The position numbers were made by a program, and so were the translations under genes. A stretch of 64,000 nucleotides of DNA from Patescibacteria group bacterium (GTDB lineage: Bacteria; Patescibacteriota; Minisyncoccia; Phycocordibacterales; Phycocordibacteraceae), in assembly GCA_018971045.1 (NCBI GenBank), contig JAGWVF010000006.1, positions 176 to 64,175 of the forward strand, in the 5' to 3' direction. How positions within the stretch are numbered: position 1 is the stretch's first letter; the number at the start of each line of letters is the position of its first letter. Below the pieces are notes generated by a model. The model searched no databases and was not told the origin of the DNA. It saw only the letters and a program-made list of their open reading frames with translations. Of this stretch, positions 1-64,000 are shown piece by piece.

Positions 1-1101
1 GTTGGCCAGCGGCCGATATACAACCAACTTCTCGACGATATCCGTTGTGGCAAGTTCAACGGTATCCTCACGTGGGCACCGGATCGATTAAGCCGCAACG
101 CAGGCGACCTCGGCGCGGTCGTGGATCTCTTGGATCAGAAGAAGCTGGTGGAGATCCGCACCTATACTCAGACCTTCACCAACAATCCGAACGAGAAGTT
201 CATGCTTATGATCCTCGGCTCGCAGGCGAAGCTCGAGAACGACCAGAAGATTATCAACGTGAAGCGCGGACTACGAGCACGATGTGAGATGGGATACCGC
301 CCCTGCACCGCGCCGACTGGCTACTTGAACGAAAAGGACCGAGACAAGAAGTGTCAGGTGCGCCTCGACCCGAAGCGAGCGATGACCGTGCGGCAGATGT
401 TCGAAAAGATCGGCAACGATGGGTGGAGCGGGCGACAGACCTATCGTTGGCTCCTCAAGATCGGCTTCAAGACACATACCGGGAAGCACCTCTCGCTCGC
501 AAACATCTATATCTGCCTCCGAAACCCCTTCTACTACGGCGAGTTCGAGTATCCGAAAGGGAGCGGCGAGTGGTATCAGGGCAGGCATGAACCACTCATC
601 TCGAAAGGGCTCTTTGAAAAGGTGCAGTGCAACCTGCAGGACCAGTACATTCCGAAGACCGAGAGCAAGGAGTTCGCCTTCACTCGGCTCATCAAATGTG
701 GCTCCTGCGGAAGCGGCATCACGGCCGACGAGAAGTTCAAAAAGCTGAAGGACGGCAGTGTGAACCGTCACGTCTATTATCGATGCACGAGGGCGCGGGA
801 TGTTGCGTGCAACAATGCTGCCGTCAATGAGACGCTGCTCATCGAAGAGCTCTTGAAGCTCCTCGATACTCTCGACCTCGATGAGATTGGTATGCGCGAA
901 AAGATCGAAGAAGAGATCGTTCGGTACAACAAGTTCCGCATGGGCGTGCTCGGTGCGAAGAAGAAGGATAAAGCGACCGCCATAGATATTCGCACTTACG
1001 CAAAGTATCTCCTCAAGGACGGCACGATTACCGAGAAGCGCGAGCTGCTGTCGTGTCTCAAGAGCCAGCTGGTGCTGAAGGATCGGAAGATCGTGCTTTA
1101 A
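1..1101 (+). CDS. large serine recombinase (site-specific recombinase/resolvase family), 5'-truncated by window edge
   Basis: Frame-1 translation from nt 1 reads ...GILTWAPDRLSRNAGDLGAVVDLL..., the resolvase catalytic-domain region. The ORF continues through a recombinase domain to a C-terminal Cys cluster (KCGSCGSG). No start codon in window. Confidence 0.8.
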   Translation, partial: VGQRPIYNQLLDDIRCGKFNGILTWAPDRLSRNAGDLGAVVDLLDQKKLVEIRTYTQTFTNNPNEKFMLMILGSQAKLENDQKIINVKRGLRARCEMGYRPCTAPTGYLNEKDRDKKCQVRLDPKRAMTVRQMFEKIGNDGWSGRQTYRWLLKIGFKTHTGKHLSLANIYICLRNPFYYGEFEYPKGSGEWYQGRHEPLISKGLFEKVQCNLQDQYIPKTESKEFAFTRLIKCGSCGSGITADEKFKKLKDGSVNRHVYYRCTRARDVACNNAAVNETLLIEELLKLLDTLDLDEIGMREKIEEEIVRYNKFRMGVLGAKKKDKATAIDIRTYAKYLLKDGTITEKRELLSCLKSQLVLKDRKIVL

Positions 1102-1117
1102 GGCTAAATTAACGAAA

Positions 1118-1150
1118 ACCGCTCTCACGACTGAGCGGCTTTCATTTTTC
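1118..1150 (+). terminator. rho-independent terminator after recombinase gene
   Basis: Stem CCGCTC...GAGCGG followed by CTTTCATTTTT T-tract. Confidence 0.5.
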
Positions 1151-1190
1151 AATCGTGAGCGAATTTTGCCTACCACGTTCGATTTCTAGT

Positions 1191-1262
1191 CGGGGCAGGT
1201 CTGTAGGAATCGAACCGGCGTGCTCGAACATGGCCCAAAAGGCCGAGGCACCTCGGTCACTT
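1191..1262 (-). other. degenerate tRNA-like fragment
   Basis: Minus strand contains a GGTTCGATTCC T-loop consensus and two short hairpins, but the T-stem and acceptor stem do not pair. Lies 15 nt from an intact tRNA. Confidence 0.3.
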
Positions 1263-1276
1263 GAATTAGCACTAGC

Positions 1277-1352
1277 TGGTGCCCTCGGCAGGAATCGAAC
1301 CTGCATCGTCAGCTCCGCAAGCTGATGTCCTATCCATTGAACGACGAGGGCG
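1277..1352 (-). tRNA. tRNA-Arg (anticodon GCG)
   Basis: Minus-strand cloverleaf: acceptor GCCCTCG/CGAGGGC, D-stem GTTC/GGAC, anticodon stem TCAGC/GCTGA with loop TTGCGGA, T-arm GCAGG-TTCGATT-CCTGC, encoded CCA. Confidence 0.8.
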
Positions 1353-1366
1353 TTCTTCACTATATA

Positions 1367-1867
1367 TCAGAATCCGAGCCACGCCGCCACCAGATCGGTA
1401 AAGGTGTGGCGGTGTTCATCCTCAACCACATGCTGAAGGAAGTAATCGTAAATGATGTCAGCGTCAACGCCTTCAAGCGGGATGATAAGATGCGGCGAGA
1501 GCCAGTTTTCGGTTTTAACCGAGATCATGGGGGGAAGCGTTCCTTCGATATCCTCAAGCACTGAAAAGGAGACCATTCGTTCAAAGGCGTGGAGATCGTT
1601 CCCGATCATGACGCCGTGCTCGACTAGTCTGAATCGGTGCAGTGGCGGCTGTTGGGCCGCGTGGAGCGCGAGCGCGACGGCCGCAAAGAGGATAAGGAGC
1701 GCGAGGAGGTAATTACTGAAGAGCGCCGCGGCGATCGCGCCCGCGACGGCAATGATACCGAGCGCCCAGTACCAGTCCGAGTCTTTCGGATTGTGGTCGT
1801 ACTCCCGCCCTTCCCATTCGAGGATCGCGTCGCGCTGGGGCATAGCATCATCATACCAGACCGGCAC
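1367..1867 (-). CDS. hypothetical membrane protein
   Basis: 166-aa ORF with hydrophobic segments (IIAVAGAIAAALFSNYLLALLILFAAVALAL); no recognisable family. Confidence 0.45.
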   Translation of the reverse strand: MPVWYDDAMPQRDAILEWEGREYDHNPKDSDWYWALGIIAVAGAIAAALFSNYLLALLILFAAVALALHAAQQPPLHRFRLVEHGVMIGNDLHAFERMVSFSVLEDIEGTLPPMISVKTENWLSPHLIIPLEGVDADIIYDYFLQHVVEDEHRHTFTDLVAAWLGF

Positions 1868-1973
1868 CGACGCTCAGCGGCGCACTGCACAAGTAAAGAT
1901 CGAATGGGGAAGGGGATTCACTTTTCCGATTTCGCATATGCCCGCGCAAGCTTTACTATAGAACCTATAGAGT

Positions 1974-4343
1974 ATGCAAAGCGGAATAACCAATGAAGAA
2001 GCGAGGGCGTATCTCGGCGCGCATGGCTACAACGAGATCGCAGAGCACAAGCCCTCATTGCTCGCGAAGTTGTCGAGACGCATCGTGTCGCCCATCAGCC
2101 TCATGCTCCTTGTCGCCGCCGTCCTTTCTTACGTCGAGGGGCAGGATTTCGACGGGAACTTCATTTTATTATTGCTCGCGCTTAATATCGCCGTTACGCT
2201 CTGGCAAGAGAAGAAGGCCGACACCGCCATTCAAGAATTAAATGCGCATCTTACCGCGGAGGTAAAAACCCTGCGCGACGGCGCATGGCAGAAGATCCCC
2301 GCCCGCCTTCTCGTGCCTCATGACGTTATCGAGTTGCGCGCGGGCGACGTCATACCGGCGGATACGTCAGTGCTCGAAGCGCACTCGGCTTCAGCGAATG
2401 AAGCGGCGCTTACCGGAGAATCCCTTCCGAAGGAAAAAAAGGCCGGAGACACTCTTTATTCCGGTTCTTTCGTCGCTTCAGGCATTATGACGGCGATGGT
2501 GTCGGCGACTGGCGGCGATACCTATTTCGGGAAAACGCTCGCCAAGATCGATACGGGTAATAAACGCAGTTCTCTTGAACGGCAGATATTGAGAATATCG
2601 CAGCTTCTCTCGTCGCTCGCGCTTCTCGCGGTACTCCTGTTGTCGGCGCTCCTCTGGCTTCGCCATACGCCGGTACTAGAAATCCTGCGCCTCGATCTCT
2701 CGCTCGTCATCGCGGGAATCCCCATCAGCCTCCCGACGGTCATGACGCTCATCATCGCGTTCGGAGTCATTGCACTCGCCAAAAAGGATGTAGTTGTTCG
2801 CCGCCTCTCGTCTCTCGAGGATCTCGCCGACACCGATTATCTGCTTACCGATAAAACCGGCACGTTAACCGAGAATAAGATTTCTGTCGGCGAGATCCTC
2901 GCCTATGGGCACCCCGAGGAGGAACTGCTTGGTCTCGCGGCCGCAGTCGCCGCAGAAGAGCCTGATTCGAGCATCAACCAGGCGATTCTCGCGAGAATGA
3001 AAGCGGCTCCAGTCACGCAGATCATATCCTTCGTACCCGGCGATTCAGACAGGAAGCGATCAACGCTGACGATGCAGACCGATGACGGCCCCGTCACGCT
3101 CTCTTTCGGCACGCCGCAAGTCATCATCGGACTTTCCAGCATCTCCGCTGAAAGGCGGAAGGAATTCGACGCCGACGTGAATGCGTTTGCGGAACGCGGA
3201 TACCGTTCACTGGCGCTTGCTCGGGTGCGAGGGGAGAGAGAATCGGATATGGAACTCCTCGGACTGATTGGACTCTCGGACACTCTGCGCGCTGACGCGA
3301 AGGACGCCATATCCTTTCTTGCGGACAACGGAGTCGGAGTCTCGATGGTTACGGGCGATAATCGCGCTATTGCAAAAGAAATAGCCGGTACGCTCTCCAT
3401 CCCCGGCGCCCGCATCGAAACGCCGGAAACGCGTCCGGCGGGCGGATGGGGGGCTCTCTCCAAGGATGCGTTTGAAGGCACTCAAGCGTTCGCCGAGATA
3501 CTTCCAGAGGACAAATACGAGCTTGTAAAATCCGCGAAACGCTTCTACACGGTCGCGGCGAATGGCGACGGAGTGAACGATCTTCCGGCCGTGAAAGAGG
3601 CGCATGTCGGCTTCGCGGTGAAGAATGCGGTTGACGCGCTCAAGGGCGCGGCCGACATCGTGCTCCTTTCAGACGGCATCGCGGTCATGCGGGACGCCTT
3701 CATCGAGGGGCGCAAGATTTTCATGCGTCTATACGCGTATTCCATATATCGGATCTCGGAAAGCTTCCGGCTCATCGTGACCATCGCGGTTCTCGGATTT
3801 TTTGTCGGCACCTATCCGCTCTCGCCGCTCCAGCTCATTCTCATCGCGCTTTTGAACGATATTCCCATCATCTCTCTCGGGGGAGATCGGGTTCAGATCG
3901 CGAATCGTCCGTCAAAGCTCAACGTCAAGGAGCAATTTTCCCTGAGCATCCTCTTCGGTCTGGTCGGCGTCGCGAACAGCCTCCTCCTCTATTTCGTTAC
4001 CTTCAATCTCCTGCACCTTCCGCTTCCGGTCGTGCAGACCATGTTTTTCCTGAAGCTGACCGTATCGGGGCACCTGCTCATCTATGTCGCGCACACGAAA
4101 GAGCGGTGGTGGCGCTATCTGCCGAGCGCGGCCGTCATCATCGCGACCCTCGTTACGCAGGTCATCGCGACCGTCTTAGCGGTGAGCGGGGCGCTCATGC
4201 CCGCCGCCATTCCTGTCAGCTTCGCGATCTTCGTCTGGATCTGGTCGCTGTGTTTCATGCAGATCAGCGAGCTGATAAAGATCGCGCGCCGGCCATTGCA
4301 AAATCAGCACGGTATCGGCCCGGGTTTTTACCAGAAAAGCTAA
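1974..4343 (+). CDS. cation-transporting P-type ATPase (Mg2+/H+-type)
   Basis: 789 aa; DKTGTLT phosphorylation motif, MVTGDN and GDGVNDLPAV motifs, multiple TM segments. Confidence 0.9.
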   Translation: MQSGITNEEARAYLGAHGYNEIAEHKPSLLAKLSRRIVSPISLMLLVAAVLSYVEGQDFDGNFILLLLALNIAVTLWQEKKADTAIQELNAHLTAEVKTLRDGAWQKIPARLLVPHDVIELRAGDVIPADTSVLEAHSASANEAALTGESLPKEKKAGDTLYSGSFVASGIMTAMVSATGGDTYFGKTLAKIDTGNKRSSLERQILRISQLLSSLALLAVLLLSALLWLRHTPVLEILRLDLSLVIAGIPISLPTVMTLIIAFGVIALAKKDVVVRRLSSLEDLADTDYLLTDKTGTLTENKISVGEILAYGHPEEELLGLAAAVAAEEPDSSINQAILARMKAAPVTQIISFVPGDSDRKRSTLTMQTDDGPVTLSFGTPQVIIGLSSISAERRKEFDADVNAFAERGYRSLALARVRGERESDMELLGLIGLSDTLRADAKDAISFLADNGVGVSMVTGDNRAIAKEIAGTLSIPGARIETPETRPAGGWGALSKDAFEGTQAFAEILPEDKYELVKSAKRFYTVAANGDGVNDLPAVKEAHVGFAVKNAVDALKGAADIVLLSDGIAVMRDAFIEGRKIFMRLYAYSIYRISESFRLIVTIAVLGFFVGTYPLSPLQLILIALLNDIPIISLGGDRVQIANRPSKLNVKEQFSLSILFGLVGVANSLLLYFVTFNLLHLPLPVVQTMFFLKLTVSGHLLIYVAHTKERWWRYLPSAAVIIATLVTQVIATVLAVSGALMPAAIPVSFAIFVWIWSLCFMQISELIKIARRPLQNQHGIGPGFYQKS

Positions 4344-4405
4344 CGTTGACTTAGCCGCCTATTTTCGGCATATTTACATTAGATTCAACAACCGAGGAGT
4401 CTACT

Positions 4406-5023
4406 ATGCTCAAGATTTACCTCGCTCGACACGGGCAGAACGAAGACAATGCCAACGGGATTCTTAACGGCCATCGTGACTTGCCACTAACTGAGCTTGG
4501 GCGGCGACAAGCCCAAAATCTTGCCGACGGCATCAAAGAAGTCGGGTTGTCGTTTGACGTGATCTACGCCTCGCCGCTTAGTCGCGCATACGATACGGCT
4601 GTCGTAGTTACGAATACTCTCGCTCTTTCAAAACCAGAAGTGTTGCCGAGTATTATCGAACGCGACTTCGGCATCATGACCGGCAAGCCGGCGGCTGACA
4701 TCGAGAAGTACTGCGGGCCGGAGGTCGTGAAGACAAATACGATCACCTACTTTCTGTCGCCTGAAGGTGCAGAGACATTTCCGGTATTGTTTGAACGCGC
4801 CAGACAAGCGCTAGCTGATATCCATGCGAAGCATTCAGATGGTTCGGCGCTGTTGGTCACGCACGGCGACATCGGAAAAATGCTCTACGCGGCGTATTAC
4901 GACGTGCCGTGGATGAACGTCCTCTCGATGTTCCACTTCGGCAATTCAGAATTACTTCTGCTCGCACAGGACTCGAGTGTGGGAGACGCGCACGTCATCC
5001 ATATCGAGCAGTTCAATCATTGA
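4406..5023 (+). CDS. histidine phosphatase family protein (phosphoglycerate mutase-like)
   Basis: N-terminal LARHGQNEDN (RHG catalytic motif), LVTHGD second His motif; good SD GAGGAG upstream. Confidence 0.8.
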   Translation: MLKIYLARHGQNEDNANGILNGHRDLPLTELGRRQAQNLADGIKEVGLSFDVIYASPLSRAYDTAVVVTNTLALSKPEVLPSIIERDFGIMTGKPAADIEKYCGPEVVKTNTITYFLSPEGAETFPVLFERARQALADIHAKHSDGSALLVTHGDIGKMLYAAYYDVPWMNVLSMFHFGNSELLLLAQDSSVGDAHVIHIEQFNH

Positions 5024-5127
5024 ATTTTCTTCAACTTGCCGCGTAATTCCGCGGCATTTCTTTTAGGCTTCGTAACGGCTTAATTACATCATAGGCATCG
5101 ACCGCATAGCACGCGATCGCGTTCCTG

Positions 5128-5212
5128 CGGAGGGGGCGAGATTCGAACTCGCGGTACCTTTCGGTACGGTGGTTTTCAAGACCACTGCACTAGACCACTA
5201 TGCGACCCCTCC
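5128..5212 (-). tRNA. tRNA-Ser (anticodon TGA)
   Basis: Minus strand: acceptor GGAGGGG/CCCCTCC, anticodon stem GTGGT/ACCAC loop CTTGAAA, long variable arm GTACC-GAAA-GGTAC, T-arm GCGAG-TTCGAAT-CTCGC. Confidence 0.85.
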
Positions 5213-5217
5213 CTTAT

Positions 5218-5490
5218 TTATTTCGACTCCGGTGGTGATGAGCTTACCGCAGAAGAGGGTGAACGAGAAGAAGGGTTGCGGAACCAGATGAGATACACCA
5301 CTTCGAGAATGCCGAGAGAATTGACGATCAGCATCGCGATGAACCAACCCTTTTGCGAATTGCGTGCGGCGTGCCAGAGCGCGAAGCCTTTTATAACGAT
5401 CGTCCAGACGACAATGATCGCGAGAAAGGGGAGGAGGGTAACGAGAAACGTCTGCGCAAACGGAGAATAAAGAGGGGAGAAGTCGTGCAT
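5218..5490 (-). CDS. small membrane protein, PLD-nuclease N-terminal (PLDc_N)-like
   Basis: 90 aa, two TM helices, ALWHAARNSQKGWFIAMLIV motif typical of PLDc_N small proteins. Confidence 0.5.
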   Translation of the reverse strand: MHDFSPLYSPFAQTFLVTLLPFLAIIVVWTIVIKGFALWHAARNSQKGWFIAMLIVNSLGILEVVYLIWFRNPSSRSPSSAVSSSPPESK

Positions 5491-5519
5491 ATGCGCGCAT
5501 TATACCATACACTCTAGCT

Positions 5520-5948
5520 ATGCGATACCTCGGCGTTGATTATGGGAGCAAGAAGGTCGGTCTCGCGCTCTCGGATGAGGCGGGGGCGATGGGATTCCCG
5601 CATACCATTATCGCGAATACGCCACGCCTCCTCGATGAACTCTGTGCGCTCATCGCGCGGGAAGGTGTCGGTGCGGTGGTCGTCGGCGAGTCGCGCTCTC
5701 TCGCGGGCGGCGAGAATCCGATAGCGGAGGACGCCCGCGCGCTCGGCGGCGCGCTCGGCGAGCGCGCCGGTGTCCCGATCTATTTTGAATCTGAAGTGTT
5801 CACGAGCGCCGAGGCGCGCCGGACACCTGAAAAAGAGCCGAAGTCGCGCGCGCCGAAGAAGCGCGATGCCGTCGATGCGAGAGCGGCCGCGCTTATCCTT
5901 ACCAGTTATCTTACCCGTACCTATGGACAAACCGCGCATAACGATTGA
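5520..5948 (+). CDS. ruvX: Holliday junction resolvase-like RuvX/YqgF (pre-16S rRNA nuclease)
   Basis: MRYLGVDYGSKKVGLALSD N-terminus characteristic of YqgF/RuvX. Confidence 0.85.
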   Translation: MRYLGVDYGSKKVGLALSDEAGAMGFPHTIIANTPRLLDELCALIAREGVGAVVVGESRSLAGGENPIAEDARALGGALGERAGVPIYFESEVFTSAEARRTPEKEPKSRAPKKRDAVDARAAALILTSYLTRTYGQTAHND

Positions 5949-6264
5949 TGAATTGAGCACGATACAGGTGCAGGTCGGGACGGTCGTGAGCGCCGAGCGC
6001 GTCCCCGAGACGGATAAGCTGCTACGGCTCATGGTCGACTTCGGCGAGGCGGGCGGGCCGCGCCAGATCGTCTCGGGTATCGCGGCGTACGTGGCCGACC
6101 CCGCCTCGCTTGCCGGTCGACAGCTCGCTTTTGTCACCAATCTTGAACCGCGCACGATTAGAGGCCTCGAGAGCAACGGAATGCTTTTTGCTGTTGGCGC
6201 TGACGAGACATTCGCGTTTCTCGCGCCTGATCGCTCCGTGCCGCCCGGCACCAGTGCACACTAA
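5923..6264 (+). CDS. tRNA-binding domain protein (CsaA/Trbp111-like; MetRS C-terminal-domain homologue)
   Basis: 113 aa starting MDKPRITIDELSTIQVQVGTVV...; OB-fold tRNA-binding (Myf) domain signature; overlaps ruvX 3' end. Confidence 0.75.
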   Translation: MDKPRITIDELSTIQVQVGTVVSAERVPETDKLLRLMVDFGEAGGPRQIVSGIAAYVADPASLAGRQLAFVTNLEPRTIRGLESNGMLFAVGADETFAFLAPDRSVPPGTSAH

Positions 6265-6303
6265 ACATACGCGGTATCGAGCGGCGCACGGTATACTGGC
6301 GCT

Positions 6304-7407
6304 ATGTCCTTTGTGACGAATAAGCGGATACGTTCTGCCTTTGCTCCGCCGCGTTATCTCGCGGCGCCGTTGTCGGGCATCGATCTCTCGACGAGCGGAG
6401 TGAAGGCCGTGCGCCTTAATGCCGGACCTCAAGGGCTTACGCTCGCGAGCTATACCGCCGAGACGCGATTCACTTCAATGGGCGCGTATTCTGACGGTGA
6501 AATCACGGATCGCCCGGCCGTCGTCGCGGCGCTTTCCGCGGCGGCAAAGATGACCGGCATCACGGCGGCGAACGCGGCGCTTCCGGAATCAAAATCGTAT
6601 CTCTTTGAGACGACCGCGATCGGCAGAAAGCGGAGCGAGTGGCGCATCGCCGCAGAACAGCATCTCGAGGAGCTCATTCCGCTCCCGCCGCTTGAGGCCG
6701 CTTTCGATATTGTCGGTTTTGGGCAGGGGAAACAGGATGATGTCCGCATCGCGGGTATCGGCTTCGCCAAACGAATCGTTGACGACACGCTGTCGGCCTT
6801 TGACGAGGCGCGCATCGAGCTGCGCTCGCTCGAGGCGGAGCAGTTCGCGCTCGCTCGGGCGCTCCTTCCGGTCGGAGATACCTCGACCGCGCTTCTCATT
6901 GATCTTGGAAAGACGACGACAAAATTAGCTATCGTGGAGAAGCGCATCCCCTTTTTCGCGACGACGATCGGGATCGGCGGCCACGCGCTCACGCTCGCGG
7001 TCCAGAAACACTTCGGAGTAACTGAGACTGAGGCGCGCCGAGTGAAAGCCGAGCGCGGGATCGTGCCCGTACCGGGCAATGAAGACTATCTCGCGGCGAT
7101 GCTCTCGACGGTATCGGCTATCCGCGATGAAATCGCGCGCCGGCTCGACTATTGGAAGGAGCGCGTGATTACCTCGGGGCTTCATGAGCCGGTATCCCAC
7201 GCGATACTCGCGGGAGGCAACGCCTCCGTGCGGGGGCTTACGGAGTATCTGGAAGGGTCGCTCAGGATACCGGTGACTGCCGGAGACGTGTTCACTAATT
7301 TTGCGCCGCGCGATACGTGGATACCTCAGCTCGACTACAACGAGTCGCTCGCGTACGCGACGGCGATCGGCCTCGCGCTTCGCGATTACGCCATTCCGTA
7401 TGAATGA
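6304..7407 (+). CDS. pilM: type IV pilus assembly protein PilM (actin-like ATPase)
   Basis: 367 aa; GIDLSTSGVKAV N-terminal motif; followed by overlapping PilN/PilO-like membrane proteins. Confidence 0.75.
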   Translation: MSFVTNKRIRSAFAPPRYLAAPLSGIDLSTSGVKAVRLNAGPQGLTLASYTAETRFTSMGAYSDGEITDRPAVVAALSAAAKMTGITAANAALPESKSYLFETTAIGRKRSEWRIAAEQHLEELIPLPPLEAAFDIVGFGQGKQDDVRIAGIGFAKRIVDDTLSAFDEARIELRSLEAEQFALARALLPVGDTSTALLIDLGKTTTKLAIVEKRIPFFATTIGIGGHALTLAVQKHFGVTETEARRVKAERGIVPVPGNEDYLAAMLSTVSAIRDEIARRLDYWKERVITSGLHEPVSHAILAGGNASVRGLTEYLEGSLRIPVTAGDVFTNFAPRDTWIPQLDYNESLAYATAIGLALRDYAIPYE

Positions 7408-7972
7408 ATATCTGACTAATCTCTTGCCGATTGACCGCCAGAAAAAGCTGCGGCGAAGCTACTATCTGCGTCTCTTCGTTATGAGCGCCTTACTGCTTGC
7501 GCTCTTGTTCAGCGCCGCCGCCATACTCCTGTTCCCGACCTACCTGACGCTCTCAAGTAACGAGGATGCGAAGAGGGCGGAACTCGCTTCCGCGGAGAGC
7601 CGGCTTTCTTCGGCCGATGAGAAGGATCTCTCGACGCGGCTTGCATTGCTTACGGGCAACGCAAAAGTTCTGGAGACGCTCGCGACGGCGCCGTCACCGA
7701 GCCATCTCATCGGCTCCCTGCTCGCCGTCCCGCGCCCAGGAATCACCGTTTCCGGCTACGCTTATACGCCCGTTACGACGGCAAAAGGATCGACGAAGAA
7801 ACTCCCGGCGAGCATGAGCGTGACGGGCATGGCGGCGACTCGCGACGCGCTCCGCAACTACCAATTAGCGCTGCAAGAGGTTCCCTTCGTGTCCGTTGCG
7901 GCGCTGCCGGTTTCAGCGTATGCGCAGAGCACCGATATTTTCTTCACTATTACGCTCACCCTTACGCCATGA
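7400..7972 (+). CDS. PilN-like fimbrial assembly membrane protein
   Basis: Start MNEYLTNLLPIDRQKKLRR then a single TM; 8-bp overlap with pilM; position in pilMNO-like operon. Confidence 0.55.
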   Translation: MNEYLTNLLPIDRQKKLRRSYYLRLFVMSALLLALLFSAAAILLFPTYLTLSSNEDAKRAELASAESRLSSADEKDLSTRLALLTGNAKVLETLATAPSPSHLIGSLLAVPRPGITVSGYAYTPVTTAKGSTKKLPASMSVTGMAATRDALRNYQLALQEVPFVSVAALPVSAYAQSTDIFFTITLTLTP

Positions 7973-8571
7973 AATCCTTTCTCGCTCAAGGCATCATCGC
8001 GCTCCTCGTGTGCGGCGGAGCGGCGATCGGCTTTTGGGTGTGGTACGGCATGATCGAAGCGAAGAGCGCGAGCGTAGCCGCGCTCGAGCAGCAGATACAG
8101 CAGGATGCAGATACCGAGAGCCGCGTTGCCGCGGCGCGCGCCTCGCTCGCCGAGATTTCTCAAGATGAGGCGAATATTCGGAGCTACTTCATCTCAGAAG
8201 TCGATGTCGCCTCATTTAATGATGCGCTTGAAACACAGCGCCATGCGCCGGGGGCAACGGTGAAGGTCGTCTCCGTGAGCCGGGGCGGTCCAGGCGCCCA
8301 GTCGACACTGCTGTTCTCGCTGTCGATTGACGGAGCCTTTGACGCCGTGATGCGCACCATCGGCATGATCGAATACGCTCCCTTTGCGGTAACCGTATCG
8401 GGGCTGAATCTCGCACATGCCGACACGACCGGAAAGACGAGTCTCTGGCACGCCGATCTCTCGCTTATCGTGAATACCGTTTCCGCGTCCTCGACGGCCG
8501 GTACCGCGCTCGCGACACCATCGTTCGCGGCCACGACCTCGCCTCTCTTTATCGCCACCAGCACGCCATGA
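7969..8571 (+). CDS. PilO-like membrane protein
   Basis: N-terminal TM, coiled-coil region; 4-bp overlap with upstream gene. Confidence 0.5.
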   Translation: MKSFLAQGIIALLVCGGAAIGFWVWYGMIEAKSASVAALEQQIQQDADTESRVAAARASLAEISQDEANIRSYFISEVDVASFNDALETQRHAPGATVKVVSVSRGGPGAQSTLLFSLSIDGAFDAVMRTIGMIEYAPFAVTVSGLNLAHADTTGKTSLWHADLSLIVNTVSASSTAGTALATPSFAATTSPLFIATSTP

Positions 8572-8882
8572 ACATGAATACGATCCGCCGCCTGAATACC
8601 GTATTAAAGCGCCTACGCCGCAACGCGCCCGGAGACCCGGGGCGCGATTGGCTCATGCTTATGACGCTCTTCCTCATCGCGTTTGCCGCGATTCTCGTAT
8701 GGGCCGCCTGGGCATTCGACACCGTCTCGCGCGGCGGCACGATCGGGTCGAGCGCGATCGAGACGCCGCCGATCTTCGACAAATCATCGCTCGCGGCTAT
8801 CCGCACGACATTTGAGAAGCGCGCCGCCGAAGAGGCGAAATACGAGACAGGCGCCTATCATTTCATCGACCCTTCGCAATAA
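8568..8882 (+). CDS. hypothetical membrane protein (pilus-operon associated)
   Basis: 104 aa, one TM (LMLMTLFLIAFAAILVWAAWAF); translationally coupled to upstream gene. Confidence 0.4.
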   Translation: MNMNTIRRLNTVLKRLRRNAPGDPGRDWLMLMTLFLIAFAAILVWAAWAFDTVSRGGTIGSSAIETPPIFDKSSLAAIRTTFEKRAAEEAKYETGAYHFIDPSQ

Positions 8883-8965
8883 GCGCAGAGCCAAGCTTTC
8901 TCCCATCTCGCTCGCTTGGTAGTAGACGCGTGATAGGGTAGGGTGGAGAAGCGCCTCGCGCACTC

Positions 8966-9040
8966 GCCCCTATAGCTCAATGGATAGAGCTGCGGACTTC
9001 TAAGCCGTCGATGTTGGTTCGATTCCAGCTAGGGGCACCA
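8966..9040 (+). tRNA. tRNA-Arg (anticodon TCT)
   Basis: Acceptor GCCCCTA/TAGGGGC, D-arm GCTC-AATGGATA-GAGC, anticodon loop CTTCTAA, T-arm GTTGG-TTCGATT-CCAGC, encoded CCA. Confidence 0.8.
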
Positions 9041-9048
9041 AATAACTT

Positions 9049-9723
9049 ATGGCGATTTCTATAAAGAAAGCACGGATCCCTTTTTATCCTAATCTCAAGG
9101 ATAACCTGCACTGTTTTCAGTCTGCGCTGAAAATGGTTTTTGCTGTTTTTGAAAATAAATTTTATTCATATACATATCTTGATCAAATAACCGGATATAA
9201 AAAAAATAATTTGACTTGGGATACGACGGCGCTCTTATTTCTTGCAGAAAACGGCTATACGGTGATCAAAATTAGCACCTTTGATTACCCCGCCTTTGCT
9301 TCCGAAGGGACGAGCTACCTGAAGAAGTTCTGGCGCTCTGACGTGTATACAACACAGGCGAAGTTCTCAAATTTTCAGCGGGAACGACGGATCGTCACTC
9401 GACTTATTAAGGATAAGCGCATACGCCTTAAGATACGCAAGCCGACTCTCGCCCTTGTCTCCGCGTATCTTCAAGAGGGGTGGCTCGCAATAGCTCATAT
9501 TGATGTTTCCATTCTCGATAATACAAAGAATTACAGCCCCCATTCGATAGTCATTACTGACGTGCGGCCAACGCGGGTGTCGTTCCATGATCCGGGGCTT
9601 CCTCCCGAAGAAAATCGATCAGTATCCAGAAAGGCGTTTGATCAAGCACTCCGAATCGGAGAAGTCATTCTCATCAAGAAGCCCGGAGCTCTTAAAAAAC
9701 ATCTCTCGCATCGCGGGACATAA
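9049..9723 (+). CDS. hypothetical protein, possible papain-like/C39-like cysteine peptidase fold
   Basis: 224 aa, AT-rich; conserved-looking Cys (NLHCFQSAL) and His (HSIVITD) spaced as in C39-like/BtrH-N domains. Assignment by pattern only. Confidence 0.45.
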   Translation: MAISIKKARIPFYPNLKDNLHCFQSALKMVFAVFENKFYSYTYLDQITGYKKNNLTWDTTALLFLAENGYTVIKISTFDYPAFASEGTSYLKKFWRSDVYTTQAKFSNFQRERRIVTRLIKDKRIRLKIRKPTLALVSAYLQEGWLAIAHIDVSILDNTKNYSPHSIVITDVRPTRVSFHDPGLPPEENRSVSRKAFDQALRIGEVILIKKPGALKKHLSHRGT

Positions 9724-9760
9724 ACCGGAAAATGTCGAGAAAATCGTGACTGTTAATGGC

Positions 9761-10522
9761 ATGGAAATTACAGCACAATCCAAAAATATACGTGTATTTT
9801 TTGCGGGACGGTGGTCACCGGAACAAGTTTCTTTTTCCAAAATATCTTCCTCACGCATGCTCAATGAGGTTGTGGAAGAAAAAGCAAAACAATCGTGGCT
9901 CTCGCTCTTGGGAGAATCCGAGAAAGAGAAAAGTAAATTGTGGGATAGCACTATCTATCGATTTGAAAATGCGTTTCTTAGAGAAAATGCACTGGAGATT
10001 CAGGCATCTACCATTCCTTTTTCCATCCGACTTGGTTTGAATCAGCACACAAAATTAGTGCATCAACTTGGCGAAGCTTATGCGCCACGCGGCATGTTCA
10101 CCTCTTGTTTAGTGAAGACGAGTGACCATCATCTTCTTTTTATAAAGAAATCAAAACACTATTTCACTCCGAAGAAATACTCATGGGTGGGAGGAGTCCT
10201 TTCAAATAGTGAACAAGAAATTACCAATGGTATCGATTTCTTTAACACTATGAGAAATGAAATACGAGAAGAAGTCGGCAGTAGCGCTATATCATCTCTT
10301 GAACTTCGAATAGGTTATTTGACAGAAAACTGGAACGTCTGTTTTTTATTTGTTGCAGAACTAAATATCAATATGCCGCAACTTTATAGAGTATTTCGAG
10401 AAAACAATGATGGTGAAGCTGCAGATCTCGTTAGTTTTTCTATATCAGACATACAAAATCAGATTCATATTTTTGAACCGAAAGATCAAATAAAATTTGC
10501 ACTTCTTGGCCTTGTTTCGTAG
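9761..10522 (+). CDS. Nudix-like hydrolase (divergent Nudix box)
   Basis: C-terminal GGVLSNSEQE...RNEIREEVG resembles the Nudix box G-x5-E-x7-REUxEExGU with an insertion; ORF track start 9587 overlaps the upstream gene, so ATG at 9761 is preferred. Confidence 0.5.
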   Translation: MEITAQSKNIRVFFAGRWSPEQVSFSKISSSRMLNEVVEEKAKQSWLSLLGESEKEKSKLWDSTIYRFENAFLRENALEIQASTIPFSIRLGLNQHTKLVHQLGEAYAPRGMFTSCLVKTSDHHLLFIKKSKHYFTPKKYSWVGGVLSNSEQEITNGIDFFNTMRNEIREEVGSSAISSLELRIGYLTENWNVCFLFVAELNINMPQLYRVFRENNDGEAADLVSFSISDIQNQIHIFEPKDQIKFALLGLVS

Positions 10523-10547
10523 TCTAATGGGGGCAGAAGTTCCTCAT
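10523..10547 (+). repeat. 25-bp direct repeat copy 1 (TCTAATGGGGGCAGAAGTTCCTCAT)
   Basis: Identical 25-mer recurs at 11431-11455; each copy sits just 3' of a gene and begins a mini-ORF MGAEVPH... Confidence 0.7.
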
Positions 10548-10557
10548 TCCAGCTGAT

Positions 10558-10668
10558 TTACCGTATGACGATGAACGTTTCGATGTCGTGTGCACTCGGG
10601 GCGTGCTGGTGTCGCATGTTGGCAAGAAATACGTGGGGCGGTTCATTCAAGAGCATCGCCGCGAGTAA
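10558..10668 (+). pseudogene. gene fragment resembling C-terminal part of a class I SAM methyltransferase
   Basis: Translation LPYDDERFDVVCTRGVLVSHVGKKYVGRFIQEHRRE, preceded by an in-frame stop; the FDVV...L.HV pattern resembles methyltransferase post-motif regions. Confidence 0.25.
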
Positions 10669-10714
10669 ACGCAGTCATGTGCAGAAAAATTAGTGCATAA
10701 TCATACATATATGT

Positions 10715-11266
10715 ATGTACGAAATTGAACATCGCGCCGTACTGAGCGAAGAAGCCTACCGAGAGCTAGCGGAGCGGCTTGCGCGCGAGGCGGTACTGCT
10801 TGGTTCAGACGACAAGGAGGTATCCTATTATATCTTCCCCGATAAACTCCTTAAGGTCGTGCGGAATGTCTCGAAGGGTACGGCGAAACTCTCCTTGAAG
10901 CTGACCGCACTTGGTGCCGGGTCTTCGTTCCGTGAATTCGAAGTCCTCTTCCCCGAAGAATCCTTCGAGACCATGAAGAATATCTGCGAGAACATCAGCA
11001 CGCCTGACCAGGTGATCAATGGGACACAGAAACGCACTAATTATGAATACCTTGGTGTAGAGATCGCACTCAAGTGGAGTGAAGACTGGGGTTATCATGT
11101 CGAATTCGAGATCATGGTCTCCGACCTCTCCGAGAAGGAGTCCGCAGATGCCCGTATCCGCGAAGCCGCCGCAGCGCTTGCCGTGCCCCTCATGACCGAA
11201 GAAGAGGTGGCTGCCTTCTCCGCGAAAGTAAGAGCGCAGAACAAGTCCTTGGGAACACGCTCGTGA
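10715..11266 (+). CDS. CYTH-domain protein (class IV adenylyl cyclase / triphosphate tunnel metalloenzyme-like)
   Basis: N-terminal MYEIEHR (ExExK-type CYTH signature) and acidic beta-strand motifs HVEFEIMV. Confidence 0.65.
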   Translation: MYEIEHRAVLSEEAYRELAERLAREAVLLGSDDKEVSYYIFPDKLLKVVRNVSKGTAKLSLKLTALGAGSSFREFEVLFPEESFETMKNICENISTPDQVINGTQKRTNYEYLGVEIALKWSEDWGYHVEFEIMVSDLSEKESADARIREAAAALAVPLMTEEEVAAFSAKVRAQNKSLGTRS

Positions 11267-11430
11267 TTGATGTCCTTGAAGCCGATCTATCAGGTACGCG
11301 GTGACTCCGCTAATGAAGAAATTGATAACTGGAAGTCGATAATATCCGTCGTTTATTACTATGTTGCTAGACCAAGTTCTGAGACATCATTAACTAAACC
11401 GCTTTTGATAAGATCCCTTACGCCATTTCC

Positions 11431-11455
11431 TCTAATGGGGGCAGAAGTTCCTCAT
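11431..11455 (+). repeat. 25-bp direct repeat copy 2
   Basis: Same 25-mer as 10523-10547. Confidence 0.7.
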
Positions 11456-11559
11456 CCTCACCCATTATTCAGAGGCGAAAGAGTATCGGTCGCCACCGAG
11501 CTCAAGGATACGATCTGATAAAGGAAATCAAGGCGATTCGGTAGTACAATATCAGTACG

Positions 11560-12585
11560 ATGATTCCTCTCGATCGAAATGAGAGTTACTGGCTACTTGA
11601 TGATGAGCTCCTCGAGGCGGCGCGTGGCATAGGCGCGCGCGAACTCTCGACCTATCCGGATTATGGAGAGTTGAAAAGTGCTTTAGCGAGATATGCGGAT
11701 GTTGCTCCCGAACAAATACTCGTTACTCCCGGCTCTGACGCGGCAATAGAGTATATTGCTCGTGCGTATGCGGGGAGTGGGGGAGACGTGATACTTCCCG
11801 TACCGACATTTTATGGCTACGAATCTATTCTCGATCGCGTCGGATCGAAGATTATCCCGATCCTCTACAAAGAGGAGAATGGTCGTTTCATATTTCCGAT
11901 TACAGAAACAATCAATGCGCTCGCGAAGAGCTCCGCGAAAGTCTTATTTCTCTGCCACCCTAATAATCCGCTCGGGTGCCCGCTCTCACAAGACGACGTC
12001 TCGACTCTCGCGAGCGCACTGCGAGGATCCAACACAATCGTCGTATCAGATGAGGCGTATTTTGAATTTTCTTCTGGCGCATCACTTTTGCCGCATCTCG
12101 CTGAACTGCCGAACCTACTCATTATCCGTACGCTCTCAAAATCGTTCGCTCTCTCGGGTGCTCGCGTTGGGTATATAATCGCCGATCCGGACACTATAAA
12201 AAAGCTAGAGAAACTCATACTGCCGTGGCCGATCGCGCATCCGAGCGCCGCCACGGCACTCGCGCTTCTCGCGCAGGCAGAAAAAGTGAAGAGGCGGCGC
12301 GATAGGGTTATCGCTGAACTCGAGCATTTCAGAGAAGAAATGAAGCAGATTCCCGGTGTTGTCGTGTATCCCTCGGAGACGAATTTTGTTCTGGTACGAG
12401 TTCCAGACGCCGGGCGTACACGCGAGGCGCTTCTCGCGCAAGGTATACGGGTCGCGCTTGGTGAGTCGATGAGCCGTTTTCCCGAAGCAAAGAAGCTTTT
12501 GAGAGATACCTTGCGCATTGCGACGCCCGCACCCGCTGATCGCTCTGCCGTCATAGCCGCTTTCTCGCGCCTATTCACAACATAA
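11560..12585 (+). CDS. class I/II PLP-dependent aminotransferase (histidinol-phosphate aminotransferase-like)
   Basis: 341 aa; LSKSFALSGARVGYII lysine motif typical of HisC-like aminotransferases. Confidence 0.75.
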   Translation: MIPLDRNESYWLLDDELLEAARGIGARELSTYPDYGELKSALARYADVAPEQILVTPGSDAAIEYIARAYAGSGGDVILPVPTFYGYESILDRVGSKIIPILYKEENGRFIFPITETINALAKSSAKVLFLCHPNNPLGCPLSQDDVSTLASALRGSNTIVVSDEAYFEFSSGASLLPHLAELPNLLIIRTLSKSFALSGARVGYIIADPDTIKKLEKLILPWPIAHPSAATALALLAQAEKVKRRRDRVIAELEHFREEMKQIPGVVVYPSETNFVLVRVPDAGRTREALLAQGIRVALGESMSRFPEAKKLLRDTLRIATPAPADRSAVIAAFSRLFTT

Positions 12586-12611
12586 GGTTTATGTGTTAGT
12601 GTTCCCGCATC

Positions 12612-14165
12612 ATGCGTACCAGCCGCTTGCCGGCCCATACCGTGAGGAAGACTGCGGCACGGTCCCGCCCCTCCGCTGTTTCCGCCTCTTTCCTCGCAAA
12701 AGTGCATGTTAACGGAAGCGCCGACTGGCAACGATCGGACAAGAGCCACCTCCTCGCTCTTTTTAAAAAGATGGCGATCGGGATTCCGGCGTATCGGAAA
12801 TTTCTTCGCGAAAACGGGATACGCCGTGAAGCTGTAAAAACGATAGAAGACTTCTCCTCCGTTCCAGCGATAACAAAGCAGAACTATTTGCGGAAGTACT
12901 CTCCAGCCGAGCTTCTATGGAACGGCTCGACCTGTTCCGGACACGTTCTTACCTCGACCTCGGGCTCAACGGGGAAGCCCACCTACTTTGCCCGTTCTCA
13001 CGAGGTCGACGAGCACTCCTCTTTTATTCATGAACTCATTTTCCGTACCAGCTCTCTGAAGAAAGATAAGTCAACGCTCGTGATCGTCTGTTTCGGTATG
13101 GGGGTATGGATCGGCGGGCTTATTACCTATCAGGCGTTCGAGCTCATGGGCCGTCGAGGATACCCGATATCGATCCTCACGCCGGGCATAAATAAAGCCG
13201 AGATTCTGAAGGCGCTGACCGATTTGGCGCCGCAGTATGACCAAGTCATACTCGCGGGGTACCCCCCGTTTCTTAAAGACGTGATCGATGAAGCCCTCGC
13301 CCAGGGCTTTTCTTTTGCCAATCATCGCATGATGCTTCTTTTTGCCGCGGAGGCATTTACCGAAACGTTTCGAGAGTACCTCGCCAAGAAAGTCGGCATT
13401 GAGAATGTCCTTACCGATGCGATTAATATCTACGGAAGCGCCGATATCGGCTCGATGGCGTTTGAAACGCCGCTCTCCATCCTCGCGCGCCGTCTCGCGC
13501 TGAAAGACGAAAAATTATTTGCCGATATTTTCGGTAATACCACGAAGACTCCGACCTTTGCGCAATATGTTCCTGAATTCGTATCGTTTGAGGCGCCCAA
13601 CGGCGAGATCCTCATATCGGGAGATAGCGCTCTCCCGCTCCTTCGCTACTCGATCGGCGATCATGGCGGGGTATACACCTTCCGCGATCTTGTTGAACGA
13701 TACAAGGCACACGGAGTGGATCTGATGAAAGAGGCACAAGCCGCCGGTATCAGGAGACAAGTCTACGAATTGCCGTTCGTGTACGTCTTTGAGCGTATTG
13801 ATCTCGCCACGACTCTCTACGGACTGCAGGTGTATCCAGAAACTATCAAAGAGGTTTTACTCAATAAGCAATACGTCGACACTCTGACCGGCAAGCTCAC
13901 GCTCATTACGAAATACGACGATAATCAGGACCAGTATCTCGAGATCAATATCGAGCAGAAACCGAAGAAAGAGGTAAGCAAGGCGCTCGAGTCGGATCTG
14001 CTCGCGGAGATCGTGAAAGGCCTGCGCGAGAAGAACTCGGAATATCGCGAGCTTTCGAAATTTCTCGGGAAGCGCGCAGAACCGAAGCTCATCTTTTGGC
14101 CGTATGAGGACCCGCTTTATTTCAAACCGGGCACCAAACAGCCGTGGGTGGTGCGTCAGGCGTAA
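12612..14165 (+). CDS. adenylate-forming enzyme, phenylacetate-CoA ligase (PaaK)/F390-synthetase-like
   Basis: TSGSTGKPT AMP-binding motif; N-terminal region LLALFKKMAIGIPAYRKFLRENGI parallels the PaaK N-domain; alternative ATG at 12771. Confidence 0.7.
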   Translation: MRTSRLPAHTVRKTAARSRPSAVSASFLAKVHVNGSADWQRSDKSHLLALFKKMAIGIPAYRKFLRENGIRREAVKTIEDFSSVPAITKQNYLRKYSPAELLWNGSTCSGHVLTSTSGSTGKPTYFARSHEVDEHSSFIHELIFRTSSLKKDKSTLVIVCFGMGVWIGGLITYQAFELMGRRGYPISILTPGINKAEILKALTDLAPQYDQVILAGYPPFLKDVIDEALAQGFSFANHRMMLLFAAEAFTETFREYLAKKVGIENVLTDAINIYGSADIGSMAFETPLSILARRLALKDEKLFADIFGNTTKTPTFAQYVPEFVSFEAPNGEILISGDSALPLLRYSIGDHGGVYTFRDLVERYKAHGVDLMKEAQAAGIRRQVYELPFVYVFERIDLATTLYGLQVYPETIKEVLLNKQYVDTLTGKLTLITKYDDNQDQYLEINIEQKPKKEVSKALESDLLAEIVKGLREKNSEYRELSKFLGKRAEPKLIFWPYEDPLYFKPGTKQPWVVRQA

Positions 14166-14262
14166 AACAATCTTCACTACTTTCTGAATCTCTCTAATTT
14201 GCACGTATTTGAGCATCAAGGCGCCGTGCTTCTTCCCACGCCAGATCAAAAGTCTCCTTCAT
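14142..14262 (+). repeat. ~122-bp direct repeat copy 1 (spans convergent gene ends)
   Basis: ~96% identical to 16247-16368. Contains the last codons of the PaaK-like gene (+) and a 22-codon copy of the C-terminus of TrmB gene 16300-17046 (-), which ends with an in-frame stop after MKETFDLAWEEARRLDAQIRAN. Confidence 0.85.
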
Positions 14263-14438
14263 GTGTCTAACACATGAAATTCTGCTCTTGCATTTTCTGT
14301 AAAATGCATCATAATGGTAAACAGGTTATTGAGTAGTTTAAACAATCGATCTTTTGAAAGGAGACCGGAATATGGATTCTCATCTGAGAGTCGGTTCTAT
14401 CAGATTGCGCCCGCAGAAACAAGTTTATAATCAGTAAA

Positions 14439-16241
14439 ATGAATACAGCATACAGCATCGAAGATTTTCTAGAAGTAAAGTCTGCTGGAGGGGCGAGTTT
14501 TAGTCCTGATGGTACGCGGATTGCGTATCTGAGTAACACTACGGGGACATCCCAAATCTTTCTTTTACCCACTGAAGGAGGTGAATCTGAACAACTTACT
14601 GATTTCCAAGATTATGTCTCTTTCGCGCGATTCTCTCCGACCGAGAATATGCTCATATTTGGAAAGGCGGAAGGCGGGAATGAACAGACGCAGCTCTACC
14701 TGTTAGATATTAAGACTCGACAAATCACCAGCATCACGGCGAAGCCTGACGCGAGACATGATTTTGGCGGATGGTCTCCAGATGGGAAGAGCATCTGCTT
14801 CACCTCGAATGAAAGAAATGGAAAGGACTTCGATGTGTACGTAATGGACATCGCGACGCTTAAAAAACGTTGCGTCTTCGATAGGGGTGGGTGGTGTGTC
14901 GCTGAGGGATTTTCTCCACGGGGTACGTATGTTGTCGTACGAGAGAAGCGCTCAGCCGCGAACACTGACCAATACCTTTGCAATCTTAAGACAGGCGTTG
15001 TTGAACACATTACCCCCCACAAGGGAGACGCGTTTTATGCCGGATCATCATGGCTTCCCGATGAATCTGCCTTTTTTCTCATTCAGGATCAAGAAAGAGA
15101 ATTCGCAGGCCTCGCTCGCTATTCGCTTTCTGAAAGAAAATCTGACTACGTTCTTGCTCCGGATTGGGATGTCGAAGGAGTCGTCATAGACAGAGCTGGT
15201 AAGAATATAGCCGTCATCGTAAATGAAGGCGGGTATCAACGAATGACGATATATGATACCTCTCGATTCGAGGTTCGTTCTTGCCGTCTGTCGGCGGGTA
15301 ATGTCTATCAGGCAAGATTTTCCGAGAGCGGATTGCAAATTGCATTCAGCTTAGGAGACTCGCGCCGGACATCAGATGTTTGGATATTGGACTTAGAAAC
15401 AGGAGACTCGCGGCAGATCACACGCAGTTACCAGGGTGTCCCGCCAGAAGTCATGGTTGAGCCAGAACTCATCCAGTTTAAATCGTTCGATGGACTTCTA
15501 ATCCCGGCCTTCTCCTATAGACCGAAGGGAATAAAACGAGGGATGAGAGTCCCCGTGATTATCAATATTCACGGAGGTCCTGAGGCCCAATACCAGCCGG
15601 TATACCAGCCGGTGATACAGTACTTGGTGCACAGCAGTGGGTACGTAGTGGTTGCGCCGAATGTACGAGGCAGCTCCGGGTATGGGAAATCGTACATGGC
15701 ACTTGATAATGTGGAGAGGCGCCTAGATTCGGTGAAAGATATTGTTGCGTTACGTGATCACATTGTTGGGATATTTGAAGGGGACGCTACAGAAATTGCA
15801 TTATTCGGAGGAAGCTACGGAGGATTCATGGTGCTCGCATGTTTGGCATTCTATCCGAAGCTTTGGACAGCGGGGGTCGATGTTGTGGGCATCGTTAACT
15901 TTGTTACCTTTCTTGAAAACACGGCCGCGTATCGACGAGCCTTACGCGAGGCTGAATACGGCTCACTCGAAAACGATAGGGAGTTTTTGGAAAAAATATC
16001 CCCTATCCACTCGATTGAAAAGATAGAAGCGCCGCTGTTTGTCATCCATGGTGCAAATGATCCGAGAGTTCCGCTCTCCGAAGCAGAACAGGTGGTAGAA
16101 AGACTTAGGGGGGTCGGCAGGCATGTTGAATTGCTCGTCTATCCGGATGAGGGGCACGGAATCACGAAGCTTAAGAATAAGCTCGATGCATATCCAAGAG
16201 TGGTCGAATTCTTAACTGTCAACCTTGGACGTTCAGGATAA
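14439..16241 (+). CDS. S9 family serine peptidase (prolyl oligopeptidase/acylaminoacyl-peptidase type) with N-terminal beta-propeller
   Basis: 600 aa; TolB-like N-terminus, GGSYGG nucleophile elbow, C-terminal HGANDPRVP (catalytic Asp/His region); AT-rich relative to flanks. Confidence 0.85.
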   Translation: MNTAYSIEDFLEVKSAGGASFSPDGTRIAYLSNTTGTSQIFLLPTEGGESEQLTDFQDYVSFARFSPTENMLIFGKAEGGNEQTQLYLLDIKTRQITSITAKPDARHDFGGWSPDGKSICFTSNERNGKDFDVYVMDIATLKKRCVFDRGGWCVAEGFSPRGTYVVVREKRSAANTDQYLCNLKTGVVEHITPHKGDAFYAGSSWLPDESAFFLIQDQEREFAGLARYSLSERKSDYVLAPDWDVEGVVIDRAGKNIAVIVNEGGYQRMTIYDTSRFEVRSCRLSAGNVYQARFSESGLQIAFSLGDSRRTSDVWILDLETGDSRQITRSYQGVPPEVMVEPELIQFKSFDGLLIPAFSYRPKGIKRGMRVPVIINIHGGPEAQYQPVYQPVIQYLVHSSGYVVVAPNVRGSSGYGKSYMALDNVERRLDSVKDIVALRDHIVGIFEGDATEIALFGGSYGGFMVLACLAFYPKLWTAGVDVVGIVNFVTFLENTAAYRRALREAEYGSLENDREFLEKISPIHSIEKIEAPLFVIHGANDPRVPLSEAEQVVERLRGVGRHVELLVYPDEGHGITKLKNKLDAYPRVVEFLTVNLGRSG

Positions 16242-16246
16242 AACGT

Positions 16247-16368
16247 CCGTGGGTGGCGCGTCAGGCGTAAAACAATCTTCACTATATTTCTGAATCTCTC
16301 TAATTTGCACGTATTTGAGCATCAAGGCGCTGTGCTTCTTCCCACGCCAGATCAAAAGTCTCCTTCAT
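16247..16368 (+). repeat. ~122-bp direct repeat copy 2
   Basis: Matches 14142-14262; here the minus-strand reading is the genuine 3' end of the TrmB gene. Confidence 0.85.
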
Positions 16369-17046
16369 TATTTCAGCAAAATATGTATCCTCGATAATAA
16401 CGGCAAACTCCTCACGTCCGGACACGAGGACTATCTTATTGTCATAAATGCGAATATCCGAAGTGAAGTTGTATTGTTTAGCTGGTATGAGGCGAATAAA
16501 GGTTTCTCCCTGCGGCTGCGGCATCACCTTTCCCTTGTAAGGAGAAATAATCTGTACCACCTGTTCTTTCTTGCTATAAGAAATAGTGGGGATAACTGCG
16601 AAGGCCCGCACCGCCTCTCCGGACTTCATCATCGCAAGATCATGTACGGCTGTTTCGACGCCCTCCTTCCCCTCATAGAATTTTACTCTTGGATGAAACA
16701 TAAGTGCTGGAGATAGGGCAGTAAGTTCAGGAATAAGGTTATCAATATCTTGATGAATCTTTGCTTGCTTTTGCTCAATAGCCACAGCTTCTTTTAGAAG
16801 CGTGTCTGGATTAACGGCCTCATATATACTGACGCCTTTAGCATCTTCCGCTTTCTCTATAAGACCCTTGTTAATGAGCGATTCTAGAGCTACATATGTG
16901 GAACTCCTATTAATATCAGCTCTCTTTGAAAGAAGTTGAGCGGACAGCGCGCCAGACTCAATGGCAGTCAAGTAAACAATTGCTTCTCTTTCAGTCAAAC
17001 CAAACCCGATTAGCTGAGTAACGATGGTTTTGTCTGGAGATATCAT
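16300..17046 (-). CDS. TrmB family transcriptional regulator
   Basis: N-terminal HTH FGLTEREAIVYLTAIESGALSAQLLS... plus TrmB C-terminal domain. Confidence 0.75.
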   Translation of the reverse strand: MISPDKTIVTQLIGFGLTEREAIVYLTAIESGALSAQLLSKRADINRSSTYVALESLINKGLIEKAEDAKGVSIYEAVNPDTLLKEAVAIEQKQAKIHQDIDNLIPELTALSPALMFHPRVKFYEGKEGVETAVHDLAMMKSGEAVRAFAVIPTISYSKKEQVVQIISPYKGKVMPQPQGETFIRLIPAKQYNFTSDIRIYDNKIVLVSGREEFAVIIEDTYFAEIMKETFDLAWEEAQRLDAQIRAN

Positions 17047-17816
17047 ATTTTATCCACACGGTAGCGCCTGGCTTCTTGTTGAGCGAGGTCGAACGCAACC
17101 TTCATCACCTCAGCTATTTCCTTGCTTTGTATCGAAACAGCAAAGGCTGGGTTATGCGACATAAAGGCAACCTTATCGTCAAAGACGGCAAAATCAGAAG
17201 GAAATTTGAAACACTCGTCAGGTATCAGAGTGATTTCATCAAAATTCGTAGGAGTCTTTTTAATCATTTCTCGTGCCGCGTAATCATCAGGATGGATACC
17301 CCTCATCTTCAAACCTAGAGCCAGTCTGTCCCGCACGTAAATAGGCAGATAGTCTGGTAAGCTGTTAAAGATATTACTTACGGAGGAGAAAACGCGCATC
17401 ATCTTTTCTTTAGAAGCGAGAGTACTTTCAAACCCTTTTCTCAGACCCGCCGCTCCTTCAAGAACTTCTATTTTTGGTTTGAACCGAGAACTCTTATGTG
17501 CCGAACGAAGAGTAGGGGAGAGAGTCGCGAGATTCTGGAGCAAGAGCGTCGATTGCTCCAACTTCTCTTTTGCTGCAAGTGCCAAACGTTCAGGAGGGGC
17601 AGCCGCATATCGCCTCACGGGTTTCTCGTTCACTATGTTCACAAAACCCCGTTTCATTAGACGATCGAGTACAACATACATTGAGCTACGATTAACGCTT
17701 GTTTGATTCGAAATTTCCTGCACGGTTGCAGTCCCAGCGCTCAAAAGAGCTAAGTATACAGCCGCGTCCTTCTCGGGGAGGTCAAGTGCAGAGAGTCTTT
17801 TGGTGAGGGGTGTCAT
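17043..17816 (-). CDS. TrmB family transcriptional regulator (paralogue)
   Basis: HTH LPEKDAAVYLALLSAGTATVQEIS...; 4-bp overlap with downstream TrmB gene; start chosen at MTPLTKRL. Confidence 0.7.
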   Translation of the reverse strand: MTPLTKRLSALDLPEKDAAVYLALLSAGTATVQEISNQTSVNRSSMYVVLDRLMKRGFVNIVNEKPVRRYAAAPPERLALAAKEKLEQSTLLLQNLATLSPTLRSAHKSSRFKPKIEVLEGAAGLRKGFESTLASKEKMMRVFSSVSNIFNSLPDYLPIYVRDRLALGLKMRGIHPDDYAAREMIKKTPTNFDEITLIPDECFKFPSDFAVFDDKVAFMSHNPAFAVSIQSKEIAEVMKVAFDLAQQEARRYRVDKI

Positions 17817-17929
17817 GGGGTCCCAACAGCATAGAATCCAAATGGTTCGCGTGTTGTCAGATATTAGCAACAAATACCAGCAAGAGCAAATAAACCAGAA
17901 GCCTATGCGTGACGACTTGTGTACACATT

Positions 17930-17956
17930 TTCAACTCCGTTTTGAAGACGTTTCAA
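17930..17956. promoter_or_regulatory. overlapping inverted repeats TTCAA-N7-TTGAA-N5-TTCAA in divergent intergenic region
   Basis: Palindromic half-sites between the TrmB genes and the 18035 operon; plausible operator, not verified. Confidence 0.3.
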
Positions 17957-18034
17957 ATAGGTTGTTTTTCTTTGACAACATATCAAATCAACACAAACTG
18001 ATTCTTGTTATGAATTTACTAAGGCAGGAGAAAT

Positions 18035-18385
18035 ATGAGTAAAGAAGGTACGAACCCAAGATTTTCCTTTAGGAAGGACAGGTTTTTTCGTGACCGCGAA
18101 AGCTACGCTGAATGGTGGGCAATTGTGTGTCTTGGTTGTGCAGAAGAAGTATTACTCTATCAAAAAGACGGACATGGGAAACTATATCGCTGTTATTTAA
18201 ATCGCATTTTTGCTCCTGCAAAATATGCAGATCTCCAATATGACCAAACGATGACGATAAAGAAATTGCCGAATCTAACTTGTCCCCGATGCAACTTGCT
18301 CCTAGGCATACCAATGCTTCATTGGGAGGGAAGGCTTGCTTATCGATTGATAAAAGATCGCTGGGGAAAACGAAGGGAGAAGTAA
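18035..18385 (+). CDS. zinc-ribbon protein, hypothetical
   Basis: 116 aa with CLGC...CPRC cysteine pairs; first gene of tightly packed low-GC operon. Confidence 0.5.
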   Translation: MSKEGTNPRFSFRKDRFFRDRESYAEWWAIVCLGCAEEVLLYQKDGHGKLYRCYLNRIFAPAKYADLQYDQTMTIKKLPNLTCPRCNLLLGIPMLHWEGRLAYRLIKDRWGKRREK

Positions 18386-18389
18386 TTCG

Positions 18390-19109
18390 ATGAGTGGAAA
18401 TTATAAAAATACGGTGCAGATTGCACGGAAAACGCTTATCCCAAAGGAAAGGCGGGTGCAAGTCACTGAAGGGGAATTAAGTAAGTATTTACATGTCACA
18501 CGAAGAGGCGTTGGTCCGATTCATACGCCATACGGTTATTTTTGGCAATACGACTTTCATATCGACGATAAATGGGGAAAGTATTCTGTCCTAGTGCGTG
18601 CCCAAGTGGATAAAGAATACAATCCAATTTTTCTTAACAATGAACTATTACTACGCATAGATTCTGGCTGTGAGACGGGACAGCTGTTTCATGACAATAC
18701 CTGTGAGTGTCGTGAACAATTGCACGAGGCATTAAAGAAGATTAATGAACATGGAGAGGGTATGATTATACACGTACCTTCTCAGGATGGGCGTGGAGGC
18801 GGGTTGGCATTTAAACTAGCAACTCTTCTTCTAGAAAAAGACTTGGGATTGAACACGGTAGAGGCCGCTCGTATTCTTGCTAATAATGAGGAGATTGATC
18901 TCCGGACCTATGGAGGGGTTGTTGGCATTCTGAAATTTTTTAGAGCAAAGCGGAACATATTGCTCATGACAAACAATCCCCACAAAATCTCCACTCTCAA
19001 AGAGAATAGATACAAGATATTGCGTACATCCATTCTCATTCCCCCAACACGCTTTACCAAGAAGCATTTACGAGCAAAAAAGATAGAGCTCGGCCATCTC
19101 CTTCCATGA
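18390..19109 (+). CDS. GTP cyclohydrolase II (RibA)-like
   Basis: RIDSGCETGQLFHDNTCECREQL matches the RibA zinc-binding C-x-C region; DLRTYGG near C-terminus; SD GGGAGAAG upstream. Confidence 0.7.
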   Translation: MSGNYKNTVQIARKTLIPKERRVQVTEGELSKYLHVTRRGVGPIHTPYGYFWQYDFHIDDKWGKYSVLVRAQVDKEYNPIFLNNELLLRIDSGCETGQLFHDNTCECREQLHEALKKINEHGEGMIIHVPSQDGRGGGLAFKLATLLLEKDLGLNTVEAARILANNEEIDLRTYGGVVGILKFFRAKRNILLMTNNPHKISTLKENRYKILRTSILIPPTRFTKKHLRAKKIELGHLLP

Positions 19110-19906
19110 CAGAATGTCTCTCAATCTCACTTCGAGGGTTGTCTGCTTCCGGTAAGGGCACTATTGCGTCCCTGCTTGCAAAAGAGCTCAACATCCAGCA
19201 CGTAGATTGTGGGCAAATATTCAGGGCCATTGCACTGTATGTGCATGAACACCGAGTAAAAGGAATTGCCTCTTTCTTTAAGAAAGCAAAGATTCAGATA
19301 ACAAATCGAGATATTACAGTCGAGGGCAAAACGTATTTTCGTGAACAACTACAAACTGAGAATGTCGGTCGTCTCGCAACTGAATTGAGCCGAAAACACA
19401 GCGACAAGCTTGTATCGTTAATAAATGCTCTTCTCTCCACGATACCTCGAGTGATAGTTGATGGACGAAACGCGGGAATAGATATTCTTCCCAACCCCAA
19501 TTTTTCTTTTTTCCTTCAGACAAAATTGGAATCACGCGTGCAGCGACGATATAATCAAGAACGATCTAATGGAATAAAGGTCAGCGTTATAGATATTCTT
19601 CACAGTCTCTCTCACAGAGATGAGGTTGATAAAGAGCGGGATATCAGACTCGTTGAGCCCCAGCGACATGAGCGCACTGTTGTTACAGATGGGAAGACAC
19701 CACTGCAGTGTGTTAATGAAATCATAACTACAATCAATAAGACGAAATCACAAATATTTCTTTGGGTTGCGGTAGACAAACAAGGAAAATTCTTCACTTA
19801 CGAAGATGGAGCCGTAATTGTAGCGACTAAGAAAAGCAAAATTCCAATAAGGGTACGTGAATGCAAAGATTTCTCTATTATTCAGGTAATACTTAAGCCA
19901 GTATAG
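19106..19906 (+). CDS. cytidylate kinase (Cmk)-like P-loop kinase with C-terminal extension
   Basis: GLSASGKGT P-loop, VIVDGRNAG and RVQRRYNQ motifs of Cmk; 4-bp overlap with upstream gene; ~50 aa longer than typical Cmk. Confidence 0.65.
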   Translation: MTECLSISLRGLSASGKGTIASLLAKELNIQHVDCGQIFRAIALYVHEHRVKGIASFFKKAKIQITNRDITVEGKTYFREQLQTENVGRLATELSRKHSDKLVSLINALLSTIPRVIVDGRNAGIDILPNPNFSFFLQTKLESRVQRRYNQERSNGIKVSVIDILHSLSHRDEVDKERDIRLVEPQRHERTVVTDGKTPLQCVNEIITTINKTKSQIFLWVAVDKQGKFFTYEDGAVIVATKKSKIPIRVRECKDFSIIQVILKPV

Positions 19907-19980
19907 ATATGACCCATGTTCTGTGTAGCACCACATTGGCAGAGCTCATTCGAGCTGGGGCAATATGTTAGAATCGAGGG

Positions 19981-21000
19981 ATGACACCTCTGTCGGCGGA
20001 AGACTTCGGGAAAGGATTTCCATTTCAGAGAGATATTTCAGAACAAATTCGCTTCTTACTGACGGCTGCCGTACGAGCCCCCTCGACGCATAATTGCCAG
20101 CCATGGCGGTTTCGGGTTGAGAATAACCGCCTCCTTGTGTATCGCGATACACGCATCCGTCTCCCACAATCAGATCCGGAGAACCGCTATGCGCACATAA
20201 GTATTGGGTTTCTTCTGCACCATATCGATCTATTGGGGAAATGGCTTTCCATGGCCCCGCAAATTTCCCTTGTGAATGGGGATGAACACGTTGCAGAGAT
20301 TACATTTTCTCCAGCGACGAAGGCAGAGGAAATCCCACCACTTGTTGTAGCGATTTTTAAACGTCGAAATCGTCGCGGTGTGTTTGAGGACAAACCAATT
20401 TCTCAATCAATATTTGATGAGGCAACAAAGATGCAAATGCCATCTTTCATTCCTCCAGAGGTGAAGGTGGTTACCGATAGAGCAGCTCTGGCGAGCATTG
20501 CCGATGCAACTTCAGGCAATATGAAACGAGTCTATAAAAGGAGAGTGTTTCGTCGCGAGATGTCTTCATGGATTACGCCAAATAATTCAACACGCAAGGA
20601 TGGCATCCCAGGGTATTCGCTCAACCAGCCAACATTCATGAGCTGGATACTCCCGACCGTTATCCGATTGGTAAATATGGGGAAGGTATTAGCCAAGCTG
20701 AACAATGAGTCTATCGCTTCAGCGGCCGCGGCCTTTGGTTTTGGGGCTGAGGATTCTCCCTCTGGATGGCTCTCGGTCGGGTTTGCCGCTTCTCACACAG
20801 CATTAACGCTTGTCGCCCATAATATCGACTACTCCGTTTTTGTCGCCTCAATAGAATATGAGGACACTCGCAAGTCAGTTGGTGAGGTCTTTCGTCTCCA
20901 TCAGCCACTCGAGTTCCTCTTTGTTGCAGGGACATTCCCCGATGAAGTTGCGTGGATGACCCCACGAATATCGATCGAAGATAAACTAATACCATCATGA
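19981..21000 (+). CDS. tandem-domain nitroreductase family protein (Acg/SagB-type dehydrogenase-like)
   Basis: STHNCQPWRF hallmark; 339 aa length consistent with two fused nitroreductase-like domains. Confidence 0.75.
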   Translation: MTPLSAEDFGKGFPFQRDISEQIRFLLTAAVRAPSTHNCQPWRFRVENNRLLVYRDTRIRLPQSDPENRYAHISIGFLLHHIDLLGKWLSMAPQISLVNGDEHVAEITFSPATKAEEIPPLVVAIFKRRNRRGVFEDKPISQSIFDEATKMQMPSFIPPEVKVVTDRAALASIADATSGNMKRVYKRRVFRREMSSWITPNNSTRKDGIPGYSLNQPTFMSWILPTVIRLVNMGKVLAKLNNESIASAAAAFGFGAEDSPSGWLSVGFAASHTALTLVAHNIDYSVFVASIEYEDTRKSVGEVFRLHQPLEFLFVAGTFPDEVAWMTPRISIEDKLIPS

Positions 21001-22043
21001 AAAACGACTTCTCCGTTCGGATTTTTGATCCGCATCATGGGGATGATGCGGGTGAAATCGCAAAACTGCGTTCCGAGAACTACTTTTTTGTAGACACGTA
21101 TGACGAACAAATTGCGGAATTAATGGAGATACGCGATCCCGAATCGGTCGGAGGCACTCACAAACCGCTCACTGATGAGCCGGGCGAACGTATCGTCGAG
21201 TATCCGTGGCGCAAAACATTAGTGCGTATCGTAGGGCCTGAAGCATATCGTGAATTGCGTACTAATCGAAATCGGAACTTACTTACGCAGGAGGAGCAAA
21301 AGAAATTTGCTTCTGCGAACATCGGTTTCGCTGGCCTCAATGTGGGGAACCCGGGGGCAGTGTGCATTGCGCTTGAAGGTGGCGCGCACATAATGAAACT
21401 CGCTGATCTTGATGCGCTATCGGTAACGAATTTAAATCGTTTTCGTGCCGGACTTGCAGATCTTGGGCTCAATAAGGCGACACTTACTGCGCATCAGATT
21501 CTCGAGGTAGATCCTTATTACAAAATAGAATTGCACGAAAAAGGAATTACATCAGACACCGTCGAGCCATTTATCGCAGAGCCAAAGATAGATCTGCTCG
21601 TCGAAGAGATGGATGCGCTTCCTCTGAAAATAAAGATACGGGAAGTCGCGCGGAGTAAGGGTGTGCCCGTCATCATGGTGACCGGGAATGGAGAAGGAAT
21701 ATTGTTAGATGTCGAACGTTATGATCTAGAACCAGATCTGCCCATTCTTAATGATCTTTTGGAGACGCGAATAATTGATGCAGTTACGAAGCCGTCAGGT
21801 CCGCTCGCACCGCGTGAGAAAGTCGCTCTCGCGCGGGATTTCATGGGTACGAAATATTTGGACGCGCGCCTCCTCGATTCTTTTGGAGAATTCGGGAGCA
21901 AGCTTGCAGGCATCCCACAGCTCGCCGAATCGTCCTTCCTGCGTGGCGCCGCACTGTGTTATGCAGCAAAAGCGATTATACTCGGCCGACCACTCGCCTC
22001 CGGTCGATATGCATTTTCGTTCGAGAATTGTATGCAAAAATAA
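20997..22043 (+). CDS. E1-like (ThiF/MoeB/MccB-family) adenylyltransferase with ~95-aa N-terminal extension
   Basis: NIGFAGLNVGNPGAVCIALEGGAHIMKLADLDALSVTNLNR Rossmann/ATP-binding region of ThiF family; no CxxC zinc motifs; 4-bp overlap with nitroreductase gene. Confidence 0.7.
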   Translation: MKNDFSVRIFDPHHGDDAGEIAKLRSENYFFVDTYDEQIAELMEIRDPESVGGTHKPLTDEPGERIVEYPWRKTLVRIVGPEAYRELRTNRNRNLLTQEEQKKFASANIGFAGLNVGNPGAVCIALEGGAHIMKLADLDALSVTNLNRFRAGLADLGLNKATLTAHQILEVDPYYKIELHEKGITSDTVEPFIAEPKIDLLVEEMDALPLKIKIREVARSKGVPVIMVTGNGEGILLDVERYDLEPDLPILNDLLETRIIDAVTKPSGPLAPREKVALARDFMGTKYLDARLLDSFGEFGSKLAGIPQLAESSFLRGAALCYAAKAIILGRPLASGRYAFSFENCMQK

Positions 22044-22061
22044 GAGCGAAAAATAAACAAA

Positions 22062-23633
22062 ATGGAATCTTTCTTAAATACAGATCTTCTCTTGGTTGGC
22101 GTAGCGGTTGCAGGTGCAGGCACGCTCGGGTTCTCTATTTATTTCTCGGACACAAAGAATTCAACTTCGCGATCCTTTCTTCTCTTCGCAATCGTAAGTA
22201 TTTTTTGGAGCATTACAAATTTCGCGAGTGCACGAGCCACTGACCCAATTCTCTTACTCTGGCTTATTCGTCTGGTTCTATTTTTTGCGATATGGCATGC
22301 TTTTTCATTCTTCATACTCGCACAGCAATTCCCAGAACCAAAACCGATTCTTCAGAAAAAAGCCTTTCTTGGATTTTTGTCTTGGACGGCAATAATATCA
22401 ATCATTGCTCTCACCCCATTTGTTTATGAATCAGTAGTCACTATTGATTCGATGATTACAACAAAGACTGGTCCGGGTATTGCGTTATTTGGACTCTCGG
22501 TATTTTGGTTTGTTGGAGCAGGTATTTGGACACTTGCTCGAAAACTTTTTCGTTCAAAGGGAATAGAACGAAATCAAATGGAATTTGTCTTTACGGGTAT
22601 GATAATGACCTTCATCTTTCTCATTATCTTTAATTTTCTTTTTCCAGCACTTCTGAATATTTCGACCTTAGTTCCTTTTGGTGGTCTTTTTCTTCTACCG
22701 TTTATCGTAGGTACAGCTTATGCAATCCTGCGCTATCGTCTCTTTGATCTCCGTGTAGCTCTTTTTGGTTTACTGACGTTTATGCTTGCGACCGCAACAT
22801 TCTTTGATGTTATTTTGGCTAATTCCATAACTCTCGTTCTGTATCGTGTAGTCGAACTTTTGCTCGTACTCGTTGCAGGAATCTTGCTTATTCGAAATAT
22901 AATCCATGAATTTAGACTTGAGAAGGAGCTTCGGCAGACCAACGAACGCCAAGAGACGCTCATCCACTTCATCGGACACGAGGTCAAAGGGTTCTTGACC
23001 AAAGATATGGGAGTTTTCGCCGCACTGCTCGAGGGAGACTACGGCACCCTGCCGGAGGAGCTCAATCCGTTCGTGACGCAGGCGCTCGCGCAGACGCGCC
23101 AAGGGGCGGATTCGGTAGCGAACATATTGAAAGCCGCGAATTTGAAAAAAGGGACCGTAACCTATACCAAGGAGCCCTTCGACCTTAAAGAGGTCGTGGC
23201 GGCGGCGGTTGAAAAGGAGAAGCTGATCGCGGAGCGGAAGGGTCTCACGCTCTCGTTTACTGCCGACGAGGGAGGGTCGTACCGGATGGTCGGCGACAAG
23301 GCGCAGATAAACGACCACGTGATTAGAAATATTATCAGTAACGCCATCAACTACACCCCAACAGGATCCATCGCCGTCTCATTGAGGCGAGACGGAGAGA
23401 AAGTGGCGCTTGAAGTAAAGGACTCAGGTATCGGCATCACCGACGAGGATAAGAAGAAACTCTTCACCGAAGGCGGCCACGGGAAGGATTCGATAAAGAC
23501 GAACGTCCACTCGACCGGCTACGGCCTCTATATCGCGAAGCAGATCATCGAGGCGCACGGCGGCACGATCACTGCCTCGAGCGAGGGAGAAGGGAAGGGC
23601 GCGACGTTTGTAGTGAAGTTCCCTGCAGTCTAA
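22062..23633 (+). CDS. sensor histidine kinase with N-terminal multi-pass (7TM-like) membrane domain
   Basis: ~270 aa of TM helices, then HisKA (FIGHEVKGFL) and HATPase_c (G-x-G-L motifs, GTITASSEGEGKGATF). Confidence 0.8.
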   Translation: MESFLNTDLLLVGVAVAGAGTLGFSIYFSDTKNSTSRSFLLFAIVSIFWSITNFASARATDPILLLWLIRLVLFFAIWHAFSFFILAQQFPEPKPILQKKAFLGFLSWTAIISIIALTPFVYESVVTIDSMITTKTGPGIALFGLSVFWFVGAGIWTLARKLFRSKGIERNQMEFVFTGMIMTFIFLIIFNFLFPALLNISTLVPFGGLFLLPFIVGTAYAILRYRLFDLRVALFGLLTFMLATATFFDVILANSITLVLYRVVELLLVLVAGILLIRNIIHEFRLEKELRQTNERQETLIHFIGHEVKGFLTKDMGVFAALLEGDYGTLPEELNPFVTQALAQTRQGADSVANILKAANLKKGTVTYTKEPFDLKEVVAAAVEKEKLIAERKGLTLSFTADEGGSYRMVGDKAQINDHVIRNIISNAINYTPTGSIAVSLRRDGEKVALEVKDSGIGITDEDKKKLFTEGGHGKDSIKTNVHSTGYGLYIAKQIIEAHGGTITASSEGEGKGATFVVKFPAV

Positions 23634-23963
23634 TCGAACCTCCCTATGAATCTGAAACGGCAATCCTGCCAGCTTCGTGACGACTACTCAATACATTGAC
23701 GACTGAGTCACCGCCGCGACAGACGCCGAAGCATCACAGCACTCGACTTCCCGTCGGGTGCGCTTTTTAAGATGAGATAGGGAATAGACAGTGATGCACT
23801 AAACTTTGTTTAATCTGTTAGATTGCTCCGAGGACTGGACGACGTTAGAACCGTTTTGGTAGAGGGGAAAAGCGAGTTTACCTACCGCTGTCCTGCGTTT
23901 GCGATGCCTGCATAGCACACTCGCATCAAACCCACCATCCGAAATACCTGCTATACTGACAGT

Positions 23964-24326
23964 ATGGAAAATACCCCATCTTTGGATGGCTTGTTTGTGG
24001 AGGATGTTGAGGGAGATGCGGATAAACTGCTCGCTACCGAGACGGCGACAAACGAACATCTTGCTCACCTACAAACACTTCTGCCTACTGTGCAGACGCG
24101 GGAGGGGCGGTTGGCTATCGCTGACTACGGCTTCGGAAAGATGAGTGATGAGGAGGACGATAAACTCGCCTCGTATTTCTTTGTCATCTCAAGTATGAAA
24201 GCGTTTCCCCGTGTGGCACGCGATTTCTTCACAGACGCGATGCTATATTGCGAGGATGATATAGGAACATACAAAAGCGCATCTGCTGTCAAGGAAATGT
24301 ACAAAAAAATACGCCCCGCGTTGTAG
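23964..24326 (+). CDS. hypothetical acidic protein
   Basis: 120 aa; TATACT -10-like hexamer 8 nt upstream, possibly leaderless. Confidence 0.4.
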   Translation: MENTPSLDGLFVEDVEGDADKLLATETATNEHLAHLQTLLPTVQTREGRLAIADYGFGKMSDEEDDKLASYFFVISSMKAFPRVARDFFTDAMLYCEDDIGTYKSASAVKEMYKKIRPAL

Positions 24327-24368
24327 CGGAGCGTTGCGGGGGCCTAAACTAGGCGGGAGGAGAAGCGA

Positions 24369-24569
24369 CTAGCGCTTCGACTTGTTGGGGACGGCGTTGG
24401 CACTCTTGACGCGACCACTACTATCCTTGTGAACCGCGATGTGCTGGTGGTCATTCTTACTGCCACCAGTATCGCGTATGTACTCTGTAGTGGTACCACC
24501 GCCCTGACGGTCTTTAGTTTTCTCGTTTACGGAACCGCCACTGTCTTTGAACCAGCCTGACCAACCCAT
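24369..24569 (-). CDS. small glycine-rich stress-protein-like (KGG-repeat-like)
   Basis: 66 aa with GGS/GGG repeats; GGAG SD 9 nt upstream of ATG on minus strand. Confidence 0.45.
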   Translation of the reverse strand: MGWSGWFKDSGGSVNEKTKDRQGGGTTTEYIRDTGGSKNDHQHIAVHKDSSGRVKSANAVPNKSKR

Positions 24570-24794
24570 AATAGAACTCCTCTAGCTAGAAGGAAGGAAT
24601 GTGCTCTGCCGCCTCTTGCGACATTGAGAGCAATCTATCATGCCCGCCTTATATTTTCAAGGAGGCGGGCTTGCTCGGCTTGGAGACCCGCGTTGAAAAT
24701 GATGCGGTACTCGAAGTCATTGTTCACCTTTTGGAAGTTCTCAAAACCCACCTGCTCAAGGGCGGCTCATCCGCCAAGACTGTCAACAACCACC

Positions 24795-24844
24795 GGTAGT
24801 GTAGCTGACGCGCGCAATCTTGTCACAGAAGCTCTCTTGATATG
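24795..24844 (+). repeat. 50-bp direct repeat copy 1 (GGTAGTGTAGCTGACGCG..TCTTGTCACAGAAGCTCTC..GATA)
   Basis: 44/50 identical to 29394-29443. Confidence 0.7.
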
Positions 24845-24879
24845 AAAATTTCCCTTTGAAATGCAATTGCTCTAATGTG

Positions 24880-24948
24880 GGCACCATCACTGCCTCGAGC
24901 GAGGGAGAAGGGAAGGGCGCGACGTTTACGGTTGAATTTCCAGAATAA
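24880..24948 (+). pseudogene. histidine kinase 3'-end fragment
   Basis: Nearly identical to 23564-23611; encodes GTITASSEGEGKGATFTVEFPE*, a copy of the C-terminal tail of HK 22062-23633. Confidence 0.6.
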
Positions 24949-25057
24949 TGGTGCAGTTCGACTTGGCTTTTGACTAAACACCAGCGTTTTGTATACTGAA
25001 GAGACTGTTTGTGCGGTGGAATGTTGCACTGTCTGCTCCCAGTAGTTATTCATTTCT

Positions 25058-26473
25058 ATGAAAAGAACCCACATCAAAGAACTCAAAGAGTGCGTTGGTC
25101 ATGGCGTTGTCATACAGGGCTGGGTTCATATACGGCGCGATCAGGGGAAGATGGTCTTCCTTGATATTCGCGATGCCTCGGGAGTAGTGCAAAGCGTAAT
25201 TTTGCCAAAGAGCGAGGCAATAGAGATGGGGAAAGTAGTGCGCGAAGAATTTGTGGTGCAGGTTGAGGGTATTGTCCGTGAACGCCCGGAGCAAAACAAA
25301 AAGAAAGATGTTCAAAACGGTGACATTGAACTCGAAATACAAAAACTCACCCTCTTAAACGAAGCATCTACGCCCCCGTTCCCACTCAATGAGGATACGC
25401 GTTCAGTCGACGAGTCGGTGCGGCTAGAATATCGCTATCTTGATTTGCGTAATGCTCGGATGCAAAAAAATATTACGAACCGATCTCGCGCGCAGTATCT
25501 CATTCGCACGCTTCTTGAGAAGGAAGGGTTTCTCGAGATTGAGACGCCGCTTCTCTCTGCACCTACTCCTGAGGGGTCGCGCTCATTTGTCGTCCCGAGC
25601 CGCGTGTACCGGGGGAACTTCTATTCACTGCCGCAATCACCGCAGCAATATAAACAGCTGCTCATGGTTGGTGGAGTCGAGAAATATTTTCAATTCGCGC
25701 GTTGTATGCGCGATGAAGACACGCGTGGCGACCGCCAGCCGGAATTTACTCAACTCGACATGGAGATGGCCTTCGTCACCCAAGAAGAGGTCATGCAGCT
25801 CAATGAGCGATTACTTGTCGAGACTGTACGCACGCTTTATCCGCATAAGCACATACAGGAGATCCCATTCCCCCGCATGACCTATAAAGAAGCTGTGGAA
25901 AAGTATGGGAGTGACAAGCCTGACATTCGCAAGGATAAAAATGATCCGAATCTTCTCGCATTTCTCTGGGTTATTGATTTTCCTATGTTCGAGAAGACGG
26001 GAGAGGATAATGTCGATGGTACTGGCGAGTGGACCTTTACCCACAACCCGTTCTCAAAGCCGAAGGATGAGCATATGGAACTCTTTATGAAGAAAGAGAA
26101 TATCGGCGATATACAAACGACCCAATATGACATTACGCTTAACGGCAGTGAGATTGGAGGCGGGAGTATTCGGAACCACCAGTCTGAAGCGCTCAAGACA
26201 ACGTTTGAGATCATGGGGTATAACGAAGATCGTATTCAAACCAACTTCGGCCATATGCTGAAGGCGCTGCAATTTGGCGCGCCGCCGCACGGAGGAATCG
26301 CATGGGGATTTGACCGACTCCTTATGATTCTCGAGAACGAGCAGAATATTCGCGAAGTGATACCGTTCGCAAAGACGGGTGACGGGAAGGATCTTATGAT
26401 GCATGCGCCCGCCGAAATTCCGGATATCCAGAAAAAGGAATTGGGCATACAGGTGTTGAGCAAAGAAATTTGA
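25058..26473 (+). CDS. aspS: aspartyl-tRNA synthetase (short form lacking GAD insertion)
   Basis: 471 aa; N-terminal OB fold, class II motifs FRDE-like (CMRDEDTRGDRQPEFTQLDMEM), GGGSIR, GFDRLLM. Confidence 0.9.
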   Translation: MKRTHIKELKECVGHGVVIQGWVHIRRDQGKMVFLDIRDASGVVQSVILPKSEAIEMGKVVREEFVVQVEGIVRERPEQNKKKDVQNGDIELEIQKLTLLNEASTPPFPLNEDTRSVDESVRLEYRYLDLRNARMQKNITNRSRAQYLIRTLLEKEGFLEIETPLLSAPTPEGSRSFVVPSRVYRGNFYSLPQSPQQYKQLLMVGGVEKYFQFARCMRDEDTRGDRQPEFTQLDMEMAFVTQEEVMQLNERLLVETVRTLYPHKHIQEIPFPRMTYKEAVEKYGSDKPDIRKDKNDPNLLAFLWVIDFPMFEKTGEDNVDGTGEWTFTHNPFSKPKDEHMELFMKKENIGDIQTTQYDITLNGSEIGGGSIRNHQSEALKTTFEIMGYNEDRIQTNFGHMLKALQFGAPPHGGIAWGFDRLLMILENEQNIREVIPFAKTGDGKDLMMHAPAEIPDIQKKELGIQVLSKEI

Positions 26474-26480
26474 AGAGCCC

Positions 26481-26518
26481 TATATCGTCAAGCAGATCAC
26501 CGAGGCGTACGGCGGGCA
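26481..26518 (+). pseudogene. second histidine kinase tail fragment
   Basis: YIVKQITEAYGG similar to YIAKQIIEAHGG of HK 22062-23633 (about 34/38 nt). Confidence 0.4.
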
Positions 26519-26562
26519 AAGTTCACTGGACTTTGCCCGCTAAGATTTTACAATAATCAACA

Positions 26563-27864
26563 ATGAATCTGCCCAAGAGTATTTCAAATCTATACTGGTC
26601 TTTTAAGGATCGGAAGTTGATAGAAGACGTATACCGAGATTCAGACTGCCATTTTATTTATTTGCCGCGGGATACAAAAAAGATATTCATTGATGTGTAT
26701 ATAAAAGCCGGAGCGTTGCTCGAAGACGAGCGGCAGGCCGGCATCGGGCATGTCTTGGAACATTACATTTCTGCGCTTGTACACAAGGAACTCCCCGACG
26801 ACGTGAAATTTGGAGCAAAGATTAACGATGATTACATAGTTTTTTATCTCGAGTCAGAAGCTGATACGACCCTCGTACACGCTTTCAATACGCTTTTCGA
26901 AGTCCTCACCCGCCCGGATTTTTCTCAGAAAGAAGTCTTCGACTACGAAAAGAGATCCATCATGAGCGAATTGGGAGAGGAGAAAAATGATATAGAACGC
27001 AGATTGGAAAGATTGGTCGAACGGACACGGTATGTAGACGAGCCGAACGGGAGATCCTTCGTTGATCATCTCCCGAAAATGAAGGAGTTATCGCTGGAAA
27101 ATATCGCTACCTATCATAAGAAGATTCTTACCAAAGAACACATTACGATATTCGTATCCGCAGTAAAATCTCACCCCAGCGTTCTTTCTGCCGTTACAGA
27201 CAAACTAGATATTCTGAATGTATCGAAAGGGGTGCCCGATTTCCCACGGCCAACCTACTCTGATTTCTCAATAGTTATTGACGAGGATCCGAACCTTTCC
27301 GGAAGTTACCTTGTCATGACCTTTCCCTCTCTCAATCGGACAGCGAGCTTGAAAGATGAGGTAATCCTCGATTTATTAATCGAGATCATGAAAGATCCGG
27401 AACACAAAGGAGCTCGACAAGAAATGAGGGAACAGGGTATCTATGATATTACTGTCGTGCAACACGAAGGAGCTCATAACGGGTATCTGGCGATGAGAAG
27501 TTACGTAAGTAATGATCAAATCGTGGCGTGGATACAGATCGTCGCTTCTCTCATGCGTATCCTAAAGGAAAGTGGACCGAGCCAGTCTCTCTTTGAGCGG
27601 ATAAAGGGGGAGTGGATCGGCGACATGACGACCCATTGGCGGACTAATAGCGGACGTTTCGCGCTCCTGAGCGACCGCATCTTGAACCAAGGAAATGTTC
27701 CCGGATATAAAAAGGAAATTGAGGAGATTGCCGCGTCTGCGACCGTCAACGATGTACGCGAAATGGCCAAGAAGATATTTGAAAGAGAAAAGGTTAATCT
27801 GATTCTCTTCGGAGAAAACACCGGACTCAGCCGAGAAGAAATAGCGAAAGCGATGGTCTTCTAG
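26563..27864 (+). CDS. M16 family zinc peptidase (insulinase/pitrilysin-like)
   Basis: Inverted zinc motif HVLEH (HxxEH) near the N-terminus; 433 aa. Confidence 0.7.
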   Translation: MNLPKSISNLYWSFKDRKLIEDVYRDSDCHFIYLPRDTKKIFIDVYIKAGALLEDERQAGIGHVLEHYISALVHKELPDDVKFGAKINDDYIVFYLESEADTTLVHAFNTLFEVLTRPDFSQKEVFDYEKRSIMSELGEEKNDIERRLERLVERTRYVDEPNGRSFVDHLPKMKELSLENIATYHKKILTKEHITIFVSAVKSHPSVLSAVTDKLDILNVSKGVPDFPRPTYSDFSIVIDEDPNLSGSYLVMTFPSLNRTASLKDEVILDLLIEIMKDPEHKGARQEMREQGIYDITVVQHEGAHNGYLAMRSYVSNDQIVAWIQIVASLMRILKESGPSQSLFERIKGEWIGDMTTHWRTNSGRFALLSDRILNQGNVPGYKKEIEEIAASATVNDVREMAKKIFEREKVNLILFGENTGLSREEIAKAMVF

Positions 27865-27917
27865 CACGAGCGACACGGGAGTATAGAGCGGCGCCATCTC
27901 TTAAAAAGGAGTTCATT

Positions 27918-28148
27918 GTGAACACCGGCAGCAAGGAAATGCGGAACCCGCACGAGAGGGACGGTTTCAAGACCTCCTCAATTACTCGGTATCTTCCCAT
28001 CAAGACCTGCGTCGCCGTTCGGATTGGCGACGTATCAGTCGATGTCCGGGACACCAAGGACCCTTCGAGTCCCACTCTCTCGTTCACCAGAGCCGAATGG
28101 GACGCTTTTATCCAGGGCGTGAAGAAGAACGAGTTCGACATCACGTAA
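27918..28148 (+). CDS. DUF397 domain protein
   Basis: GTG start with AAGGAG SD; VAVRDTKDPSSPTLSFTRAEWDAFIQGVKKNEFD matches the DUF397 consensus closely. Confidence 0.6.
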   Translation: MNTGSKEMRNPHERDGFKTSSITRYLPIKTCVAVRIGDVSVDVRDTKDPSSPTLSFTRAEWDAFIQGVKKNEFDIT

Positions 28149-28223
28149 CATGCGAAGTATCGAACGGAGTGCATGCAAATTGCATGCACTCTTTTCATTC
28201 AGATACGATAAAATACATCATAC

Positions 28224-28871
28224 ATGAATAATGTTGCTGAAAATATCGACCTCACACCTAATCGGGGGTCTCGGGTGCTTTACGTCATACTGTCGGGCAT
28301 TACTGGCGGCAAGGACGAGATGCTCGTGCGGCATCTTAGCGAACTGCTCAAAAGCCGCGGGTCGGTGCTCACTGTTCAATTTGCAAACGATCCGTCCTGC
28401 CATGACGATATGTTGCCGGAAATGGAGGAAATGACCTTTGACGACTGTTTCGGACGTTTAGATAGCGCCTTACAAATTGCCGGTGGTGAAGAGGCTTATG
28501 GCGACATTGTCTTTATCACCCATAGCTTCTCGTCAATCATATCCACTTACTACCTCGGCGTGCATAAGCAAATCAGTTCGTCTGCTCCTCGCTACACGCT
28601 CATAACCATAGATAGTGATCCTTCTCCGAAGATACTCGCGTATCTTGATTCCCTGGATGCAGAGGCGCGTGCAGACAAAGTTGTAAACCCTTTCCATTCG
28701 AGCATTGTCAATTTCATGCGCCAGCATGACAGCACGGAGGTACTGAAATCGCTCCCCGTTACTGTCTTGAATATCGATGCAGACGATGTTGGGGCGGATC
28801 ATGAGTTTACAAGCGATGAATCGAAGCATTTGCTTGTAGAAACGATTCTGCCAAATCTTCCGATCCACTAA
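28224..28871 (+). CDS. hypothetical protein, possible alpha/beta-hydrolase fold
   Basis: 215 aa; ITHSFSS resembles a nucleophile-elbow variant; weak assignment. Confidence 0.35.
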   Translation: MNNVAENIDLTPNRGSRVLYVILSGITGGKDEMLVRHLSELLKSRGSVLTVQFANDPSCHDDMLPEMEEMTFDDCFGRLDSALQIAGGEEAYGDIVFITHSFSSIISTYYLGVHKQISSSAPRYTLITIDSDPSPKILAYLDSLDAEARADKVVNPFHSSIVNFMRQHDSTEVLKSLPVTVLNIDADDVGADHEFTSDESKHLLVETILPNLPIH

Positions 28872-28885
28872 CCGTCTTCTAATCA

Positions 28886-29398
28886 ATGAAAGATATGAAT
28901 CAACATACCGGATATGCAGCTGTTGAGTTCGATGAAGCCTCGCAGAAGCACGTAATGGATTGGTCGATGCAACTAAAGAGTAGTGACTTGGTAACGGCGA
29001 ACATTAATGGAAAGATAAAAGGCGGTAATGTAACAGAGAAATTGCATCTAACCATATTTTATGGGTTTGATGAGGATAATTTGGATCAATCCAACCTTGT
29101 TGCTCTTATAACAAAGTTAGACATACCAACGGTCAACATCGTCGGGATAGGGATGTTTCCTGCGAAGGAGTTTGATTGCAATGTTCTGTATTTCAGCGTA
29201 TCGGATGAATCCGGGAAGCTCCAATCGGCTTTTGAACGATTGAAAGGATTTCCTCACTTCGCAAATCATCAAAATATTAATTTCAAACCCCATATTACGA
29301 TTGCGTACGTAACCAAGGATTTCAATCCGAACTTACTTTCAAACGAATACCCAAGACAACTCAAGGTAAAGCAAATTGTGCACCATAGTTGTAGGTAG
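28886..29398 (+). CDS. 2H phosphoesterase superfamily protein (LigT / 2'-5' RNA ligase-like)
   Basis: Two H-x-T/S-x motifs: HLTIFYG and HITIAYV. Confidence 0.65.
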   Translation: MKDMNQHTGYAAVEFDEASQKHVMDWSMQLKSSDLVTANINGKIKGGNVTEKLHLTIFYGFDEDNLDQSNLVALITKLDIPTVNIVGIGMFPAKEFDCNVLYFSVSDESGKLQSAFERLKGFPHFANHQNINFKPHITIAYVTKDFNPNLLSNEYPRQLKVKQIVHHSCR

Positions 29399-29443
29399 TG
29401 TAGCTGACGCGTGTAATCTTGTCACAGAAGCTCTCCCGATAGG
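29394..29443 (+). repeat. 50-bp direct repeat copy 2
   Basis: See 24795-24844. Confidence 0.7.
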
Positions 29444-29449
29444 GGTCTA

Positions 29450-29935
29450 ATGTACGACCATGCCGCGATGGAAGGAAAGAAGGATCAGAAGTCACTTGAA
29501 GATAAAGCGAGAGAGAATTACAGAAAAGCGCTGAGCCTCAACAATGTCTTCCCGCCTGCTTGGTGGGGTCTCGCCAGGATTTATTGGCACAATGGCGATA
29601 AACGTGCGATACCTCTCGCGCTGAAAGCCCGCAGATATGCCAAGACAATTGAGCTTAAAGATGTCGGCCAGTATGCTCAAAACGTAGGGCTCGTATACCA
29701 CAAGTTAGGCAATAATCGGCGCGCTAAACATTGGCTGGAGAAGGGAGTCGCCGAGTCTCCGCGTGAGTGGGGCGCTCATTATAATCTGATGCGATTTTAT
29801 TCGGATGTGCAGGATCATAATTCTGCACAACAATCAGCAAAGAAAGTGCTTGCGCTACTCGCTAACGAGAAAAATAGCCGGTGGATCAAGGATGTCCGTA
29901 AGTCGGCAAAGACGATGCTTTCTAGCAATTCGTAG
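29450..29935 (+). CDS. TPR-repeat protein
   Basis: 161 aa with tetratricopeptide-like W/Y-LG-Y patterns. Confidence 0.5.
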   Translation: MYDHAAMEGKKDQKSLEDKARENYRKALSLNNVFPPAWWGLARIYWHNGDKRAIPLALKARRYAKTIELKDVGQYAQNVGLVYHKLGNNRRAKHWLEKGVAESPREWGAHYNLMRFYSDVQDHNSAQQSAKKVLALLANEKNSRWIKDVRKSAKTMLSSNS

Positions 29936-29953
29936 CTTCAGAAAATTGGAAAT

Positions 29954-31869
29954 ATGCCGGCAGAACAGCCGCGACGATATGATGTTAAAAGTATCAGATT
30001 TGTTACCATACGGTGTATGTCCGACCGCGATAAAAACACTTTGGAGGCATCCGATCCAGATTGGCAACGGTTTTTTACAGCACCATTGGTATATAAATTT
30101 CAGATTGCCAAAGCACAGACAGATCACGCGCTGCTAATAGACAATACTAGCGGCATGTTCTTGCCGTATGCATACACGATCAGTACCCGGAAAAAGACTA
30201 AGTTAGGAACGCATTCCCACGGGCAGATTTTTGCCACGATTTCTTCTGACGGACGCGAAATTTATGCGCCTTTGAGCGCCGATGGTGTCGAGAAGGGACA
30301 TATGCACGCATATGCTTTCGATGGATCACGTGTCGAGGATTTAACGCCGCAGATGGAATCTTACACCTCATTCGAGACCGTTACATCGGCCCAATCAGGG
30401 CGTATTTGTTTTTTTGCATCATTTCCTGATCGCACGGCGATGATAATGTTAGACCGAAACGTGCCGGGATCTGCAAGAGAACTCTTCTCGACTTCTGGTG
30501 AGATGGGGTTTCCGCCGGCAGCATTGTCGGATGATGGATCGCGCGTCGTTATTGCACACAGCATTCCAGACTCAGAAGGAGCCGAGTGGAAGATCCTCAT
30601 CTTTGATACCCAAACTGCGGCAGTCCTTCACTCCTACTCGATAGACAGCACGGTTTCGCCACTATTATACGACTCTCGTGCAACCAGCGATAGAATTCTC
30701 GTTCAGCTTGCGCAGCGCGGGTATACGGAACCAGCTTGGGTTGACATAAAGACCGGGAATGTGACTTATTTACAGAATGCCCCGACACATGATATTTATC
30801 CGATGGCGTACGATGCGCTTTCTAGGCGCTTAGTAGTTTGCTCAGTCTTGCGGGGTCATCATCAGTTATTACTGGCGACCAACAATCTCGAGAACGCGAA
30901 ATCTATTGGACCAAGCACTGGTAGCTTCATGTTCTATTTTGGCGGCGCACAATTCATTGATTCAAACACGCTCATTCTCAAACATCAAAGTAGTAAAGAT
31001 GGTGTTTCAATTATTAGAATTCACTTGGATAGAGACGGTTCCTATATACCCATGGATCTCAAGATTCCGTCGGCAACGGGTACTCCGTACCAGAGCATCG
31101 AATGTGCCACAGCAGACGGGACTATTATTCAGGCCTGGGTAGGACTACCAGCAAATGCTGATCACACACTGCCATTTGTTATAGACGTACATGGGGTCCC
31201 GACTCGGTCACGCTTGACGAATATTCACCGGAAGCGCAAGCGTGGATTTCAAACGGTTTTGGTTATTGCGGACTTAATTACCGCGGTTCGATCACTTTCG
31301 GTCACGACTATCAACAAGCTATTGTTGGGAAACCCGGAACGCTTGAGTTGGAAGATTGTATTGCGATTAAGCACGAACTGGTGAGGCGCGGGTGGGCAAA
31401 AGAAGATGAGGTCATTATCAGCGGCTATTCTTGGGGCGGTTTTGTGACACTGCTTGCTATGGGAAAGACTCCTAACGAATGGGCCGGTGGCGTAGCCTTC
31501 GTACCAATTGCCGATTGGGTTAAAATGTTCGAGTTACGTTCAATGCCTAATTACCTTCGAGCACTCGATACTCATCTCTTTGGTGGCACACCTCAGCAAA
31601 AACCCGACACATACATCGCCGCATCACCGCTCACCTATGTATCAAATCTACAGGCACCGGTGTATATTCTAGCCGGGACGAATGATGTGCGTTGCCCGAT
31701 AGAGCAAGTGCGCTCGTACGTGGACCGCGCACAGAATGAACACAAGGACGTATCTCTTTTCGAATTCGAATCTGGACATACCGGAACATTTGGCAACACC
31801 GCGACCAATATTCAGCTGTATAATAAAATATTCGATTTCGTGAAAGAAGTGGTGCTTGGTGGTGGTTAG
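29954..31869 (+). pseudogene. S9 family peptidase, disrupted by frameshift (~31200-31350)
   Basis: ORFs 29954-31384 (beta-propeller, VIDVHGVPTRS where HGGP is expected) and 31348-31869 (SGYSWGG nucleophile, catalytic Asp/His) are adjacent parts of one peptidase in different frames. Confidence 0.65.
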
Positions 31870-32149
31870 ATCCTTTGTTTGACGGAAAGATACGCACCTC
31901 TTTAGTCGAGACACTTGTTCAGCTCACCAATCAATGATTCCGGCTTGAGTAACCGGTCGAACCTTTCTCTTGACCGCCGCAGCGATGCGGCGGCAATCTT
32001 TTGTTTCCCATGGAAGCGTATTTTTGCGAGATCATAAAAAGTTGCATCGTTTGCAAGATTCGGTACGGTATCGCCTCCGGCAGAACAACCGGCGTAGTGG
32101 CCAAGGAGGCGTTGTCTGCTATGCTGGAATTCGCTCGGTATGAGCGAAA

Positions 32150-32231
32150 GGGCATGTGGCGGAATTGGTATACGCGTACGTCTCAGAAGCGTATGTCGCA
32201 AGACTTGGGAGTTCGAGTCTCCCCATGCCCA
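32150..32231 (+). tRNA. tRNA-Leu (anticodon CAG)
   Basis: Acceptor GGGCATG/CATGCCC, 3-bp D-stem, anticodon stem TACGT/GCGTA loop CTCAGAA, long variable arm, T-arm GGGAG-TTCGAGT-CTCCC. Confidence 0.85.
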
Positions 32232-32233
32232 CC

Positions 32234-32306
32234 GGGCGCTTAGCTCAGTTGGTAGAGCAACCCGTTTACACCGGGTAGGTCAGAGGTTCGAGTCCTCTAG
32301 CGCCCA
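32234..32306 (+). tRNA. tRNA-Val (anticodon TAC)
   Basis: Acceptor GGGCGCT/AGCGCCC, anticodon stem ACCCG/CGGGT loop TTTACAC, T-arm AGAGG-TTCGAGT-CCTCT. Confidence 0.9.
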
Positions 32307-32339
32307 CTTGAAACGAAAACATATGATATACCAGTTAGT

Positions 32340-33041
32340 ATGTCCATGAACGAATCTTCGGACGCCGCTCCGGTCTCCTGCATCGGCATCATTCTTGACG
32401 GGAATCGCCGCTGGGCGAAGGAGCATCATTTGCCTCAGCTTGAGGGGCATCGGGTCGGGCTCTTGAAGACGCTGAGGGCGACGGTGCGCTCCGTACAATC
32501 CCGCGGCATCCGGCACCTGGCGGTTTTCTTGTTCTCGACGGAGAATTGGAATCGAGAGCCCGCCGAAGTGTCCTATCTCATGGATCTCTTTCTTGAACAA
32601 ATAAACAAAGAGGTCGCGGAATTAGGAAAGGAAGGCGTGCGCATCCGCTTCGCGGGGCAACGAGAGCGTTTCTCGGAAGCGATTCAGGCGGCGATGCACG
32701 ATGCGGAGAAGCATACCGAACAGAATGAGGGCCTCACGCTCTGGTGCTGTATGTCCTACGGCGGCCGCGCGGAGATCGTCGCCGCCGCGCGCGCCGCCGC
32801 CGCCGCGGGCGACGAGATTACCGAAGCATCGCTCGCGGGGCATCTCTGGACCGCCGGCATGCCCGACCCGGACATCATCATCCGTACGAGCGGGGAGCAA
32901 CGCCTCTCCGGATTTCTTACTTGGGAGTCGGTGTATAGCGAATTGTTTTTTATTGATGCCAAGTGGCCGGACTTTTCAGAAGCAATGCTCGACGCGATAC
33001 TCGCGGAGTATGCGCAACGCGAACGGCGACGCGGAAAGTAA
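32340..33041 (+). CDS. uppS: undecaprenyl diphosphate synthase (cis-prenyltransferase)
   Basis: ILDGNRRWA motif and C-terminal FLTWES..ELFF region. Confidence 0.9.
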   Translation: MSMNESSDAAPVSCIGIILDGNRRWAKEHHLPQLEGHRVGLLKTLRATVRSVQSRGIRHLAVFLFSTENWNREPAEVSYLMDLFLEQINKEVAELGKEGVRIRFAGQRERFSEAIQAAMHDAEKHTEQNEGLTLWCCMSYGGRAEIVAAARAAAAAGDEITEASLAGHLWTAGMPDPDIIIRTSGEQRLSGFLTWESVYSELFFIDAKWPDFSEAMLDAILAEYAQRERRRGK

Positions 33042-33063
33042 AAAGAAGTGCTAGGGTAGAGCA

Positions 33064-33735
33064 ATGGAGCTCTCGATTCTCTATGAAGACGCCGATATCG
33101 TCGCGGTCAATAAGCCCGCGGGGCTCATCACGCATTCAGACGGACGCACCGCTGAGCCGACGGCCGAAGAGTGGTTCAAAGAGAAGTACCCGGAAGCACA
33201 AGGCGGATACGCGCACCGGCTCGATCGCGATACCTCGGGAGTTCTCGTATTCGCTAAAAATACGGCGGCGTATGAATTTCTGCGCAGGGCATTCCACGAT
33301 CACGAGGTGCACAAGACCTACCTCGCGATCGTGTACGGCGTGCTGAAGGAGAAGAAGGGGATGATCGACTTCGACATCGGCCGCTCGAGGAAGGACTTCC
33401 GGCTCCGGAGCGCCCAGCCGAAGGCCAAGGGGCGACTGCGCGAGGCGCTCACCCGCTATGAAGTTGTCGGAGAGGCGTCGGGACTCTCGCTTCTTAAAGT
33501 TGAACCCGAGACGGGAAGGACGCACCAGATCCGCGTCCATCTTAAAGCCATTCATCACCCGGTCGCGGGCGACCCGCTCTATGCGCCGAATCATCCGCCC
33601 GCCCTCGGGCTCGCCCGCCTCGCATTGCACGCATCGTCGATCGACCTCCCGCTCCCCTCGGGCGGGCGCGTCAGTATCGAGGCGCCCCTGCCGAGCGATC
33701 TCGCGGGCGCATTTGCCCACTTTTCTCCCGCGTGA
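33064..33735 (+). CDS. RluA-family pseudouridine synthase
   Basis: HRLDRDTSGVLVFAK catalytic Asp motif. Confidence 0.85.
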   Translation: MELSILYEDADIVAVNKPAGLITHSDGRTAEPTAEEWFKEKYPEAQGGYAHRLDRDTSGVLVFAKNTAAYEFLRRAFHDHEVHKTYLAIVYGVLKEKKGMIDFDIGRSRKDFRLRSAQPKAKGRLREALTRYEVVGEASGLSLLKVEPETGRTHQIRVHLKAIHHPVAGDPLYAPNHPPALGLARLALHASSIDLPLPSGGRVSIEAPLPSDLAGAFAHFSPA

Positions 33736-33750
33736 TAGAGTGCGCTCCAC

Positions 33751-34257
33751 ATGAGGAACGTCATTACTCCCGTCAATGCCGCAGGACGCGCGAAGCTCGG
33801 TCTTCGCGCGGGCGACACTGTGCGCGTCGTCCAGAACATCATCGAGCTCAAGAAGGGCCGGGGTACTGACAAGAAAGAAAAGACCATCAAGACCGCCCGA
33901 AAGCAGACCTTCGAAGGGCTCGTGCTCTCGGTGAAGCACGGCAGGGAGTCGGGTGGCATGTTCACGGTCCGCACTACGCTCTCGGGCGTCGGGGTCGAGA
34001 AGACCTTCCCGCTCTATTCGCCGGTCATCGACTCGATCGAGATCGTGAAGCGCTCGCGGGTGCGCCGCGCGAAGCTCTACTTCATCCGCGAGAAGGCGGC
34101 CAAGGCGGTCCGCCGCCAGTTGCGCAATGCGCGGATGCTGCATCTTAAGAGCGACGAAGCATTACCGAGCGACGCCGCTCTTTCGGAGGCGGCTCACGCG
34201 GAAGCCGCGCCGGTTGAGGCGATCGAAGAGGCAACAAATGCCGAAGTTGTAGTATAG
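33751..34257 (+). CDS. rplS: 50S ribosomal protein L19 with C-terminal extension
   Basis: GDTVRV...VGVEKTFPLYSPVIDSIEIVKRSRVRRAKLYFIR matches L19 consensus. Confidence 0.85.
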   Translation: MRNVITPVNAAGRAKLGLRAGDTVRVVQNIIELKKGRGTDKKEKTIKTARKQTFEGLVLSVKHGRESGGMFTVRTTLSGVGVEKTFPLYSPVIDSIEIVKRSRVRRAKLYFIREKAAKAVRRQLRNARMLHLKSDEALPSDAALSEAAHAEAAPVEAIEEATNAEVVV

Positions 34258-34271
34258 TGGAGTGTCCACCT

Positions 34272-34358
34272 GCCCAGGTGGCGAAATTGGCAGACGCACT
34301 ACCTTGAGGTGGTAGCTCCCGCAAGGGATTGGAGGTTCAAATCCTCTCCTGGGCACCA
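34272..34358 (+). tRNA. tRNA-Leu (anticodon GAG)
   Basis: Acceptor GCCCAGG/CCTGGGC, anticodon stem CTACC/GGTAG loop TTGAGGT, long variable arm, T-arm GGAGG-TTCAAAT-CCTCT, CCA encoded. Confidence 0.9.
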
Positions 34359-34437
34359 ACGTTATTTAGAAATTATACGGAGGTGTTGAAAAGTGAGAGT
34401 CCGGCGCGCGAAAAGCGTGCCGGACTCGCCGCGCGGG

Positions 34438-34599
34438 TTAAAGATGCGTCTGCATCCATTCCCACACGGCGTAAAAGAACCAGACCATGATCGGGACTCC
34501 CACGATCATGCTGATCATGGTGTCCCGCGTCATGCGGACACCAAATTTTCGGAGGCATCTTACCTCCTGTCCGAGCCACGACGGCTCGTTAAAATCCAT
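34438..34599 (-). CDS. candidate small membrane protein (53 aa)
   Basis: Unlisted ORF MDFNEPSWLGQEVRCLRKFGVRMTRDTMISMIVGVPIMVWFFYAVWEWMQTHL with one predicted TM; weak SD. Confidence 0.25.
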   Translation of the reverse strand: MDFNEPSWLGQEVRCLRKFGVRMTRDTMISMIVGVPIMVWFFYAVWEWMQTHL

Positions 34600-34706
34600 G
34601 TCTTTTATTCGCACTCTTATCTCCTAAAAAGTTCTGAACATGTCCAGTATATCATATCTTGATATATTAGTCAATATCAAATAGTAAACGACTAAGCAAC
34701 TCGTGG

Positions 34707-35438
34707 TTATTTGCTGTTCATACAGTATCGAAGTATTTTTGAAAAAAGCATATTTCTTTTTTCCTCTGCCATTTCTTCATCGCGTTTCAGGTTGTGGGAT
34801 GTGCCGGCAATATCACAGATAACGTGTTCACGAGCATTTTTTACAGCAGCGATTATCTTGTCTTGTGACTCTTTCGGCACGACATCATCTTCTGTCCCTC
34901 GTATAAAGACAAAAATGCTCGAATATGTCTTGAGCGGTGCGAGCAACACTTCTTCATCCGGCATTGTTGAAAGGAGCGGCTTAGCGGTGGTCGGGCTTTT
35001 TCCGCATCCACTTCCAATCATAACGACCGCTTGGGCTTTTGTTAAAAGGTTTGGTACCCCGAGCAGTGTTGTGCCTCCAAAAGAATTACCGATGGCGGTG
35101 AGTATGTAATTGTCTGGCAATAATCCATTTTGCTCCAATAATTCAACAGCTCTTATTATATCGTCGCACTCCTCGCTAAACGTTTTACCAAAAAATGCCT
35201 CCTTTGAATCGGGTGTGACAGTGTCACTTTTTACACGCGCAGTATTGATGCATATAAAATTATAGTCGGCATTCGTCGAAATAAGCTGGTTGTCCCATGA
35301 GTTTGATCCTGTCGGTTCATGAACTCCGTAGATGCCCTTGAGAAGTAAAACAACGTGTCTAGTTTGGGACGATGCCGGATACCAGAAAACTTCTATCGGT
35401 AGTGATTGGAATGATGATGTTGCAGTCAGTTTTTCCAT
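34707..35438 (-). CDS. alpha/beta hydrolase (dienelactone-hydrolase-like)
   Basis: GNSFGG nucleophile elbow; AT-rich gene between GC-rich neighbours. Confidence 0.6.
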   Translation of the reverse strand: MEKLTATSSFQSLPIEVFWYPASSQTRHVVLLLKGIYGVHEPTGSNSWDNQLISTNADYNFICINTARVKSDTVTPDSKEAFFGKTFSEECDDIIRAVELLEQNGLLPDNYILTAIGNSFGGTTLLGVPNLLTKAQAVVMIGSGCGKSPTTAKPLLSTMPDEEVLLAPLKTYSSIFVFIRGTEDDVVPKESQDKIIAAVKNAREHVICDIAGTSHNLKRDEEMAEEKRNMLFSKILRYCMNSK

Positions 35439-35619
35439 ATCTCTATTTTAACAAAAACCACCTAATCGCCGAAAGAGGGGAGATTAGGTGGTAATGAGTC
35501 AACGAAATTCGGGAATCTCGCCGGAGTCAACAAGAATGATTTCGTTACCGATACCCCAAAACAACCTCTAGTGAATTCCCACTCTAAACGTAGGCGAATT
35601 ATAATGGTAGACTACCGAT

Positions 35620-36846
35620 ATGGCTCTGGCTCTCACTTTTATTTGGGCGTACGTCGTTCAATCAGCCGGTCTCTTCGTCGCATTTACCGCCGCCGCCGTG
35701 TTCATTTATTTAGCCCTCCGACGAATGCGTTCGCGCTCCATGACGGTGGCTCTGGTCGTAGTATTCTTGGGCATCTCGCTCTTTTTCTACGTTCCCAACG
35801 GTCTGCCGGCGTTCCAATATCCGTTTGGATCTACGTACTACGGTCCGTCATCGATGGGGCCGGTGCTGCCGCTCTCGCATGTCTGGGAGTTCTTCACGCA
35901 TTTCAGCCAATTTCAGCACGTGGCCGACATCTCGCGCGATCCGAATGACGTTCCCGCCCCTCTTACGCGCACCACCGTTGCCGCCGACACGATCGACATT
36001 ACCGCCAATGAGGTGATCTCGCAGATCGCTCCCGGCGTCTTTTTCAATTTCTGGACATTCGACGGGACGGTGCCGGGGCCGATGATTCGCGTAATGCAGG
36101 GCGATACGGTTACTGTTCGCTTCAAAAACGATGCGAAAAGCATCCACCCGCATTCGATCGACTTTCACGCAGTGATTGGTCCGGGCGGAGGAGCGTCCGT
36201 TCTGCAAGCGAATCCTGGCGAGACGAAAACCTTAACCTTTAAGGCGCTCCACCCGGGAATATTCGTATACCACTGCGCCTCTCCGGACGCCGCTAATCAC
36301 ATGGCGCACGGCATGTACGGCCTCATCGACGTCGAGCCCGTCGGGGGACTGCCCAAGGTCGACAAAGAGTTTTACCTGATGCAGGGAGAGTTTTACACCG
36401 CAGGCGCGCTTGGCCGGCAGGGATTGCAGATTGATAATCCCCAGGCGATGCTCGACGGCGATCCGCAGTACGTGGTGTTCAACGGCCGCGTCGGCTCATG
36501 GCCGGGGTTTCAAATGCAGGCAGGCGTCGGCCAGAGCGTCCGCATCTTCGTGGGCAACGGGGGAGTCAATCTTATTTCTTCCTTCCACACAATCGGCGAA
36601 GTCTTTGATCGGGTGTACGACGAAGGCTCGTACACCTCGCCGCCGGTTACGGACGTACAAACGACGCTCGTGCCGCCCGGCGGCGCTACGGCCGTCGAAT
36701 TCACGCTTAAGGAACCGGGCAACTACACCTTCGTCGATCACGCGCTTGCGCGAATGGACCGCGGCGCATGGGGAGTTCTTCACGCTACGGGTACGCCGGA
36801 TATGAGCATATTCGATGGCGTCGTCGAGCCCATGGCGGGGCATTAG
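35620..36846 (+). CDS. nirK: copper-containing nitrite reductase (NirK-type multicopper oxidase) with N-terminal TM anchor
   Basis: HPHSIDFHA and YHCASPDAANHMAHGMYG copper-ligand motifs typical of NirK. Confidence 0.8.
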   Translation: MALALTFIWAYVVQSAGLFVAFTAAAVFIYLALRRMRSRSMTVALVVVFLGISLFFYVPNGLPAFQYPFGSTYYGPSSMGPVLPLSHVWEFFTHFSQFQHVADISRDPNDVPAPLTRTTVAADTIDITANEVISQIAPGVFFNFWTFDGTVPGPMIRVMQGDTVTVRFKNDAKSIHPHSIDFHAVIGPGGGASVLQANPGETKTLTFKALHPGIFVYHCASPDAANHMAHGMYGLIDVEPVGGLPKVDKEFYLMQGEFYTAGALGRQGLQIDNPQAMLDGDPQYVVFNGRVGSWPGFQMQAGVGQSVRIFVGNGGVNLISSFHTIGEVFDRVYDEGSYTSPPVTDVQTTLVPPGGATAVEFTLKEPGNYTFVDHALARMDRGAWGVLHATGTPDMSIFDGVVEPMAGH

Positions 36847-36957
36847 ACGGAAGATTCGCGGATTAGAGACGGCGCGAGGCTAGCGCGCGTATTTCACGGA
36901 TTTGTGTTATAAAAATCGAACGCCTGCTGTTCTCTTGCATTCAGGCGCGGCGAGCAT

Positions 36958-37032
36958 GGCGGCTATAGTTTAGTGGTAAAACTTCGGTTTGTGGAGCCGA
37001 TATCGAGAGTTCGATTCTCTCTAGCCGCCCCA
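36958..37032 (+). tRNA. tRNA-His (anticodon GTG) with G-1
   Basis: Extra 5' G pairing with discriminator C, anticodon stem TCGGT/GCCGA loop TTGTGGA, T-arm GAGAG-TTCGATT-CTCTC, CCA encoded. Confidence 0.9.
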
Positions 37033-37111
37033 AGGTTAATCAATCAGTTCTAATGAGCTACCTAGGTAGCCGACGGTTGGGAAGCGGAGTATTTTTTGAT
37101 ACCATGCGCCT

Positions 37112-37414
37112 ATGGCGAAGAAGGTGATAGCTGGCGGGACGGCGCACGCCCTTCCGCCCGATTTGCGGAAAGCTCTCACCGCTGATTCGAGAGCGCTTGC
37201 GGCATGGGGGAGTCTCACGCCTCTCGCGCGTAATGAATGGATCTGTTGGACCGTCTCAGTTAAAAAATCGGAGACGAGGAGGGAGCACGTGGAGCGGGTG
37301 TGCGCGGAACTGAAAGAGGGAATGCGCCGGCCGTGCTGCTGGATCGGCTGTATTCATCGAACGGATAAGGCGATCAGCCGCTCGGTACGGGGAATACTCA
37401 ACGCGCGGGCTTAA
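37112..37414 (+). CDS. YdeI/OmdA-family protein
   Basis: LPPDLRKAL...LTPLARNEWICWTVSVKKSETRREHVERV pattern of the YdeI/OmpD-associated family. Confidence 0.55.
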   Translation: MAKKVIAGGTAHALPPDLRKALTADSRALAAWGSLTPLARNEWICWTVSVKKSETRREHVERVCAELKEGMRRPCCWIGCIHRTDKAISRSVRGILNARA

Positions 37415-37485
37415 TCGACCTCATGCCGGAACGAGGGCATATCGGCTTCGCGAACAATCCGCGATTCTCTGGTATCATACGGCGT

Positions 37486-38139
37486 ATGAAGACACTCCTT
37501 CTCGGCATCCTGCTCATCGTTATCATCGGCTTCGGCGGCTTAGTGTACCGGAACGCCGTCGAGCATCCGGCGATGCCGATCGCCTGCCCGCTTGACGCGC
37601 AGGTCTGCCCGGACGGCACGTCGGTGACGCGCACCGGTACGGCCTGCACCTTCCCGATCTGCCCCCCGCCGAACATTACCCTCGCGAAGCTCGCGATCTC
37701 CTTCGCGCTTCCGGCTGAATTGCGCGAAGCCGCGCTCTCCGATTCCTCCGGATTGGTGAACTATGATCTGGTTACGAACGCGTCGTCGACAACGGGAACG
37801 GGAGGAAGCGTCTCGATTTTCGAGTATCCGATCGCCGCTACCTCGACTGCGCTCGCCACGATTCAGGCGACCGCGATCGGCGGCGCCTCTGGCGCGCCGG
37901 TCAGCGTGACGTCGTATACTTCGACCGTGCTCGGGACGCACCGCTTCACGGTCGTTTCGATCGAGCGTTTCGAGGGCGTCGTGCACACGGCGTATTACCT
38001 CGCGCGTGCGACTGACGTGCTCCGTTTCGACGCGATCGACACCGGCGTCATGAACTGGACGGATCCGAACATGAAAGAGTCGGCGCTTCCCGCGCACGCC
38101 GCCCTTCTCAAGCTTCTTGCCACGCTACAAGGGCAATAG
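37486..38139 (+). CDS. hypothetical secreted/membrane-anchored protein
   Basis: Start at MKTLLLGILLIVIIGFGG signal/anchor; Cys-rich segment PIACPLDAQVCPDGT...CTFPICPPP. Confidence 0.45.
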   Translation: MKTLLLGILLIVIIGFGGLVYRNAVEHPAMPIACPLDAQVCPDGTSVTRTGTACTFPICPPPNITLAKLAISFALPAELREAALSDSSGLVNYDLVTNASSTTGTGGSVSIFEYPIAATSTALATIQATAIGGASGAPVSVTSYTSTVLGTHRFTVVSIERFEGVVHTAYYLARATDVLRFDAIDTGVMNWTDPNMKESALPAHAALLKLLATLQGQ

Positions 38140-38182
38140 CCGCGGGTGTTATAATTAAGACATCCATAACGCATTTAATAAT

Positions 38183-39022
38183 ATGAACAGCAACTTCTTT
38201 TCCGAATTGTTCGATACGAGAGGGATGCGCTACGCGCTCATCGCCGTTTTCGCGCTTCTCGCGTTCTACCTCTTCGCGCAGACGATCACCACGGTTCAGG
38301 ATTTCGGCCGATCAGGCGTTCCCGCGACTGATACGATCACGGTGCAGGGCGACGGGCAGGCGACGCTACCGCCGGACGTCGCGCGCGTTTCCTTTACGGT
38401 ACAGAACACTGCCGCCGCGGTCGCCGACGCGCAGGTCGCGACAACCAAACAGACCAATACCGCCATCGACGCGGTGAAAGCGCTCGGCATCGCGGACAAG
38501 GATATCAAGACGCAGTCGTACACCATCACGCCGCAGTATTCCTACCCGCGCTGTCCGACGCCTATCATGCCGATGTCAAGCGGACCGATGGTATCGGATC
38601 AGACCGCGGTGTACTGCAATTCCACCCCGAAGATCACCGGGTATCAAGTCGCGCAGTCGATTCGAGTAACGATGCGCGATCTCACCAAGGTCGGGACTCT
38701 TCTCGAGAAACTCGGAACGCTCGAGGTACAAAATGTCTACGGCCCCGACTTCGCGCTTGATGATGCCACAGCCGGCTACGACGCCGCGCGCGCCGACGCG
38801 ATCGATAAGGCGAAGACGCAGGCGATGCTTCTCGCGAAGCAGCTCGGCGTTCACCTGGGGAAGATCGTGAACTTCACGGAATCAAACGGCGGATACCCTT
38901 ACCCGATGCCCTACACGGCGATGTCTGCAGGCTTGGGCGGCGCCAAGGCCGCGGCGCCGACAATCCCGACCGGCGAGAATACTTACAACGCCTCCGTCTC
39001 CATCACCTACGAAATCCGCTAA
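38183..39022 (+). CDS. SIMPL domain (DUF541) periplasmic protein
   Basis: N-terminal TM then ITVQGDGQATLPPDVARVSFTVQNTAA... pattern of SIMPL/26-kDa periplasmic immunogenic protein family. Confidence 0.7.
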   Translation: MNSNFFSELFDTRGMRYALIAVFALLAFYLFAQTITTVQDFGRSGVPATDTITVQGDGQATLPPDVARVSFTVQNTAAAVADAQVATTKQTNTAIDAVKALGIADKDIKTQSYTITPQYSYPRCPTPIMPMSSGPMVSDQTAVYCNSTPKITGYQVAQSIRVTMRDLTKVGTLLEKLGTLEVQNVYGPDFALDDATAGYDAARADAIDKAKTQAMLLAKQLGVHLGKIVNFTESNGGYPYPMPYTAMSAGLGGAKAAAPTIPTGENTYNASVSITYEIR

Positions 39023-39061
39023 TTGACGCATTTCGCGGAGTAGGGTATGCTCTCAGTATTG

Positions 39062-39085
39062 AGAGCCCGCAGGGCTTTTTTATTT
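39062..39085 (+). terminator. rho-independent terminator after SIMPL gene
   Basis: AGCCCGCAGGGCT hairpin + TTTTTTAT. Confidence 0.5.
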
Positions 39086-39100
39086 GCTAATCGCCAGGAT

Positions 39101-39286
39101 ATGACGTCACCCTTTGCTTATCTGAAACAGGTGCGCGACGAATTCGCCCACGTCGTATGGCCTTCTGGTCGTACGGCGATCGCCCACACGCTCGTGGTTA
39201 TCGGCATTGCCGTAGCGATCACGATTCTCGTGGGCGCGCTCGACTATCTTTTCGGCCTGATGGTGAGCCGCGTCGCGGGCGGATAA
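39101..39286 (+). CDS. secE: preprotein translocase subunit SecE
   Basis: 61 aa: conserved ...VRDEFAHVVWPSGRTAIAHTLVVIGIAVAI; upstream in-frame extension contains a terminator so ATG 39101 chosen; precedes nusG. Confidence 0.75.
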   Translation: MTSPFAYLKQVRDEFAHVVWPSGRTAIAHTLVVIGIAVAITILVGALDYLFGLMVSRVAGG

Positions 39287-39296
39287 TTTTTATCCT

Positions 39297-39941
39297 ATGG
39301 ATACTCACCCAATGCACAGCGGCGAAGCAGACGCGTCTCTCCCCGAAGAGATCGGAATGGCTGACATCGCGCCGTCTCTACCGAAAGTGGTACGCGATGA
39401 GACGATCGCGCGTCCGGAGGACGCGCGCTGGTATACGATTCACACCTACGCCGGTTATGAGAACGCGGTGGAGCGTAATCTGCGGCAGCGCATCGAGTCT
39501 CTCGGAATGGAGAATAAGATATTCAAAGTCATCGTTCCGACTGAAAAAAAGATTCGGGTAAAGGGCGGCAAGCGCATCGTCGAAGAGGAGAAGATTTATC
39601 CCGGCTATATCCTCGTGAACATGATCGTTAACGACGATTCGTGGTTCGTGGTGCGCAATACGCCAAGGGTGACCGGATTCGTCGGATCGGGCAATACGCC
39701 GGTTCCGATGGAGGAGGCGGAGGTCGCTTCGCTCATGAAGCGGATGACCGCTGAAGCTCCGAAGCACCGCATCGACCTCGTGAAGGACGATCCGATCGTG
39801 ATCGTCGACGGTCCGTTCAAGGATCTTGAAGGGAAAGTAGGCGATATCGATGAAGATCGCGGCAAGGTGAAGGTGATGGTCTCGATGTTCGGTCGGGAGA
39901 CGCCGGTCGAGCTCGATTTCCTCCAGATCAGGAAGCTCTAG
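39297..39941 (+). CDS. nusG: transcription termination/antitermination factor NusG
   Basis: NGN domain WYTIHTYAGYENAVERNL, KOW motif GPFKDLEGKVGDID. Confidence 0.9.
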   Translation: MDTHPMHSGEADASLPEEIGMADIAPSLPKVVRDETIARPEDARWYTIHTYAGYENAVERNLRQRIESLGMENKIFKVIVPTEKKIRVKGGKRIVEEEKIYPGYILVNMIVNDDSWFVVRNTPRVTGFVGSGNTPVPMEEAEVASLMKRMTAEAPKHRIDLVKDDPIVIVDGPFKDLEGKVGDIDEDRGKVKVMVSMFGRETPVELDFLQIRKL

Positions 39942-39977
39942 GCATTTTGACGATACTAAGGTAATCTCTCTGCATAT

Positions 39978-40397
39978 ATGGCAACTGTCGTAAAGAAAAT
40001 CAAACTCCAGATCCCGGGCGGAGCCGCAACGCCTGCGCCTCCGGTTGGAACGGCGCTCGGCCCGGCGGGCGTGAATATCGGGCAGTTCGTGACCCAGTTT
40101 AACGCCGCGACTGCCGACAAACGGGGGACGATTATTCCGATCGAGTTGTCGGTCTACGATGACCGCACGTTTACGTTCATCATGAAGAATCCGCCGGCTT
40201 CGCGGCTTATCTTGAAGGCGCTCGGGATCGAGAAGGGATCGAGCAAGGTACGGGAGAAGAAGGCGGGCGTCATCACTGCGGCGCAGATCGCGGAGATCGT
40301 GAAAGAGAAGATGCCGGATATGAACGCCGCCAGCCCCGAGGCCGCCGCGCGCACGATCGCCGGCACTGCCCGGAGCATGGGCATCGACGTGAAGTAA
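39978..40397 (+). CDS. rplK: 50S ribosomal protein L11
   Basis: [35 protein letters not shown] canonical L11. Confidence 0.95.
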
Positions 40398-40412
40398 GTG
40401 AGTGAGATACAA

Positions 40413-40455
40413 AAAGCAACACCGCGCTCCCTCGGGGCGCGGTGTTGCTTTTATC
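40413..40455 (+). terminator. rho-independent terminator after rplK
   Basis: 13-bp stem AGCAACACCGCGC/GCGCGGTGTTGCT + TTTAT. Confidence 0.6.
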
Positions 40456-40521
40456 GAGAGAGAACGTAGAGTGTGTCCGGACAGTACTGTTGCTGTTACA
40501 CCACGAAAGGCAGGTAGAGAG

Positions 40522-41346
40522 ATGGCTTCTTCATTTGACGAGATCAGTATTCGCGTTCTTGCGCGGACGGTCGTGGATCGCGAGGCGGTTCGCGAATGGC
40601 TCGACGAGATGGGAGCCGACGAGTTCGAGATCCCCGATCCGGAAGCAGTAAGCGATCCGGGGCTTCTCGTGGCGCTCGCGGCCAAGCAATGCTACATGGC
40701 GTTTCAGCCCGGGCTCAATCCGAACGTGAACAAGGTTCGCAAGGACATGATTGATTACCTCGACAACGTCTTAAAGCAGAAGCACGGGTCGGTTCTCGAG
40801 CACGCCGTTTTCACGATCGGGATCAATGGCTGTTCCCGGGTCTTCACGGGCGAGATGAATCGACATCGTGCTGGTGTCGGCATCTCAGAGCGAAGTATGC
40901 GGTATGTCCGCTACACCGACATCCGGTTCTGGATGCCCGAGTGTTTCCGTGAGGCAGACGATGACACAGGCGAGATCGCCGAAAAGAAGCGCCGCAGTCG
41001 CGAATTGCTGACCGAACAGTTCGCCAGTCAGGAGCAAATGATGGCAGGATTCGCTACTATCTGGGCCGAGGAACTCGCCCCTTCGAGCACCTTTCATGCC
41101 AAGAAAGTGCTCACCTCGGCCTTTCGTCGCGGCATCGGTATGGGGATCGCGACGGGCGGTGTGTGGAGCCTTAATCTACGTGCCCTTCGCCACGTGATTG
41201 CTCTGCGTACCGAGGCGGGTGCCGAGGAGGAGATCGTACACGTCTTCAGGAAAGTTGGCGCTCTCATGCTCACACAAGCTCCCGAGATCTTCGGCGACTT
41301 CAAGTTAATTGATGGCGTGTGGGTGCCTGAATACTGGAAAGTCTGA
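40522..41346 (+). CDS. thyX: FAD-dependent thymidylate synthase ThyX
   Basis: ThyX motif RHRAGVGISERS (RHR-x7-S); start at MASSFDEISIRV with AGGTAGAGAG SD (ORF track start 40402 would span the rplK terminator). Confidence 0.85.
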   Translation: MASSFDEISIRVLARTVVDREAVREWLDEMGADEFEIPDPEAVSDPGLLVALAAKQCYMAFQPGLNPNVNKVRKDMIDYLDNVLKQKHGSVLEHAVFTIGINGCSRVFTGEMNRHRAGVGISERSMRYVRYTDIRFWMPECFREADDDTGEIAEKKRRSRELLTEQFASQEQMMAGFATIWAEELAPSSTFHAKKVLTSAFRRGIGMGIATGGVWSLNLRALRHVIALRTEAGAEEEIVHVFRKVGALMLTQAPEIFGDFKLIDGVWVPEYWKV

Positions 41347-41390
41347 CTCGCGGAGCGCGGAATCACCCTCTAAGGGTTACTGAAGGCATA

Positions 41391-41431
41391 AACCGGCGCC
41401 CCGAAGGGGCGCCGGTTCTTCATTTCTTTTT
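41391..41431. terminator. bidirectional hairpin terminator between thyX (+) and dcd (-)
   Basis: ACCGGCGCCCC-GAAG-GGGCGCCGGT with flanking T/A tracts on both strands. Confidence 0.6.
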
Positions 41432-42118
41432 CGGCCGAGTTTCCATCGATTTTGCGTCTCGATCCGTCCACAGTCTTGGAATCATTGACTCGGGCTTCCA
41501 TAGTTTCTTCAGTTGAGTGACACTGGTCGATGTTTGGTATTTCCCGGTTGCCGCGTAATCTTTCCCCACGATGGGGCCGGTTTCAAAGAACACGATTTGG
41601 GCGATGCGTCGGCCTACTACGAGCGGGATAATATAGTTTTGGGAATTGTTCGTGATTTCCATGGTCCAGCGATTGACATACCCGACATCACCCCAGCCGG
41701 CGCACTTGCAGACTTCGATAAAATTGCGCCCCATTGATGAACGAGCTTTCATCATCGTAGTGATATGGCCTTTCCCGCCAATAAACTCATTTGTATGGGC
41801 CAGTACCGTTTCTCCCGGGCGGAGCAAGATAATCTTGTCGTTCGGGTGAATGCCACGCCATTTGAAATTGTATTTTTTTAATGTCTCTTTCGCGGTCTTG
41901 GCGCGTTCTGCCTTGTTGGCTCCCCAGACATGTCGAACATGTTCTTCATCCCAGATGTTGTAGAGGCTATGGTCGTATTTCGTCGGCTGCTCTCTGAAGA
42001 ACCACTCGCCGAGCGTAACATCGTAGCTTGAAGTGGCAAGGTTCTCGCGTTTAAACGGAAAGATCACAATCGACCCTTCTTTCATTGCTTCAAGAATACG
42101 TTTGTCGGATAGTGCCAT
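41420..42118 (-). CDS. dcd: dCTP deaminase family protein (dUTPase fold)
   Basis: MALSDKRILEAMKEGSIVIFPF N-terminus typical of Dcd; ARSSMGR and GW..G segments; contains an internal insertion relative to E. coli Dcd. Confidence 0.7.
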   Translation of the reverse strand: MALSDKRILEAMKEGSIVIFPFKRENLATSSYDVTLGEWFFREQPTKYDHSLYNIWDEEHVRHVWGANKAERAKTAKETLKKYNFKWRGIHPNDKIILLRPGETVLAHTNEFIGGKGHITTMMKARSSMGRNFIEVCKCAGWGDVGYVNRWTMEITNNSQNYIIPLVVGRRIAQIVFFETGPIVGKDYAATGKYQTSTSVTQLKKLWKPESMIPRLWTDRDAKSMETRPKKK

Positions 42119-42174
42119 CGTGTCGGCATAGTACCACGCCAGCAATTTCGGAAAATGTGGAGTAGGATAGCGCC

Positions 42175-43434
42175 ATGTATTCTCATATCAAGAAGCAGGA
42201 CAAGGAAGTCTTCGGAGCGATTGCGGGCGAAGACAAACGGCAGAGGGAAGGGCTTGAGCTTATTCCGTCTGAAAATTACGTGAGTGCGGCCGTGAAGGAG
42301 GCGATGGCCTCGTCCCTCACGAATAAATATTCAGAGGGGTACCCGGGGCGCCGCTACTACGGCGGGCAACAGTTTACCGATGCGATCGAGATGGTCGCGA
42401 TCGAGCGCGCCAAGAAGCTCTTCGGCGCGAAGTATGCAAATGTGCAGCCGCTTGGCGGCGCAAATGCGAATATTGCGATGTATTTCGCGCTCCTTCAGCC
42501 CGGCGACACGGTGCTCGGCATGGATCTTTCCCACGGCGGGCACCTGACCCACGGCCACCCGGTGACCTACCTCACCAAGATTTATACTTTCGTGCACTAT
42601 CAGATGAAAAACGTCGAGACTGGCGAGATCGACTACGAGGCGATGCGCCGCACGGCCAAGAAGGTGAAGCCGAAGATTGTTCTCGCAGGTTTCTCGGCGT
42701 ATCCGCGCGAGCTCGATTATACAAAGTTTGTTGCGATCGCGCGGGAGGTGGGCGCGATCGCGGTGATGGATATCGCGCACATCGCGGGACTTATTGCGGG
42801 GAAGGCGGTGCGGAACCCGTTTGACGACGGTTTCGATATTATGACCACCACGACCCACAAGGCGCTCCGCGGTCCCCGCGGCGGACTCATCCTCGTGCGC
42901 GAGAGCGAGGAGCTCGCGAAGAAGATCGATAAAGCCGTATTTCCTGGTCTCCAAGGCGGCCCGCATATGCACCAGATCGCTGCGAAGGCGGTCGCCTTTG
43001 GCGAAGCGCTCAAGCCTTCGTTTAAAAAGTACGCGAAGCAGATTTTGAAAAATACGAAGGCGATGGAGAAAGTGTTTAAGAAGCACGGCGCGCGGATGAT
43101 CGCGGGCGGCTCCGACAACCATCTCATTCTCCTTGATGTTTCGGAATCGTTTCAGATCTCGGGCGCCGAAGCCGAAGCGCTTCTCGATCGGGCGGGGATG
43201 ACGCTTAATAAAAACGTCATCGCAGACGACACGCGGAAGCCCATGGATCCCTCAGGGATCCGCTTCGGCACGCCGGCCGTCACCACGCGCGGATTTAAGG
43301 AGAAGGACTGCGCGCAGGTTGCCGAGCTCATGATCGAGGTCCTCACGAAGCGCAACGACGCGACCGTCGAGAAGGCAAGGAGAGCGATTAAAAAGCTCGC
43401 GCTCACGCACCCGATTCCCGAATCGTTCCCATAA
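42175..43434 (+). CDS. glyA: serine hydroxymethyltransferase
   Basis: GLELIPSENYVS, TTTHKALRGPRGG PLP-lysine region. Confidence 0.95.
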   Translation: MYSHIKKQDKEVFGAIAGEDKRQREGLELIPSENYVSAAVKEAMASSLTNKYSEGYPGRRYYGGQQFTDAIEMVAIERAKKLFGAKYANVQPLGGANANIAMYFALLQPGDTVLGMDLSHGGHLTHGHPVTYLTKIYTFVHYQMKNVETGEIDYEAMRRTAKKVKPKIVLAGFSAYPRELDYTKFVAIAREVGAIAVMDIAHIAGLIAGKAVRNPFDDGFDIMTTTTHKALRGPRGGLILVRESEELAKKIDKAVFPGLQGGPHMHQIAAKAVAFGEALKPSFKKYAKQILKNTKAMEKVFKKHGARMIAGGSDNHLILLDVSESFQISGAEAEALLDRAGMTLNKNVIADDTRKPMDPSGIRFGTPAVTTRGFKEKDCAQVAELMIEVLTKRNDATVEKARRAIKKLALTHPIPESFP

Positions 43435-43471
43435 CGGTTCTCAGGAACGCGTCGTTTGTTATACTTTCGAT

Positions 43472-45121
43472 ATGGAAGAGCGAATCCGTAAAGCGGTAGA
43501 GGAGGCGCTTGCGGCGCTTGGAGCGGAGGGAGTCGGATTTTCGGTTGAACGACCGAATAATGCGGCGTACGGTGATTATACGACCAATGCGGCCTTGGTT
43601 GCGGCGAAGAAGCTCGACAGGAATCCGCGCGAGCTCGCGGACTCGCTCGCGTCGGCGCTCATGAGCGCTCTCGGCGAGACCGTCGCGAGCCATGTGGCGG
43701 TCGCGGGTCCCGGTTTCGTAAACATCACTCTGGCGCGCGAGGCGATCTCGCTTGCAGTCGCCGAAGCCGGCGCGCAGGAGCGCGCGTGGGGGAAGGGCGG
43801 CGCCGAGGAAGGGAAGCGCGCCATTATCGAATATTCCAATCCGAATGCTTTTAAAGAAATGCATATCGGGCATTTGGTGGGGACCGTGGTCGGCGAAGCG
43901 ACTGCGCGCCTTATCGAGAATGCCGGAGCGACAGTGATGCGCGATACTTTCGGGGGAGACATCGGACCGAATGTCGCCAAGGCTCTTTGGAGTCTGGAGA
44001 AGAAGGGCACCGTCGAACCAATCACGGCGAGCGAGATCGGCGGCGCGTATGTCGCCGGCGCGGCGGCGTATGAGGCGGATGCAAAGGCAAAAGAAGAGAT
44101 CGACGCGCTCAATCAGAGGCTCTATGCGGGCATCGACACGGATCTCATGGAGTTGTGGAGAAAAGGGCGCGACGTTTCGGTCGCCGAGTTTCGCCGTCTC
44201 TGGGGGCTTCTTGGCGCGCGTTTTGATTTCGAATTTTTTGATAGCGATACGACCGAGACAGGCATGCGGGTGGTGAAGGATGGCCTTATGAAGGGAATCT
44301 TTTCCGTGAGCAACGGCGCTATTATCTATCCCGGCGAAGAGAAAGGTGTGCACACGATGGTATTCATCACCTCGCACGATACGCCCACCTATGAGGCAAA
44401 GGATATCGGCCTCGCTTTCCTCAAAGAGGAGCGATGGCCGTCGGATCGCTCGATTGTCATCACCGGGAATGAACAGACCGGACGGTTCCAAACGATACTC
44501 GCGGCGCTTAGCGAAGTCGCTCCCGCCCTTGCCGCGAAAACCGAGCATCTCGCCACCGGCTTTTTGAAATTGACATCGGGGAAGATGTCTTCCCGCGAGG
44601 GAAGCGTGATTACCGCGTCTGCATTCATCTCGAGCATTATCGAGCGAGCGAGCGAGAAGAGCGCAGACCCGCTCGTTGCCGAGCAGGTGGCGATCGGCGC
44701 GATTAAGTTTATGATCCTGCGGCAAGCGCCGGGTTCGGACATTATTTTTGATCCCGAGAAATCGCTGTCGCTTGAGGGCGATTCGGGGCCCTATCTCCAG
44801 TATGCGCTTGTTCGGGCGCGGTCGGTGTTGCGGAATGCGGAAAGAAAGGCGGAGAGCCGGGCGCCGGAGGCGCCGTACATGATCGAAAGGCTGATCGTTC
44901 ATTTCCCGGAGGTGGCCGCGCGCGCCGCGCGCGAACTCGCGCCGAACCTTCTCGTGAACTATCTTCTCGAGATCGCGGGGGAATGGAACTCTTTTTACGC
45001 GAAGGAGCGCATCATCGGCGGGGACCATGAAGCGCAGAAGCTGCGTATCGCGCGGGCTTTTGCGCAGACGATGACGAACGGTCTCTCGCTTCTCGGTATC
45101 CCCACACCCGAGAAGATGTAG
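43472..45121 (+). CDS. argS: arginyl-tRNA synthetase
   Basis: HIGH-class motif EMHIGHLVGTVVG, KMSSREG (KMSKS variant), DALY-type C-terminal anticodon-binding domain. Confidence 0.95.
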   Translation: MEERIRKAVEEALAALGAEGVGFSVERPNNAAYGDYTTNAALVAAKKLDRNPRELADSLASALMSALGETVASHVAVAGPGFVNITLAREAISLAVAEAGAQERAWGKGGAEEGKRAIIEYSNPNAFKEMHIGHLVGTVVGEATARLIENAGATVMRDTFGGDIGPNVAKALWSLEKKGTVEPITASEIGGAYVAGAAAYEADAKAKEEIDALNQRLYAGIDTDLMELWRKGRDVSVAEFRRLWGLLGARFDFEFFDSDTTETGMRVVKDGLMKGIFSVSNGAIIYPGEEKGVHTMVFITSHDTPTYEAKDIGLAFLKEERWPSDRSIVITGNEQTGRFQTILAALSEVAPALAAKTEHLATGFLKLTSGKMSSREGSVITASAFISSIIERASEKSADPLVAEQVAIGAIKFMILRQAPGSDIIFDPEKSLSLEGDSGPYLQYALVRARSVLRNAERKAESRAPEAPYMIERLIVHFPEVAARAARELAPNLLVNYLLEIAGEWNSFYAKERIIGGDHEAQKLRIARAFAQTMTNGLSLLGIPTPEKM

Positions 45122-45200
45122 CTTGCGCGATGAGAAACGATGCGCTAATTTCTCGTTTATGGTTGCACGCTGTGTGCAGCCATAAACCGAGGAGTTGCGA

Positions 45201-45332
45201 ATGAAGAAGACTCTGAATGCGCGGCGGCGAGAAGCGTGGTCCCGTACTCGGAAACGCGGGAATCGCACGTGGCAGAATAATAAGCCGCATCCGCCGAGAC
45301 CCAGGCGGGAGCCGCAGGTCGCCGCGACTTAA
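45201..45332 (+). CDS. candidate small highly basic protein (43 aa)
   Basis: Unlisted ORF MKKTLNARRREAWSRTRKRGNRTWQNNKPHPPRPRREPQVAAT; GGAG SD 8 nt upstream; G/C at the third codon position in ~29 of 43 codons (hand count); flanked by a 13-bp-stem hairpin upstream and a terminator downstream. Confidence 0.3.
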   Translation: MKKTLNARRREAWSRTRKRGNRTWQNNKPHPPRPRREPQVAAT

Positions 45333-45348
45333 TGTAGCAATGAACTCG

Positions 45349-45380
45349 GAAACAGCCGCTCTGGCGGCTGTTTTCATTTC
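45349..45380 (+). terminator. hairpin terminator/attenuator immediately upstream of ileS
   Basis: AACAGCCGC-TCTG-GCGGCTGTT followed by TTCATTTCC, 28 nt before the ileS ATG. Confidence 0.45.
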
Positions 45381-45407
45381 CGCCGCAAGACGTTAGGATA
45401 CGTGAAT

Positions 45408-48819
<3,412 letters not shown>

Positions 48820-48830
<11 letters not shown>

Positions 48831-49389
48831 GTACGAGACGCGCGCGCTTGTTCTCGCGCGGACGCCGCTCGGCGAAGCGAATGCGCTCATTACGCTCATC
48901 ACGTCGGGACTCGGACTGGTGCGGGCGCGCGCGCAAGGCGTGCGCCGGTCCGGAGCGAAGCTCGCGCCGGCGCTTACGACGTTTGCGGAAAGTTCGGTGC
49001 TTCTTGTGCGAGGGAAGGAGGGCTGGCGCATCGCGGGAGCCGTGCTTGAAGAGCGGTGGTTATTAAGACTCGAGCGGCTACAGGCGCGCGCGATCGCGAC
49101 CCGCATCGCGGGACTTCTGGTCCGCCTCGTCGCCGATGAAGTGCGGGAACCGGATATCTTCCCGCTTGTCCAAGGATTCTTTACGGCGCTCGCTACCTTG
49201 CCGGAGAAGGATTATGAGGCGGCAGAAATACTCGCCGCGCTCCGGCTACTGGCGGTGCTCGGCTTCGATGCGGGAGAAATTCCGGGCGCGATCGCTGATT
49301 TTTCTCCCGGACCTCTCGCGGCAGTGAGCGAGGAGCGCGCCGGATCGATCGCGCGCGTCAATCGAGGTATCGCCGTCTCCGGACTCTGA
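48820..49389 (+). CDS. recO: RecO-like DNA repair protein (short)
   Basis: N-terminal OB-like region [35 protein letters not shown] resembles RecO; 189 aa, shorter than typical RecO; overlaps ileS stop. Confidence 0.5.
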
Positions 49390-49413
49390 TTTCTTGTTGT
49401 ATACTGTAATTCA

Positions 49414-51321
49414 ATGCCGCCGACCTCTGAGGACAATTTGAGTTCACTCGAACGCGCGAAGAAACGTCTCTACGATCCTGAAACGCCGTCCGTCGAGCGG
49501 TCGGCGCCTCCTTCGACGCAGACGGGCGTCATGCCGGGCGCGTGGGAAAAGGATCCGTTGAAAAATGTCATAGCGCAACTCGCCTCGTCCGGTGCGGAGC
49601 GCGGCAAACGCCAGGTGCGCGCGGCCAGCCTGTTTTTCATTGGCGCGTTTGCCTTCTTTCTCGTGTCCATTGGGATCGCCTTTTTCATTTCCTACGTCGG
49701 CGGGAATACGATCTCGATCGACAAGGTAACGGTCGCGGTGCAGGGACCGACTGCCATCGCCGGAGGCGACACGGTGCCGCTCTCGGTTACGGTGACGAAT
49801 ACGAATGCGGTGGCCATCCAAAACGCGACGATCGAGATCGATTTTCCGAACGGAACGCGAAGCGCCGATAACGTGCTCACGCCGTATCCGCGCTACATTG
49901 AGAATCTCGGGACGCTTGTGAGCGGAGCGAGCGTAAGCCGCTCGGTGAAGGCGGTTCTCTTCGGAGGAGCCGGCCAGGCGCTGTCGATACCGGTATCGGT
50001 TTCATATGCCGCGAGCGGATCGAGCCAAACCTTCGTGAAGAAATCGACCTATGTGACGGCGATATCGAGTTCGCCGCTCTCAGTCTCGGTTGATACTGTC
50101 GCCGAGGCCGTGCCCGGACAGCCTATCACCCTTACGCTTACCGTGCGCTCGAACGCGACAGTGCCGCTCTCGAACGTAGTTCTCAACGGCGCTTTCCCAT
50201 TCGGCTTCACGGTGCAGTCGTCGTCGTTGCCGCTTACCAACTCGAGCTTCCTGCTCGGGACGCTTGCGCCCGGCGCGACGCGAATAGTGTCCCTCACGGG
50301 AACGCTTACCGGCCAGACGGGCGATGAGCGCGTTTTCCATTTCACCATCGGCACCGCCGCTACGGCGCAGGATCAGGCGCTCGCGGTGGCGTATATGGCG
50401 CAAGACGCGCCGATAAGCATCGCCGCGCCGTTCATAAGCACGACCTTGACGCTGAACGGCGATGCGTCGCCGAACCCGATTATCGCGCCCGGGTCGATTC
50501 AAAGTCTGAAAGTGGCATATACGAACACCCTTCCGACCAATGTTGCGAACGCGACTATTACCGTCACGATTTCTGGAACGGCCATCGACTATTCAACGAT
50601 ACAAACCCAGAATGGATTCTATAATTCTACGAATCACGCGATCGTTTTCAGCAGAGACACCGATCCCTCGCTTGCATCGCTTGCGCCTGGCGCTTCCGGG
50701 TACGGAACAATCAGCTTCTCGACGCTGTCCGCGAGCGCGCTCCCCGCATCCCCGAGCATCACTCTCACGACTTCGGTATCCGGGACGCGCATCGGACAGT
50801 CCAACGTGCCGGAGCAGGTGACGGCATCGGTGACCAAGGTGGCCAAGGTGTCAACGTTCACAACGGTCTCCGCGGCATCTCTCCACTCATCAGGGCCGCT
50901 CGGCACGAGCGGCCCCATCCCGCCGCGCGTAGGCCAGATGACCACCTATACGGTTCAATGGAGCGTGCAAGCGCACAGCAGCGCCATCGCCGGCGGCACT
51001 ATGAGCACGATTCTGCCGAGTTACGTCGCCTACGTCGGTCCAACGTCGGGATCGGGAGATTTCTCGTATGATTCAAAATCGCGAACCGTAACCTGGAACA
51101 TCGGCGATCTCGCGCCAAGCACCTCGATGGCGGGAGCATTTCAAGTCTCGCTCGTACCCTCGACCTCTCAGAAGGGAATGGCGCCGCAGCTGACCGGCTC
51201 GGCCTCTTTCACCGGATACGATCGTTTTGCAGGAACTCAAATCACAGCTATCGCCGATCCGGTGACTACGGAGACGAAGAATGATCCGGGGTATATCTCG
51301 ACGAACGCAATTGTGCAATAA
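49414..51321 (+). CDS. large cell-surface protein with N-terminal TM anchor and repeated beta-sandwich-like segments
   Basis: 635 aa; single TM (FFIGAFAFFLVSIGIAFFISYVGG) then Thr/Ser/Val-rich repetitive segments (VTVTNTNAVAIQNATIEIDF, PITLTLTVRSNATVPLSNVVL) typical of CARDB/DUF11-like surface domains. Confidence 0.55.
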   Translation: MPPTSEDNLSSLERAKKRLYDPETPSVERSAPPSTQTGVMPGAWEKDPLKNVIAQLASSGAERGKRQVRAASLFFIGAFAFFLVSIGIAFFISYVGGNTISIDKVTVAVQGPTAIAGGDTVPLSVTVTNTNAVAIQNATIEIDFPNGTRSADNVLTPYPRYIENLGTLVSGASVSRSVKAVLFGGAGQALSIPVSVSYAASGSSQTFVKKSTYVTAISSSPLSVSVDTVAEAVPGQPITLTLTVRSNATVPLSNVVLNGAFPFGFTVQSSSLPLTNSSFLLGTLAPGATRIVSLTGTLTGQTGDERVFHFTIGTAATAQDQALAVAYMAQDAPISIAAPFISTTLTLNGDASPNPIIAPGSIQSLKVAYTNTLPTNVANATITVTISGTAIDYSTIQTQNGFYNSTNHAIVFSRDTDPSLASLAPGASGYGTISFSTLSASALPASPSITLTTSVSGTRIGQSNVPEQVTASVTKVAKVSTFTTVSAASLHSSGPLGTSGPIPPRVGQMTTYTVQWSVQAHSSAIAGGTMSTILPSYVAYVGPTSGSGDFSYDSKSRTVTWNIGDLAPSTSMAGAFQVSLVPSTSQKGMAPQLTGSASFTGYDRFAGTQITAIADPVTTETKNDPGYISTNAIVQ

Positions 51322-51330
51322 TCGAACCCT

Positions 51331-52722
51331 ATGGCTGACGCCGGTCTCATGGAAAAAATCGTCTCGCTTGCGAAGCGCCGCGGCTTCGTGTTCCCCGGCT
51401 CCGAGATTTACGGCGGCTTCGCGGGCGTCTACGATTGGGGCCCCTACGGCGTGTTCCTGCGCGAGAATGTCGTGCGGACATGGGAACGGTCGATGCAAGA
51501 ACATGACGATATCGCTTTCATCGACTCCGGAATATTCACCGCGCCGGAAGTGTGGGAGGCGAGCGGCCACGTATCGGGGTTTAACGATCCGCTCGTCGAG
51601 TGCCTCTCCTGTCACAGCAAGCTTCGCGCCGATCATCTGCTCGAATCCATCGGTATTAACGCCGACGAGAAGATGAGCGAAGCGGAGCTCAATGAACTCT
51701 TCGACGCCGCGCGCAAGGATATCGTCTGTCCCGTCTGCGGAAAGAAGCAGTTCGGCAACGTCGTTCAGAAAAATCTGATGGCGACCTCGACGCTCGGCCG
51801 CTTCAGTGAAGAGGATAAAGAAGTTTACTTGCGCGCCGAAACCGCCCAGGGCATCTACATCAACTACAAGAACGTCCTTCAAACGGGATTTTATAAGATC
51901 CCGTTCGGCATCGCTCAGGTGGGAAAAGTCTTTCGCAACGAGATCAGCCCCCGCCAATTCCTCTTCAGGAAGCGCGAGTTCGAACAAATGGAGATGCAGT
52001 ACTTCGTGCGTCCGAGCGAGGCTCCGGCGATCTACGAGTCGTGGCGCGCGGAGCGCATGGCGTATTACGATCGTCTCGGCATACGTCCAGATCATTTACG
52101 ATGGAAACGGCACGACAACCTCGTGTTCTACGCCAAAGACGCTTGGGATATTCAGTACGAATATCCGTTTGGATGGGGCGAGCTCGAAGGTCTCCACTAT
52201 CGCGGCGATTACGATCTTTCACAGCATCAGAAATTCTCTGGAGTCGATATGTCGTATCGCGACGAGAAAGTCGGCGGCTCTTTCATTCCCCATGTGATTG
52301 AGGCGTCGGTGGGCGTTGACCGGACAGTGCTTATGGTCCTCGCCGAGGCGTATGCCGAAGACGAGATGAACGGAGAGACGCGCGTCGTGATGCGTTTCCA
52401 CCCGCGCATTGCGCCTCTCAAGGCCGCCGTCTTTCCGCTCCTTAAAAATAAGCCGGAGCTCGTCGCGAAAGCGCGCGAGGTGTACGATGATCTGAAGAAA
52501 GCCGTTCCGTACGTGATCTGGGACGACAATGGAAACATCGGCAAGCGGTATCGCCGCCAAGACGAAATCGGTACGCCGTTTTGTATCACCATTGATTTCG
52601 ACACGCTCGGCGAATCGCCCGAGAAGAAAGATACCGTCACCCTTCGCCGCCGCGACTCAGGCGAGCAGGACCGCCTTTCGATCAAAGACGCGATTGAAAC
52701 AATCAAAAAAGCGATCGCCTAG
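51331..52722 (+). CDS. glyQS: glycyl-tRNA synthetase (alpha2 dimeric class II type)
   Basis: N-terminal RRGFVFPGSEIYGGFAGVYDWGPYG, class II motifs, C-terminal anticodon-binding domain. Confidence 0.9.
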   Translation: MADAGLMEKIVSLAKRRGFVFPGSEIYGGFAGVYDWGPYGVFLRENVVRTWERSMQEHDDIAFIDSGIFTAPEVWEASGHVSGFNDPLVECLSCHSKLRADHLLESIGINADEKMSEAELNELFDAARKDIVCPVCGKKQFGNVVQKNLMATSTLGRFSEEDKEVYLRAETAQGIYINYKNVLQTGFYKIPFGIAQVGKVFRNEISPRQFLFRKREFEQMEMQYFVRPSEAPAIYESWRAERMAYYDRLGIRPDHLRWKRHDNLVFYAKDAWDIQYEYPFGWGELEGLHYRGDYDLSQHQKFSGVDMSYRDEKVGGSFIPHVIEASVGVDRTVLMVLAEAYAEDEMNGETRVVMRFHPRIAPLKAAVFPLLKNKPELVAKAREVYDDLKKAVPYVIWDDNGNIGKRYRRQDEIGTPFCITIDFDTLGESPEKKDTVTLRRRDSGEQDRLSIKDAIETIKKAIA

Positions 52723-52753
52723 CCGCTTGACGCGAGTGTGCTAGAATGTCCGT

Positions 52754-53818
52754 ATGGGTAAGGATATTCGCATTTCGATTACCGCGAGCTCGGTGGTGAC
52801 CGTGCTTTTCGTTGTCGTCGGCGCGTACCTCTTCTGGATCTTGCGCGACCTCGCGCTCCTCGTCCTCACGGCGATCATCATTGCCTCGGCGATCGAGCCG
52901 TGGGTGGCTTTTTTCATCCGACGCGGCCTCCCGCGCTTCGTGAGCGCGCTTCTGGTCTATGTCATCGTCTTCGGCGCGTTCTTCGGGCTCCTGTACTATT
53001 TCTTCCCGCCGATTGTCGCCGATGCCGCCAATTTCATCGCCGCGATGCCGAAGTATCTCGACACGCTCAACCTCTCTGCGTCGTTTCCCGTACTCGCCAA
53101 TCCGGCTGGCGCGCTCGGTTTTTCGCAGGGAAACGGTTCATTCCTCCAGACACTCCTTTCACTCCAGGCTGTCTTTTCCGCGTCCTCGGGCGGCGTCATT
53201 CAGATTCTCGTTACCTTTTTCGGCGGCATCGTCTCTCTATTGCTCATCATCGTGCTCTCTTTTTATTTTGCGCTTCAGGATACGGGGGTCGATGATTTCC
53301 TTCGTCTCGTGATGCCCGTCGCGCATGAAGAGTATTCAGTCGATCTCTGGAAGCGATCGCAGAAGAAGATCGGCCTTTGGATGCAGGGGCAGATCCTGCT
53401 CTCGGTCATCGTCGCTATTCTCGTTTATCTCGGACTGTTGATTATCGGAGTGCCTTATGCGCTTCTTCTCGCCGTCTTCACGGCGATCGCCGAGATCATT
53501 CCGGTATTCGGCTCGCTCATCGCGGGCACCGTCGCAGTGATTGTCGCTTACGGGACGGGCGGCGTGCCGCTCGGACTCATCGTCGCGGGGCTTTATGTGG
53601 TGGTGAATCAATTTGAATCAAATCTCATCTACCCGCTGATCGTGAAGAAGATCGTCGGGATCCCGCCTCTCTTGGTTATCGTCGCGCTTATCGCGGGGTA
53701 TACGCTCGCGGGCCCCTTGGGCGTGGTGCTTTCCGTACCTGTCGCGGCCGTGATGCTTGAATTCATTACCGACTTTGACAAACGTAAGCGACGCGAACAT
53801 ACGCGTCTGCACGCGTAA
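52754..53818 (+). CDS. AI-2E family transporter (PerM/UPF0118)
   Basis: 8 TM topology with conserved central loop; typical length 354 aa. Confidence 0.8.
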   Translation: MGKDIRISITASSVVTVLFVVVGAYLFWILRDLALLVLTAIIIASAIEPWVAFFIRRGLPRFVSALLVYVIVFGAFFGLLYYFFPPIVADAANFIAAMPKYLDTLNLSASFPVLANPAGALGFSQGNGSFLQTLLSLQAVFSASSGGVIQILVTFFGGIVSLLLIIVLSFYFALQDTGVDDFLRLVMPVAHEEYSVDLWKRSQKKIGLWMQGQILLSVIVAILVYLGLLIIGVPYALLLAVFTAIAEIIPVFGSLIAGTVAVIVAYGTGGVPLGLIVAGLYVVVNQFESNLIYPLIVKKIVGIPPLLVIVALIAGYTLAGPLGVVLSVPVAAVMLEFITDFDKRKRREHTRLHA

Positions 53819-53824
53819 GCCTCC

Positions 53825-55258
53825 ATGCGCGTGCGCTACCTTACCACCACGCTGCCGTATGTAAATGCTGATCCGCATATCGGCAATGCCCTTGAATTCG
53901 TTCAGGCCGACGCGTACGCGCGCATACTGCGGCTACGCAATGAGGACGTGTTCTTCAATTGCGGCACTGACGAACACGGCCAGAAAATCTTGCAAGCCGC
54001 GGAGAGGGCGGGGCAGGACGTGCGCACGTACGTAGATCATTATGCAGAGGAGTTTCGGAAGCTCCACGCCGCGCTTGATCTCTCGAACGATGCCTTCATC
54101 CGCACCGAAAGCGAGAAGCACTATGCCGCCGCCGAGGAGATGTGGCGCCGCTGCGCCGCCGCGGGCGATATCTATAAGAAGTCGTATACCGGCATCTACT
54201 GCGTCGGCTGCGAGGCCTATAAAACCGAGAAAGATCTCGTCGATGGGGCGTGTCCGATCCATCCTTCCCTCGTGCTTGAAACTATCTCGGAAGAGAATTA
54301 TTTTTTCCGTTTTTCAAACTATCAGGAGAAATTGCTTGCGTATCTTGAGCGGCCGGGCGTGATTGTTCCCGAGTGGAGGCGCGACGAGGCGATCGCTTTC
54401 GTGAAGGGCGGGCTTGAAGACTTCAGCATTTCGCGCGAGAAGAAGCGGCTTTCATGGGGAGTGCCGGTGCCAGGCGATGAAGATCACGTGATGTACGTGT
54501 GGTTCGACGCGCTCACGAGCTATATCTCGACCCTGGGCTGGCCGGCCGATGCGGAAGGGAAATTTCAGAAATACTGGGAAGAGGGGACGACGCTCCAGAT
54601 GGCGGGGAAGGATCAAGTGCGCTTCCAATCGTTAATGTGGCAGGCGATGCTCATGAGCGCCGGCATGAAGAACACGGATCAGATTTTCTATCACGGTTTC
54701 ATTAATTCGGGCGGACAGCGGATGAGCAAATCGCTCGGGAACGTGATCAACCCCCACGAGCTCGTGAAGAAGTATGGAACTGACGCGACGCGGTATATGC
54801 TTCTCCGCCATGTCCATCCGGTCGAGGATTCCGACATCACCTGGGAGCGTCTCGACGAGTGGTATACGGCGAACCTCGCGAACGGTCTCGGCAATCTCGT
54901 CGCGCGCGTGATGAAGCTCGCGGAGACCTATCTGACGGACTCCGTCGCTCCTGTCGATACCGCGCTCCCGCCGCCGCTCGAGCATGAGAAAACCGTGAAC
55001 GCGTTTCGATTTAATGAAGCGATGGATATGATCTGGGCACGCATTCAAAAGGCGGATGAACGAATGGCCGCCGAGAAACCGTTTGCCGTGGTGAAAGAGG
55101 ACAGCGAGCGCGGCCGCGCGGTTATCAGAGCGCTCGTCGAAGAGGTGGCGCTCATCGCGCGCCTTCTCGCGCCGTATATGCCGCAGACGAGCGAACGGAT
55201 CCAGCGGGCCGTGCGAGAGAACCGCAAACCGGAGAACCTCTTCCCACGCCTCGCTTAG
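53825..55258 (+). CDS. metG: methionyl-tRNA synthetase, short form lacking C-terminal tRNA-binding domain
   Basis: TTTLPYVNADPHIGN (HIGH), zinc-knuckle CVGCEAY...CPIH, KMSKSLGN; ends after anticodon-binding helices. Confidence 0.9.
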   Translation: MRVRYLTTTLPYVNADPHIGNALEFVQADAYARILRLRNEDVFFNCGTDEHGQKILQAAERAGQDVRTYVDHYAEEFRKLHAALDLSNDAFIRTESEKHYAAAEEMWRRCAAAGDIYKKSYTGIYCVGCEAYKTEKDLVDGACPIHPSLVLETISEENYFFRFSNYQEKLLAYLERPGVIVPEWRRDEAIAFVKGGLEDFSISREKKRLSWGVPVPGDEDHVMYVWFDALTSYISTLGWPADAEGKFQKYWEEGTTLQMAGKDQVRFQSLMWQAMLMSAGMKNTDQIFYHGFINSGGQRMSKSLGNVINPHELVKKYGTDATRYMLLRHVHPVEDSDITWERLDEWYTANLANGLGNLVARVMKLAETYLTDSVAPVDTALPPPLEHEKTVNAFRFNEAMDMIWARIQKADERMAAEKPFAVVKEDSERGRAVIRALVEEVALIARLLAPYMPQTSERIQRAVRENRKPENLFPRLA

Positions 55259-55261
55259 CGT

Positions 55262-56059
55262 ATGGAGGTTCGCTATATTGACGCGCATTGCCACGTTCAA
55301 TTTGACCACTACGCGCAGGATGGCCAGGAGATCATCGACCGCATGCGGCGCGAGGGAGTCGCGGGTATCGCGGTCGGGTGCGATCTCCCATCGTCGCGCG
55401 AGGCGGCGGCGCTCGCTCGATCGAACGCGAATCTGTACGCGTCGATCGGACTGCACCCGAATCGCGACGCGCACGAGCCGTTTGATGAACAGGCCTTTCG
55501 AGCGCTCGCGGCAGAGCCGAAGGTCGTGGCGATCGGAGAGTGCGGACTGGATTATTTCAGGCCGACGGAGATAAACGATGAGATAAAGAAGGAACAAAAA
55601 GATCTGTTCAAACAGCACATCACGCTCGCCGCAGAAATCGATGCGCCCCTCATTGTCCACGCGCGTCCGAGCAAGGGCGCGATGGACGCGTACGCCGACG
55701 CGATAGGCATCCTCGCTGAAGCGAAGACGCGGCATCCGCATCTGCGCGGCGACATCCATTTCTTCGTAGGAGGCGCTCTGGAAGCCGAGGCGTTTATCGC
55801 GCTCGGCTTCACGATCTCCTTTACGGCGGTCATTACCTTCGCCCGTGATTACGACGAGGTCATCCGTTCCGTGCCGCTCTCTTCCATCCTCGCCGAGACT
55901 GACGCGCCGTACGTCGCTCCCGCGAGCCGCCGCGGGACTCGGAACGACCCGCTCGCGGTCGTGGATGTCGTGAATACAATCGCGGAAATCAGAAATGAGG
56001 ATCCTGAACGAGTCCGCTCGGCTATTCTCGCGAATACCCGCAATCTATTCGCGCTTTAG
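55262..56059 (+). CDS. tatD: TatD-family metal-dependent hydrolase (DNase)
   Basis: IDAHCHVQFDHY N-terminal HxH motif; TIM-barrel length 265 aa. Confidence 0.85.
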   Translation: MEVRYIDAHCHVQFDHYAQDGQEIIDRMRREGVAGIAVGCDLPSSREAAALARSNANLYASIGLHPNRDAHEPFDEQAFRALAAEPKVVAIGECGLDYFRPTEINDEIKKEQKDLFKQHITLAAEIDAPLIVHARPSKGAMDAYADAIGILAEAKTRHPHLRGDIHFFVGGALEAEAFIALGFTISFTAVITFARDYDEVIRSVPLSSILAETDAPYVAPASRRGTRNDPLAVVDVVNTIAEIRNEDPERVRSAILANTRNLFAL

Positions 56060-56150
56060 CGCGGCACCGTCCGTGCGCCGTTTCCGGCTTTAGAGCCGCA
56101 TGTCCGGCCGCCTTGCGAGGGAGGTTTTGTCGTGATAGGATGCCCCTCAT

Positions 56151-56633
56151 ATGGCTAAGAAGGAGGAGACTCTCGAGAGCGGGAATGAGGCAATCGGCGG
56201 CGAACCGCGCGTCTATGAGCTCGGCTTCCACCTTGATCCGGAGCTTCCGGCTGAAGAGGTGAAGAAGAGCTATCAGACCGTGCGCGATCTCATCATGGGC
56301 GCCTCGACGATTGTCGCCGAAGGCGAGCCCGAGAAGATTCAGCTTGCCTATACGATCTCGCGGCAGGACGTGGCCGGCCGCCGCGATTTTAATTCCGCGT
56401 ATTTCTGCTGGATCGCCTATGAGACGACGCCCGAAAATCACGGCGAGATCATCGCCGCCGCGAGCGAGAATCAACGCATCATCCGCTTCATCGACGTGCT
56501 TACCACCAAGGAGGCGGCGCGCCACGCGGTTGAGATGCGTGATATCGCAGAGACGATCGCCAAACCGGACGAGGACGCCGATACGGGATCCGGCGCGGAG
56601 CTCGACGCAGTCCTCGAGAACATCGTTGTCTAA
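56151..56633 (+). CDS. rpsF: 30S ribosomal protein S6 (extended)
   Basis: Position immediately upstream of ssb and rpsR (conserved rpsF-ssb-rpsR order); S6-like YELGFHLDP...LAYTISR core. Confidence 0.7.
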   Translation: MAKKEETLESGNEAIGGEPRVYELGFHLDPELPAEEVKKSYQTVRDLIMGASTIVAEGEPEKIQLAYTISRQDVAGRRDFNSAYFCWIAYETTPENHGEIIAAASENQRIIRFIDVLTTKEAARHAVEMRDIAETIAKPDEDADTGSGAELDAVLENIVV

Positions 56634-56634
56634 C

Positions 56635-57078
56635 ATGTACCTCAACAAAGTATTCCTCTACGGCAATCTCACTCGCGATCCCGAGCTGAAGGCGTTGCCG
56701 TCCGGTTCAAATGTCGTGTCGTTCGGCCTCGCCACCAATCGAACCTATAAGGACAAGAACGGCGCGAAGCAGGAAGCGACCGAGTTCCACAATATCGTCG
56801 CCTTCGGCCGGACGGCCGACGTGATCGCGCAGTACTGCAAGAAGGGCCGCCCGATCTTTATCGAGGGCCGCCTTCAGACGCGCTCCTGGGATGACAAGGA
56901 GACGGGGAAGAAGAATTACCGCACCGAGATCGTCGCGGATACGTTCCAGTTCGGCGCAGACGGCGGGAAGGGCGCCTCGACTGCGGGCGGCGCCCACGAA
57001 GATCAGCCGGCTCCGAGCGAGGGCGAGGCGATCAAGTATCCGGACGAGGAGATCAATCCGGAAGACATTCCTTTTTAA
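56635..57078 (+). CDS. ssb: single-stranded DNA-binding protein
   Basis: MYLNKVFLYGNLTRDPELKALPSG OB fold and acidic C-terminal tail ending DIPF. Confidence 0.9.
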   Translation: MYLNKVFLYGNLTRDPELKALPSGSNVVSFGLATNRTYKDKNGAKQEATEFHNIVAFGRTADVIAQYCKKGRPIFIEGRLQTRSWDDKETGKKNYRTEIVADTFQFGADGGKGASTAGGAHEDQPAPSEGEAIKYPDEEINPEDIPF

Positions 57079-57104
57079 ACTTTTACACAGTTAAACATTT
57101 CACC

Positions 57105-57311
57105 ATGGCGTATCAAGCGGAGCGTGAAGAGATTGAGATCAAGAAGTTCATCGACTACAAGGACGTCGGGTATCTGCGGCAGTTCACCAACCCGCACGCC
57201 AAGATGCTCTCGAAGAAGCGGACCAATATGCCTGCAGGGAAGCAGCGCGATATCGCCCAATCGATTAAGCGCGCCCGCTACATGGCGCTCCTCCCGTACG
57301 TCGCGGCATAA
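57105..57311 (+). CDS. rpsR: 30S ribosomal protein S18
   Basis: IDYKDVGYLRQFTNPHAKMLSKKRTNMPAGKQRDIAQSIKRARYMALLPY canonical S18. Confidence 0.85.
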   Translation: MAYQAEREEIEIKKFIDYKDVGYLRQFTNPHAKMLSKKRTNMPAGKQRDIAQSIKRARYMALLPYVAA

Positions 57312-57340
57312 ACCGCATAGCGGTACCGCGTGCGAAAGCG

Positions 57341-57368
57341 AAAAACCACCCCAGCGGGTGGTTTTTCT
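57341..57368. terminator. bidirectional terminator between rpsR (+) and efp (-)
   Basis: AAAAACCACCC-CAGC-GGGTGGTTTTTCT. Confidence 0.6.
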
Positions 57369-57393
57369 AAGTTCCAGCATCCGTTTTTGGCAT

Positions 57394-57969
57394 CTACGCT
57401 TTCTCGACGCGCTCCGTGTACTCGCCGGAGTCGGTATTGATGCGAATCACGTCGCCCGGATTAATGAAGAGCGGAACATTCACCTTCGCTCCCGTCACGA
57501 GCTCGGCGAGCTTGGTGCCGCCGGAGACGGTATTGCCCTTCACCGCCGGAGGCGCGTCCTTCACTTCGAGCTCGACTTTAATGGGAATCTTGATCGTCAT
57601 CGGCTTCTCTTCGTAGGTCAGCACTTCGACGACCGTGTTCTGCGTGAGCCACTGCACTTGATCGCGGACATTCTCAAAGGGGAAGGAGAAACGGTTCTTC
57701 GGATTTCCTTCTTCGGAAAACCAGCTCTCTTTACCGTTCGAATAAAGGTAGACTGCACTCATGCGATCCGTATCGGCCTCATCGGCCGTTTCATTCGCAT
57801 GAAAGGAGATCTCGAGCACCTGTCCGGTCACCATATTGCGCAGTTTGGTTTGGTTTACCGGCTTACGCTTCTGCATACGGAATATGTGCGCGGAGAGCAC
57901 TTCATACGGAGCGCCGCTGTAGTCGATTATTTTCTTCGGAAGAATTTCATTATAGGCGAGTACGGACAT
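57394..57969 (-). CDS. efp: elongation factor P
   Basis: 191 aa; KPGKGQAFVRTKLRN-type region (KRKPVNQTKLRNMVTGQV) and three OB/KOW-like domains. Confidence 0.9.
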   Translation of the reverse strand: MSVLAYNEILPKKIIDYSGAPYEVLSAHIFRMQKRKPVNQTKLRNMVTGQVLEISFHANETADEADTDRMSAVYLYSNGKESWFSEEGNPKNRFSFPFENVRDQVQWLTQNTVVEVLTYEEKPMTIKIPIKVELEVKDAPPAVKGNTVSGGTKLAELVTGAKVNVPLFINPGDVIRINTDSGEYTERVEKA

Positions 57970-58062
57970 GGATTTGAAACTATGGACGGATAATGGTCGT
58001 TATAAAAAGTAACCGCCCACGCTCTCTTTTTGGCGAGGCGGCACGGAACGGACAACTGTTGT

Positions 58063-58656
58063 ATGCTAGCAGACATTATGAGTTTTTCAAGCCTGAATCT
58101 CGCCAATCTCTCCGATGCCGAGGCGCTCGCGCGCTCGCGCCGCGAGCCCGAGCTCTTCGCGATTCTCGTACGCCGCTATGAGGCGGCGCTCCTGCGCCGT
58201 GCGCGCGCTATCCTCAAGAGCCCCGAGGACGCCGAAGAGGCGGTTCAAGACGCATTTACCAAGATGTATCTCTACGCCGACACCTATCATCCGCAGGAGG
58301 GAGCGAGCTTCGCTTCATGGGCGTACACGATCCTCAATCGCGTCGCGTACACGAGGTATCGTTCTCAGACGGGCGAGCGCGGACGACGCGCCGAGCTTGA
58401 TCCCGAACATTACGAATCGCTCCCGGACGCGCGCGCCGAATTCATCGAAGATCTCTCGATTCGCAATGAAGTGGTCGCCGCGCTCGCGAAATTGCCTGAA
58501 GCCGCGGCGAGGATTCTCCGGCTCCAGTTTATCGAAGGGAAGACGCAAGAGGAGATAGCGCAGTCGGAAGATCTCTCGATACCGGCCGTGAAGACGCGGG
58601 TGCATCGGGCGAAGAAACAGTTTAAAGAAGTGTATGATTCACAAAAGTATGATTGA
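58063..58656 (+). CDS. sigma-70 family (ECF-type) RNA polymerase sigma factor
   Basis: Region 2 (ILVRRYEAALLRRARAILKSPEDAEEAVQDAFTKMY) and region 4 HTH (TQEEIAQSEDLSIPAVKTRVHRAKKQF); start ATG 58063 or 58078. Confidence 0.75.
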   Translation: MLADIMSFSSLNLANLSDAEALARSRREPELFAILVRRYEAALLRRARAILKSPEDAEEAVQDAFTKMYLYADTYHPQEGASFASWAYTILNRVAYTRYRSQTGERGRRAELDPEHYESLPDARAEFIEDLSIRNEVVAALAKLPEAAARILRLQFIEGKTQEEIAQSEDLSIPAVKTRVHRAKKQFKEVYDSQKYD

Positions 58657-59002
58657 AAATACCGAGCACCGCGAACGCAATGATTCCATTTCAAACATCG
58701 AACAGGTCGTGATGCGCCGCGTGCGCTTGATCCGTATCCTGCTCCTCATTGTCTCGACAGCGACGTTCGCGGTACTCACTGGTGTTGCCACTCTGTGGGA
58801 GATCGGGAGGGAGGTCTGGGTCGCGCGCGTTTTCGAGAACATGCCGCGCCACGGCCTCTTCGCTGAATTTCAGTTCTGGATCGCCGCTTTCCTCCATACC
58901 CGCCTCTCGGTCGAAATCCTCGTCGTCCTCACCCTCACCTCGCTCGTCTTCCTCATCCGCGAGCTCGTGCGCCTCGCGCTCTCCTACGCGCGAGGCGGCT
59001 AA
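58649..59002 (+). CDS. hypothetical membrane protein, possible anti-sigma factor
   Basis: Overlaps sigma gene end; two TM helices; position downstream of ECF sigma. Confidence 0.4.
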
Positions 59003-60048
59003 CCTTCAGCGAGCTTTTCCTTGATCCGCTTTAAGAGCTCTTTGGCGACGTCTTTATTCTCGCGGAGGGTCGTGCGCGAGGCGTCGTAGCCGCGGCCGAG
59101 CGAGGTCTCGCCGAAGGCGTAGCTCGAGCCAGACTTCTTCACGAGATCGTACTTCTCGCCGAGCGCGAGGAGCTCGCCCTCGCGGCTGATCCCCTCGTTG
59201 TAGAGAAGGTCAAACTCGGTCGTTTTAAAGGGAGCGGCGACTTTGTTCTTCACCACCTTCACTCGCACGCGGCCGCCGACCACCTCTTCGCCTTTTTTAA
59301 TTGACGCGATGCGGCGGATATCGAGGCGCACTGAGGTATAGAACTTCAAGGCCTTACCGCCCGGAGTCGTTTCGGGATTGCCGAACATCACCCCGATCTG
59401 CATGCGGATCTGATTAATAAATATGACAATCGTCTTGGAGCGCGCGGCGATCGCGGTAAGCTTCCGGAGCGCCTGGCTCATGAGCCGCGCCTGCTTGCCC
59501 ATATGCTGTTGTCCCATCTCGCCCTCGATCTCGTCTTTTGGCGTAAGCGCCGCGACCGAGTCGACGACGATCACGTCGACGTTTCCGCTTCTGACGAGGC
59601 TCTCGACGATATCGAGCGCCTGTTCGCCGGTGTCCGGCTGGGAAATAAGCAGTTCTTGGAGCTTCACGCCGATGCGCCGCGCGTACTCCGGGTCGAGCGC
59701 GTGTTCCGCGTCGACAAAAGCCGCGATGCCGCCGCCCTTTTGCGCCTCGGCGATCACGTGGAGCGCGAGCGTCGTCTTACCGGACGATTCGGGGCCGAAG
59801 ATTTCGATGATGCGCCCGCGCGGGAGGCCGCCGATCCCGAGCGCCGCGTCAAGACCGATGGATCCGGTCGAGATAGCCGGAATCTTTTGCGGCGTTCCGG
59901 CGCCGTAGGTCGAGATGGCTTCGTCGCCAAACTTGGTGCGGATCTCTTTGAGCGCGAGATCGATCGATTTCTGGCGCTCGCTCTTATCGGCGCTTGGCGC
60001 GGCAATCGTTTTCTCCACTTTTTCTTTTTTTGATTTTTTGAGCGGCAT
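58999..60048 (-). CDS. recA: recombinase RecA
   Basis: [20 protein letters not shown] Walker A and full-length RecA alignment pattern. Confidence 0.95.
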
Positions 60049-60057
60049 AGCGTGAGA

Positions 60058-60378
60058 TTAGGGTACGAAGATAGTGCGGGTTGTCGTGATCGTCCTGCCA
60101 AAGCGATCAATCGCCCTGAGGGTAAGTATAGACCCTCCTTTCGGGAAGGTCAGCGTTGACAGGAAAGCGCCGTTCTGGTCGTGTAGCAGAGGAGTCCCGT
60201 TGAGAGTGAGTTCCGCCGCGCGTCTTATCGTGCCGCGAATGTCGACGATACCGCCCGGGGCAAGGGCATTATTAAGAGGCGAAGCGACAGCGAGCGCCGG
60301 TCCGGCGATAAGCGGCCATGCTTCGATCGCGCCGTACACGGCGCCGATAAGGAGGACGAGGCCAATCAGCTGTTTCAT
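60058..60378 (-). CDS. hypothetical secreted protein
   Basis: 106 aa with signal-peptide-like N-terminus MKQLIGLVLLIGAVYGAIEA. Confidence 0.45.
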   Translation of the reverse strand: MKQLIGLVLLIGAVYGAIEAWPLIAGPALAVASPLNNALAPGGIVDIRGTIRRAAELTLNGTPLLHDQNGAFLSTLTFPKGGSILTLRAIDRFGRTITTTRTIFVP

Positions 60379-60384
60379 CGCCCT

Positions 60385-62628
60385 CTAGAAAGAGTCTTCG
60401 CCCGCGTCGTCCGCAGGGACCGCGGGCGCGTGGCCGCTCTTGCTTAATATCTCGCGCGGCTTCGATCCGTCGGCCGGGCCGATAACGCCGTGCGCCTCGA
60501 GAACGTCCATCAGCCGCGCCGCGCGCGAATAACCGATCTTCAGTTTCCGCTGAAGATAAGACGTCGAGGCGCGCCCGGCTTCTTCGACGGCGGCGCGCGC
60601 ATTCTCATAGAGATCGTCGTCAATGTCGTCGTCGTCAAACTCTCCGTTTACGAGGCCGATGACGTCGTTTGGTTCGGCGCCGACCGAAACGCCGTTGCCG
60701 CCGAGATCGATGCTCGAGAGATCGCCCGCGTTGTGGCTCCGGATATAGCTCACCACCTTCTTCACTTCGCCTTCGCTGATAAACGCGGTTTGAAGCCGGA
60801 CCGGCTTCTGCATATCGCTCGAGAGATAGAGCATGTCGCCGGCGCCGAGCAACGTCTCTGCGCCCGAACCGTCGAGGATCGTTCTCGAATCGATCTGGGA
60901 CGCGACCTGAAGCGCCAGACGCGTCGGCACGTTCGCTTTGATAAGCCCGGTGATGACATTAACCGACGGACGCTGGGTCGAGAGGATGAGGTGGATACCG
61001 ACCGCGCGCGACATTTGGGCGAGGCGGACGATCGAGGCTTCAAGCTCGCGCGGGAAGCTGTGCATGATATCGGCGAGTTCGTCGATGACGATGACGATGA
61101 AGGGAAGCGCTTCCGGGAGTTCGTCGCGGCCGCTCTTCTTCGCCGGTTCGTACACGCTCGTATGGTACGAATCAATGTCGCGAACGTGTTCGGCTTCGAG
61201 AATATTGTAGCGGCGCTCCATCTCTTTGGCGGCCCACTTCAAGGAGAGGATAGTCTTCTTCGGATCGGTGATGACCGGCGTGAGGAGATGAGGGATGCCG
61301 TTATACGCGGTGAGTTCGACGCGCTTCGGGTCGATCATAATGAATCGCAATTGGTTTGGGCCGTTTCGATAGAGAAGGGAGGTTATGAGCGCGTGGATAG
61401 AGACTGACTTTCCCGATCCGGTCGCGCCGGCGACGAGTCCGTGCGGCATCTTCGCGACGTTCACGTAGTGCGGCGTGCCCGCGATATCGCGGCCAAGCGC
61501 GGCGAGGAGAGGTTTCGCGCTCTGTTCCCACTCGGGCGTCGAGAGGAGGCCGCCGAGGCCGACCATCGCCTTGACCGTGTTCGGCACCTCGATGCCGACG
61601 AGAGACTTCCCCGGAATCGGCGCTTCGATGCGGACCGGATGCGCGGCGAGGGCGAGCTCGAGATTGTTCGCGAGCGAGACGATCTTCGACAAGCGCACGC
61701 CCTCGGCCGGCTTCACGGCATAGCGGGTAACCGTGGGGCCGACTGACACCTCGTCCATCTCGAGGTGGATGCCGAAGTTCTGAAACGTGCGCTTGATGAT
61801 ATTCGCATTGGCCTTGATGTCGCCGACGCCCGGTTTCCCGCGATCGGCGCCAAGGATCGACAATGGAGGCGGATCATATTCCGCATCGAAGTTTGCAATT
61901 CCGGAAGAGCGTTTCTCGGTATTATTGACGGACGGGCGATTAAACATCGTTACGATCGGTTCCTGTTCTTGCGGCACGGCCTCTCCGGCGGCCGGCTCTT
62001 CGCCGTCAAGAGATTCCTGTTCTTCTTCTTGTTCTGGAACGCCGACAACGCCGGTGTCTGGAAACAGCGTCTTCTCACGCCGTGCACGAAGCCGGTCCCA
62101 GAGCGCGCGCGACTTCTCCCCGAGATAGTTGCCGATTACTTCGATATCAGTCACGATCGCCACGCCGATCGCGATTACGGCCACGAGAAGCACGAGCGCT
62201 CCCCAAAAGCCGAAAAATTGAGACAGCATCCGCCCTTCCCAATTGCCGGCGACGCCCCCGAACTGCGCGTCCGGGAAGAGGCCGGCGAATGCGAGCACCG
62301 AGGCAGAGAGGATCAAGACGCCCGAGGCCGTGAGCGGTTCAAGTGCCGGCCGGCCGAATCCGGCATAGAAGCCCACCGAGAGAAGCGCGATCGGCAGAAG
62401 AAATGCGCCGATGCCGACTATCGCGTAGCTCGCCGAGAAGATCGCGGCCCCTACGGGGCCCGCTCCGCCAAAGAGGGCAAGCGTGAAGAGGATTCCGGCG
62501 GCGATGAGAATAATCGCCGTCGCGTATCGGATCAGCGTATCGTATTCGCGCACCTCTTCATCTCGAGAGCGCGGACGACCTCGTTCGCCACGCCGCTTTC
62601 CGGTACCTCGACTCATAATGTAAAGCAT
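60385..62628 (-). CDS. ftsK: DNA translocase FtsK/SpoIIIE
   Basis: N-terminal 4 TM helices, motor domain with GATGSGKSV Walker A, C-terminal gamma wHTH; start set at MLYIM (62628) rather than ORF-track 63216, which overlaps a convincing + strand gene. Confidence 0.85.
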   Translation of the reverse strand: MLYIMSRGTGKRRGERGRPRSRDEEVREYDTLIRYATAIILIAAGILFTLALFGGAGPVGAAIFSASYAIVGIGAFLLPIALLSVGFYAGFGRPALEPLTASGVLILSASVLAFAGLFPDAQFGGVAGNWEGRMLSQFFGFWGALVLLVAVIAIGVAIVTDIEVIGNYLGEKSRALWDRLRARREKTLFPDTGVVGVPEQEEEQESLDGEEPAAGEAVPQEQEPIVTMFNRPSVNNTEKRSSGIANFDAEYDPPPLSILGADRGKPGVGDIKANANIIKRTFQNFGIHLEMDEVSVGPTVTRYAVKPAEGVRLSKIVSLANNLELALAAHPVRIEAPIPGKSLVGIEVPNTVKAMVGLGGLLSTPEWEQSAKPLLAALGRDIAGTPHYVNVAKMPHGLVAGATGSGKSVSIHALITSLLYRNGPNQLRFIMIDPKRVELTAYNGIPHLLTPVITDPKKTILSLKWAAKEMERRYNILEAEHVRDIDSYHTSVYEPAKKSGRDELPEALPFIVIVIDELADIMHSFPRELEASIVRLAQMSRAVGIHLILSTQRPSVNVITGLIKANVPTRLALQVASQIDSRTILDGSGAETLLGAGDMLYLSSDMQKPVRLQTAFISEGEVKKVVSYIRSHNAGDLSSIDLGGNGVSVGAEPNDVIGLVNGEFDDDDIDDDLYENARAAVEEAGRASTSYLQRKLKIGYSRAARLMDVLEAHGVIGPADGSKPREILSKSGHAPAVPADDAGEDSF

Positions 62629-62671
62629 TGTACCACTGCCATGCGGAGAGCGTGAGATAAGGAGATCGACA

Positions 62672-63520
62672 ATGACTTGCGAGTCCTCCTCAAGGACGTA
62701 TACTGTCTCATACGATATGAAACAAGGACAATCATTTCTAGGACACACGACAGATGTCCGTAATGTCGTGATGAAGGGAAAGATATCCAATAATGAAGAT
62801 TTTGTCTTAGAAAAAAGCATATTCAATAACGTATTTGAAAAAGACATACGTCGAGTATTTATATACAAGAAGACAGAACGCCTCGCCAAAGCCCTGCATC
62901 TTATCGCGCCGGCTTTTCGCGGCGCAGACGCGCTCCACGATCGGATCATCGCGATCGGCATCCGCATCGTTGACGCGGCAATACGCTCGTCGGAAGACGC
63001 CCGTACGGAACTCGCGCGCGAACTGCTCGCATTATCGAGCGTATTATCGGTCGCTCGCACGAGCGGACTCCTCTCGCCTATGAATGCCGATCTCATCGCG
63101 CGCGAGACGCACCTGCTCTTGCAGGAGATTGCTGAATATGAAGAACCACGCCTCACGCTTGACGAGACGCCGACGCTTGCCGGCCTCGTGAAAGAAGCAG
63201 TGAAGCAGGACAGCATCGCTCACGCCTCATCCGCCGCTCCGCGGCGTCCGGCATCCCAGCGCTCTCCGCACATCGGCGCGGGGGAGCCGTCGAAGCATAT
63301 AAAGGACATTTCTCACGTAAAAGACAACAACGTCAGCGAGAGACGAGAAGCGATATTGTCCGTTATAAAGAATAAGCGACAGGTGAGAATAAAGGACATT
63401 TCGGCGCATATTCGCAACGTCTCGGAAAAGACTATTCAGCGCGAACTGCTCACGCTCATTGAACTCGGCGTTGTGAAGAAGGAAGGAGAGCGCCGCTGGA
63501 GCGTTTATTCTCTCGCATAA
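62672..63520 (+). CDS. hypothetical regulator with C-terminal winged-helix HTH
   Basis: C-terminal KDISAHIRNVSEKTIQRELLTLIELGVVKKEGERRWSVYSL resembles DeoR/Fic-associated wHTH; possible later start (MKQGQSF or MKGKISN). Confidence 0.45.
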   Translation: MTCESSSRTYTVSYDMKQGQSFLGHTTDVRNVVMKGKISNNEDFVLEKSIFNNVFEKDIRRVFIYKKTERLAKALHLIAPAFRGADALHDRIIAIGIRIVDAAIRSSEDARTELARELLALSSVLSVARTSGLLSPMNADLIARETHLLLQEIAEYEEPRLTLDETPTLAGLVKEAVKQDSIAHASSAAPRRPASQRSPHIGAGEPSKHIKDISHVKDNNVSERREAILSVIKNKRQVRIKDISAHIRNVSEKTIQRELLTLIELGVVKKEGERRWSVYSLA

Positions 63521-63929
63521 ATTGACAGCGAGCGAGTCTTTAAAAACGGCTCAAAACGGTTTTGACGCGGCCGGATCGATTTGCTAAGGTAGGGGGGTGG
63601 TAGCAGTTGGGTCAGAAGGGTAGAAAAAGGCCGGCGACGGTCTCTTTTGCGCGCTTAATTGCTCATTGTTATCCACACGTTCGTAGCGAGAGCGAGCCGC
63701 TTCGCTATATACTGAGTGAGTCCTTGCGGCGTTCGTTTATCTTGCGAAAACGGATCCGAGAAGGGCGTACTTTGATAACTGAATAGTTCGCCGTACGGCG
63801 AACAGCAATCCTTGCCAACTAATCCATGGCGCACAGGTCGATACCGTGCGCTGTGGGATAGTGTGAAAGTGAACGTGCGGTATACAGTGCGACCAACTTG
63901 ATTATTATGTGCGTCTAAAATTCTTAACA

Positions 63930-64000
63930 ATGGAAAATGTAACTACTAAAGCGATCGCGAAGGTCGCGGCGGTGGCGACCGGACTCGCGATGGCGACGTC
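63930..64000 (+). CDS. secreted protein, N-terminal fragment (continues beyond window)
   Basis: MENVTTKAIAKVAAVATGLAMAT signal-peptide-like start; preceded by ~350-nt leader. Confidence 0.3.
   Translation, partial: MENVTTKAIAKVAAVATGLAMAT

Follow-up and report, generated by a model that had tools for sequence, protein, structure and literature searches.

Does the AT-rich block that follows a tRNA-Arg gene in a Paceibacteria-type Patescibacteria genome encode a single functional system? We analysed a stretch of 64,000 nt (hereafter the window) and followed up positions 9041-11559, the stretch between the tRNA gene and hisC. A sequence-only reading of this DNA had proposed that the genes found there form an acquired nucleotide-signalling module. 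On balance, our evidence favors a different view, in which 9041-11559 is a strain-specific recombination patchwork and not one functional system.

Gene content, composition and the C39-like gene

All features previously recognized in the region (tRNA-Arg, the C39-like, Nudix and CYTH genes, a methyltransferase fragment and a duplicated 25-mer) were found again. With their neighbours, they are as follows:

8966..9040, + strand: tRNA-Arg(TCT) (ARAGORN; Rfam tRNA, 65 bits; encoded CCA end), the left border of the patchwork
9049..9723, + strand: C39-like cysteine peptidase gene, 224 aa (Pfam, alignment, PDB profile match)
9761..10522, + strand: NUDT22-like two-domain Nudix hydrolase gene, 253 aa (AF2 model, Foldseek, profile A3)
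10523..10547, + strand: 25-bp repeat, copy 1 (exact match to copy 2)
10548..10700, + strand: methyltransferase pseudogene remnant (similarity to a gene of relative L019)
10715..11266, + strand: CYTH / triphosphate-tunnel metalloenzyme gene, 183 aa (Pfam CYTH above cut-off)
11267..11430, no strand: orphan spacer downstream of CYTH, 164 bp, with homology to nothing compared
11431..11455, + strand: 25-bp repeat, copy 2, between CYTH and hisC (exact match to copy 1)
11456..11559, no strand: orphan spacer, 104 bp, of which only the last 19 bp are homologous to what precedes hisC in relatives
11560..12585, + strand: hisC-like class I/II aminotransferase gene, given as context (Pfam Aminotran_1_2, 9e-49; TIGR01141 hisC 238 bits, below the 277 cut-off)

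GC content was ~0.61 in the PilM-type operon but only 0.32-0.44 across positions 9000-10500, in agreement with the AT-rich block described earlier downstream of a GC-rich pilus operon. No stretch of the window was poorer in GC than the 750 bp starting at 9751 (0.376, compared with a mean of 0.539 and an SD of 0.061), and only 1.1% of the stretches scanned had a GC of 0.40 or less. Further low-GC patches exist elsewhere in the 64,000 nt. The region was 100% identical in five Logan assemblies obtained independently from other samples, three of which spanned both copies of the 25-bp repeat. Therefore, the arrangement is not an assembly artefact.

The C39-like gene is a stand-alone gene that begins 8 nt past the tRNA (ATG at 9049); the close spacing reported earlier was correct, its exact value of 9 nt was not. 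Its product scored 21.2 bits with Pfam DUF3335, under the cut-off of 25, and many of its homologues carry precomputed matches to PF11814, PF13529 and PF03412. A catalytic triad in papain order (C22, H165 and D181), together with N15 and H21, was invariant across the 20 sequences of alignment A2. When the family profile was compared with the PDB, the best match was 3erv, a 'putative C39-like peptidase' (E 2e-4), followed by the peptidase domains of ComA. This protein is a putative cysteine peptidase of clan CA, of the DUF3335/BtrH type, as its C39/BtrH-like Cys/His pattern had led the sequence-only reading to suggest. It shares the invariant Cys-His-Asp triad and the upstream Asn with C39-like/DUF3335/BtrH-type papain-fold proteins (3erv and the ComA and PCAT peptidase domains) but, in contrast to the ComA and PCAT domains, it stands alone, with neither a fused ABC transporter nor one encoded in 9041-14165. 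We also considered a bacteriocin-processing C39 peptidase of the ABC-transporter type, which was rejected on the lack of an exporter fusion or neighbour and of a double-glycine leader peptide.

The position of this gene differs from that of its homologue in relative L023, which lies in another slot of the same neighbourhood, between PaaK-like and S9 peptidase genes; in the window, only a 273-bp gap separates these two genes. A small Gly/Ser-rich ORF precedes the three closest C39-like homologues, and no Gly-rich ORF was found anywhere in the window. The C39-like gene may thus be an orphaned piece of the patchwork, abutting the tRNA without the small glycine-rich ORF of its closest homologues.

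A probably acquired NUDT22-like gene next to a native CYTH gene

The second gene had been read as a divergent Nudix gene, and both fold and profile matches bear this out. Its product does not contain the canonical Nudix box GX5EX7REUXEEXGU. It carries an extended one, G-x5-E-x15-E-x2-EE-x-G, which reads G-VLSNS-E, 15 residues, E-IR-EE-V-G, with a spacer of 15 residues in place of 7 and another residue at the Arg position. Among 54 family members, at least 90% conserve the Nudix-helix glutamates E167, E170 and E171. The window protein had no Pfam or NCBIfam match at all, including none to Pfam NUDIX (PF00293) at E values up to 1, and 8 of the 54 family members matched PF00293 weakly (best E 3e-5). 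Foldseek searches with its AF2 model (pLDDT 93.6) returned 104 PDB matches at E ≤1e-3, the best 50 of which all had the Nudix fold. The top six were all human NUDT22 (E 3e-14 to 1e-12, TMq 0.74-0.83, 272-294 aligned columns), followed by other Nudix structures at TMq 0.41 or lower. Consistent with this, profile A3 matched NUDT22 best among PDB sequences: the Nudix domain aligned with E values of 3.2e-7 and 9.6e-7, compared with 0.012 for the next match. The narrower profile A1 had no match.

The Nudix protein is therefore a bacterial NUDT22-like two-domain hydrolase, belonging to a family of 710 clusters. It has the same two-domain architecture as human NUDT22, a UDP-glucose/UDP-galactose pyrophosphatase (PDB 5lor, 5lou, 5lf9), over its whole length, and in both proteins the Nudix box is atypical and lengthened but retains the helix motif E-x2-(E/D)E; the human enzyme, too, is described as having no conventional Nudix box (PMC5688067). 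Unlike human NUDT22, the window protein comes from a bacterium of the candidate-phyla radiation, is annotated as a 'hypothetical protein' and is ~50 residues shorter; the two are ~14% identical and align in sequence over the Nudix domain only. Human NUDT22 converts UDP-glucose to UMP and glucose-1-phosphate (PMC10101856). By analogy with this remote homologue, at ~14% identity, the substrate is most likely an NDP-sugar, for example a UDP-hexose cleaved to an NMP and a sugar-1-phosphate. Such a substrate is plausible because the gene's neighbours in relatives include a sugar-phosphate enzyme and a sugar-1-phosphate nucleotidyltransferase-type gene: in the independent relatives L008 and L013, it stands between an Aldolase_II and an NTP_transferase gene. 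In relative L010, it lies among NUDIX, MazG and HAD genes. The reaction would feed nucleotide and sugar-phosphate salvage.

With a GC content of 37.8% and a GC3 of 31.9%, the NUDT22-like gene falls 16 points short of the GC of the window (53.8%), and no other gene there has a lower GC. It was therefore probably imported, a reading of horizontal acquisition drawn from composition and patchy distribution only. Homologues in four other genomes were 1-11 GC points under their own loci.

The CYTH gene has a different history. Its product matched Pfam CYTH (PF01928) at 24.6 bits (cut-off 23.2) over profile positions 1-162 of 179, and its AF2 model (pLDDT 94.8) matched PH1012, Pfu-838710 and SaTTM at a TM of ~0.70, with the beta-barrel tunnel fold. 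Thus, the family named by the sequence-only reading was correct, with profile and fold searches recovering CYTH as they had Nudix. We found 102 homologues in Paceibacteria, Kaiserbacteria and Zambryskibacteria, nearly all of the full-length ones being 58-88% identical. In 21 sequences, E3, E5, R7, K34, K47, K62, R107, E116, K120, E130 and E132 were invariant. The acidic and basic tunnel residues common to SaTTM and other archaeal CYTH enzymes (PDB 7ns9, 2dc4, 1yem, 2een) are thus invariant in the window family, which differs from the archaeal enzymes in being unusually conserved within Paceibacteria, in an identity of 18-22% to the solved structures and in its N-terminal motif, E3-x-E5-x-R7, an ExExK motif with Arg for Lys.

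Motif rules separate two activities in this superfamily: class IV cyclases carry HF four residues before ExExK and Ala in place of the second Glu of the strand-8 ExE, whereas triphosphatases have an intact strand-8 ExE and are missing the HF motif (PMC8233210). The window protein starts MYEIEHR, leaving no room for an HFxxxx motif, and keeps both glutamates in its strand-8 E130-F-E132. Under these rules, the protein would most likely be a metal-dependent triphosphatase, acting on PPPi, an NTP, thiamine triphosphate or another substrate, and not an adenylate cyclase. This sequence-based prediction weakens the idea of a role in signalling. The JGI label of class IV adenylate cyclase (CyaB) is not supported, given 18.7 bits with TIGR00318 (cut-off 57.95), the lack of HF and the retained ExE.

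The CYTH gene had been counted as acquired together with its neighbours. Because of its 58-88% identity across Paceibacteria, its host-like GC3 (0.64, compared with 0.63 in the neighbouring PaaK-like gene) and its adjacency to hisC in relatives too, it is native. In these relatives (L014, L017 and L018), the CYTH gene and hisC are divergent, whereas in the window they are co-directional.

The methyltransferase remnant and the 25-bp repeat

The fragment noted earlier after the first 25-mer copy is indeed methyltransferase-like, and what remains is a pseudogene of a thymidylate-synthase-like/SAM-methyltransferase fusion gene. Positions 10555-10662 matched residues 314-349 of a 416-aa protein from L019 (64% identity, E 1e-11), which has Thymidylat_synt and Methyltransf_11 matches, and positions 10662-10697 matched residues 405-416 in another frame. 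The first ~313 codons are therefore missing, and an internal deletion of ~55 codons is accompanied by a frame shift; on its own, the fragment had a weak Methyltransf_11 match. In a relative, an intact gene of this type lies directly upstream of CYTH. The decayed 3' remnant would be the third piece of the patchwork, and repeat copy 1 is located exactly at its 5' truncation point.

The repeat, TCTAATGGGGGCAGAAGTTCCTCAT, occurs exactly twice in the window (10523-10547 and 11431-11455), as had been seen, with no third copy at up to three mismatches. None of 100 shuffled sequences contained a match, and none is expected by chance. Beyond the 25 bp, identity ends abruptly on either side, with no significant similarity in the flanking sequences. 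The 25-mer had been placed just after both genes, which is accurate for the NUDT22-like gene (1 nt past the stop) and loose for CYTH (164 nt past the stop). It is not widespread: it was absent from all 25 loci compared, other than same-strain contigs and L022, and from viral contigs, and the single match to its 20-nt core among JGI metagenomes, a chance one, fell within an unrelated TRAP-transporter gene. No relative carries the 25-mer after CYTH or NUDT22-like genes, and we found none related closely enough to reveal the locus with one copy.

Between the two copies lie precisely the methyltransferase remnant, CYTH and the 164 bp, a segment that is flipped relative to hisC when compared with three relatives. 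Given this flipped orientation, the 25-mer is best read as a junction scar, left when a rearrangement disrupted the methyltransferase gene and repositioned CYTH. The repeat may have arisen by a duplication and a later deletion, or by an insertion into a staggered break. Simple inversions leave no direct repeats, and this counts against the rearrangement scar.

Two other explanations of the repeat have to be weighed against a scar. The region could be a classical tRNA-targeted integrative island, with the 25-mer as an att core or as a terminus of a mobile or cis-mobilisable element that has since decayed. As in tRNA-associated genomic islands, a tRNA gene is immediately followed by DNA of deviating GC that carries accessory genes and pseudogene remains, and the direct repeat is exact, sharply bounded and about as long as att cores usually are. 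We nevertheless consider such an island very improbable. No integrase, transposase or other recombinase was found among the ORFs of 9041-11559 in Pfam and NCBIfam searches, no tRNA-derived k-mer of at least 11 nt recurs downstream in the window, as a copy of the tRNA 3' end or an att repeat would, and the region is only ~1.5-2.5 kb long. Moreover, the repeat encloses the native CYTH segment, which is core genome, and not the AT-rich genes; its absence from the other loci and the collections searched also speaks against an att core. Neither did the 2.5 kb of the region match the plasmid collection, nor were relatives found in the viral and plasmid collections searched.

The other explanation is a functional cis element (a 3' signal, a terminator or an sRNA seed) or a small peptide, MGAEVPH... 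The same sequence does follow two co-directional genes, an ATG opens an ORF in each copy, and there is a modest minus-strand hairpin around copy 2 (z = -2.6). Yet neither copy has a terminator (stem plus U-tract) or a promoter, the folds around the copies differ with context, that of copy 1 being no better than shuffles, Rfam holds no family at the 25-mer, and the position after these genes is not conserved in relatives. Both copies start the same mini-ORF, as stated earlier, which is trivial because their sequence is identical: copy 1 gives 9 codons, copy 2 lies inside an ORF of 82/83 codons, and the peptides diverge past residue 7. The 82-aa ORF over copy 2 and the 164-bp spacer is a singleton cluster in 15 billion proteins. 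A functional role for the 25-mer is thus extremely unlikely. Together, the lack of an integrase, of a terminator or other structure and of conservation, and an AT-rich block that the 25-mer does not bound, leave without support both roles that the sequence-only reading had offered for it, a mobile-element end and a conserved 3' regulatory element.

Gene linkage and the Nudix-CYTH pairing

We compared gene linkage in 4 independent NUDT22-like, 5 C39-like and 10 CYTH loci. Homologues of the three genes were neighbours in none of 15 other distinct loci, and they were never paired in these NUDT22-like, C39-like and CYTH loci, so the three are not a conserved module. PADLOC matched no defence model. 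Recombination would have joined the C39-like gene, the imported NUDT22-like gene, the methyltransferase remnant, the native CYTH gene and two 25-bp copies, and a patchwork of unrelated genes is no single coherent signalling module. The acquired nucleotide-signalling module proposed earlier is thus borne out in part: the Nudix gene does look acquired, CYTH is native and the genes are not a module. Neither outcome that the sequence-only reading had named as refuting it, a lack of family-level matches for Nudix and CYTH or a widespread 25-mer, was observed. The recombination patchwork that we favor would make this region an ordinary genome mosaic with one under-annotated enzyme family, the NUDT22-like one.

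A partial exception to this lack of linkage came from canonical Nudix genes. Within 3 kb of CYTH orthologues, we counted 7 Nudix-box ORFs in 55 kb (6 of 10 loci), compared with 2 in 194 kb elsewhere in the sequence compared. These genes near CYTH belong to at least five distinct lineages, and L027 and L028 have recorded Pfam NUDIX matches. No canonical Nudix-box ORF is present in the 64-kb window, only the NUDT22-like gene adjoining CYTH. This enrichment suggests that the adjacency of Nudix and CYTH in the window may not be purely accidental. Conceivably, the CYTH triphosphatase and a Nudix hydrolase form a functional pair for house-cleaning and salvage of nucleotides or polyphosphate in Paceibacteria, in which the NUDT22-like gene replaces the canonical partner by non-orthologous displacement; the NUDIX and MazG genes beside its L010 homologue would fit such a pair. 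We regard this as unlikely, since no CYTH gene was found within ~6 kb of the NUDT22-like gene in four other contexts, 4 of the 10 CYTH loci are without a nearby Nudix gene, and, in the window, pseudogene debris and the repeat separate a Nudix gene that looks recently imported from CYTH. In addition, the count comes from a small, non-random set of phylogenetically related loci, and a variable region in which accessory hydrolase genes accumulate could explain the enrichment just as well. The stronger claim, that the CYTH triphosphatase of Paceibacteria has an obligatory Nudix partner drawn from any lineage at hand (at least five canonical ones, and a NUDT22-like one here), is quite improbable. 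If true, it would describe a flexible two-enzyme pair for nucleotide or polyphosphate salvage or sanitation in genome-reduced, nucleotide-auxotrophic bacteria, and the 25-bp repeats would mark a cassette-like exchange site.

A mosaic region downstream of tRNA-Arg

The region between the tRNA-Arg and the hisC-like gene (9041-11559), together with the tRNA itself, contains the following features.

8966-9040, + strand: tRNA-Arg(tct), called by ARAGORN and confirmed by Rfam
9049-9723, + strand: C39-like protein, 224 aa; sub-threshold Pfam match to DUF3335 ('Peptidase_C39 like'), 21.2 against a cut-off of 25
9761-10522, + strand: NUDT22-like Nudix protein, 253 aa; fold and broadened-profile match to human NUDT22
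10523-10547 and 11431-11455: two exact copies of the 25-mer TCTAATGGGGGCAGAAGTTCCTCAT
10715-11266, + strand: CYTH protein, 183 aa; Pfam CYTH match above cut-off (24.6 against 23.2)

Upstream of the tRNA lies an operon at 60% GC, with a PilM_2 match in its first gene and the end of its last ORF at 8882. The first ATG past the tRNA is at 9049, 8 nt beyond the encoded CCA end, and from about 9000 to 10500 the GC content falls to 0.32-0.44. GC reaches its minimum for the 64-kb window in the 750 bp that start at 9751, with 0.376 as opposed to an average of 0.539 (SD 0.061), and several further low-GC patches are found elsewhere in the window. An Rfam scan of the region found no RNA family besides the tRNA, and none at the 25-mer. 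The DNA comes from a Patescibacteria MAG whose locus tags begin with KGM48_. The sequence-only reading had described this region correctly, including the tRNA-Arg, the drop in GC and an exact 25-mer in two copies, and five Logan assemblies built from other runs carry the region at 100% identity. Three of these five cover both copies of the 25-mer, and the arrangement is therefore real.

The same reading had assigned the three genes to C39-like, Nudix and CYTH families and had proposed that they form an acquired nucleotide-signalling or nucleotide-depletion module. The family assignments were borne out by a papain-type triad, a match to the NUDT22 fold and profile, and the CYTH match above the Pfam cut-off, respectively. 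The module as a unit was not supported. No C39-like or CYTH gene was present in four independent contexts of NUDT22-like genes (L006, L008, L010, and L013), no NUDT22-like or CYTH gene in five contexts of C39-like genes (L023, L024, L026, L029, and L030), and no NUDT22-like or C39-like gene in ten contexts of CYTH genes. Since the families never occur together in these contexts, the trio is unique to this strain. A defence system was rejected as well, as none of the proteins matched a PADLOC model, and so was a phage or plasmid origin, as neither IMG/VR nor the GenBank phages contained relatives of the AT-rich genes and PLSDB had no match to the 2.5-kb region. What looked like a tidy nucleotide-signalling island next to a tRNA is instead a mosaic of a native gene (CYTH), a probably imported gene (NUDT22-like), a displaced gene (C39-like), and a methyltransferase pseudogene. 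The chief value of the analysis is thus corrective; its most useful outcome is the placement of a bacterial family as NUDT22-like, followed by the correction of an 'adenylate cyclase' label carried by CYTH proteins.

Placement of the Nudix gene in a NUDT22-like family

The Nudix protein of the window has no Pfam or NCBIfam match and no direct match among PDB sequences, and a narrow profile of its family found nothing in the PDB either. Its AlphaFold model (pLDDT 93.6, pTM 0.90) gave human NUDT22 as the best six PDB structure matches (E 3e-14 to 1e-12, TMq 0.74-0.83, 272-294 aligned columns), with ordinary Nudix proteins at a TMq of 0.41 or less. Among the PDB sequence searches made with this family, only that with a broadened, 54-sequence profile succeeded; its top match was NUDT22 (E 3e-7), in an alignment that runs through the extended Nudix box. 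This family box reads WVGGVLSKxE, 15 residues, and ExxEExG, that is, a Nudix box with a loop 8 residues longer and without the conserved Arg, and Pfam NUDIX matched weakly in 8 of the 54 family members. Human NUDT22, which converts UDP-glucose to UMP and glucose-1-phosphate (PMC10101856), is itself said to have no conventional Nudix box (PMC5688067). The proteins of the family are about 250 aa long; a word-indexed search returned 16 members, and an exhaustive profile search returned 710 clusters (50% identity) at E values up to 1e-3 and 339 at up to 1e-10. These results assign to the NUDT22-like Nudix hydrolases an unannotated family, so far labelled 'hypothetical' and without a Pfam or NCBIfam model.

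This placement predicts hydrolysis of NDP-sugars, which would supply pyrimidine and sugar-phosphate salvage. De novo nucleotide synthesis is generally reported to be missing from candidate-phyla bacteria, and the predicted salvage is relevant to them for this reason. In two independent genomes (L008 5247-7546 and L013 5072-7368), the gene belongs to a compact cluster in the order Aldolase_II, NUDT22-like, and NTP_transferase, with overlaps or short gaps between the genes; this grouping suggests a sugar-phosphate or NDP-sugar pathway. A third locus (L010) has the order NUDIX, MazG, NUDT22-like, and HAD, and in a fourth (L006) the surrounding genes are unrelated. In the window, the GC content of the gene is 16 points below that of the whole stretch, whereas its homologues are just 1-11 points below their own loci. 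This larger gap points to a low-GC donor and a recent transfer, and the gene was probably imported.

The CYTH gene and its surroundings in relatives

The CYTH gene has 102 homologues, found in MAGs of Paceibacteria, Kaiserbacteria, and Zambryskibacteria, and nearly all of the full-length ones are 58-88% identical. Residues E3, E5, R7, K34, K47, K62, R107, E116, K120, E130, and E132 are invariant, and the structural model (pLDDT 94.8) resembles archaeal CYTH proteins and the Sulfolobus triphosphatase SaTTM (TM about 0.70). Published rules ask two things of a class IV adenylate cyclase, the motif HFxxxxExExK and a strand-8 ExE whose second Glu has become Ala (PMC8233210). The window protein starts with MYEIEHR and keeps E130-x-E132, and its score against the cyclase model TIGR00318 (cyaB) is 18.7, with a cut-off of 58. 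By the published rules, its N-terminus and intact ExE predict a triphosphatase, not a cyclase, and the Paceibacteria CYTH proteins, widely labelled 'class IV adenylate cyclase', should likewise be better read as putative triphosphatases.

Its base composition is host-like (GC3 0.64, against 0.63 for the PaaK-like gene), and the CYTH gene is native. None of eight GTDB loci bearing a CYTH orthologue contains a tRNA. In three relatives (L014, L017, and L018), hisC-like and PaaK-like genes adjoin the CYTH gene on the opposite strand, with divergent starts 44-135 bp apart, whereas in the window hisC is on the same strand as the CYTH gene, which lies upstream of it. The adjacency of hisC and CYTH is therefore old, and the orientation has changed. 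About 50 bp ahead of the CYTH start are conserved at the DNA level (window 10662-10714, L016 2240-2288, L019 2686-2736) and are kept in L016 though no methyltransferase gene is present there; this stretch may be a CYTH promoter or leader. Two relatives carry a second, different CYTH gene near the conserved one (L017 6406-7029 and L027 12201-12806).

A pattern search found 7 Nudix-box ORFs in the 55 kb within 3 kb of CYTH orthologues, at 6 of 10 loci (L014, L018, L019, L021, L027, and L028), compared with 2 in 194 kb of other compared sequence. Those of L027 and L028 are backed by recorded Pfam NUDIX matches. These canonical Nudix genes belong to at least five distinct lineages, none related to any gene of the window. 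Such an enrichment could mean that CYTH and Nudix enzymes cooperate, or else that the CYTH locus is a site where accessory hydrolase genes accumulate. The sample consists of few loci that are not phylogenetically independent, and we therefore regard a functional pairing as unlikely. The recurrent Nudix neighbours of Paceibacteria CYTH genes are worth a comparative study.

The methyltransferase remnant, the 25-mer and the C39-like gene

In one relative (L019), CYTH is immediately preceded, on its own strand, by a gene whose 416-aa product is a fusion of a thymidylate-synthase-like domain and Methyltransf_11. Window positions 10555-10662 correspond to residues 314-349 of this product (64% identity, E 1e-11) and 10662-10697 to its final 12 residues, in another frame. 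The methyltransferase-like fragment that had been noticed after the first 25-mer copy is therefore present, but as a decayed remnant of such a fusion gene. It has lost its first ~313 codons, being cut exactly at repeat copy 1, and has an internal deletion of ~55 codons; the missing 5' part was not found elsewhere in the window.

Both copies of the 25-mer are exact, and their identity stops abruptly at both ends; 100 shuffles gave zero matches with 3 mismatches permitted. Copy 1 may belong to the methyltransferase reading frame: it continues in frame (WGQKFLI) into the remnant, although the Pfam alignment begins only past the repeat, at DLPY. The 82-aa ORF over copy 2 forms a cluster of its own in a set of 15 billion proteins. 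The roles considered for the repeat were not supported. It is not a generic terminator, as neither a terminator-like nor a promoter-like site was found at it and no relative's locus contains it. A conserved 3' regulatory element is very unlikely, as no fold was both better than shuffles and common to the two copies, and as the repeat is absent after CYTH or NUDT22-like genes in every relative. Nor could a mobile-element end be demonstrated: the region holds no recombinase gene, no second copy of the tRNA 3' end lies downstream in the window, and the 20-nt core of the 25-mer has no match in viral contigs. A widespread element was also rejected, as the core gave one match in JGI metagenome contigs, due to chance. 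This sole match (L022 2217-2236) falls in a gene for a TRAP-type solute-binding protein, with the peptide KWGQKFLY, from an organism of high GC content and is coincidental.

The 908 bp from start to start of the two copies contain exactly the remnant, the CYTH gene, and 164 orphan bp. Neither this spacer (11267-11430) nor the one that follows copy 2 (11456-11559) showed significant similarity to the methyltransferase gene, the AT-rich genes or any compared locus; an apparent alignment of the latter to the methyltransferase gene was no better than shuffles and was rejected. Copy 1 is the truncation point of the pseudogene, and copy 2 sits where homology to the hisC-CYTH intergenic region of relatives breaks, only the last 19 bp before hisC being conserved. 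We therefore read the repeat as a scar of rearrangement junctions: a rearrangement would have re-set the unit of remnant, CYTH gene, and 164 bp, leaving the 25-mer behind. Candidate origins of the direct duplication are a tandem duplication trimmed by deletion, a fragment caught in a staggered break, and a short-homology crossover.

The C39-like protein has 21 homologues in a database search, many with precomputed PF11814, PF13529, or PF03412 matches. Their alignment has invariant N15, H21, C22, H165, D181, P182, and G183, which amount to a papain-type triad, and the nearest solved structures are 3erv ('putative C39-like peptidase') and ComA peptidase domains. The NCBI version of the gene is 170 aa long (KGM48_03070); the 224-aa form is right because the shorter one would drop the invariant H21 and C22. 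The 224-aa start, 8 nt past the tRNA CCA end, fits the homologues and makes co-transcription with the tRNA-Arg possible. C39-like genes had a GC content 4-10 points below that of their own loci in each of four genomes, so that at least some of the AT-richness is a property of the family itself.

A related locus (L023), with flanking proteins 70-80% identical to those of the window, has the order PaaK-like, a small Gly-rich ORF, C39-like (50% identity), S9 peptidase, nitroreductase-like, and ThiF. In the window, just a 273-bp AT-rich gap separates the PaaK-like gene (12612-14165) from the S9 peptidase gene (14439-16241), and the C39-like gene lies beside the tRNA, ~3 kb upstream of the PaaK-like gene. 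The C39-like gene thus uses different slots of one neighbourhood, and that of the window is displaced. A small Gly/Ser-rich ORF (for example, MNNNRIHEKPWSSSSFPMSAQGGGGQGGGSSGGG...GRGR) precedes each of the three closest homologues (L023 ~700-910, L029 ~1345-1470, L030 ~130-330), and its N-terminal motif PWSSSSFP is common to L023 and L030; gene callers chose an overlapping Ala/Val-rich frame instead. Its product may serve the C39-like peptidase as substrate or partner. The window contains no such ORF, and its C39-like gene has lost this predecessor.

Downstream, the run at 12612-23633 encodes a PaaK-like adenylating enzyme, an S9 peptidase, a nitroreductase-like protein (TM1586_NiRdase), a ThiF-like E1, and a 7TM histidine kinase, and L023 is syntenic with it. 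At 16300-19906 the run is broken by genes that L023 lacks, namely two TrmB-type regulators, a 116-aa ORF, GTP cyclohydrolase II, and cytidylate kinase. The run may be a peptide-modification cluster. At the other end of the window (1-1351, compared with L001 1-1186), the match to a same-strain Logan contig (L001) begins only at 1271, next to tRNA-Arg(gcg) (1277-1351), and the sequence to the left differs; this position is either a second tRNA-adjacent variation point or a contig junction.

Follow-up and report, generated by a model that had tools for sequence, protein, structure and literature searches.

Duplicated gene ends around an S9 peptidase gene and the reshuffling of its gene cluster in a Patescibacteria group bacterium

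Integrative elements such as phages and ICEs are bordered by direct repeats, attL and attR, that rebuild the 3' end of a tRNA or protein gene, and insertion sequences and transposons leave target-site duplications of fixed length, typically 2-15 bp and rarely up to ~30 bp, that arise from staggered cleavage; we know of no bacterial transposase or integrase that makes duplications of >100 bp. Homology-facilitated illegitimate recombination, originally described in Acinetobacter and Streptococcus, typically uses microhomologies of 3-10 nt. In bacteria, DNA is documented to integrate through a long homologous anchor at one end and illegitimate joining at the other (PMC3240628). Mosaic recombination at the cps locus of Neisseria meningitidis (PMC4943193) exemplifies cassette switching, in which homologous recombination in conserved flanking genes exchanges the alleles of a polymorphic locus such as that for capsule or O-antigen. 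Within the Patescibacteria, natural competence, with integration of DNA through homologous recombination, is known for Saccharibacteria (PMC10633639).

The locus compared here with these systems lies in a 64,000-nucleotide stretch of a Patescibacteria group bacterium (hereafter the window). A PaaK-like gene of the phenylacetate-CoA-ligase family (12612-14165, plus strand; an open reading frame with weak NCBIfam PaaK matches) is followed by a 176-nt spacer (14263-14438, plus strand), by a gene for an S9 (prolyl-oligopeptidase-family) peptidase with an N-terminal beta-propeller (14439-16241, plus strand; Pfam Peptidase_S9 at 1.5e-42, and PD40) and, on the minus strand, by two TrmB-family regulator genes recognized by Pfam TrmB, TrmB1 (T1; 16300-17046) and TrmB2 (T2; 17043-17873), which overlap by 4 nt as in an operon. 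Further on, NCBIfam matches and synteny identify plus-strand genes for an Acg-family nitroreductase (19981-21000), an Rv1355c-like ThiF (20997-22043) and a histidine kinase (22062-23633). PaaK-like homologues at 45-85% identity are present in all related loci, and the gene is the conserved left flank of a variable cluster, with nitroreductase, ThiF and histidine kinase (19981-23633) as its conserved core and right flank. The T1-T2 pair recurs in L085, L091, L092, L093 and L175; the closest T1 homologue, 67% identical, is that of L085.

The convergent PaaK/TrmB junction is present twice. The original prediction had placed ~122-bp direct repeats of ~96% identity around the S9 gene, and repeat search and pairwise alignment bear this out: copy 1 spans 14136-14262 (127 nt) and copy 2 16241-16368 (128 nt), and at ~96% identity they differ by four substitutions (AG/GT at 14140-41, T/C at 14152, C/T at 14225) and one 1-nt indel after 14179; over the narrower limits first proposed (14142-14262 and 16247-16368), identity is ~97.5%. 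The 19-mer CCGTGGGTGGTGCGTCAGG has 2 sites in the whole window, one per copy, where shuffled sequences lead one to expect 0. Each copy holds, as had been claimed, the 3' end and stop codon of the PaaK-like gene and the final 22 codons and stop of TrmB, which read on the minus strand; a spacer of 28-29 nt separates the two. Copy 1 carries the functional PaaK tail (KQPWVVRQA-stop), a 28-nt spacer and an orphan TrmB C-terminal fragment (MKETFDLAWEEARRLDAQIRAN-stop; 14194-14262, minus strand), 22 codons whose upstream gene body is absent; it had rightly been called dead, although its residues read EEARRLD and not EEAQRLD as first given. Copy 2 carries an orphan PaaK 3' remnant (16241-16270, plus strand; its first ~25 nt common to L090), a 29-nt spacer and the functional TrmB1 tail; the remnant reads KRPWVARQA-stop, so that the PWVVRQA ending ascribed to both copies holds for copy 1 only. 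The insert between the copies consists of the 176-nt spacer and the S9 gene and nothing else, and the repeats abut it directly, copy 1 ending at the spacer and copy 2 starting at the S9 stop codon. Within the repeats, nothing resembling a promoter or terminator was found, and an exact 24-mer of the junction has 0 matches in the JGI metagenomes.

Such a repeat could be an assembly artefact, produced when two strains are joined into a chimera or a repeat is resolved wrongly. The window belongs to a metagenome-assembled genome, Logan contigs built at short k stop at the repeat, and a strain with a different right-hand context exists. We consider an artefact very improbable: the copies differ from each other (at 5 positions), and in L001 and L090 the variants peculiar to each copy are connected with unique flanking sequence within 31-mers. 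Logan contig L001 independently covers the S9 3' end, copy 2, TrmB1 and TrmB2, and L090, from a different project, covers PaaK, copy 1, the spacer and S9; the copy-2-specific C at 16257 and the TA indel are absent from copy 1 and from L090. Contigs L002-L004 stop exactly k-1 bases beyond the indel that distinguishes the copies, which is where a k=31 graph should break at a genuine repeat. Both junctions having been independently assembled, we therefore do not regard the repeat pair as an artefact, which settles a concern raised with the original prediction.

The S9 gene had been described as AT-rich, which is true only relative to the PaaK-like gene (GC 0.485 vs 0.528). The window as a whole stands at 0.538, TrmB2 at 0.463, TrmB1 at 0.435 and the GTP cyclohydrolase II (GCH2) and cmk-like genes at about 0.42, and these values rule out S9 as compositionally foreign; the AT-rich part of the insert is the 176-nt spacer only (GC 0.364). 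In BLAST searches the spacer has L090 as its sole match. Its last ~20 nt before the S9 ATG are conserved with the S9 upstream regions of L175, L092 and L011; beyond these, no homology could be detected between it and the sequence separating T2 from S9 in relatives, and it lacks their small Cys/Gly ORF and conserved hairpin. A riboswitch or other structured RNA in spacer or repeat was rejected, as neither matches an Rfam family at E<=1 and no unusual fold was found in the spacer (fold z-score 0.25). S9 homologues are common across Paceibacteria and occur, at 68-79% identity, in PaaK/ThiF/nitroreductase/histidine-kinase clusters of related Paceibacteria.

Known mobile elements match the locus poorly. 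Pfam scans of neighbouring ORFs, together with precomputed Pfam annotation of the upstream genes of L002, revealed no transposase, integrase or recombinase gene near the locus, and the repeat search found no terminal inverted repeats at the insert ends. The repeats (127/128 nt, 4% diverged) fall outside the lengths of IS or transposon target-site duplications, and in L090 the junction-spacer-S9 unit is flanked by just ~25 nt of duplication. With no recombinase genes, no terminal inverted repeats and a repeat far too long, insertion by a transposon or integrase was rejected, as was an integron gene cassette, there being no palindromic element after S9, no significant spacer fold and no integrase. 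Like attL and attR, the repeats restore host-gene 3' ends (PaaK on the left, TrmB1 on the right); an integrative element was nonetheless discarded since the Pfam scans show no adjacent integrase. Unlike attL and attR, moreover, the repeats exceed typical core sites in length and are 4% diverged, the cargo is a single housekeeping-type cluster gene, and relatives show variable-length deletion remnants instead of a fixed att site; the differing lengths of the PaaK stubs of L012 and L085 argue against one. In the window and in L090 alike, the junction-spacer-S9 unit is flanked by the PaaK-tail 19-mer, and empty PaaK-ThiF-A and PaaK/TrmB junctions are seen in more distant genomes only.

A sister strain, L090, matches the window at 99.69% identity over 12727-16265, including copy 1 with its dead TrmB tail (identical except for one base, 14227), here with no TrmB gene nearby; it then leaves the window 25 nt into copy 2 and runs on into a native PaaK-ThiF-A spacer, so that no more than ~25 nt of PaaK tail separate S9 from a different gene set. 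L090 rejoins the window from 22938, inside the histidine-kinase gene, at 97.8% identity. These near-identical strains thus differ by a discrete swapped block with two breakpoints (16266-22937; blastn, gene table and identity table), which holds TrmB1, TrmB2, orf116, GTP cyclohydrolase II, a cmk-like gene, the Acg-type nitroreductase, ThiF-B and the 5' part of the histidine kinase in the window, and ThiF-A, nitroreductase-A, a methyltransferase and a different histidine-kinase 5' part in L090. A mismatch map also places a recombination breakpoint between the two strains within S9, in the interval 15632-15782: to its left there is 1 difference in ~2.9 kb, and to its right divergence is ~1.4-2.2%. 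The S9 3' third (1.4%) and the histidine-kinase segment (2.2%) are diverged to a similar level while PaaK to the 5' part of S9 is identical; therefore S9 at this site appears older than the split between window and L090, and recombination in the locus appears to be still ongoing.

More distant relatives show what the cluster looks like elsewhere. AT-PaaK bounds it on the left side and the histidine kinase on the right side, and both are conserved. Between them stand either ThiF-A/NR-A or NiR/ThiF-B, and the TrmB pair, S9, GCH2 or cmk may or may not accompany these. A plain PaaK-ThiF-A-NR-HK order is found in the nearest relatives by PaaK (81-85%), and PaaK-NiR-ThiF-B-HK in others. The locus is thus a hot spot of alternative gene contents between conserved flanks. 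The original prediction had proposed to see whether, in relatives lacking the peptidase, PaaK-like and TrmB genes abut with one copy of the repeat; relatives with a single such junction do exist (L085, L080, L175). In L175 and L176 the convergent PaaK-like gene and T1-T2 pair are followed by the Cys/Gly ORF with its hairpin, then S9, NiR, ThiF and HK; L091 and L092 have T1, T2, the ORF and S9 in the same arrangement, and L011 has PaaK, a TrmB fragment, a frameshifted ORF, S9 and, further on, ThiF-A. In the intact module (L175, L091, L092), S9 lies on the far side of T1-T2, in divergent orientation to TrmB2. Orphan pieces of the PaaK tail, different in length from that in the window, mark module boundaries in L085, where a chimera of ThiF-A and a PaaK C-terminus directly precedes T1, and in L012, where a decayed ~60-nt PaaK 3' copy precedes ThiF-A. 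No flanking repeats were found around S9 in L011, L012 and L069, and a candidate PaaK-tail remnant right after S9 in L011 (CCAGTGGGGTCAGG) was set aside, the match being too weak to use. Exact-protein look-ups of PaaK and TrmB1 returned only contigs that include S9 or break at the repeat, and no S9-less single-junction strain at >90% identity; a scan of the JGI metagenomes with an S9 profile added few closely related sequences and showed PaaK and TrmB in no further contexts.

On balance we favour, with some reserve, the view that both repeats descend from a single ancestral junction and came to lie in tandem when recombination joined two alleles of the cluster, which deletions then trimmed. 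Copy 1 is then best explained as the original PaaK/TrmB junction minus its TrmB pair, and copy 2 as having arrived with the second allele. The ancestor would have been L175-like, with PaaK facing T1 and T2, the small ORF and S9. In the lineage of L090 and the window, a stub of another PaaK gene (the last ~9 codons) would have come to follow S9, presumably what is left of a further copy of the cluster, in the manner of L012 and L085. An illegitimate deletion would then have taken T2, the small ORF and all of T1 but the 22 codons at its end, leaving copy 1 and the spacer before S9, which is the L090 state. Finally, the stretch of a closely related strain that runs from PaaK through T1, T2, orf116, GCH2, cmk, NiR and ThiF-B to HK may have recombined in, with a left crossover in the 19-25-nt PaaK stub after S9 and a right one inside the histidine-kinase gene; this would have placed a ~4% diverged junction (copy 2) and an intact T1-T2 pair downstream of S9. 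We infer the order and direction of these events and the short-homology crossover, as well as the deletion, since the spacer matches the relatives' T2-S9 region over ~20 nt only. As no S9-less single-junction strain is found at >90% identity, the parental alleles are modelled on more distant genomes, and the 96% identity of the copies implies that the deleted TrmB1 would have been nearly identical to the present one, pointing to a closely related donor or to gene conversion. Counting against this history are the left crossover homology of just 19-25 nt and the need for at least three events.

A single step would suffice if a ~2.1-kb circle, made up of PaaK tail, spacer, TrmB tail, the 176 nt and S9, had integrated by one homologous crossover of the Campbell type. 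Such a circle, excised for example by recombination between flanking repeats in another cell, would in the window lineage have gone into an S9-less genome at its PaaK/TrmB1 junction and in L090, through the PaaK tail alone, into a PaaK-ThiF-A genome; the repeats would be hybrid copies, similar to attL and attR and produced by homologous, not site-specific, recombination. This would yield exactly both architectures, the unit does stand in two right-hand contexts having only the PaaK tail in common, S9-less single junctions do occur in relatives, and the product is topologically identical to that of the favoured history. We nevertheless rate it as rather unlikely: a recently moved circle should be uniformly near-identical in the two strains and their PaaK genes should differ, and the opposite is seen (0 differences in PaaK; 7 substitutions and an indel in the S9 3' third and stub). 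It also leaves unexplained the dead TrmB tail within the unit and the place of S9 beside the TrmB pair in the canonical module, no evidence of a circular form was found, and the PaaK stubs that L012 and L085 carry, being of other lengths, favour decay by deletion over a fixed unit. Quite improbable is a bolder variant, in which the last ~19-25 nt of the PaaK-like gene (CCGTGGGTGGYGCGTCAGG) are a dedicated, reusable joining site and junction, spacer and S9 form an enzyme-less mobile cassette that might excise as a circle via its flanking repeats and re-integrate at any PaaK tail. If true, it would explain why near-identical strains have the cassette in two different right-hand contexts.

The original prediction itself, a linear S9 cassette (spacer plus ORF) put into the convergent junction with a long target-site duplication, fares poorly. 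Staggered breaks ~122-127 nt apart or gap-repair synthesis would have duplicated the junction, and the L090 arrangement would have followed by later replacement of the right-hand block. The repeats abutting the insert on both sides and a spacer without a homologue in relatives agree with it, but with neither a recombinase gene nor terminal inverted repeats, and with PaaK stubs of different lengths in other genomes, we think it quite improbable. S9 is, besides, a regular cluster member by TrmB genes (L175, L091, L092, L011), which would make its landing here a coincidence, and in L090 copy 1 is present together with the orphan TrmB tail, but of copy 2 there is the PaaK part alone.

The favoured history of joined alleles and deletion has its nearest parallels among known processes of cluster exchange, and the comparison indicates that an ordinary kind of event, rather than a new gene-insertion mechanism, probably left these repeats. 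As in capsule (cps) and O-antigen switching, alternative gene sets stand between conserved flanks, here PaaK and the histidine kinase, and an entire block distinguishes strains that are otherwise nearly identical, its breakpoints being sharp and one of them lying within a flanking gene. Unlike in those systems, one crossover would have used a 19-25-nt stub of a flank gene inside the locus, and the incoming allele would therefore have been added after S9, leaving a tandem 127-bp duplicate of the junction. A long anchor (the histidine-kinase gene) combined with an end of very short homology also recalls homology-facilitated illegitimate recombination, to which we liken the proposed crossover, although 19-25 nt of near-perfect identity exceed its typical microhomologies. 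Gene-end stubs and chimeric ORFs at boundaries (L085, L012 and the window) are likewise those of a merodiploid or tandem duplication followed by reductive deletion, except that the two copies here appear to come from different alleles or strains and not from one resident segment.

The locus thus offers a clean, strain-resolved example of gene-cluster reshuffling in uncultivated, reduced-genome Patescibacteria, in which one whole block takes the place of another while the flanks are conserved, and stubs of the flank genes remain, apparently to be reused as crossover points. It also cautions that long direct repeats duplicating gene ends around a "cargo" need not mean a transposition-like insertion. 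Independently of the repeats, two TrmB regulators, a small Cys/Gly-rich ORF with a hairpin and the S9 peptidase form a conserved module embedded in the PaaK-like/ThiF/nitroreductase/histidine-kinase clusters. To our knowledge this module has not been described before; it looks like a peptide-processing system, and it may be of more interest than the repeat itself.

The S9 peptidase gene (plus strand, 14439-16241) is flanked by two direct repeats of ~127 nt, copy 1 (14136-14262) and copy 2 (16241-16368), which repeat search and pairwise alignment found to differ by 4 substitutions and 1 single-base indel; the 19-mer at the core of the repeat has 2 sites only in the window, with 0 expected by chance. 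Each copy carries, on the plus strand, the PaaK-like gene's final 8-10 codons with their stop and, past a 28-29-nt spacer, the minus-strand 3' end of a TrmB-family gene, 22 codons plus stop. Copy 1 supplies the 3' end of the PaaK-like gene (plus strand, 12612-14165) and holds an orphan TrmB tail; copy 2 supplies the 3' end of TrmB1 (minus strand, 16300-17046) and holds an orphan PaaK tail, which starts at the S9 stop codon. Repeat search, alignment and ORFs confirm the original prediction of a two-copy junction holding a PaaK tail and 22 TrmB codons, and the TrmB tail of copy 1 is indeed a dead fragment, the real TrmB1 being completed by copy 2. The peptides quoted for it need amending: the actual residues of the dead tail are EEARRLD, and PWVVRQA, said to stand in both copies, reads PWVARQA in copy 2. 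The source of the window is a Patescibacteria MAG, and an assembly artefact as the source of the repeats is extremely improbable, given that both junctions are carried by independent contigs: Logan contig L001 runs from the S9 3' half through copy 2, with its specific variants, to TrmB1 and TrmB2, and L090, a sister-strain contig of a different project, runs from PaaK through copy 1 and the spacer to S9. Three further contigs (L002-L004) all end exactly 30 nt past the copy-specific indel, an obligatory branch point of a k=31 graph if the repeat is real. L001 itself begins at ~15621, just upstream of a 3-nt (CAG) indel at 15632-15634 that makes S9 600 aa long in the window and 599 aa in L090, a start that a mixture of strains in the source samples may explain.

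Relatives place the peptidase in a wider setting. S9 homologues of 68-79% identity are common in Paceibacteria and recurrent in these clusters and, to judge from gene order, S9 is a cluster member, normally on the far side of the TrmB pair. In L175 and L176 (PaaK 74%, S9 76%), PaaK is followed by the convergent TrmB1 and TrmB2, a small ORF, a hairpin, and then S9, nitroreductase and ThiF, all in PaaK orientation, and the histidine kinase; L091 and L092 share the module of reverse TrmB1-TrmB2, small ORF and forward S9; L011 (PaaK 78%) has PaaK, a convergent TrmB N-terminal fragment, a frameshifted small ORF and S9, with ThiF-A further on. L012 has PaaK and an N-terminally truncated S9 and, ~250 nt on, a decayed ~60-nt PaaK 3' copy (~9100-9155) abutting ThiF-A; the lineage-specific GTGCGGCCGTCAT is common to its PaaK tail and this decayed copy. 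These orders imply that a TrmB gene or remnant sits between PaaK and S9, exactly the position occupied in the window by the dead 22-codon tail.

The repeats lie in a cluster that is both modular and hypervariable. Across the PaaK-bearing loci in our homologue scan of 80 species-representative genomes, a frame of aminotransferase, PaaK-like gene and, further on, histidine kinase is kept, and inside it stand either ThiF-A and nitroreductase-A (L087, L089 and L177, which are nearest to the window in PaaK, with 81-85% identity) or an Acg-type nitroreductase and ThiF-B (L015, L017, L018 and others). The window has the latter set (19981-22043), though its PaaK type usually precedes the former, and carries S9, two TrmB genes, orf116, GTP cyclohydrolase II and a cmk-like gene as extras between PaaK and nitroreductase. 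The closest full context, L085 (PaaK 83%), has the window's layout without S9; in its slot between PaaK and TrmB1 lies a 187-aa chimeric ORF (9577-10140), its first ~105 aa from the N-terminus of ThiF-A and its last ~82 aa from the C-terminus of a second, divergent PaaK-like protein, with the PaaK tail convergent with TrmB1 and stopping 16-25 nt short of the TrmB1 end. This chimera is a deletion scar fusing two tandem cluster versions, showing that such versions can sit in tandem and then get pruned by illegitimate deletions. The low GC is a trait of the locus and not of S9 alone: the peptidase gene, described earlier as AT-rich, is not specially so (0.485, vs 0.528 in PaaK, 0.435 in TrmB1 and 0.42 in genes farther along), and the whole variable cluster (14200-23600) lies at 0.42-0.49, compared with a lower-AT average of 0.538 GC over the window. 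We also noted, a few kb downstream of plain ThiF-A-type clusters, a serine recombinase (L087, 9072-10543) and LAGLIDADG-type endonuclease genes (L089, 7307-7987; L177, 16303-16980); the genes checked between about 10.7 and 33 kb of the window include no counterpart.

The sister strain L090 matches window 12727-16265 at 99.69% identity, a stretch that takes in PaaK, copy 1 in full (orphan TrmB tail included), the spacer and S9, and reaches ~25 nt into copy 2. It then runs from CAGG into AGCGGTAG, followed after 24 nt by the ThiF-A start, which is the native PaaK-ThiF-A junction of L085, L087, L089 and L177; further right lie nitroreductase-A, a methyltransferase and the histidine kinase. The last is 62% identical overall in amino acids to its window counterpart (22062-23633) and 97.8% identical in DNA over the last 587 nt. 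Thus a block swap separates the strains, its left breakpoint in the 19-25-nt PaaK stub that follows S9 and its right one at ~22938 in the histidine-kinase gene, which in the window is mosaic relative to L090. No TrmB gene is found on the 8.2-kb L090 contig, though the TrmB tail is present, so the tail is not simply a by-product of S9 insertion beside TrmB1. Mapped mismatches number 0 in PaaK, 1 in copy 1 and 0 in S9 as far as 15631; beyond that point, the final third of the gene has the 3-nt indel and 6 substitutions, the stub 1 more, and the histidine-kinase segment 13 substitutions in 587 nt. Divergence of S9 and of the right-hand joint is therefore about equal to background, which suggests that S9 already occupied the site when the strains split; a later recombination event with an endpoint inside S9 would account for the identical part on the left.

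On balance, and with some reserve, we consider recombination between cluster versions combined with deletion the probable origin of both repeats. An arrangement like that of L175 would have supplied the original junction of PaaK and TrmB, now copy 1, and an illegitimate deletion would then have taken TrmB2, the small ORF and all of TrmB1 but its final 22 codons; the stub behind S9 would be what survives of the second PaaK in another cluster version, comparable to the remnants of L012 and L085. Copy 2, the intact TrmB pair and the genes to the right would come from a closely related strain of L085-type arrangement, joined by crossovers in the PaaK stub and the histidine-kinase gene, and the ~4% divergence between the copies would be that between alleles. 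We infer this order of events, and the parental alleles from more distant genomes. Work on Saccharibacteria documents both natural competence and homologous integration of DNA (PMC10633639), and integration anchored by one long homology, with the other end illegitimate, is a known process (PMC3240628). The weak points are the very short homology at the left crossover and, for the deletion step, the 176-nt spacer, in which only ~20 nt of the relatives' TrmB2-S9 intergenic region are conserved and their hairpin is absent. Campbell-type integration of a 2.1-kb circle bearing S9 and one junction copy would reproduce both the window and L090 in one step; it seems somewhat unlikely, as under it S9 should be uniformly identical between the strains and PaaK diverged, the reverse of the mismatch map, and the TrmB tail within the unit is left unexplained.

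The original prediction, S9 inserted into the PaaK/TrmB junction by a long target-site duplication or gap repair, fits repeats that abut the insert so tightly, and both copies are real; the insertion itself we judge quite improbable, since it has neither a known enzymology nor a recombinase to its credit and turns the association of S9, TrmB and PaaK in relatives into coincidence. The observation is thus confirmed and its interpretation only partly supported. We see equally little likelihood that the PaaK tail acts as a joining site that an enzyme-less S9 cassette can use repeatedly. The window repeats lack the defining features of transposon target-site duplications, and the S9 unit those of integron cassettes; a site-specific integrative element would need an adjacent integrase gene, and none lies among the neighbouring ORFs scanned. 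The closest analogue is allelic block replacement at polymorphic loci (capsule or O-antigen switching) together with tandem-duplication-then-deletion scars. The window repeats are a further instance of a known event type in a poorly studied phylum.

The small ORF between the TrmB pair and S9 is conserved, with a Cys/Gly/Ser-rich product (L175, ~4207-4400; L176, ~1913-2106; L091, ~6925-6590 on the minus strand; L092, within 1912-2360; L011, 7788-7960) and is missing from the window spacer. An example product is MKYVHELPWSSSSFPLNAGSGDSSGPGSGCDGDGSCGNGGEGVGCGH, followed by the stop; in L175 and L176 the Cys/Gly-rich product ends GCGH, and the hairpin conserved past the ORF is GGGCCGTTATC-loop-GATAACGGCCC. 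The product looks like a precursor peptide, a possible substrate for processing by the S9 peptidase. Upstream of TrmB2, an element at ~17950-17985 is 89% identical over 36 nt to L093 7059-7094, in the equivalent position, has a weak match in L091 and may serve the TrmB pair as operator or promoter. A second S9-family gene in the window (29954-31869) is apparently split into two ORFs, one of 476 aa (29954-31384) without a Pfam match and one (31348-31869) with the C-terminal part of Peptidase_S9, and extra truncated S9-like genes lie near the clusters of L091 (15101-16105) and L175 (10572-11459).

What the first reader, a model, noticed from the sequence alone, without database searches (positions are those of the whole stretch)
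19981..22043. Translationally coupled Acg/SagB-type nitroreductase + zinc-less E1-like enzyme (MoeY/TOMM-like pairing) without a YcaO partner or obvious precursor peptide
A ThiF-like adenylyltransferase partnered with a nitroreductase-fold dehydrogenase is the pairing seen fused in mycobacterial MoeY-type proteins and in thiazole/oxazole-peptide (TOMM) clusters. Here no YcaO cyclodehydratase is present and no short Cys/Ser/Thr-rich precursor ORF was found. The only small upstream ORF, MTHVLCSTTLAELIRAGAIC at 19915-19977, is unconvincing.

The E1 protein has a ~95-aa N-terminal extension like the peptide-clamp of MccB-type enzymes. That would suggest a peptide or protein C-terminus substrate.
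Basis: inference. Interest (0 to 1): 0.55.

Follow-up and report, generated by a model that had tools for sequence, protein, structure and literature searches.

The report
Split oxazolone-synthetase-like pair in a Patescibacteria module
The two overlapping genes are a split, stand-alone version of the recently characterised MoeY/TrzS-type enzymes that make small-molecule oxazolones, not a peptide-modifying system. In Patescibacteria (candidate phyla radiation) bacteria they sit in a conserved module with an acid-activating ligase and a membrane sensor kinase that the papers I could search do not describe.

Summary
A 339-aa Acg-like nitroreductase-fold protein (19981-21000) overlaps by ATGA a 348-aa zinc-less ThiF-like protein (20997-22043).

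The E1-like protein belongs to the Rv1355c (MoeY) clade (NCBIfam 290 bits against at most 51 for ThiF, MoeB or TcdA; 37% identity end to end). Rv1355c is now known as TrzS, an ATP-dependent cyclase fused to a flavin oxidase that turns N-acyl-tryptophan into an oxazolone. The absence of a YcaO and of a precursor peptide is therefore expected. The N-terminal extension is a trait of that clade and shows no fold similarity to the MccB clamp.

New here: in about 80 Patescibacteria species genomes the pair is linked, on one strand and in at least five gene orders, to a PaaK-like adenylate-forming ligase and a 7TM histidine kinase. An aromatic-type amino-acid dehydrogenase, an aminotransferase or an ammonia-lyase often accompanies them. 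No OxzA/TyzA-type acyltransferase is present. In this window the ligase and aminotransferase lie 6 kb upstream (11560-14165).

Best reading (inferred): an acyl-CoA-independent route to an aryl-acyl oxazolone-like small molecule, coupled to a sensor kinase. I rate it a new variant of a known kind, interest about 0.6.

The parts
19981..21000 (+). Acg-like nitroreductase-fold flavoenzyme (FDO subgroup), the predicted desaturase/oxidase partner
   Evidence: NCBIfam NF047509 Acg family, E 6.6e-49, full length, 167 bits against a cutoff of 199. It also gives weaker hits to the C-terminal half of ThiF-FDO fusions (NF011424 54 bits, NF005901 44 bits). PDB 2ymv, E 9e-9. The motifs RAPSxHNxQPW (R32-W42) and RRxxR (R128, R132) are invariant across Patescibacteria homologues, Acg-family proteins and the FDO half of an Rv1355c-family protein.
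20997..22043 (+). Stand-alone TrzS/MoeY-type ThiF-like ATP-dependent cyclase: zinc-less, no loop cysteine, with a clade-specific N-terminal domain at residues 1-80
   Evidence: NF005901, 290 bits, E 2.8e-86. BLASTP gives 37% identity, residues 6-348 against 9-338 of a 708-aa Rv1355c-family protein. Adenylation residues are invariant and the CxxC motifs are absent. The AlphaFold2 model has pLDDT 93.4. Foldseek hits are AclA 9egb, ThiF and MoeB, on the core only.
22062..23633 (+). 7TM-receptor histidine kinase, conserved last gene of the module
   Evidence: Pfam HisKA_7TM 43.5 bits and HATPase_c 87.5 bits. It lies 18 bp after the E1 stop. A homologue is present downstream on the same strand in 66 of 82 loci and is always last.
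12612..14165 (+). PaaK-like (phenylacetate-CoA-ligase family) adenylate-forming enzyme, a conserved module member displaced 5.8 kb upstream in this window
   Evidence: NCBIfam PaaK, E 1e-16, and PDB 2y4o, E 4e-10; P-loop TSTSGSTGKPT. It is 64% and 52% identical to the proteins directly upstream of NTR-E1 in L001 and L003. Present in 73 of 82 loci.
11560..12585 (+). HisC-like class I/II aminotransferase, an accessory module gene
   Evidence: Pfam Aminotran_1_2, E 9e-49. NCBIfam hisC 238 bits, below its cutoff of 276. The order AT-PaaKl-NTR-E1-HK is contiguous in L001, L006, L008 and L011.
16300..17873 (-). Two tandem TrmB-family regulators inside the insertion that splits the module; possible local regulators
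   Evidence: Pfam TrmB, E 4e-13 and 1e-17. A TrmB pair or single gene lies beside the module in 8 loci and in L089.
18035..19906 (+). Recurrent inserted genes: a 116-aa Cys-rich (zinc-ribbon-like by eye) protein, a GTP-cyclohydrolase-II-like protein and a cytidylate-kinase-like protein. Their relation to the module is unexplained.
   Evidence: Pfam GTP_cyclohydro2, E 1e-26, and Cytidylate_kin, E 4.5e-33. Homologues of all three lie between PaaKl and NTR in L018, where E1 identity is only 50%. GCH2, a kinase and CYTH lie upstream of NTR in L089.
23739..23761 (+). Terminator-like hairpin about 100 bp after the kinase stop
   Evidence: Stem of 9 pairs, 6 of them G-C, followed by a T run. This is a consensus match only, and the number of such sites in the region does not exceed chance.

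Best explanation
The two genes encode a split oxazolone-synthetase-like enzyme pair.

The ThiF-like protein adenylates the carboxylate of a small N-acylated (probably aromatic) amino-acid-like substrate and lets the amide oxygen close a five-membered ring. This is the ATP-dependent cyclodehydration shown for TrzS, TyzB and OxzB. The Acg-like flavoprotein then desaturates the C-alpha to C-beta bond with FMN and O2.

The pair is the core of a Patescibacteria-wide module. A PaaK-like adenylate-forming ligase is inferred to supply the acyl-amino-acid substrate without acyl-CoA, by activating an aryl acid. That acid would be made from an aromatic amino acid by the accessory aminotransferase, dehydrogenase or ammonia-lyase. 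The 7TM histidine kinase that always ends the module is inferred either to sense the product or to control the module.

Shown here: the family membership of each protein, intact catalytic motifs, the conserved linkage, and the absence of a YcaO, a precursor peptide and an acyltransferase.

Inferred: the substrate, the product, the role of the ligase and the role of the kinase.
For: E1 family:
- Rv1355c-family model 290 bits, against at most 51 bits for any other ThiF-type model.
- 36-38% identity over 95-99% of its length to annotated Rv1355c-family proteins on actinobacterial plasmids.
- In the exhaustive search, 839 clusters score E<=1e-30. The top 150 mix stand-alone proteins of about 350 aa with ThiF-FDO fusions of 700-780 aa at 35-45% identity.

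Biochemistry of the family:
- TrzS (Rv1355c) performs ATP-dependent cyclisation and then O2-dependent desaturation of N-acyl-Trp (PMC12856293).
- TyzB and TyzC are the split precedent (PMC10404671).
- OxzB was reported as the first ThiF-family enzyme acting on a small molecule (bioRxiv 10.1101/2020.06.11.147165).

Catalytic residues are intact in both proteins.

Linkage:
- Of 82 loci, E1 is present in 76, the ligase in 73, the NTR in 71 and the kinase in 66. All four are present in 55.
- All core genes lie on one strand, in five or more gene orders, with the kinase last. The median NTR-E1 gap is 3 bp.
- Divergence of E1 and NTR co-varies across loci (Spearman 0.71).

Aromatic hint: 42 of 82 loci carry one of the following next to the module.
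- A Trp-dehydrogenase-like (ScyB model, 334 bits) amino-acid dehydrogenase.
- A HisC-like aminotransferase.
- A MIO-type aromatic ammonia-lyase.

The ligase also gives a weak hit to FlxY, the ligase that partners a tyrosine ammonia-lyase in flexirubin biosynthesis.
Against: - No OxzA/TyzA/TrzA/FeeM-type N-acyltransferase is present in the window or in the related loci, so a defining partner of the known pathways is missing.
- Substitution by the PaaK-like ligase is pure inference. PaaK-family enzymes are known as CoA ligases, not amide synthetases.
- The NTR protein is closer to Acg-type proteins (the FDO-B cluster of PMC10404671) than to the FDO-A domains of OxzB, TrzS and TyzC. BLASTP against the TrzS-family FDO half finds only the FMN motif. 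It also scores below the Acg model's cutoff (167 against 199 bits).
- No product, substrate or expression data exist.
- In this window the ligase and aminotransferase are separated from the pair by 5.8 kb of other genes.
- Nucleotide-metabolism-like genes (GCH2-like, kinase-like, CYTH) recur in the module and are not accounted for.
Confidence: 0.55

Rival explanations
1. Same enzyme classes, different chemistry. The E1 activates a small-molecule carboxylate for amide, ester or another ring closure, and the flavoprotein performs a different redox step. The product would be a non-oxazolone aromatic metabolite, or the module could be catabolic or salvage-related for aromatic amino acids.
For: - No acyltransferase is present.
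- The NTR is Acg-like rather than FDO-A.
- The ligase together with an aminotransferase, dehydrogenase or lyase resembles aryl-acid activation pathways such as PaaK and FlxA/FlxY.
- The closest solved structure is AclA (9egb), whose reaction I could not establish.
Against: - The E1 shares the whole-length architecture and clade-specific motifs (YPWR, GL-NVGN, DVERYD, IPQLA, SGRY) with the oxazolone-forming clade.
- Tight coupling of E1 and NTR mirrors the fusion in TrzS and OxzB.
Confidence: 0.25
2. One reading: a TOMM/RiPP-like system in which the E1 docks a ribosomal peptide through an N-terminal clamp and the NTR acts as an azoline dehydrogenase.
For: ThiF-like and nitroreductase-fold proteins do co-occur in TOMM clusters (established knowledge). 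PaaA and MccB appear among the structural neighbours of the core domain.
Against: - No YcaO was found among the scanned window ORFs, and none appears among the gene families that recur beside the module in 82 loci.
- No SagB or McbC model scored.
- There is no recurrent small ORF and no intergenic room for one.
- The N-terminal domain has no match to the MccB or PaaA clamps or to any PDB fold.
- MccB and PaaA alignments cover only about 260 core columns, the same as ThiF, which lacks a clamp.
Confidence: 0.03
3. A housekeeping or nucleic-acid role: a ThiF/MoeB-type sulfur-carrier activator, or a TcdA-like tRNA (ct6A-type) cyclodehydratase, with a generic nitroreductase next door.
For: - TcdA is the best PDB match by sequence (E 7e-8).
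- Nucleotide-related genes (GCH2-like, CMK-like, CYTH) recur nearby.
Against: - ThiF, MoeB and TcdA models score 15-49 bits against 290 for the Rv1355c family.
- There is no zinc site and no loop cysteine.
- No ThiS/MoaD-sized gene recurs beside the module.
- NfsA/B-type models score at most 12.5 bits.
Confidence: 0.07
4. A ubiquitin-like conjugation or anti-phage E1 (CBASS Cap2 or Bil/Bub-like).
For: Weak PADLOC E1-E2 hits (29 bits, E 9e-8) on the adenylation core.
Against: - The hits are generic matches to the adenylation core only.
- No E2, JAB or Ubl-like gene family recurs beside the module.
- There is no catalytic cysteine.
- The NTR and the ligase have no PADLOC hits.
Confidence: 0.02

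Closest known systems
TrzS (Rv1355c, formerly 'MoeY') of the TrzAS N-acyl-tryptazolone pathway, Mycobacterium and Rhodococcus (PMC12856293)
   Same: The E1-like protein is homologous over its whole length, including the N-terminal extension (NF005901, 290 bits; 37% identity). It shares the zinc-less architecture and the adenylation aspartate motif, and it is paired with an FDO-type nitroreductase-fold flavoprotein.
   Different: - Here there are two separate genes in the order NTR then E1, whereas TrzS is one chain in the order ThiF then FDO.
- The flavoprotein is Acg-like and matches the TrzS FDO half only weakly.
- There is no TrzA acyltransferase.
- The partners are a PaaK-like ligase and a 7TM histidine kinase.
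- The host is a Patescibacteria bacterium, not an actinobacterium.
TyzB and TyzC of the TyzACB tyrazolone pathway, M. tuberculosis (PMC10404671)
   Same: A split arrangement: a stand-alone ThiF homologue next to a stand-alone FDO of about 340 aa in one operon. They carry out ATP-dependent cyclisation and O2-dependent desaturation of an N-acyl aromatic amino acid.
   Different: TyzA, an acyl-CoA-dependent N-acyltransferase, is adjacent there and absent here.
OxzAB oxazolone synthetase, Pseudoalteromonas rubra (bioRxiv 10.1101/2020.06.11.147165)
   Same: A ThiF plus nitroreductase combination acting on a small molecule, with an aromatic amino-acid-derived product.
   Different: OxzB is a fusion and is accompanied by the OxzA N-acyltransferase, which uses fatty acyl-CoA. 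It is proteobacterial.
Acg (Rv2032), Rv3131 and MsAcg (PDB 2ymv)
   Same: This is the best curated family and the best solved-structure match for the NTR protein. Both are tandem-repeat nitroreductase folds with RAPSxHNxQPW and RRxxR motifs.
   Different: The score is below the family cutoff (167 against 199 bits). Acg proteins are stand-alone DosR-regulon proteins that are not coupled to a ThiF-like enzyme.
TOMM C-protein with SagB-type dehydrogenase; MccB and PaaA
   Same: E1-like adenylation fold. MccB and PaaA are structural neighbours of the core domain (Foldseek E about 1e-9 to 1e-10).
   Different: There is no YcaO, no precursor, no SagB-family signal, and no similarity between the N-terminal domain and the peptide clamp.
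AclA from Tenacibaculum discolor (PDB 9egb)
   Same: The closest solved structure to the core domain (Foldseek E 8e-15, TM-score 0.60 on the query and 0.82 on the target, 21% identity).
   Different: It has only 250 residues and lacks the N-terminal domain. I could not find its function in the searchable literature.

Membership tests
TrzS/OxzB/TyzBC-type oxazolone synthetase | ThiF-like cyclase domain of the Rv1355c/OxzB/TyzB clade | tested here: met
   NF005901, 290 bits, E 2.8e-86, covering the whole protein. BLASTP 37% identity, E 6e-61, to an annotated Rv1355c-family protein. The nearest neighbours in the exhaustive search include many 700-780-aa fusion proteins.
TrzS/OxzB/TyzBC-type oxazolone synthetase | Adenylation-site residues, including the Asp equivalent to TrzS D217 / MoeB D130 | tested here: met
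   R88, R91, G113, G117, D137, D139, N145, R148, K160 and D206 are invariant with ThiF, MoeB and the Rv1355c family. The mapping to TrzS D217 is by motif, not by direct alignment to the M. smegmatis protein.
TrzS/OxzB/TyzBC-type oxazolone synthetase | An FDO-subgroup nitroreductase-fold flavoprotein fused or adjacent | tested here: met
   It is adjacent with a 4-bp overlap. It matches the Acg-family (FDO) model at E 6.6e-49 and has the FMN motifs. Caveat: it resembles the Acg/FDO-B cluster more than the FDO-A cluster.
TrzS/OxzB/TyzBC-type oxazolone synthetase | An adjacent N-acyl amino acid synthase (OxzA/TyzA/TrzA, acyl-CoA dependent) | tested here: not met
   None is present among the window ORFs between 9 and 28 kb. 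No such family appears among the gene clusters that recur in 82 loci. tblastn with two candidate acyltransferases found nothing at E<=1. That test has limited sensitivity.
TrzS/OxzB/TyzBC-type oxazolone synthetase | The product is a 4-arylidene-5(4H)-oxazolone | not testable with these tools
   This needs heterologous expression and LC-MS with non-acidic quenching (see PMC12856293).
TOMM / linear azol(in)e peptide cluster | YcaO cyclodehydratase | tested here: not met
   No YcaO was found among the scanned window ORFs, and no recurrent YcaO-like family was found in 82 loci.
TOMM / linear azol(in)e peptide cluster | SagB/McbC-type dehydrogenase | tested here: not met
   No SagB or McbC model scored at E<=0.1. 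The best model is the Acg family.
TOMM / linear azol(in)e peptide cluster | A Cys/Ser/Thr-rich precursor peptide gene | tested here: not met
   66 small ORFs in or near the modules show no recurrence. NTR-E1 gaps are at most 40 bp.
MccB/PaaA-type peptide-modifying E1 | An N-terminal peptide-clamp or RRE-like domain | tested here: not met
ThiF/MoeB sulfur-carrier adenylyltransferase | A Zn-binding CxxC pair, a loop cysteine, and a ThiS/MoaD partner | tested here: not met
   The CxxC motifs and the loop Cys are absent. Family models score at most 49 bits, far below their cutoffs. No recurrent small partner gene was found.
Acg family FMN-binding oxidoreductase (NF047509) | A score above the curated cutoff, plus the tandem nitroreductase-fold motifs | tested here: inconclusive
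   167 bits against a cutoff of 199, although the match is full length (2-318 of 319) and the motifs are conserved.

The most novel reading that the evidence does not exclude
The four-gene module (aryl-acid ligase, ThiF-type cyclase, flavin desaturase, 7TM histidine kinase) is a signal-synthase and receptor pair that is widespread in Patescibacteria. These ultra-small, largely episymbiotic bacteria would make an acyl-CoA-independent aryl-oxazolone-like molecule from aromatic amino acids and sense it, or a host analogue, through the adjacent 7TM kinase. That would be a previously unrecognised cell-cell or host-sensing chemical language. It would also be the first physiological role assigned to bacterial oxazolones.
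Probability: 0.2. Interest if true: 0.85.

Novelty: new variant of a known kind. Interest (0 to 1): 0.6.

Why it matters
Oxazolone synthetases were discovered only in 2020-2025 in Proteobacteria and mycolic-acid Actinobacteria. Their physiological role is still open, and the authors speculate about signalling (PMC12856293).

This locus shows three things.
- The same cyclase clade, in split form, is widespread in Patescibacteria, which have minimal metabolism and no obvious acyl-CoA pool.
- It has a different upstream enzyme, an adenylate-forming ligase, in place of the acyltransferase.
- It has an almost invariant adjacent 7TM sensor kinase.

This gives a concrete and testable link between this chemistry and signal transduction. 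It also provides a compact gene set of three or four genes for heterologous reconstitution. Finally, it corrects a likely recurring mis-annotation: 'ThiF family adenylyltransferase', 'molybdopterin/thiamine biosynthesis adenylyltransferase' and 'hypothetical protein' in these genomes.

Tried and rejected
- **TOMM/RiPP reading.** Rejected: no YcaO, SagB or precursor.
- **Housekeeping ThiF, MoeB, TcdA or NfsA/B.** Rejected on family scores and missing motifs.
- **Anti-phage E1.** Only generic PADLOC core hits.
- **Acyltransferase search.** I looked for an OxzA/TyzA-like acyltransferase in the window and in about 85 Patescibacteria loci and found none.
- **Accessory genes in the window.** I looked for the module's accessory genes in the window (response regulator, amino-acid dehydrogenase, ammonia-lyase, ABC exporter, the c25 protein) and found none.
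- **Literature.** Searches for this module in Patescibacteria found nothing relevant. The function of AclA (PDB 9egb) could not be found.
- **Promoter and terminator scan.** Counts do not exceed chance, and only one plausible terminator lies after the kinase.
- **Small ORFs in L090.** The two ORFs near the radical SAM gene are unrelated to each other and are not Cys-rich.
Full report
**Observation**

The window carries two same-strand ORFs, 19981..21000 (339 aa) and 20997..22043 (348 aa). They overlap by the four bases ATGA.

The first ORF matches the NCBIfam Acg-family FMN oxidoreductase model over its full length (NF047509, E 6.6e-49, 167 bits, cutoff 199). It gives weaker hits to the C-terminal halves of ThiF-nitroreductase fusion models. 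Its only solved relative by sequence is M. smegmatis Acg (2ymv, E 9e-9). No SagB or McbC model scored.

The second ORF matches Pfam ThiF. By a wide margin its best NCBIfam match is NF005901 'Rv1355c family protein' (E 2.8e-86, 290 bits, protein residues 4-346 on profile positions 10-339 of 722). ThiF, MoeB, MoeZ, TcdA and SAMP-E1 models score only 15-49 bits.

An alignment with E. coli ThiF and MoeB shows two things.
- All adenylation residues are invariant: R88, R91, G113, G117, D137, D139, N145, R148, K160 and D206.
- Both CxxC zinc motifs and the loop cysteine are missing.

**What the pair is**

Rv1355c, the old 'MoeY', has been characterised.
[quoted passage not shown] With the acyltransferase TrzA, it converts N-acyl-tryptophan into an N-acyl tryptazolone. 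ATP-dependent cyclisation comes first and O2-dependent desaturation second.
- The 2023 paper (PMC10404671) describes the split version, TyzB (ThiF) and TyzC (FDO), together with TyzA.
- De Rond et al. (bioRxiv 10.1101/2020.06.11.147165) described the fused OxzB with OxzA, and noted it as the first ThiF-family enzyme to act on a small molecule.

Three results place the window's E1-like protein in this clade.
- tblastn against plasmids finds 15 actinobacterial records. Most are annotated 'Rv1355c family protein', at 36-38% identity over 95-99% of the query.
- BLASTP against a 708-aa Mycolicibacterium example aligns residues 6-348 to residues 9-338 (37% identity, E 6e-61). The alignment includes the N-terminal extension with its YPWR motif.
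- An exhaustive HMMER search of 1.84 billion representatives gives 839 clusters at E<=1e-30. The top 150 mix stand-alone proteins of about 350 aa with 700-780-aa fusions at 35-45% identity.

The pair is therefore a split relative of known oxazolone synthetases. The absence of a YcaO and of a precursor peptide is expected, not anomalous.

**The N-terminal extension**

AlphaFold2 with 74 homologues gives a confident model (pLDDT 93.4). Residues 1-80 form a beta-alpha-beta-alpha-beta-beta domain, followed by the arginine-finger helix.

Foldseek against the PDB aligns only about 260 core columns. The hits are AclA 9egb (E 8e-15), ThiF, MoeB, PaaA, TcdA and MccB. MccB and PaaA align no further than ThiF, which has no clamp.

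The extension modelled alone (pLDDT 87.6) has no PDB match; the best is E 1.6 with a TM-score of at most 0.23.

**Context: the main new result**

The organism is a Patescibacteria (candidate phyla radiation) bacterium; the identical protein comes from a 64,248-bp NCBI contig. Hundreds of Patescibacteria homologues exist.

A scan of GTDB species genomes found relatives in 240 genomes. The best 80 are all labelled as Patescibacteria lineages, as unnamed 'bacterium' MAGs, or (a few) as uncultured Gammaproteobacteria, which I take to be mislabels.

I called and clustered ORFs around the E1 gene in 82 non-redundant loci. Four families recur.

| Family | Loci (of 82) |
|---|---|
| E1 | 76 |
| PaaK-like protein of about 500 aa | 73 |
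| NTR | 71 |
| 7TM histidine kinase (HisKA_7TM + HATPase_c) | 66 |
| All four together | 55 |

Many of the remaining loci are truncated contigs.

All four genes lie on one strand, but in several orders.

| Gene order | Loci |
|---|---|
| PaaKl-NTR-E1-HK | 21 |
| NTR-E1-PaaKl-HK | 16 |
| E1-PaaKl-NTR-HK | 7 |
| PaaKl-E1-NTR-HK | 7 |
| E1-NTR-PaaKl-HK | 2 |

The kinase is always last, and most intergenic gaps are a few bases. Linkage that survives gene shuffling is strong evidence for a functional unit. Divergence of E1 and NTR from the window proteins co-varies across loci (Spearman 0.71).

The PaaK-like protein has no Pfam hit. It matches the NCBIfam PaaK model (E 1e-16) and PaaK structures (2y4o, E 4e-10), and it carries the TSTSGSTGKPT adenylation loop.

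Accessory genes next to the module all act on the alpha-amino group of amino acids, and they point to aromatic ones.
- A Glu/Leu/Phe/Val-type dehydrogenase whose best curated model is the tryptophan dehydrogenase ScyB (334 bits), in 27 loci.
- A HisC-like aminotransferase, in 8 loci.
- A MIO-type aromatic ammonia-lyase (PF00221, E 6e-134), in 7 loci.
- At least one of the three is present in 42 of 82 loci.

Receiver-only response regulators occur in 17 loci and ABC exporters in 6.

No acyltransferase family recurs, and two candidate acyltransferase queries found nothing. No small ORF recurs.

**In this window**

The kinase follows the E1 gene after 18 bp (22062-23633). A terminator-like hairpin follows at 23739-23761.

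The aminotransferase (11560-12585) and the ligase (12612-14165) are present but lie 5.8 kb upstream. The ligase is 64% and 52% identical to the proteins directly adjacent to NTR-E1 in L001 and L003.

The intervening genes are an S9 peptidase, two TrmB regulators, a small Cys-rich protein, a GTP-cyclohydrolase-II-like protein and a cytidylate-kinase-like protein. Similar insertions occur in L007, L012, L018 and L089. These are discussed under 'Noticed in passing'.

**Mechanism**

Shown:
- the family membership of each protein;
- intact ATP-adenylation and FMN motifs;
- tight E1-NTR coupling;
- the conserved module.

Inferred from the biochemistry of TrzS, TyzBC and OxzB:
- The E1 adenylates the carboxylate of an N-acyl amino-acid-like small molecule, and the amide oxygen closes an oxazolone ring.
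- The flavoprotein then desaturates the C-alpha to C-beta bond.

Further inference, weaker:
- These genomes offer no OxzA-type acyltransferase but always a PaaK-like ligase. The ligase probably provides the acyl-amino-acid substrate by activating an aryl acid produced by the accessory deaminating enzyme.
- The kinase either senses the product or regulates the module.

Points against:
- The NTR is closer to the Acg/FDO-B cluster than to FDO-A domains.
- PaaK-family enzymes are known as CoA ligases.
- The recurring nucleotide-related genes are unexplained.

**Alternatives**

- Different chemistry by the same enzyme classes remains quite possible (about 0.25).
- The TOMM/RiPP reading, the housekeeping ThiF/MoeB/TcdA reading and the anti-phage or ubiquitin-like E1 reading are each contradicted by several tests.

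**Novelty**

The enzyme pair itself is a new member of a recently described kind. What I found no description of is this: a Patescibacteria-wide four-gene module in which a ligase replaces the acyltransferase and a 7TM histidine kinase is an invariant neighbour (that library omits many subscription papers).

I therefore rate it a new variant of a known kind, with interest about 0.6.

The most novel reading not excluded is a signal-synthase and receptor system in Patescibacteria (probability about 0.2).

Noticed in passing
window 45402-48830 (+): A 1142-aa class I aminoacyl-tRNA synthetase (tRNA-synt_1, Ile/Leu/Val/Met type, with an anticodon-binding domain) carries a histidine-phosphatase-superfamily domain (PF00300, E 1e-35) inserted at residues 506-672. 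This is an unusual architecture.
   Followed up: no
window 1-64000: GC content is heterogeneous: 42-50% between about 10 and 32 kb, against 55-62% on both flanks. Housekeeping genes lie in both parts: AspRS in the low-GC part, and ArgRS, SHMT, FtsK and PilM in the high-GC parts. It is not an obvious island or chimera.
   Followed up: partly
window 18035-19906 and 10715-11266; L018; L089:6923-8890: A GTP-cyclohydrolase-II-like protein, a nucleotide-kinase-like protein (CMK- or GMK-like), a small Cys-rich protein and a CYTH protein recur inside or beside the module in relatives as distant as 50% E1 identity, in different orders. The best explanation does not account for them. They may point to a nucleotide-derived moiety or to flavin supply.
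   Followed up: partly
window 16300-17873 (-); L007, L012, L018, L021, L023, L051, L077, L089: One or two TrmB-family regulators sit on the opposite strand next to or inside the module in several lineages. They may be local regulators.
   Followed up: partly
L090:1580-4048 and 7777-9561; cluster c6 in about 17 loci: In a close relative (E1 80% identical) a radical SAM gene and a TyrRS lie directly upstream of NTR, and an ABC exporter follows the kinase. Class Ib aromatic-type aaRS genes (TyrRS/TrpRS) neighbour the module in about 17 loci. This could be ancestral synteny or a functional link to aromatic amino acids.
   Followed up: no
L086:5122-8036 (Streptomyces sp. NBC_01431 plasmid NZ_CP109497.1): A 622-aa protein annotated 'ThiF family adenylyltransferase' has the TrzS-type ThiF domain at its C-terminus. 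Its N-terminal 259 aa match GNAT and the FeeM N-acyl amino acid synthase weakly (E 1e-3 and 7e-3). A KAS III gene follows. It is apparently an acyltransferase-cyclase fusion without an FDO.
   Followed up: partly
window 14439-16241 (+): A 600-aa S9 prolyl-oligopeptidase-family peptidase with a beta-propeller lies within the insertion that splits the module. A 76% identical copy lies directly upstream of NTR in L007.
   Followed up: no
loci L047, L052, L056, L060, L064, L082 (cluster c25): A protein of about 310 aa with no Pfam hit and a glycine-rich stretch (LGSGGME) that looks like a SAM-binding motif by eye sits next to the kinase, usually just upstream, in 6 loci. It could be a tailoring enzyme.
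   Followed up: no
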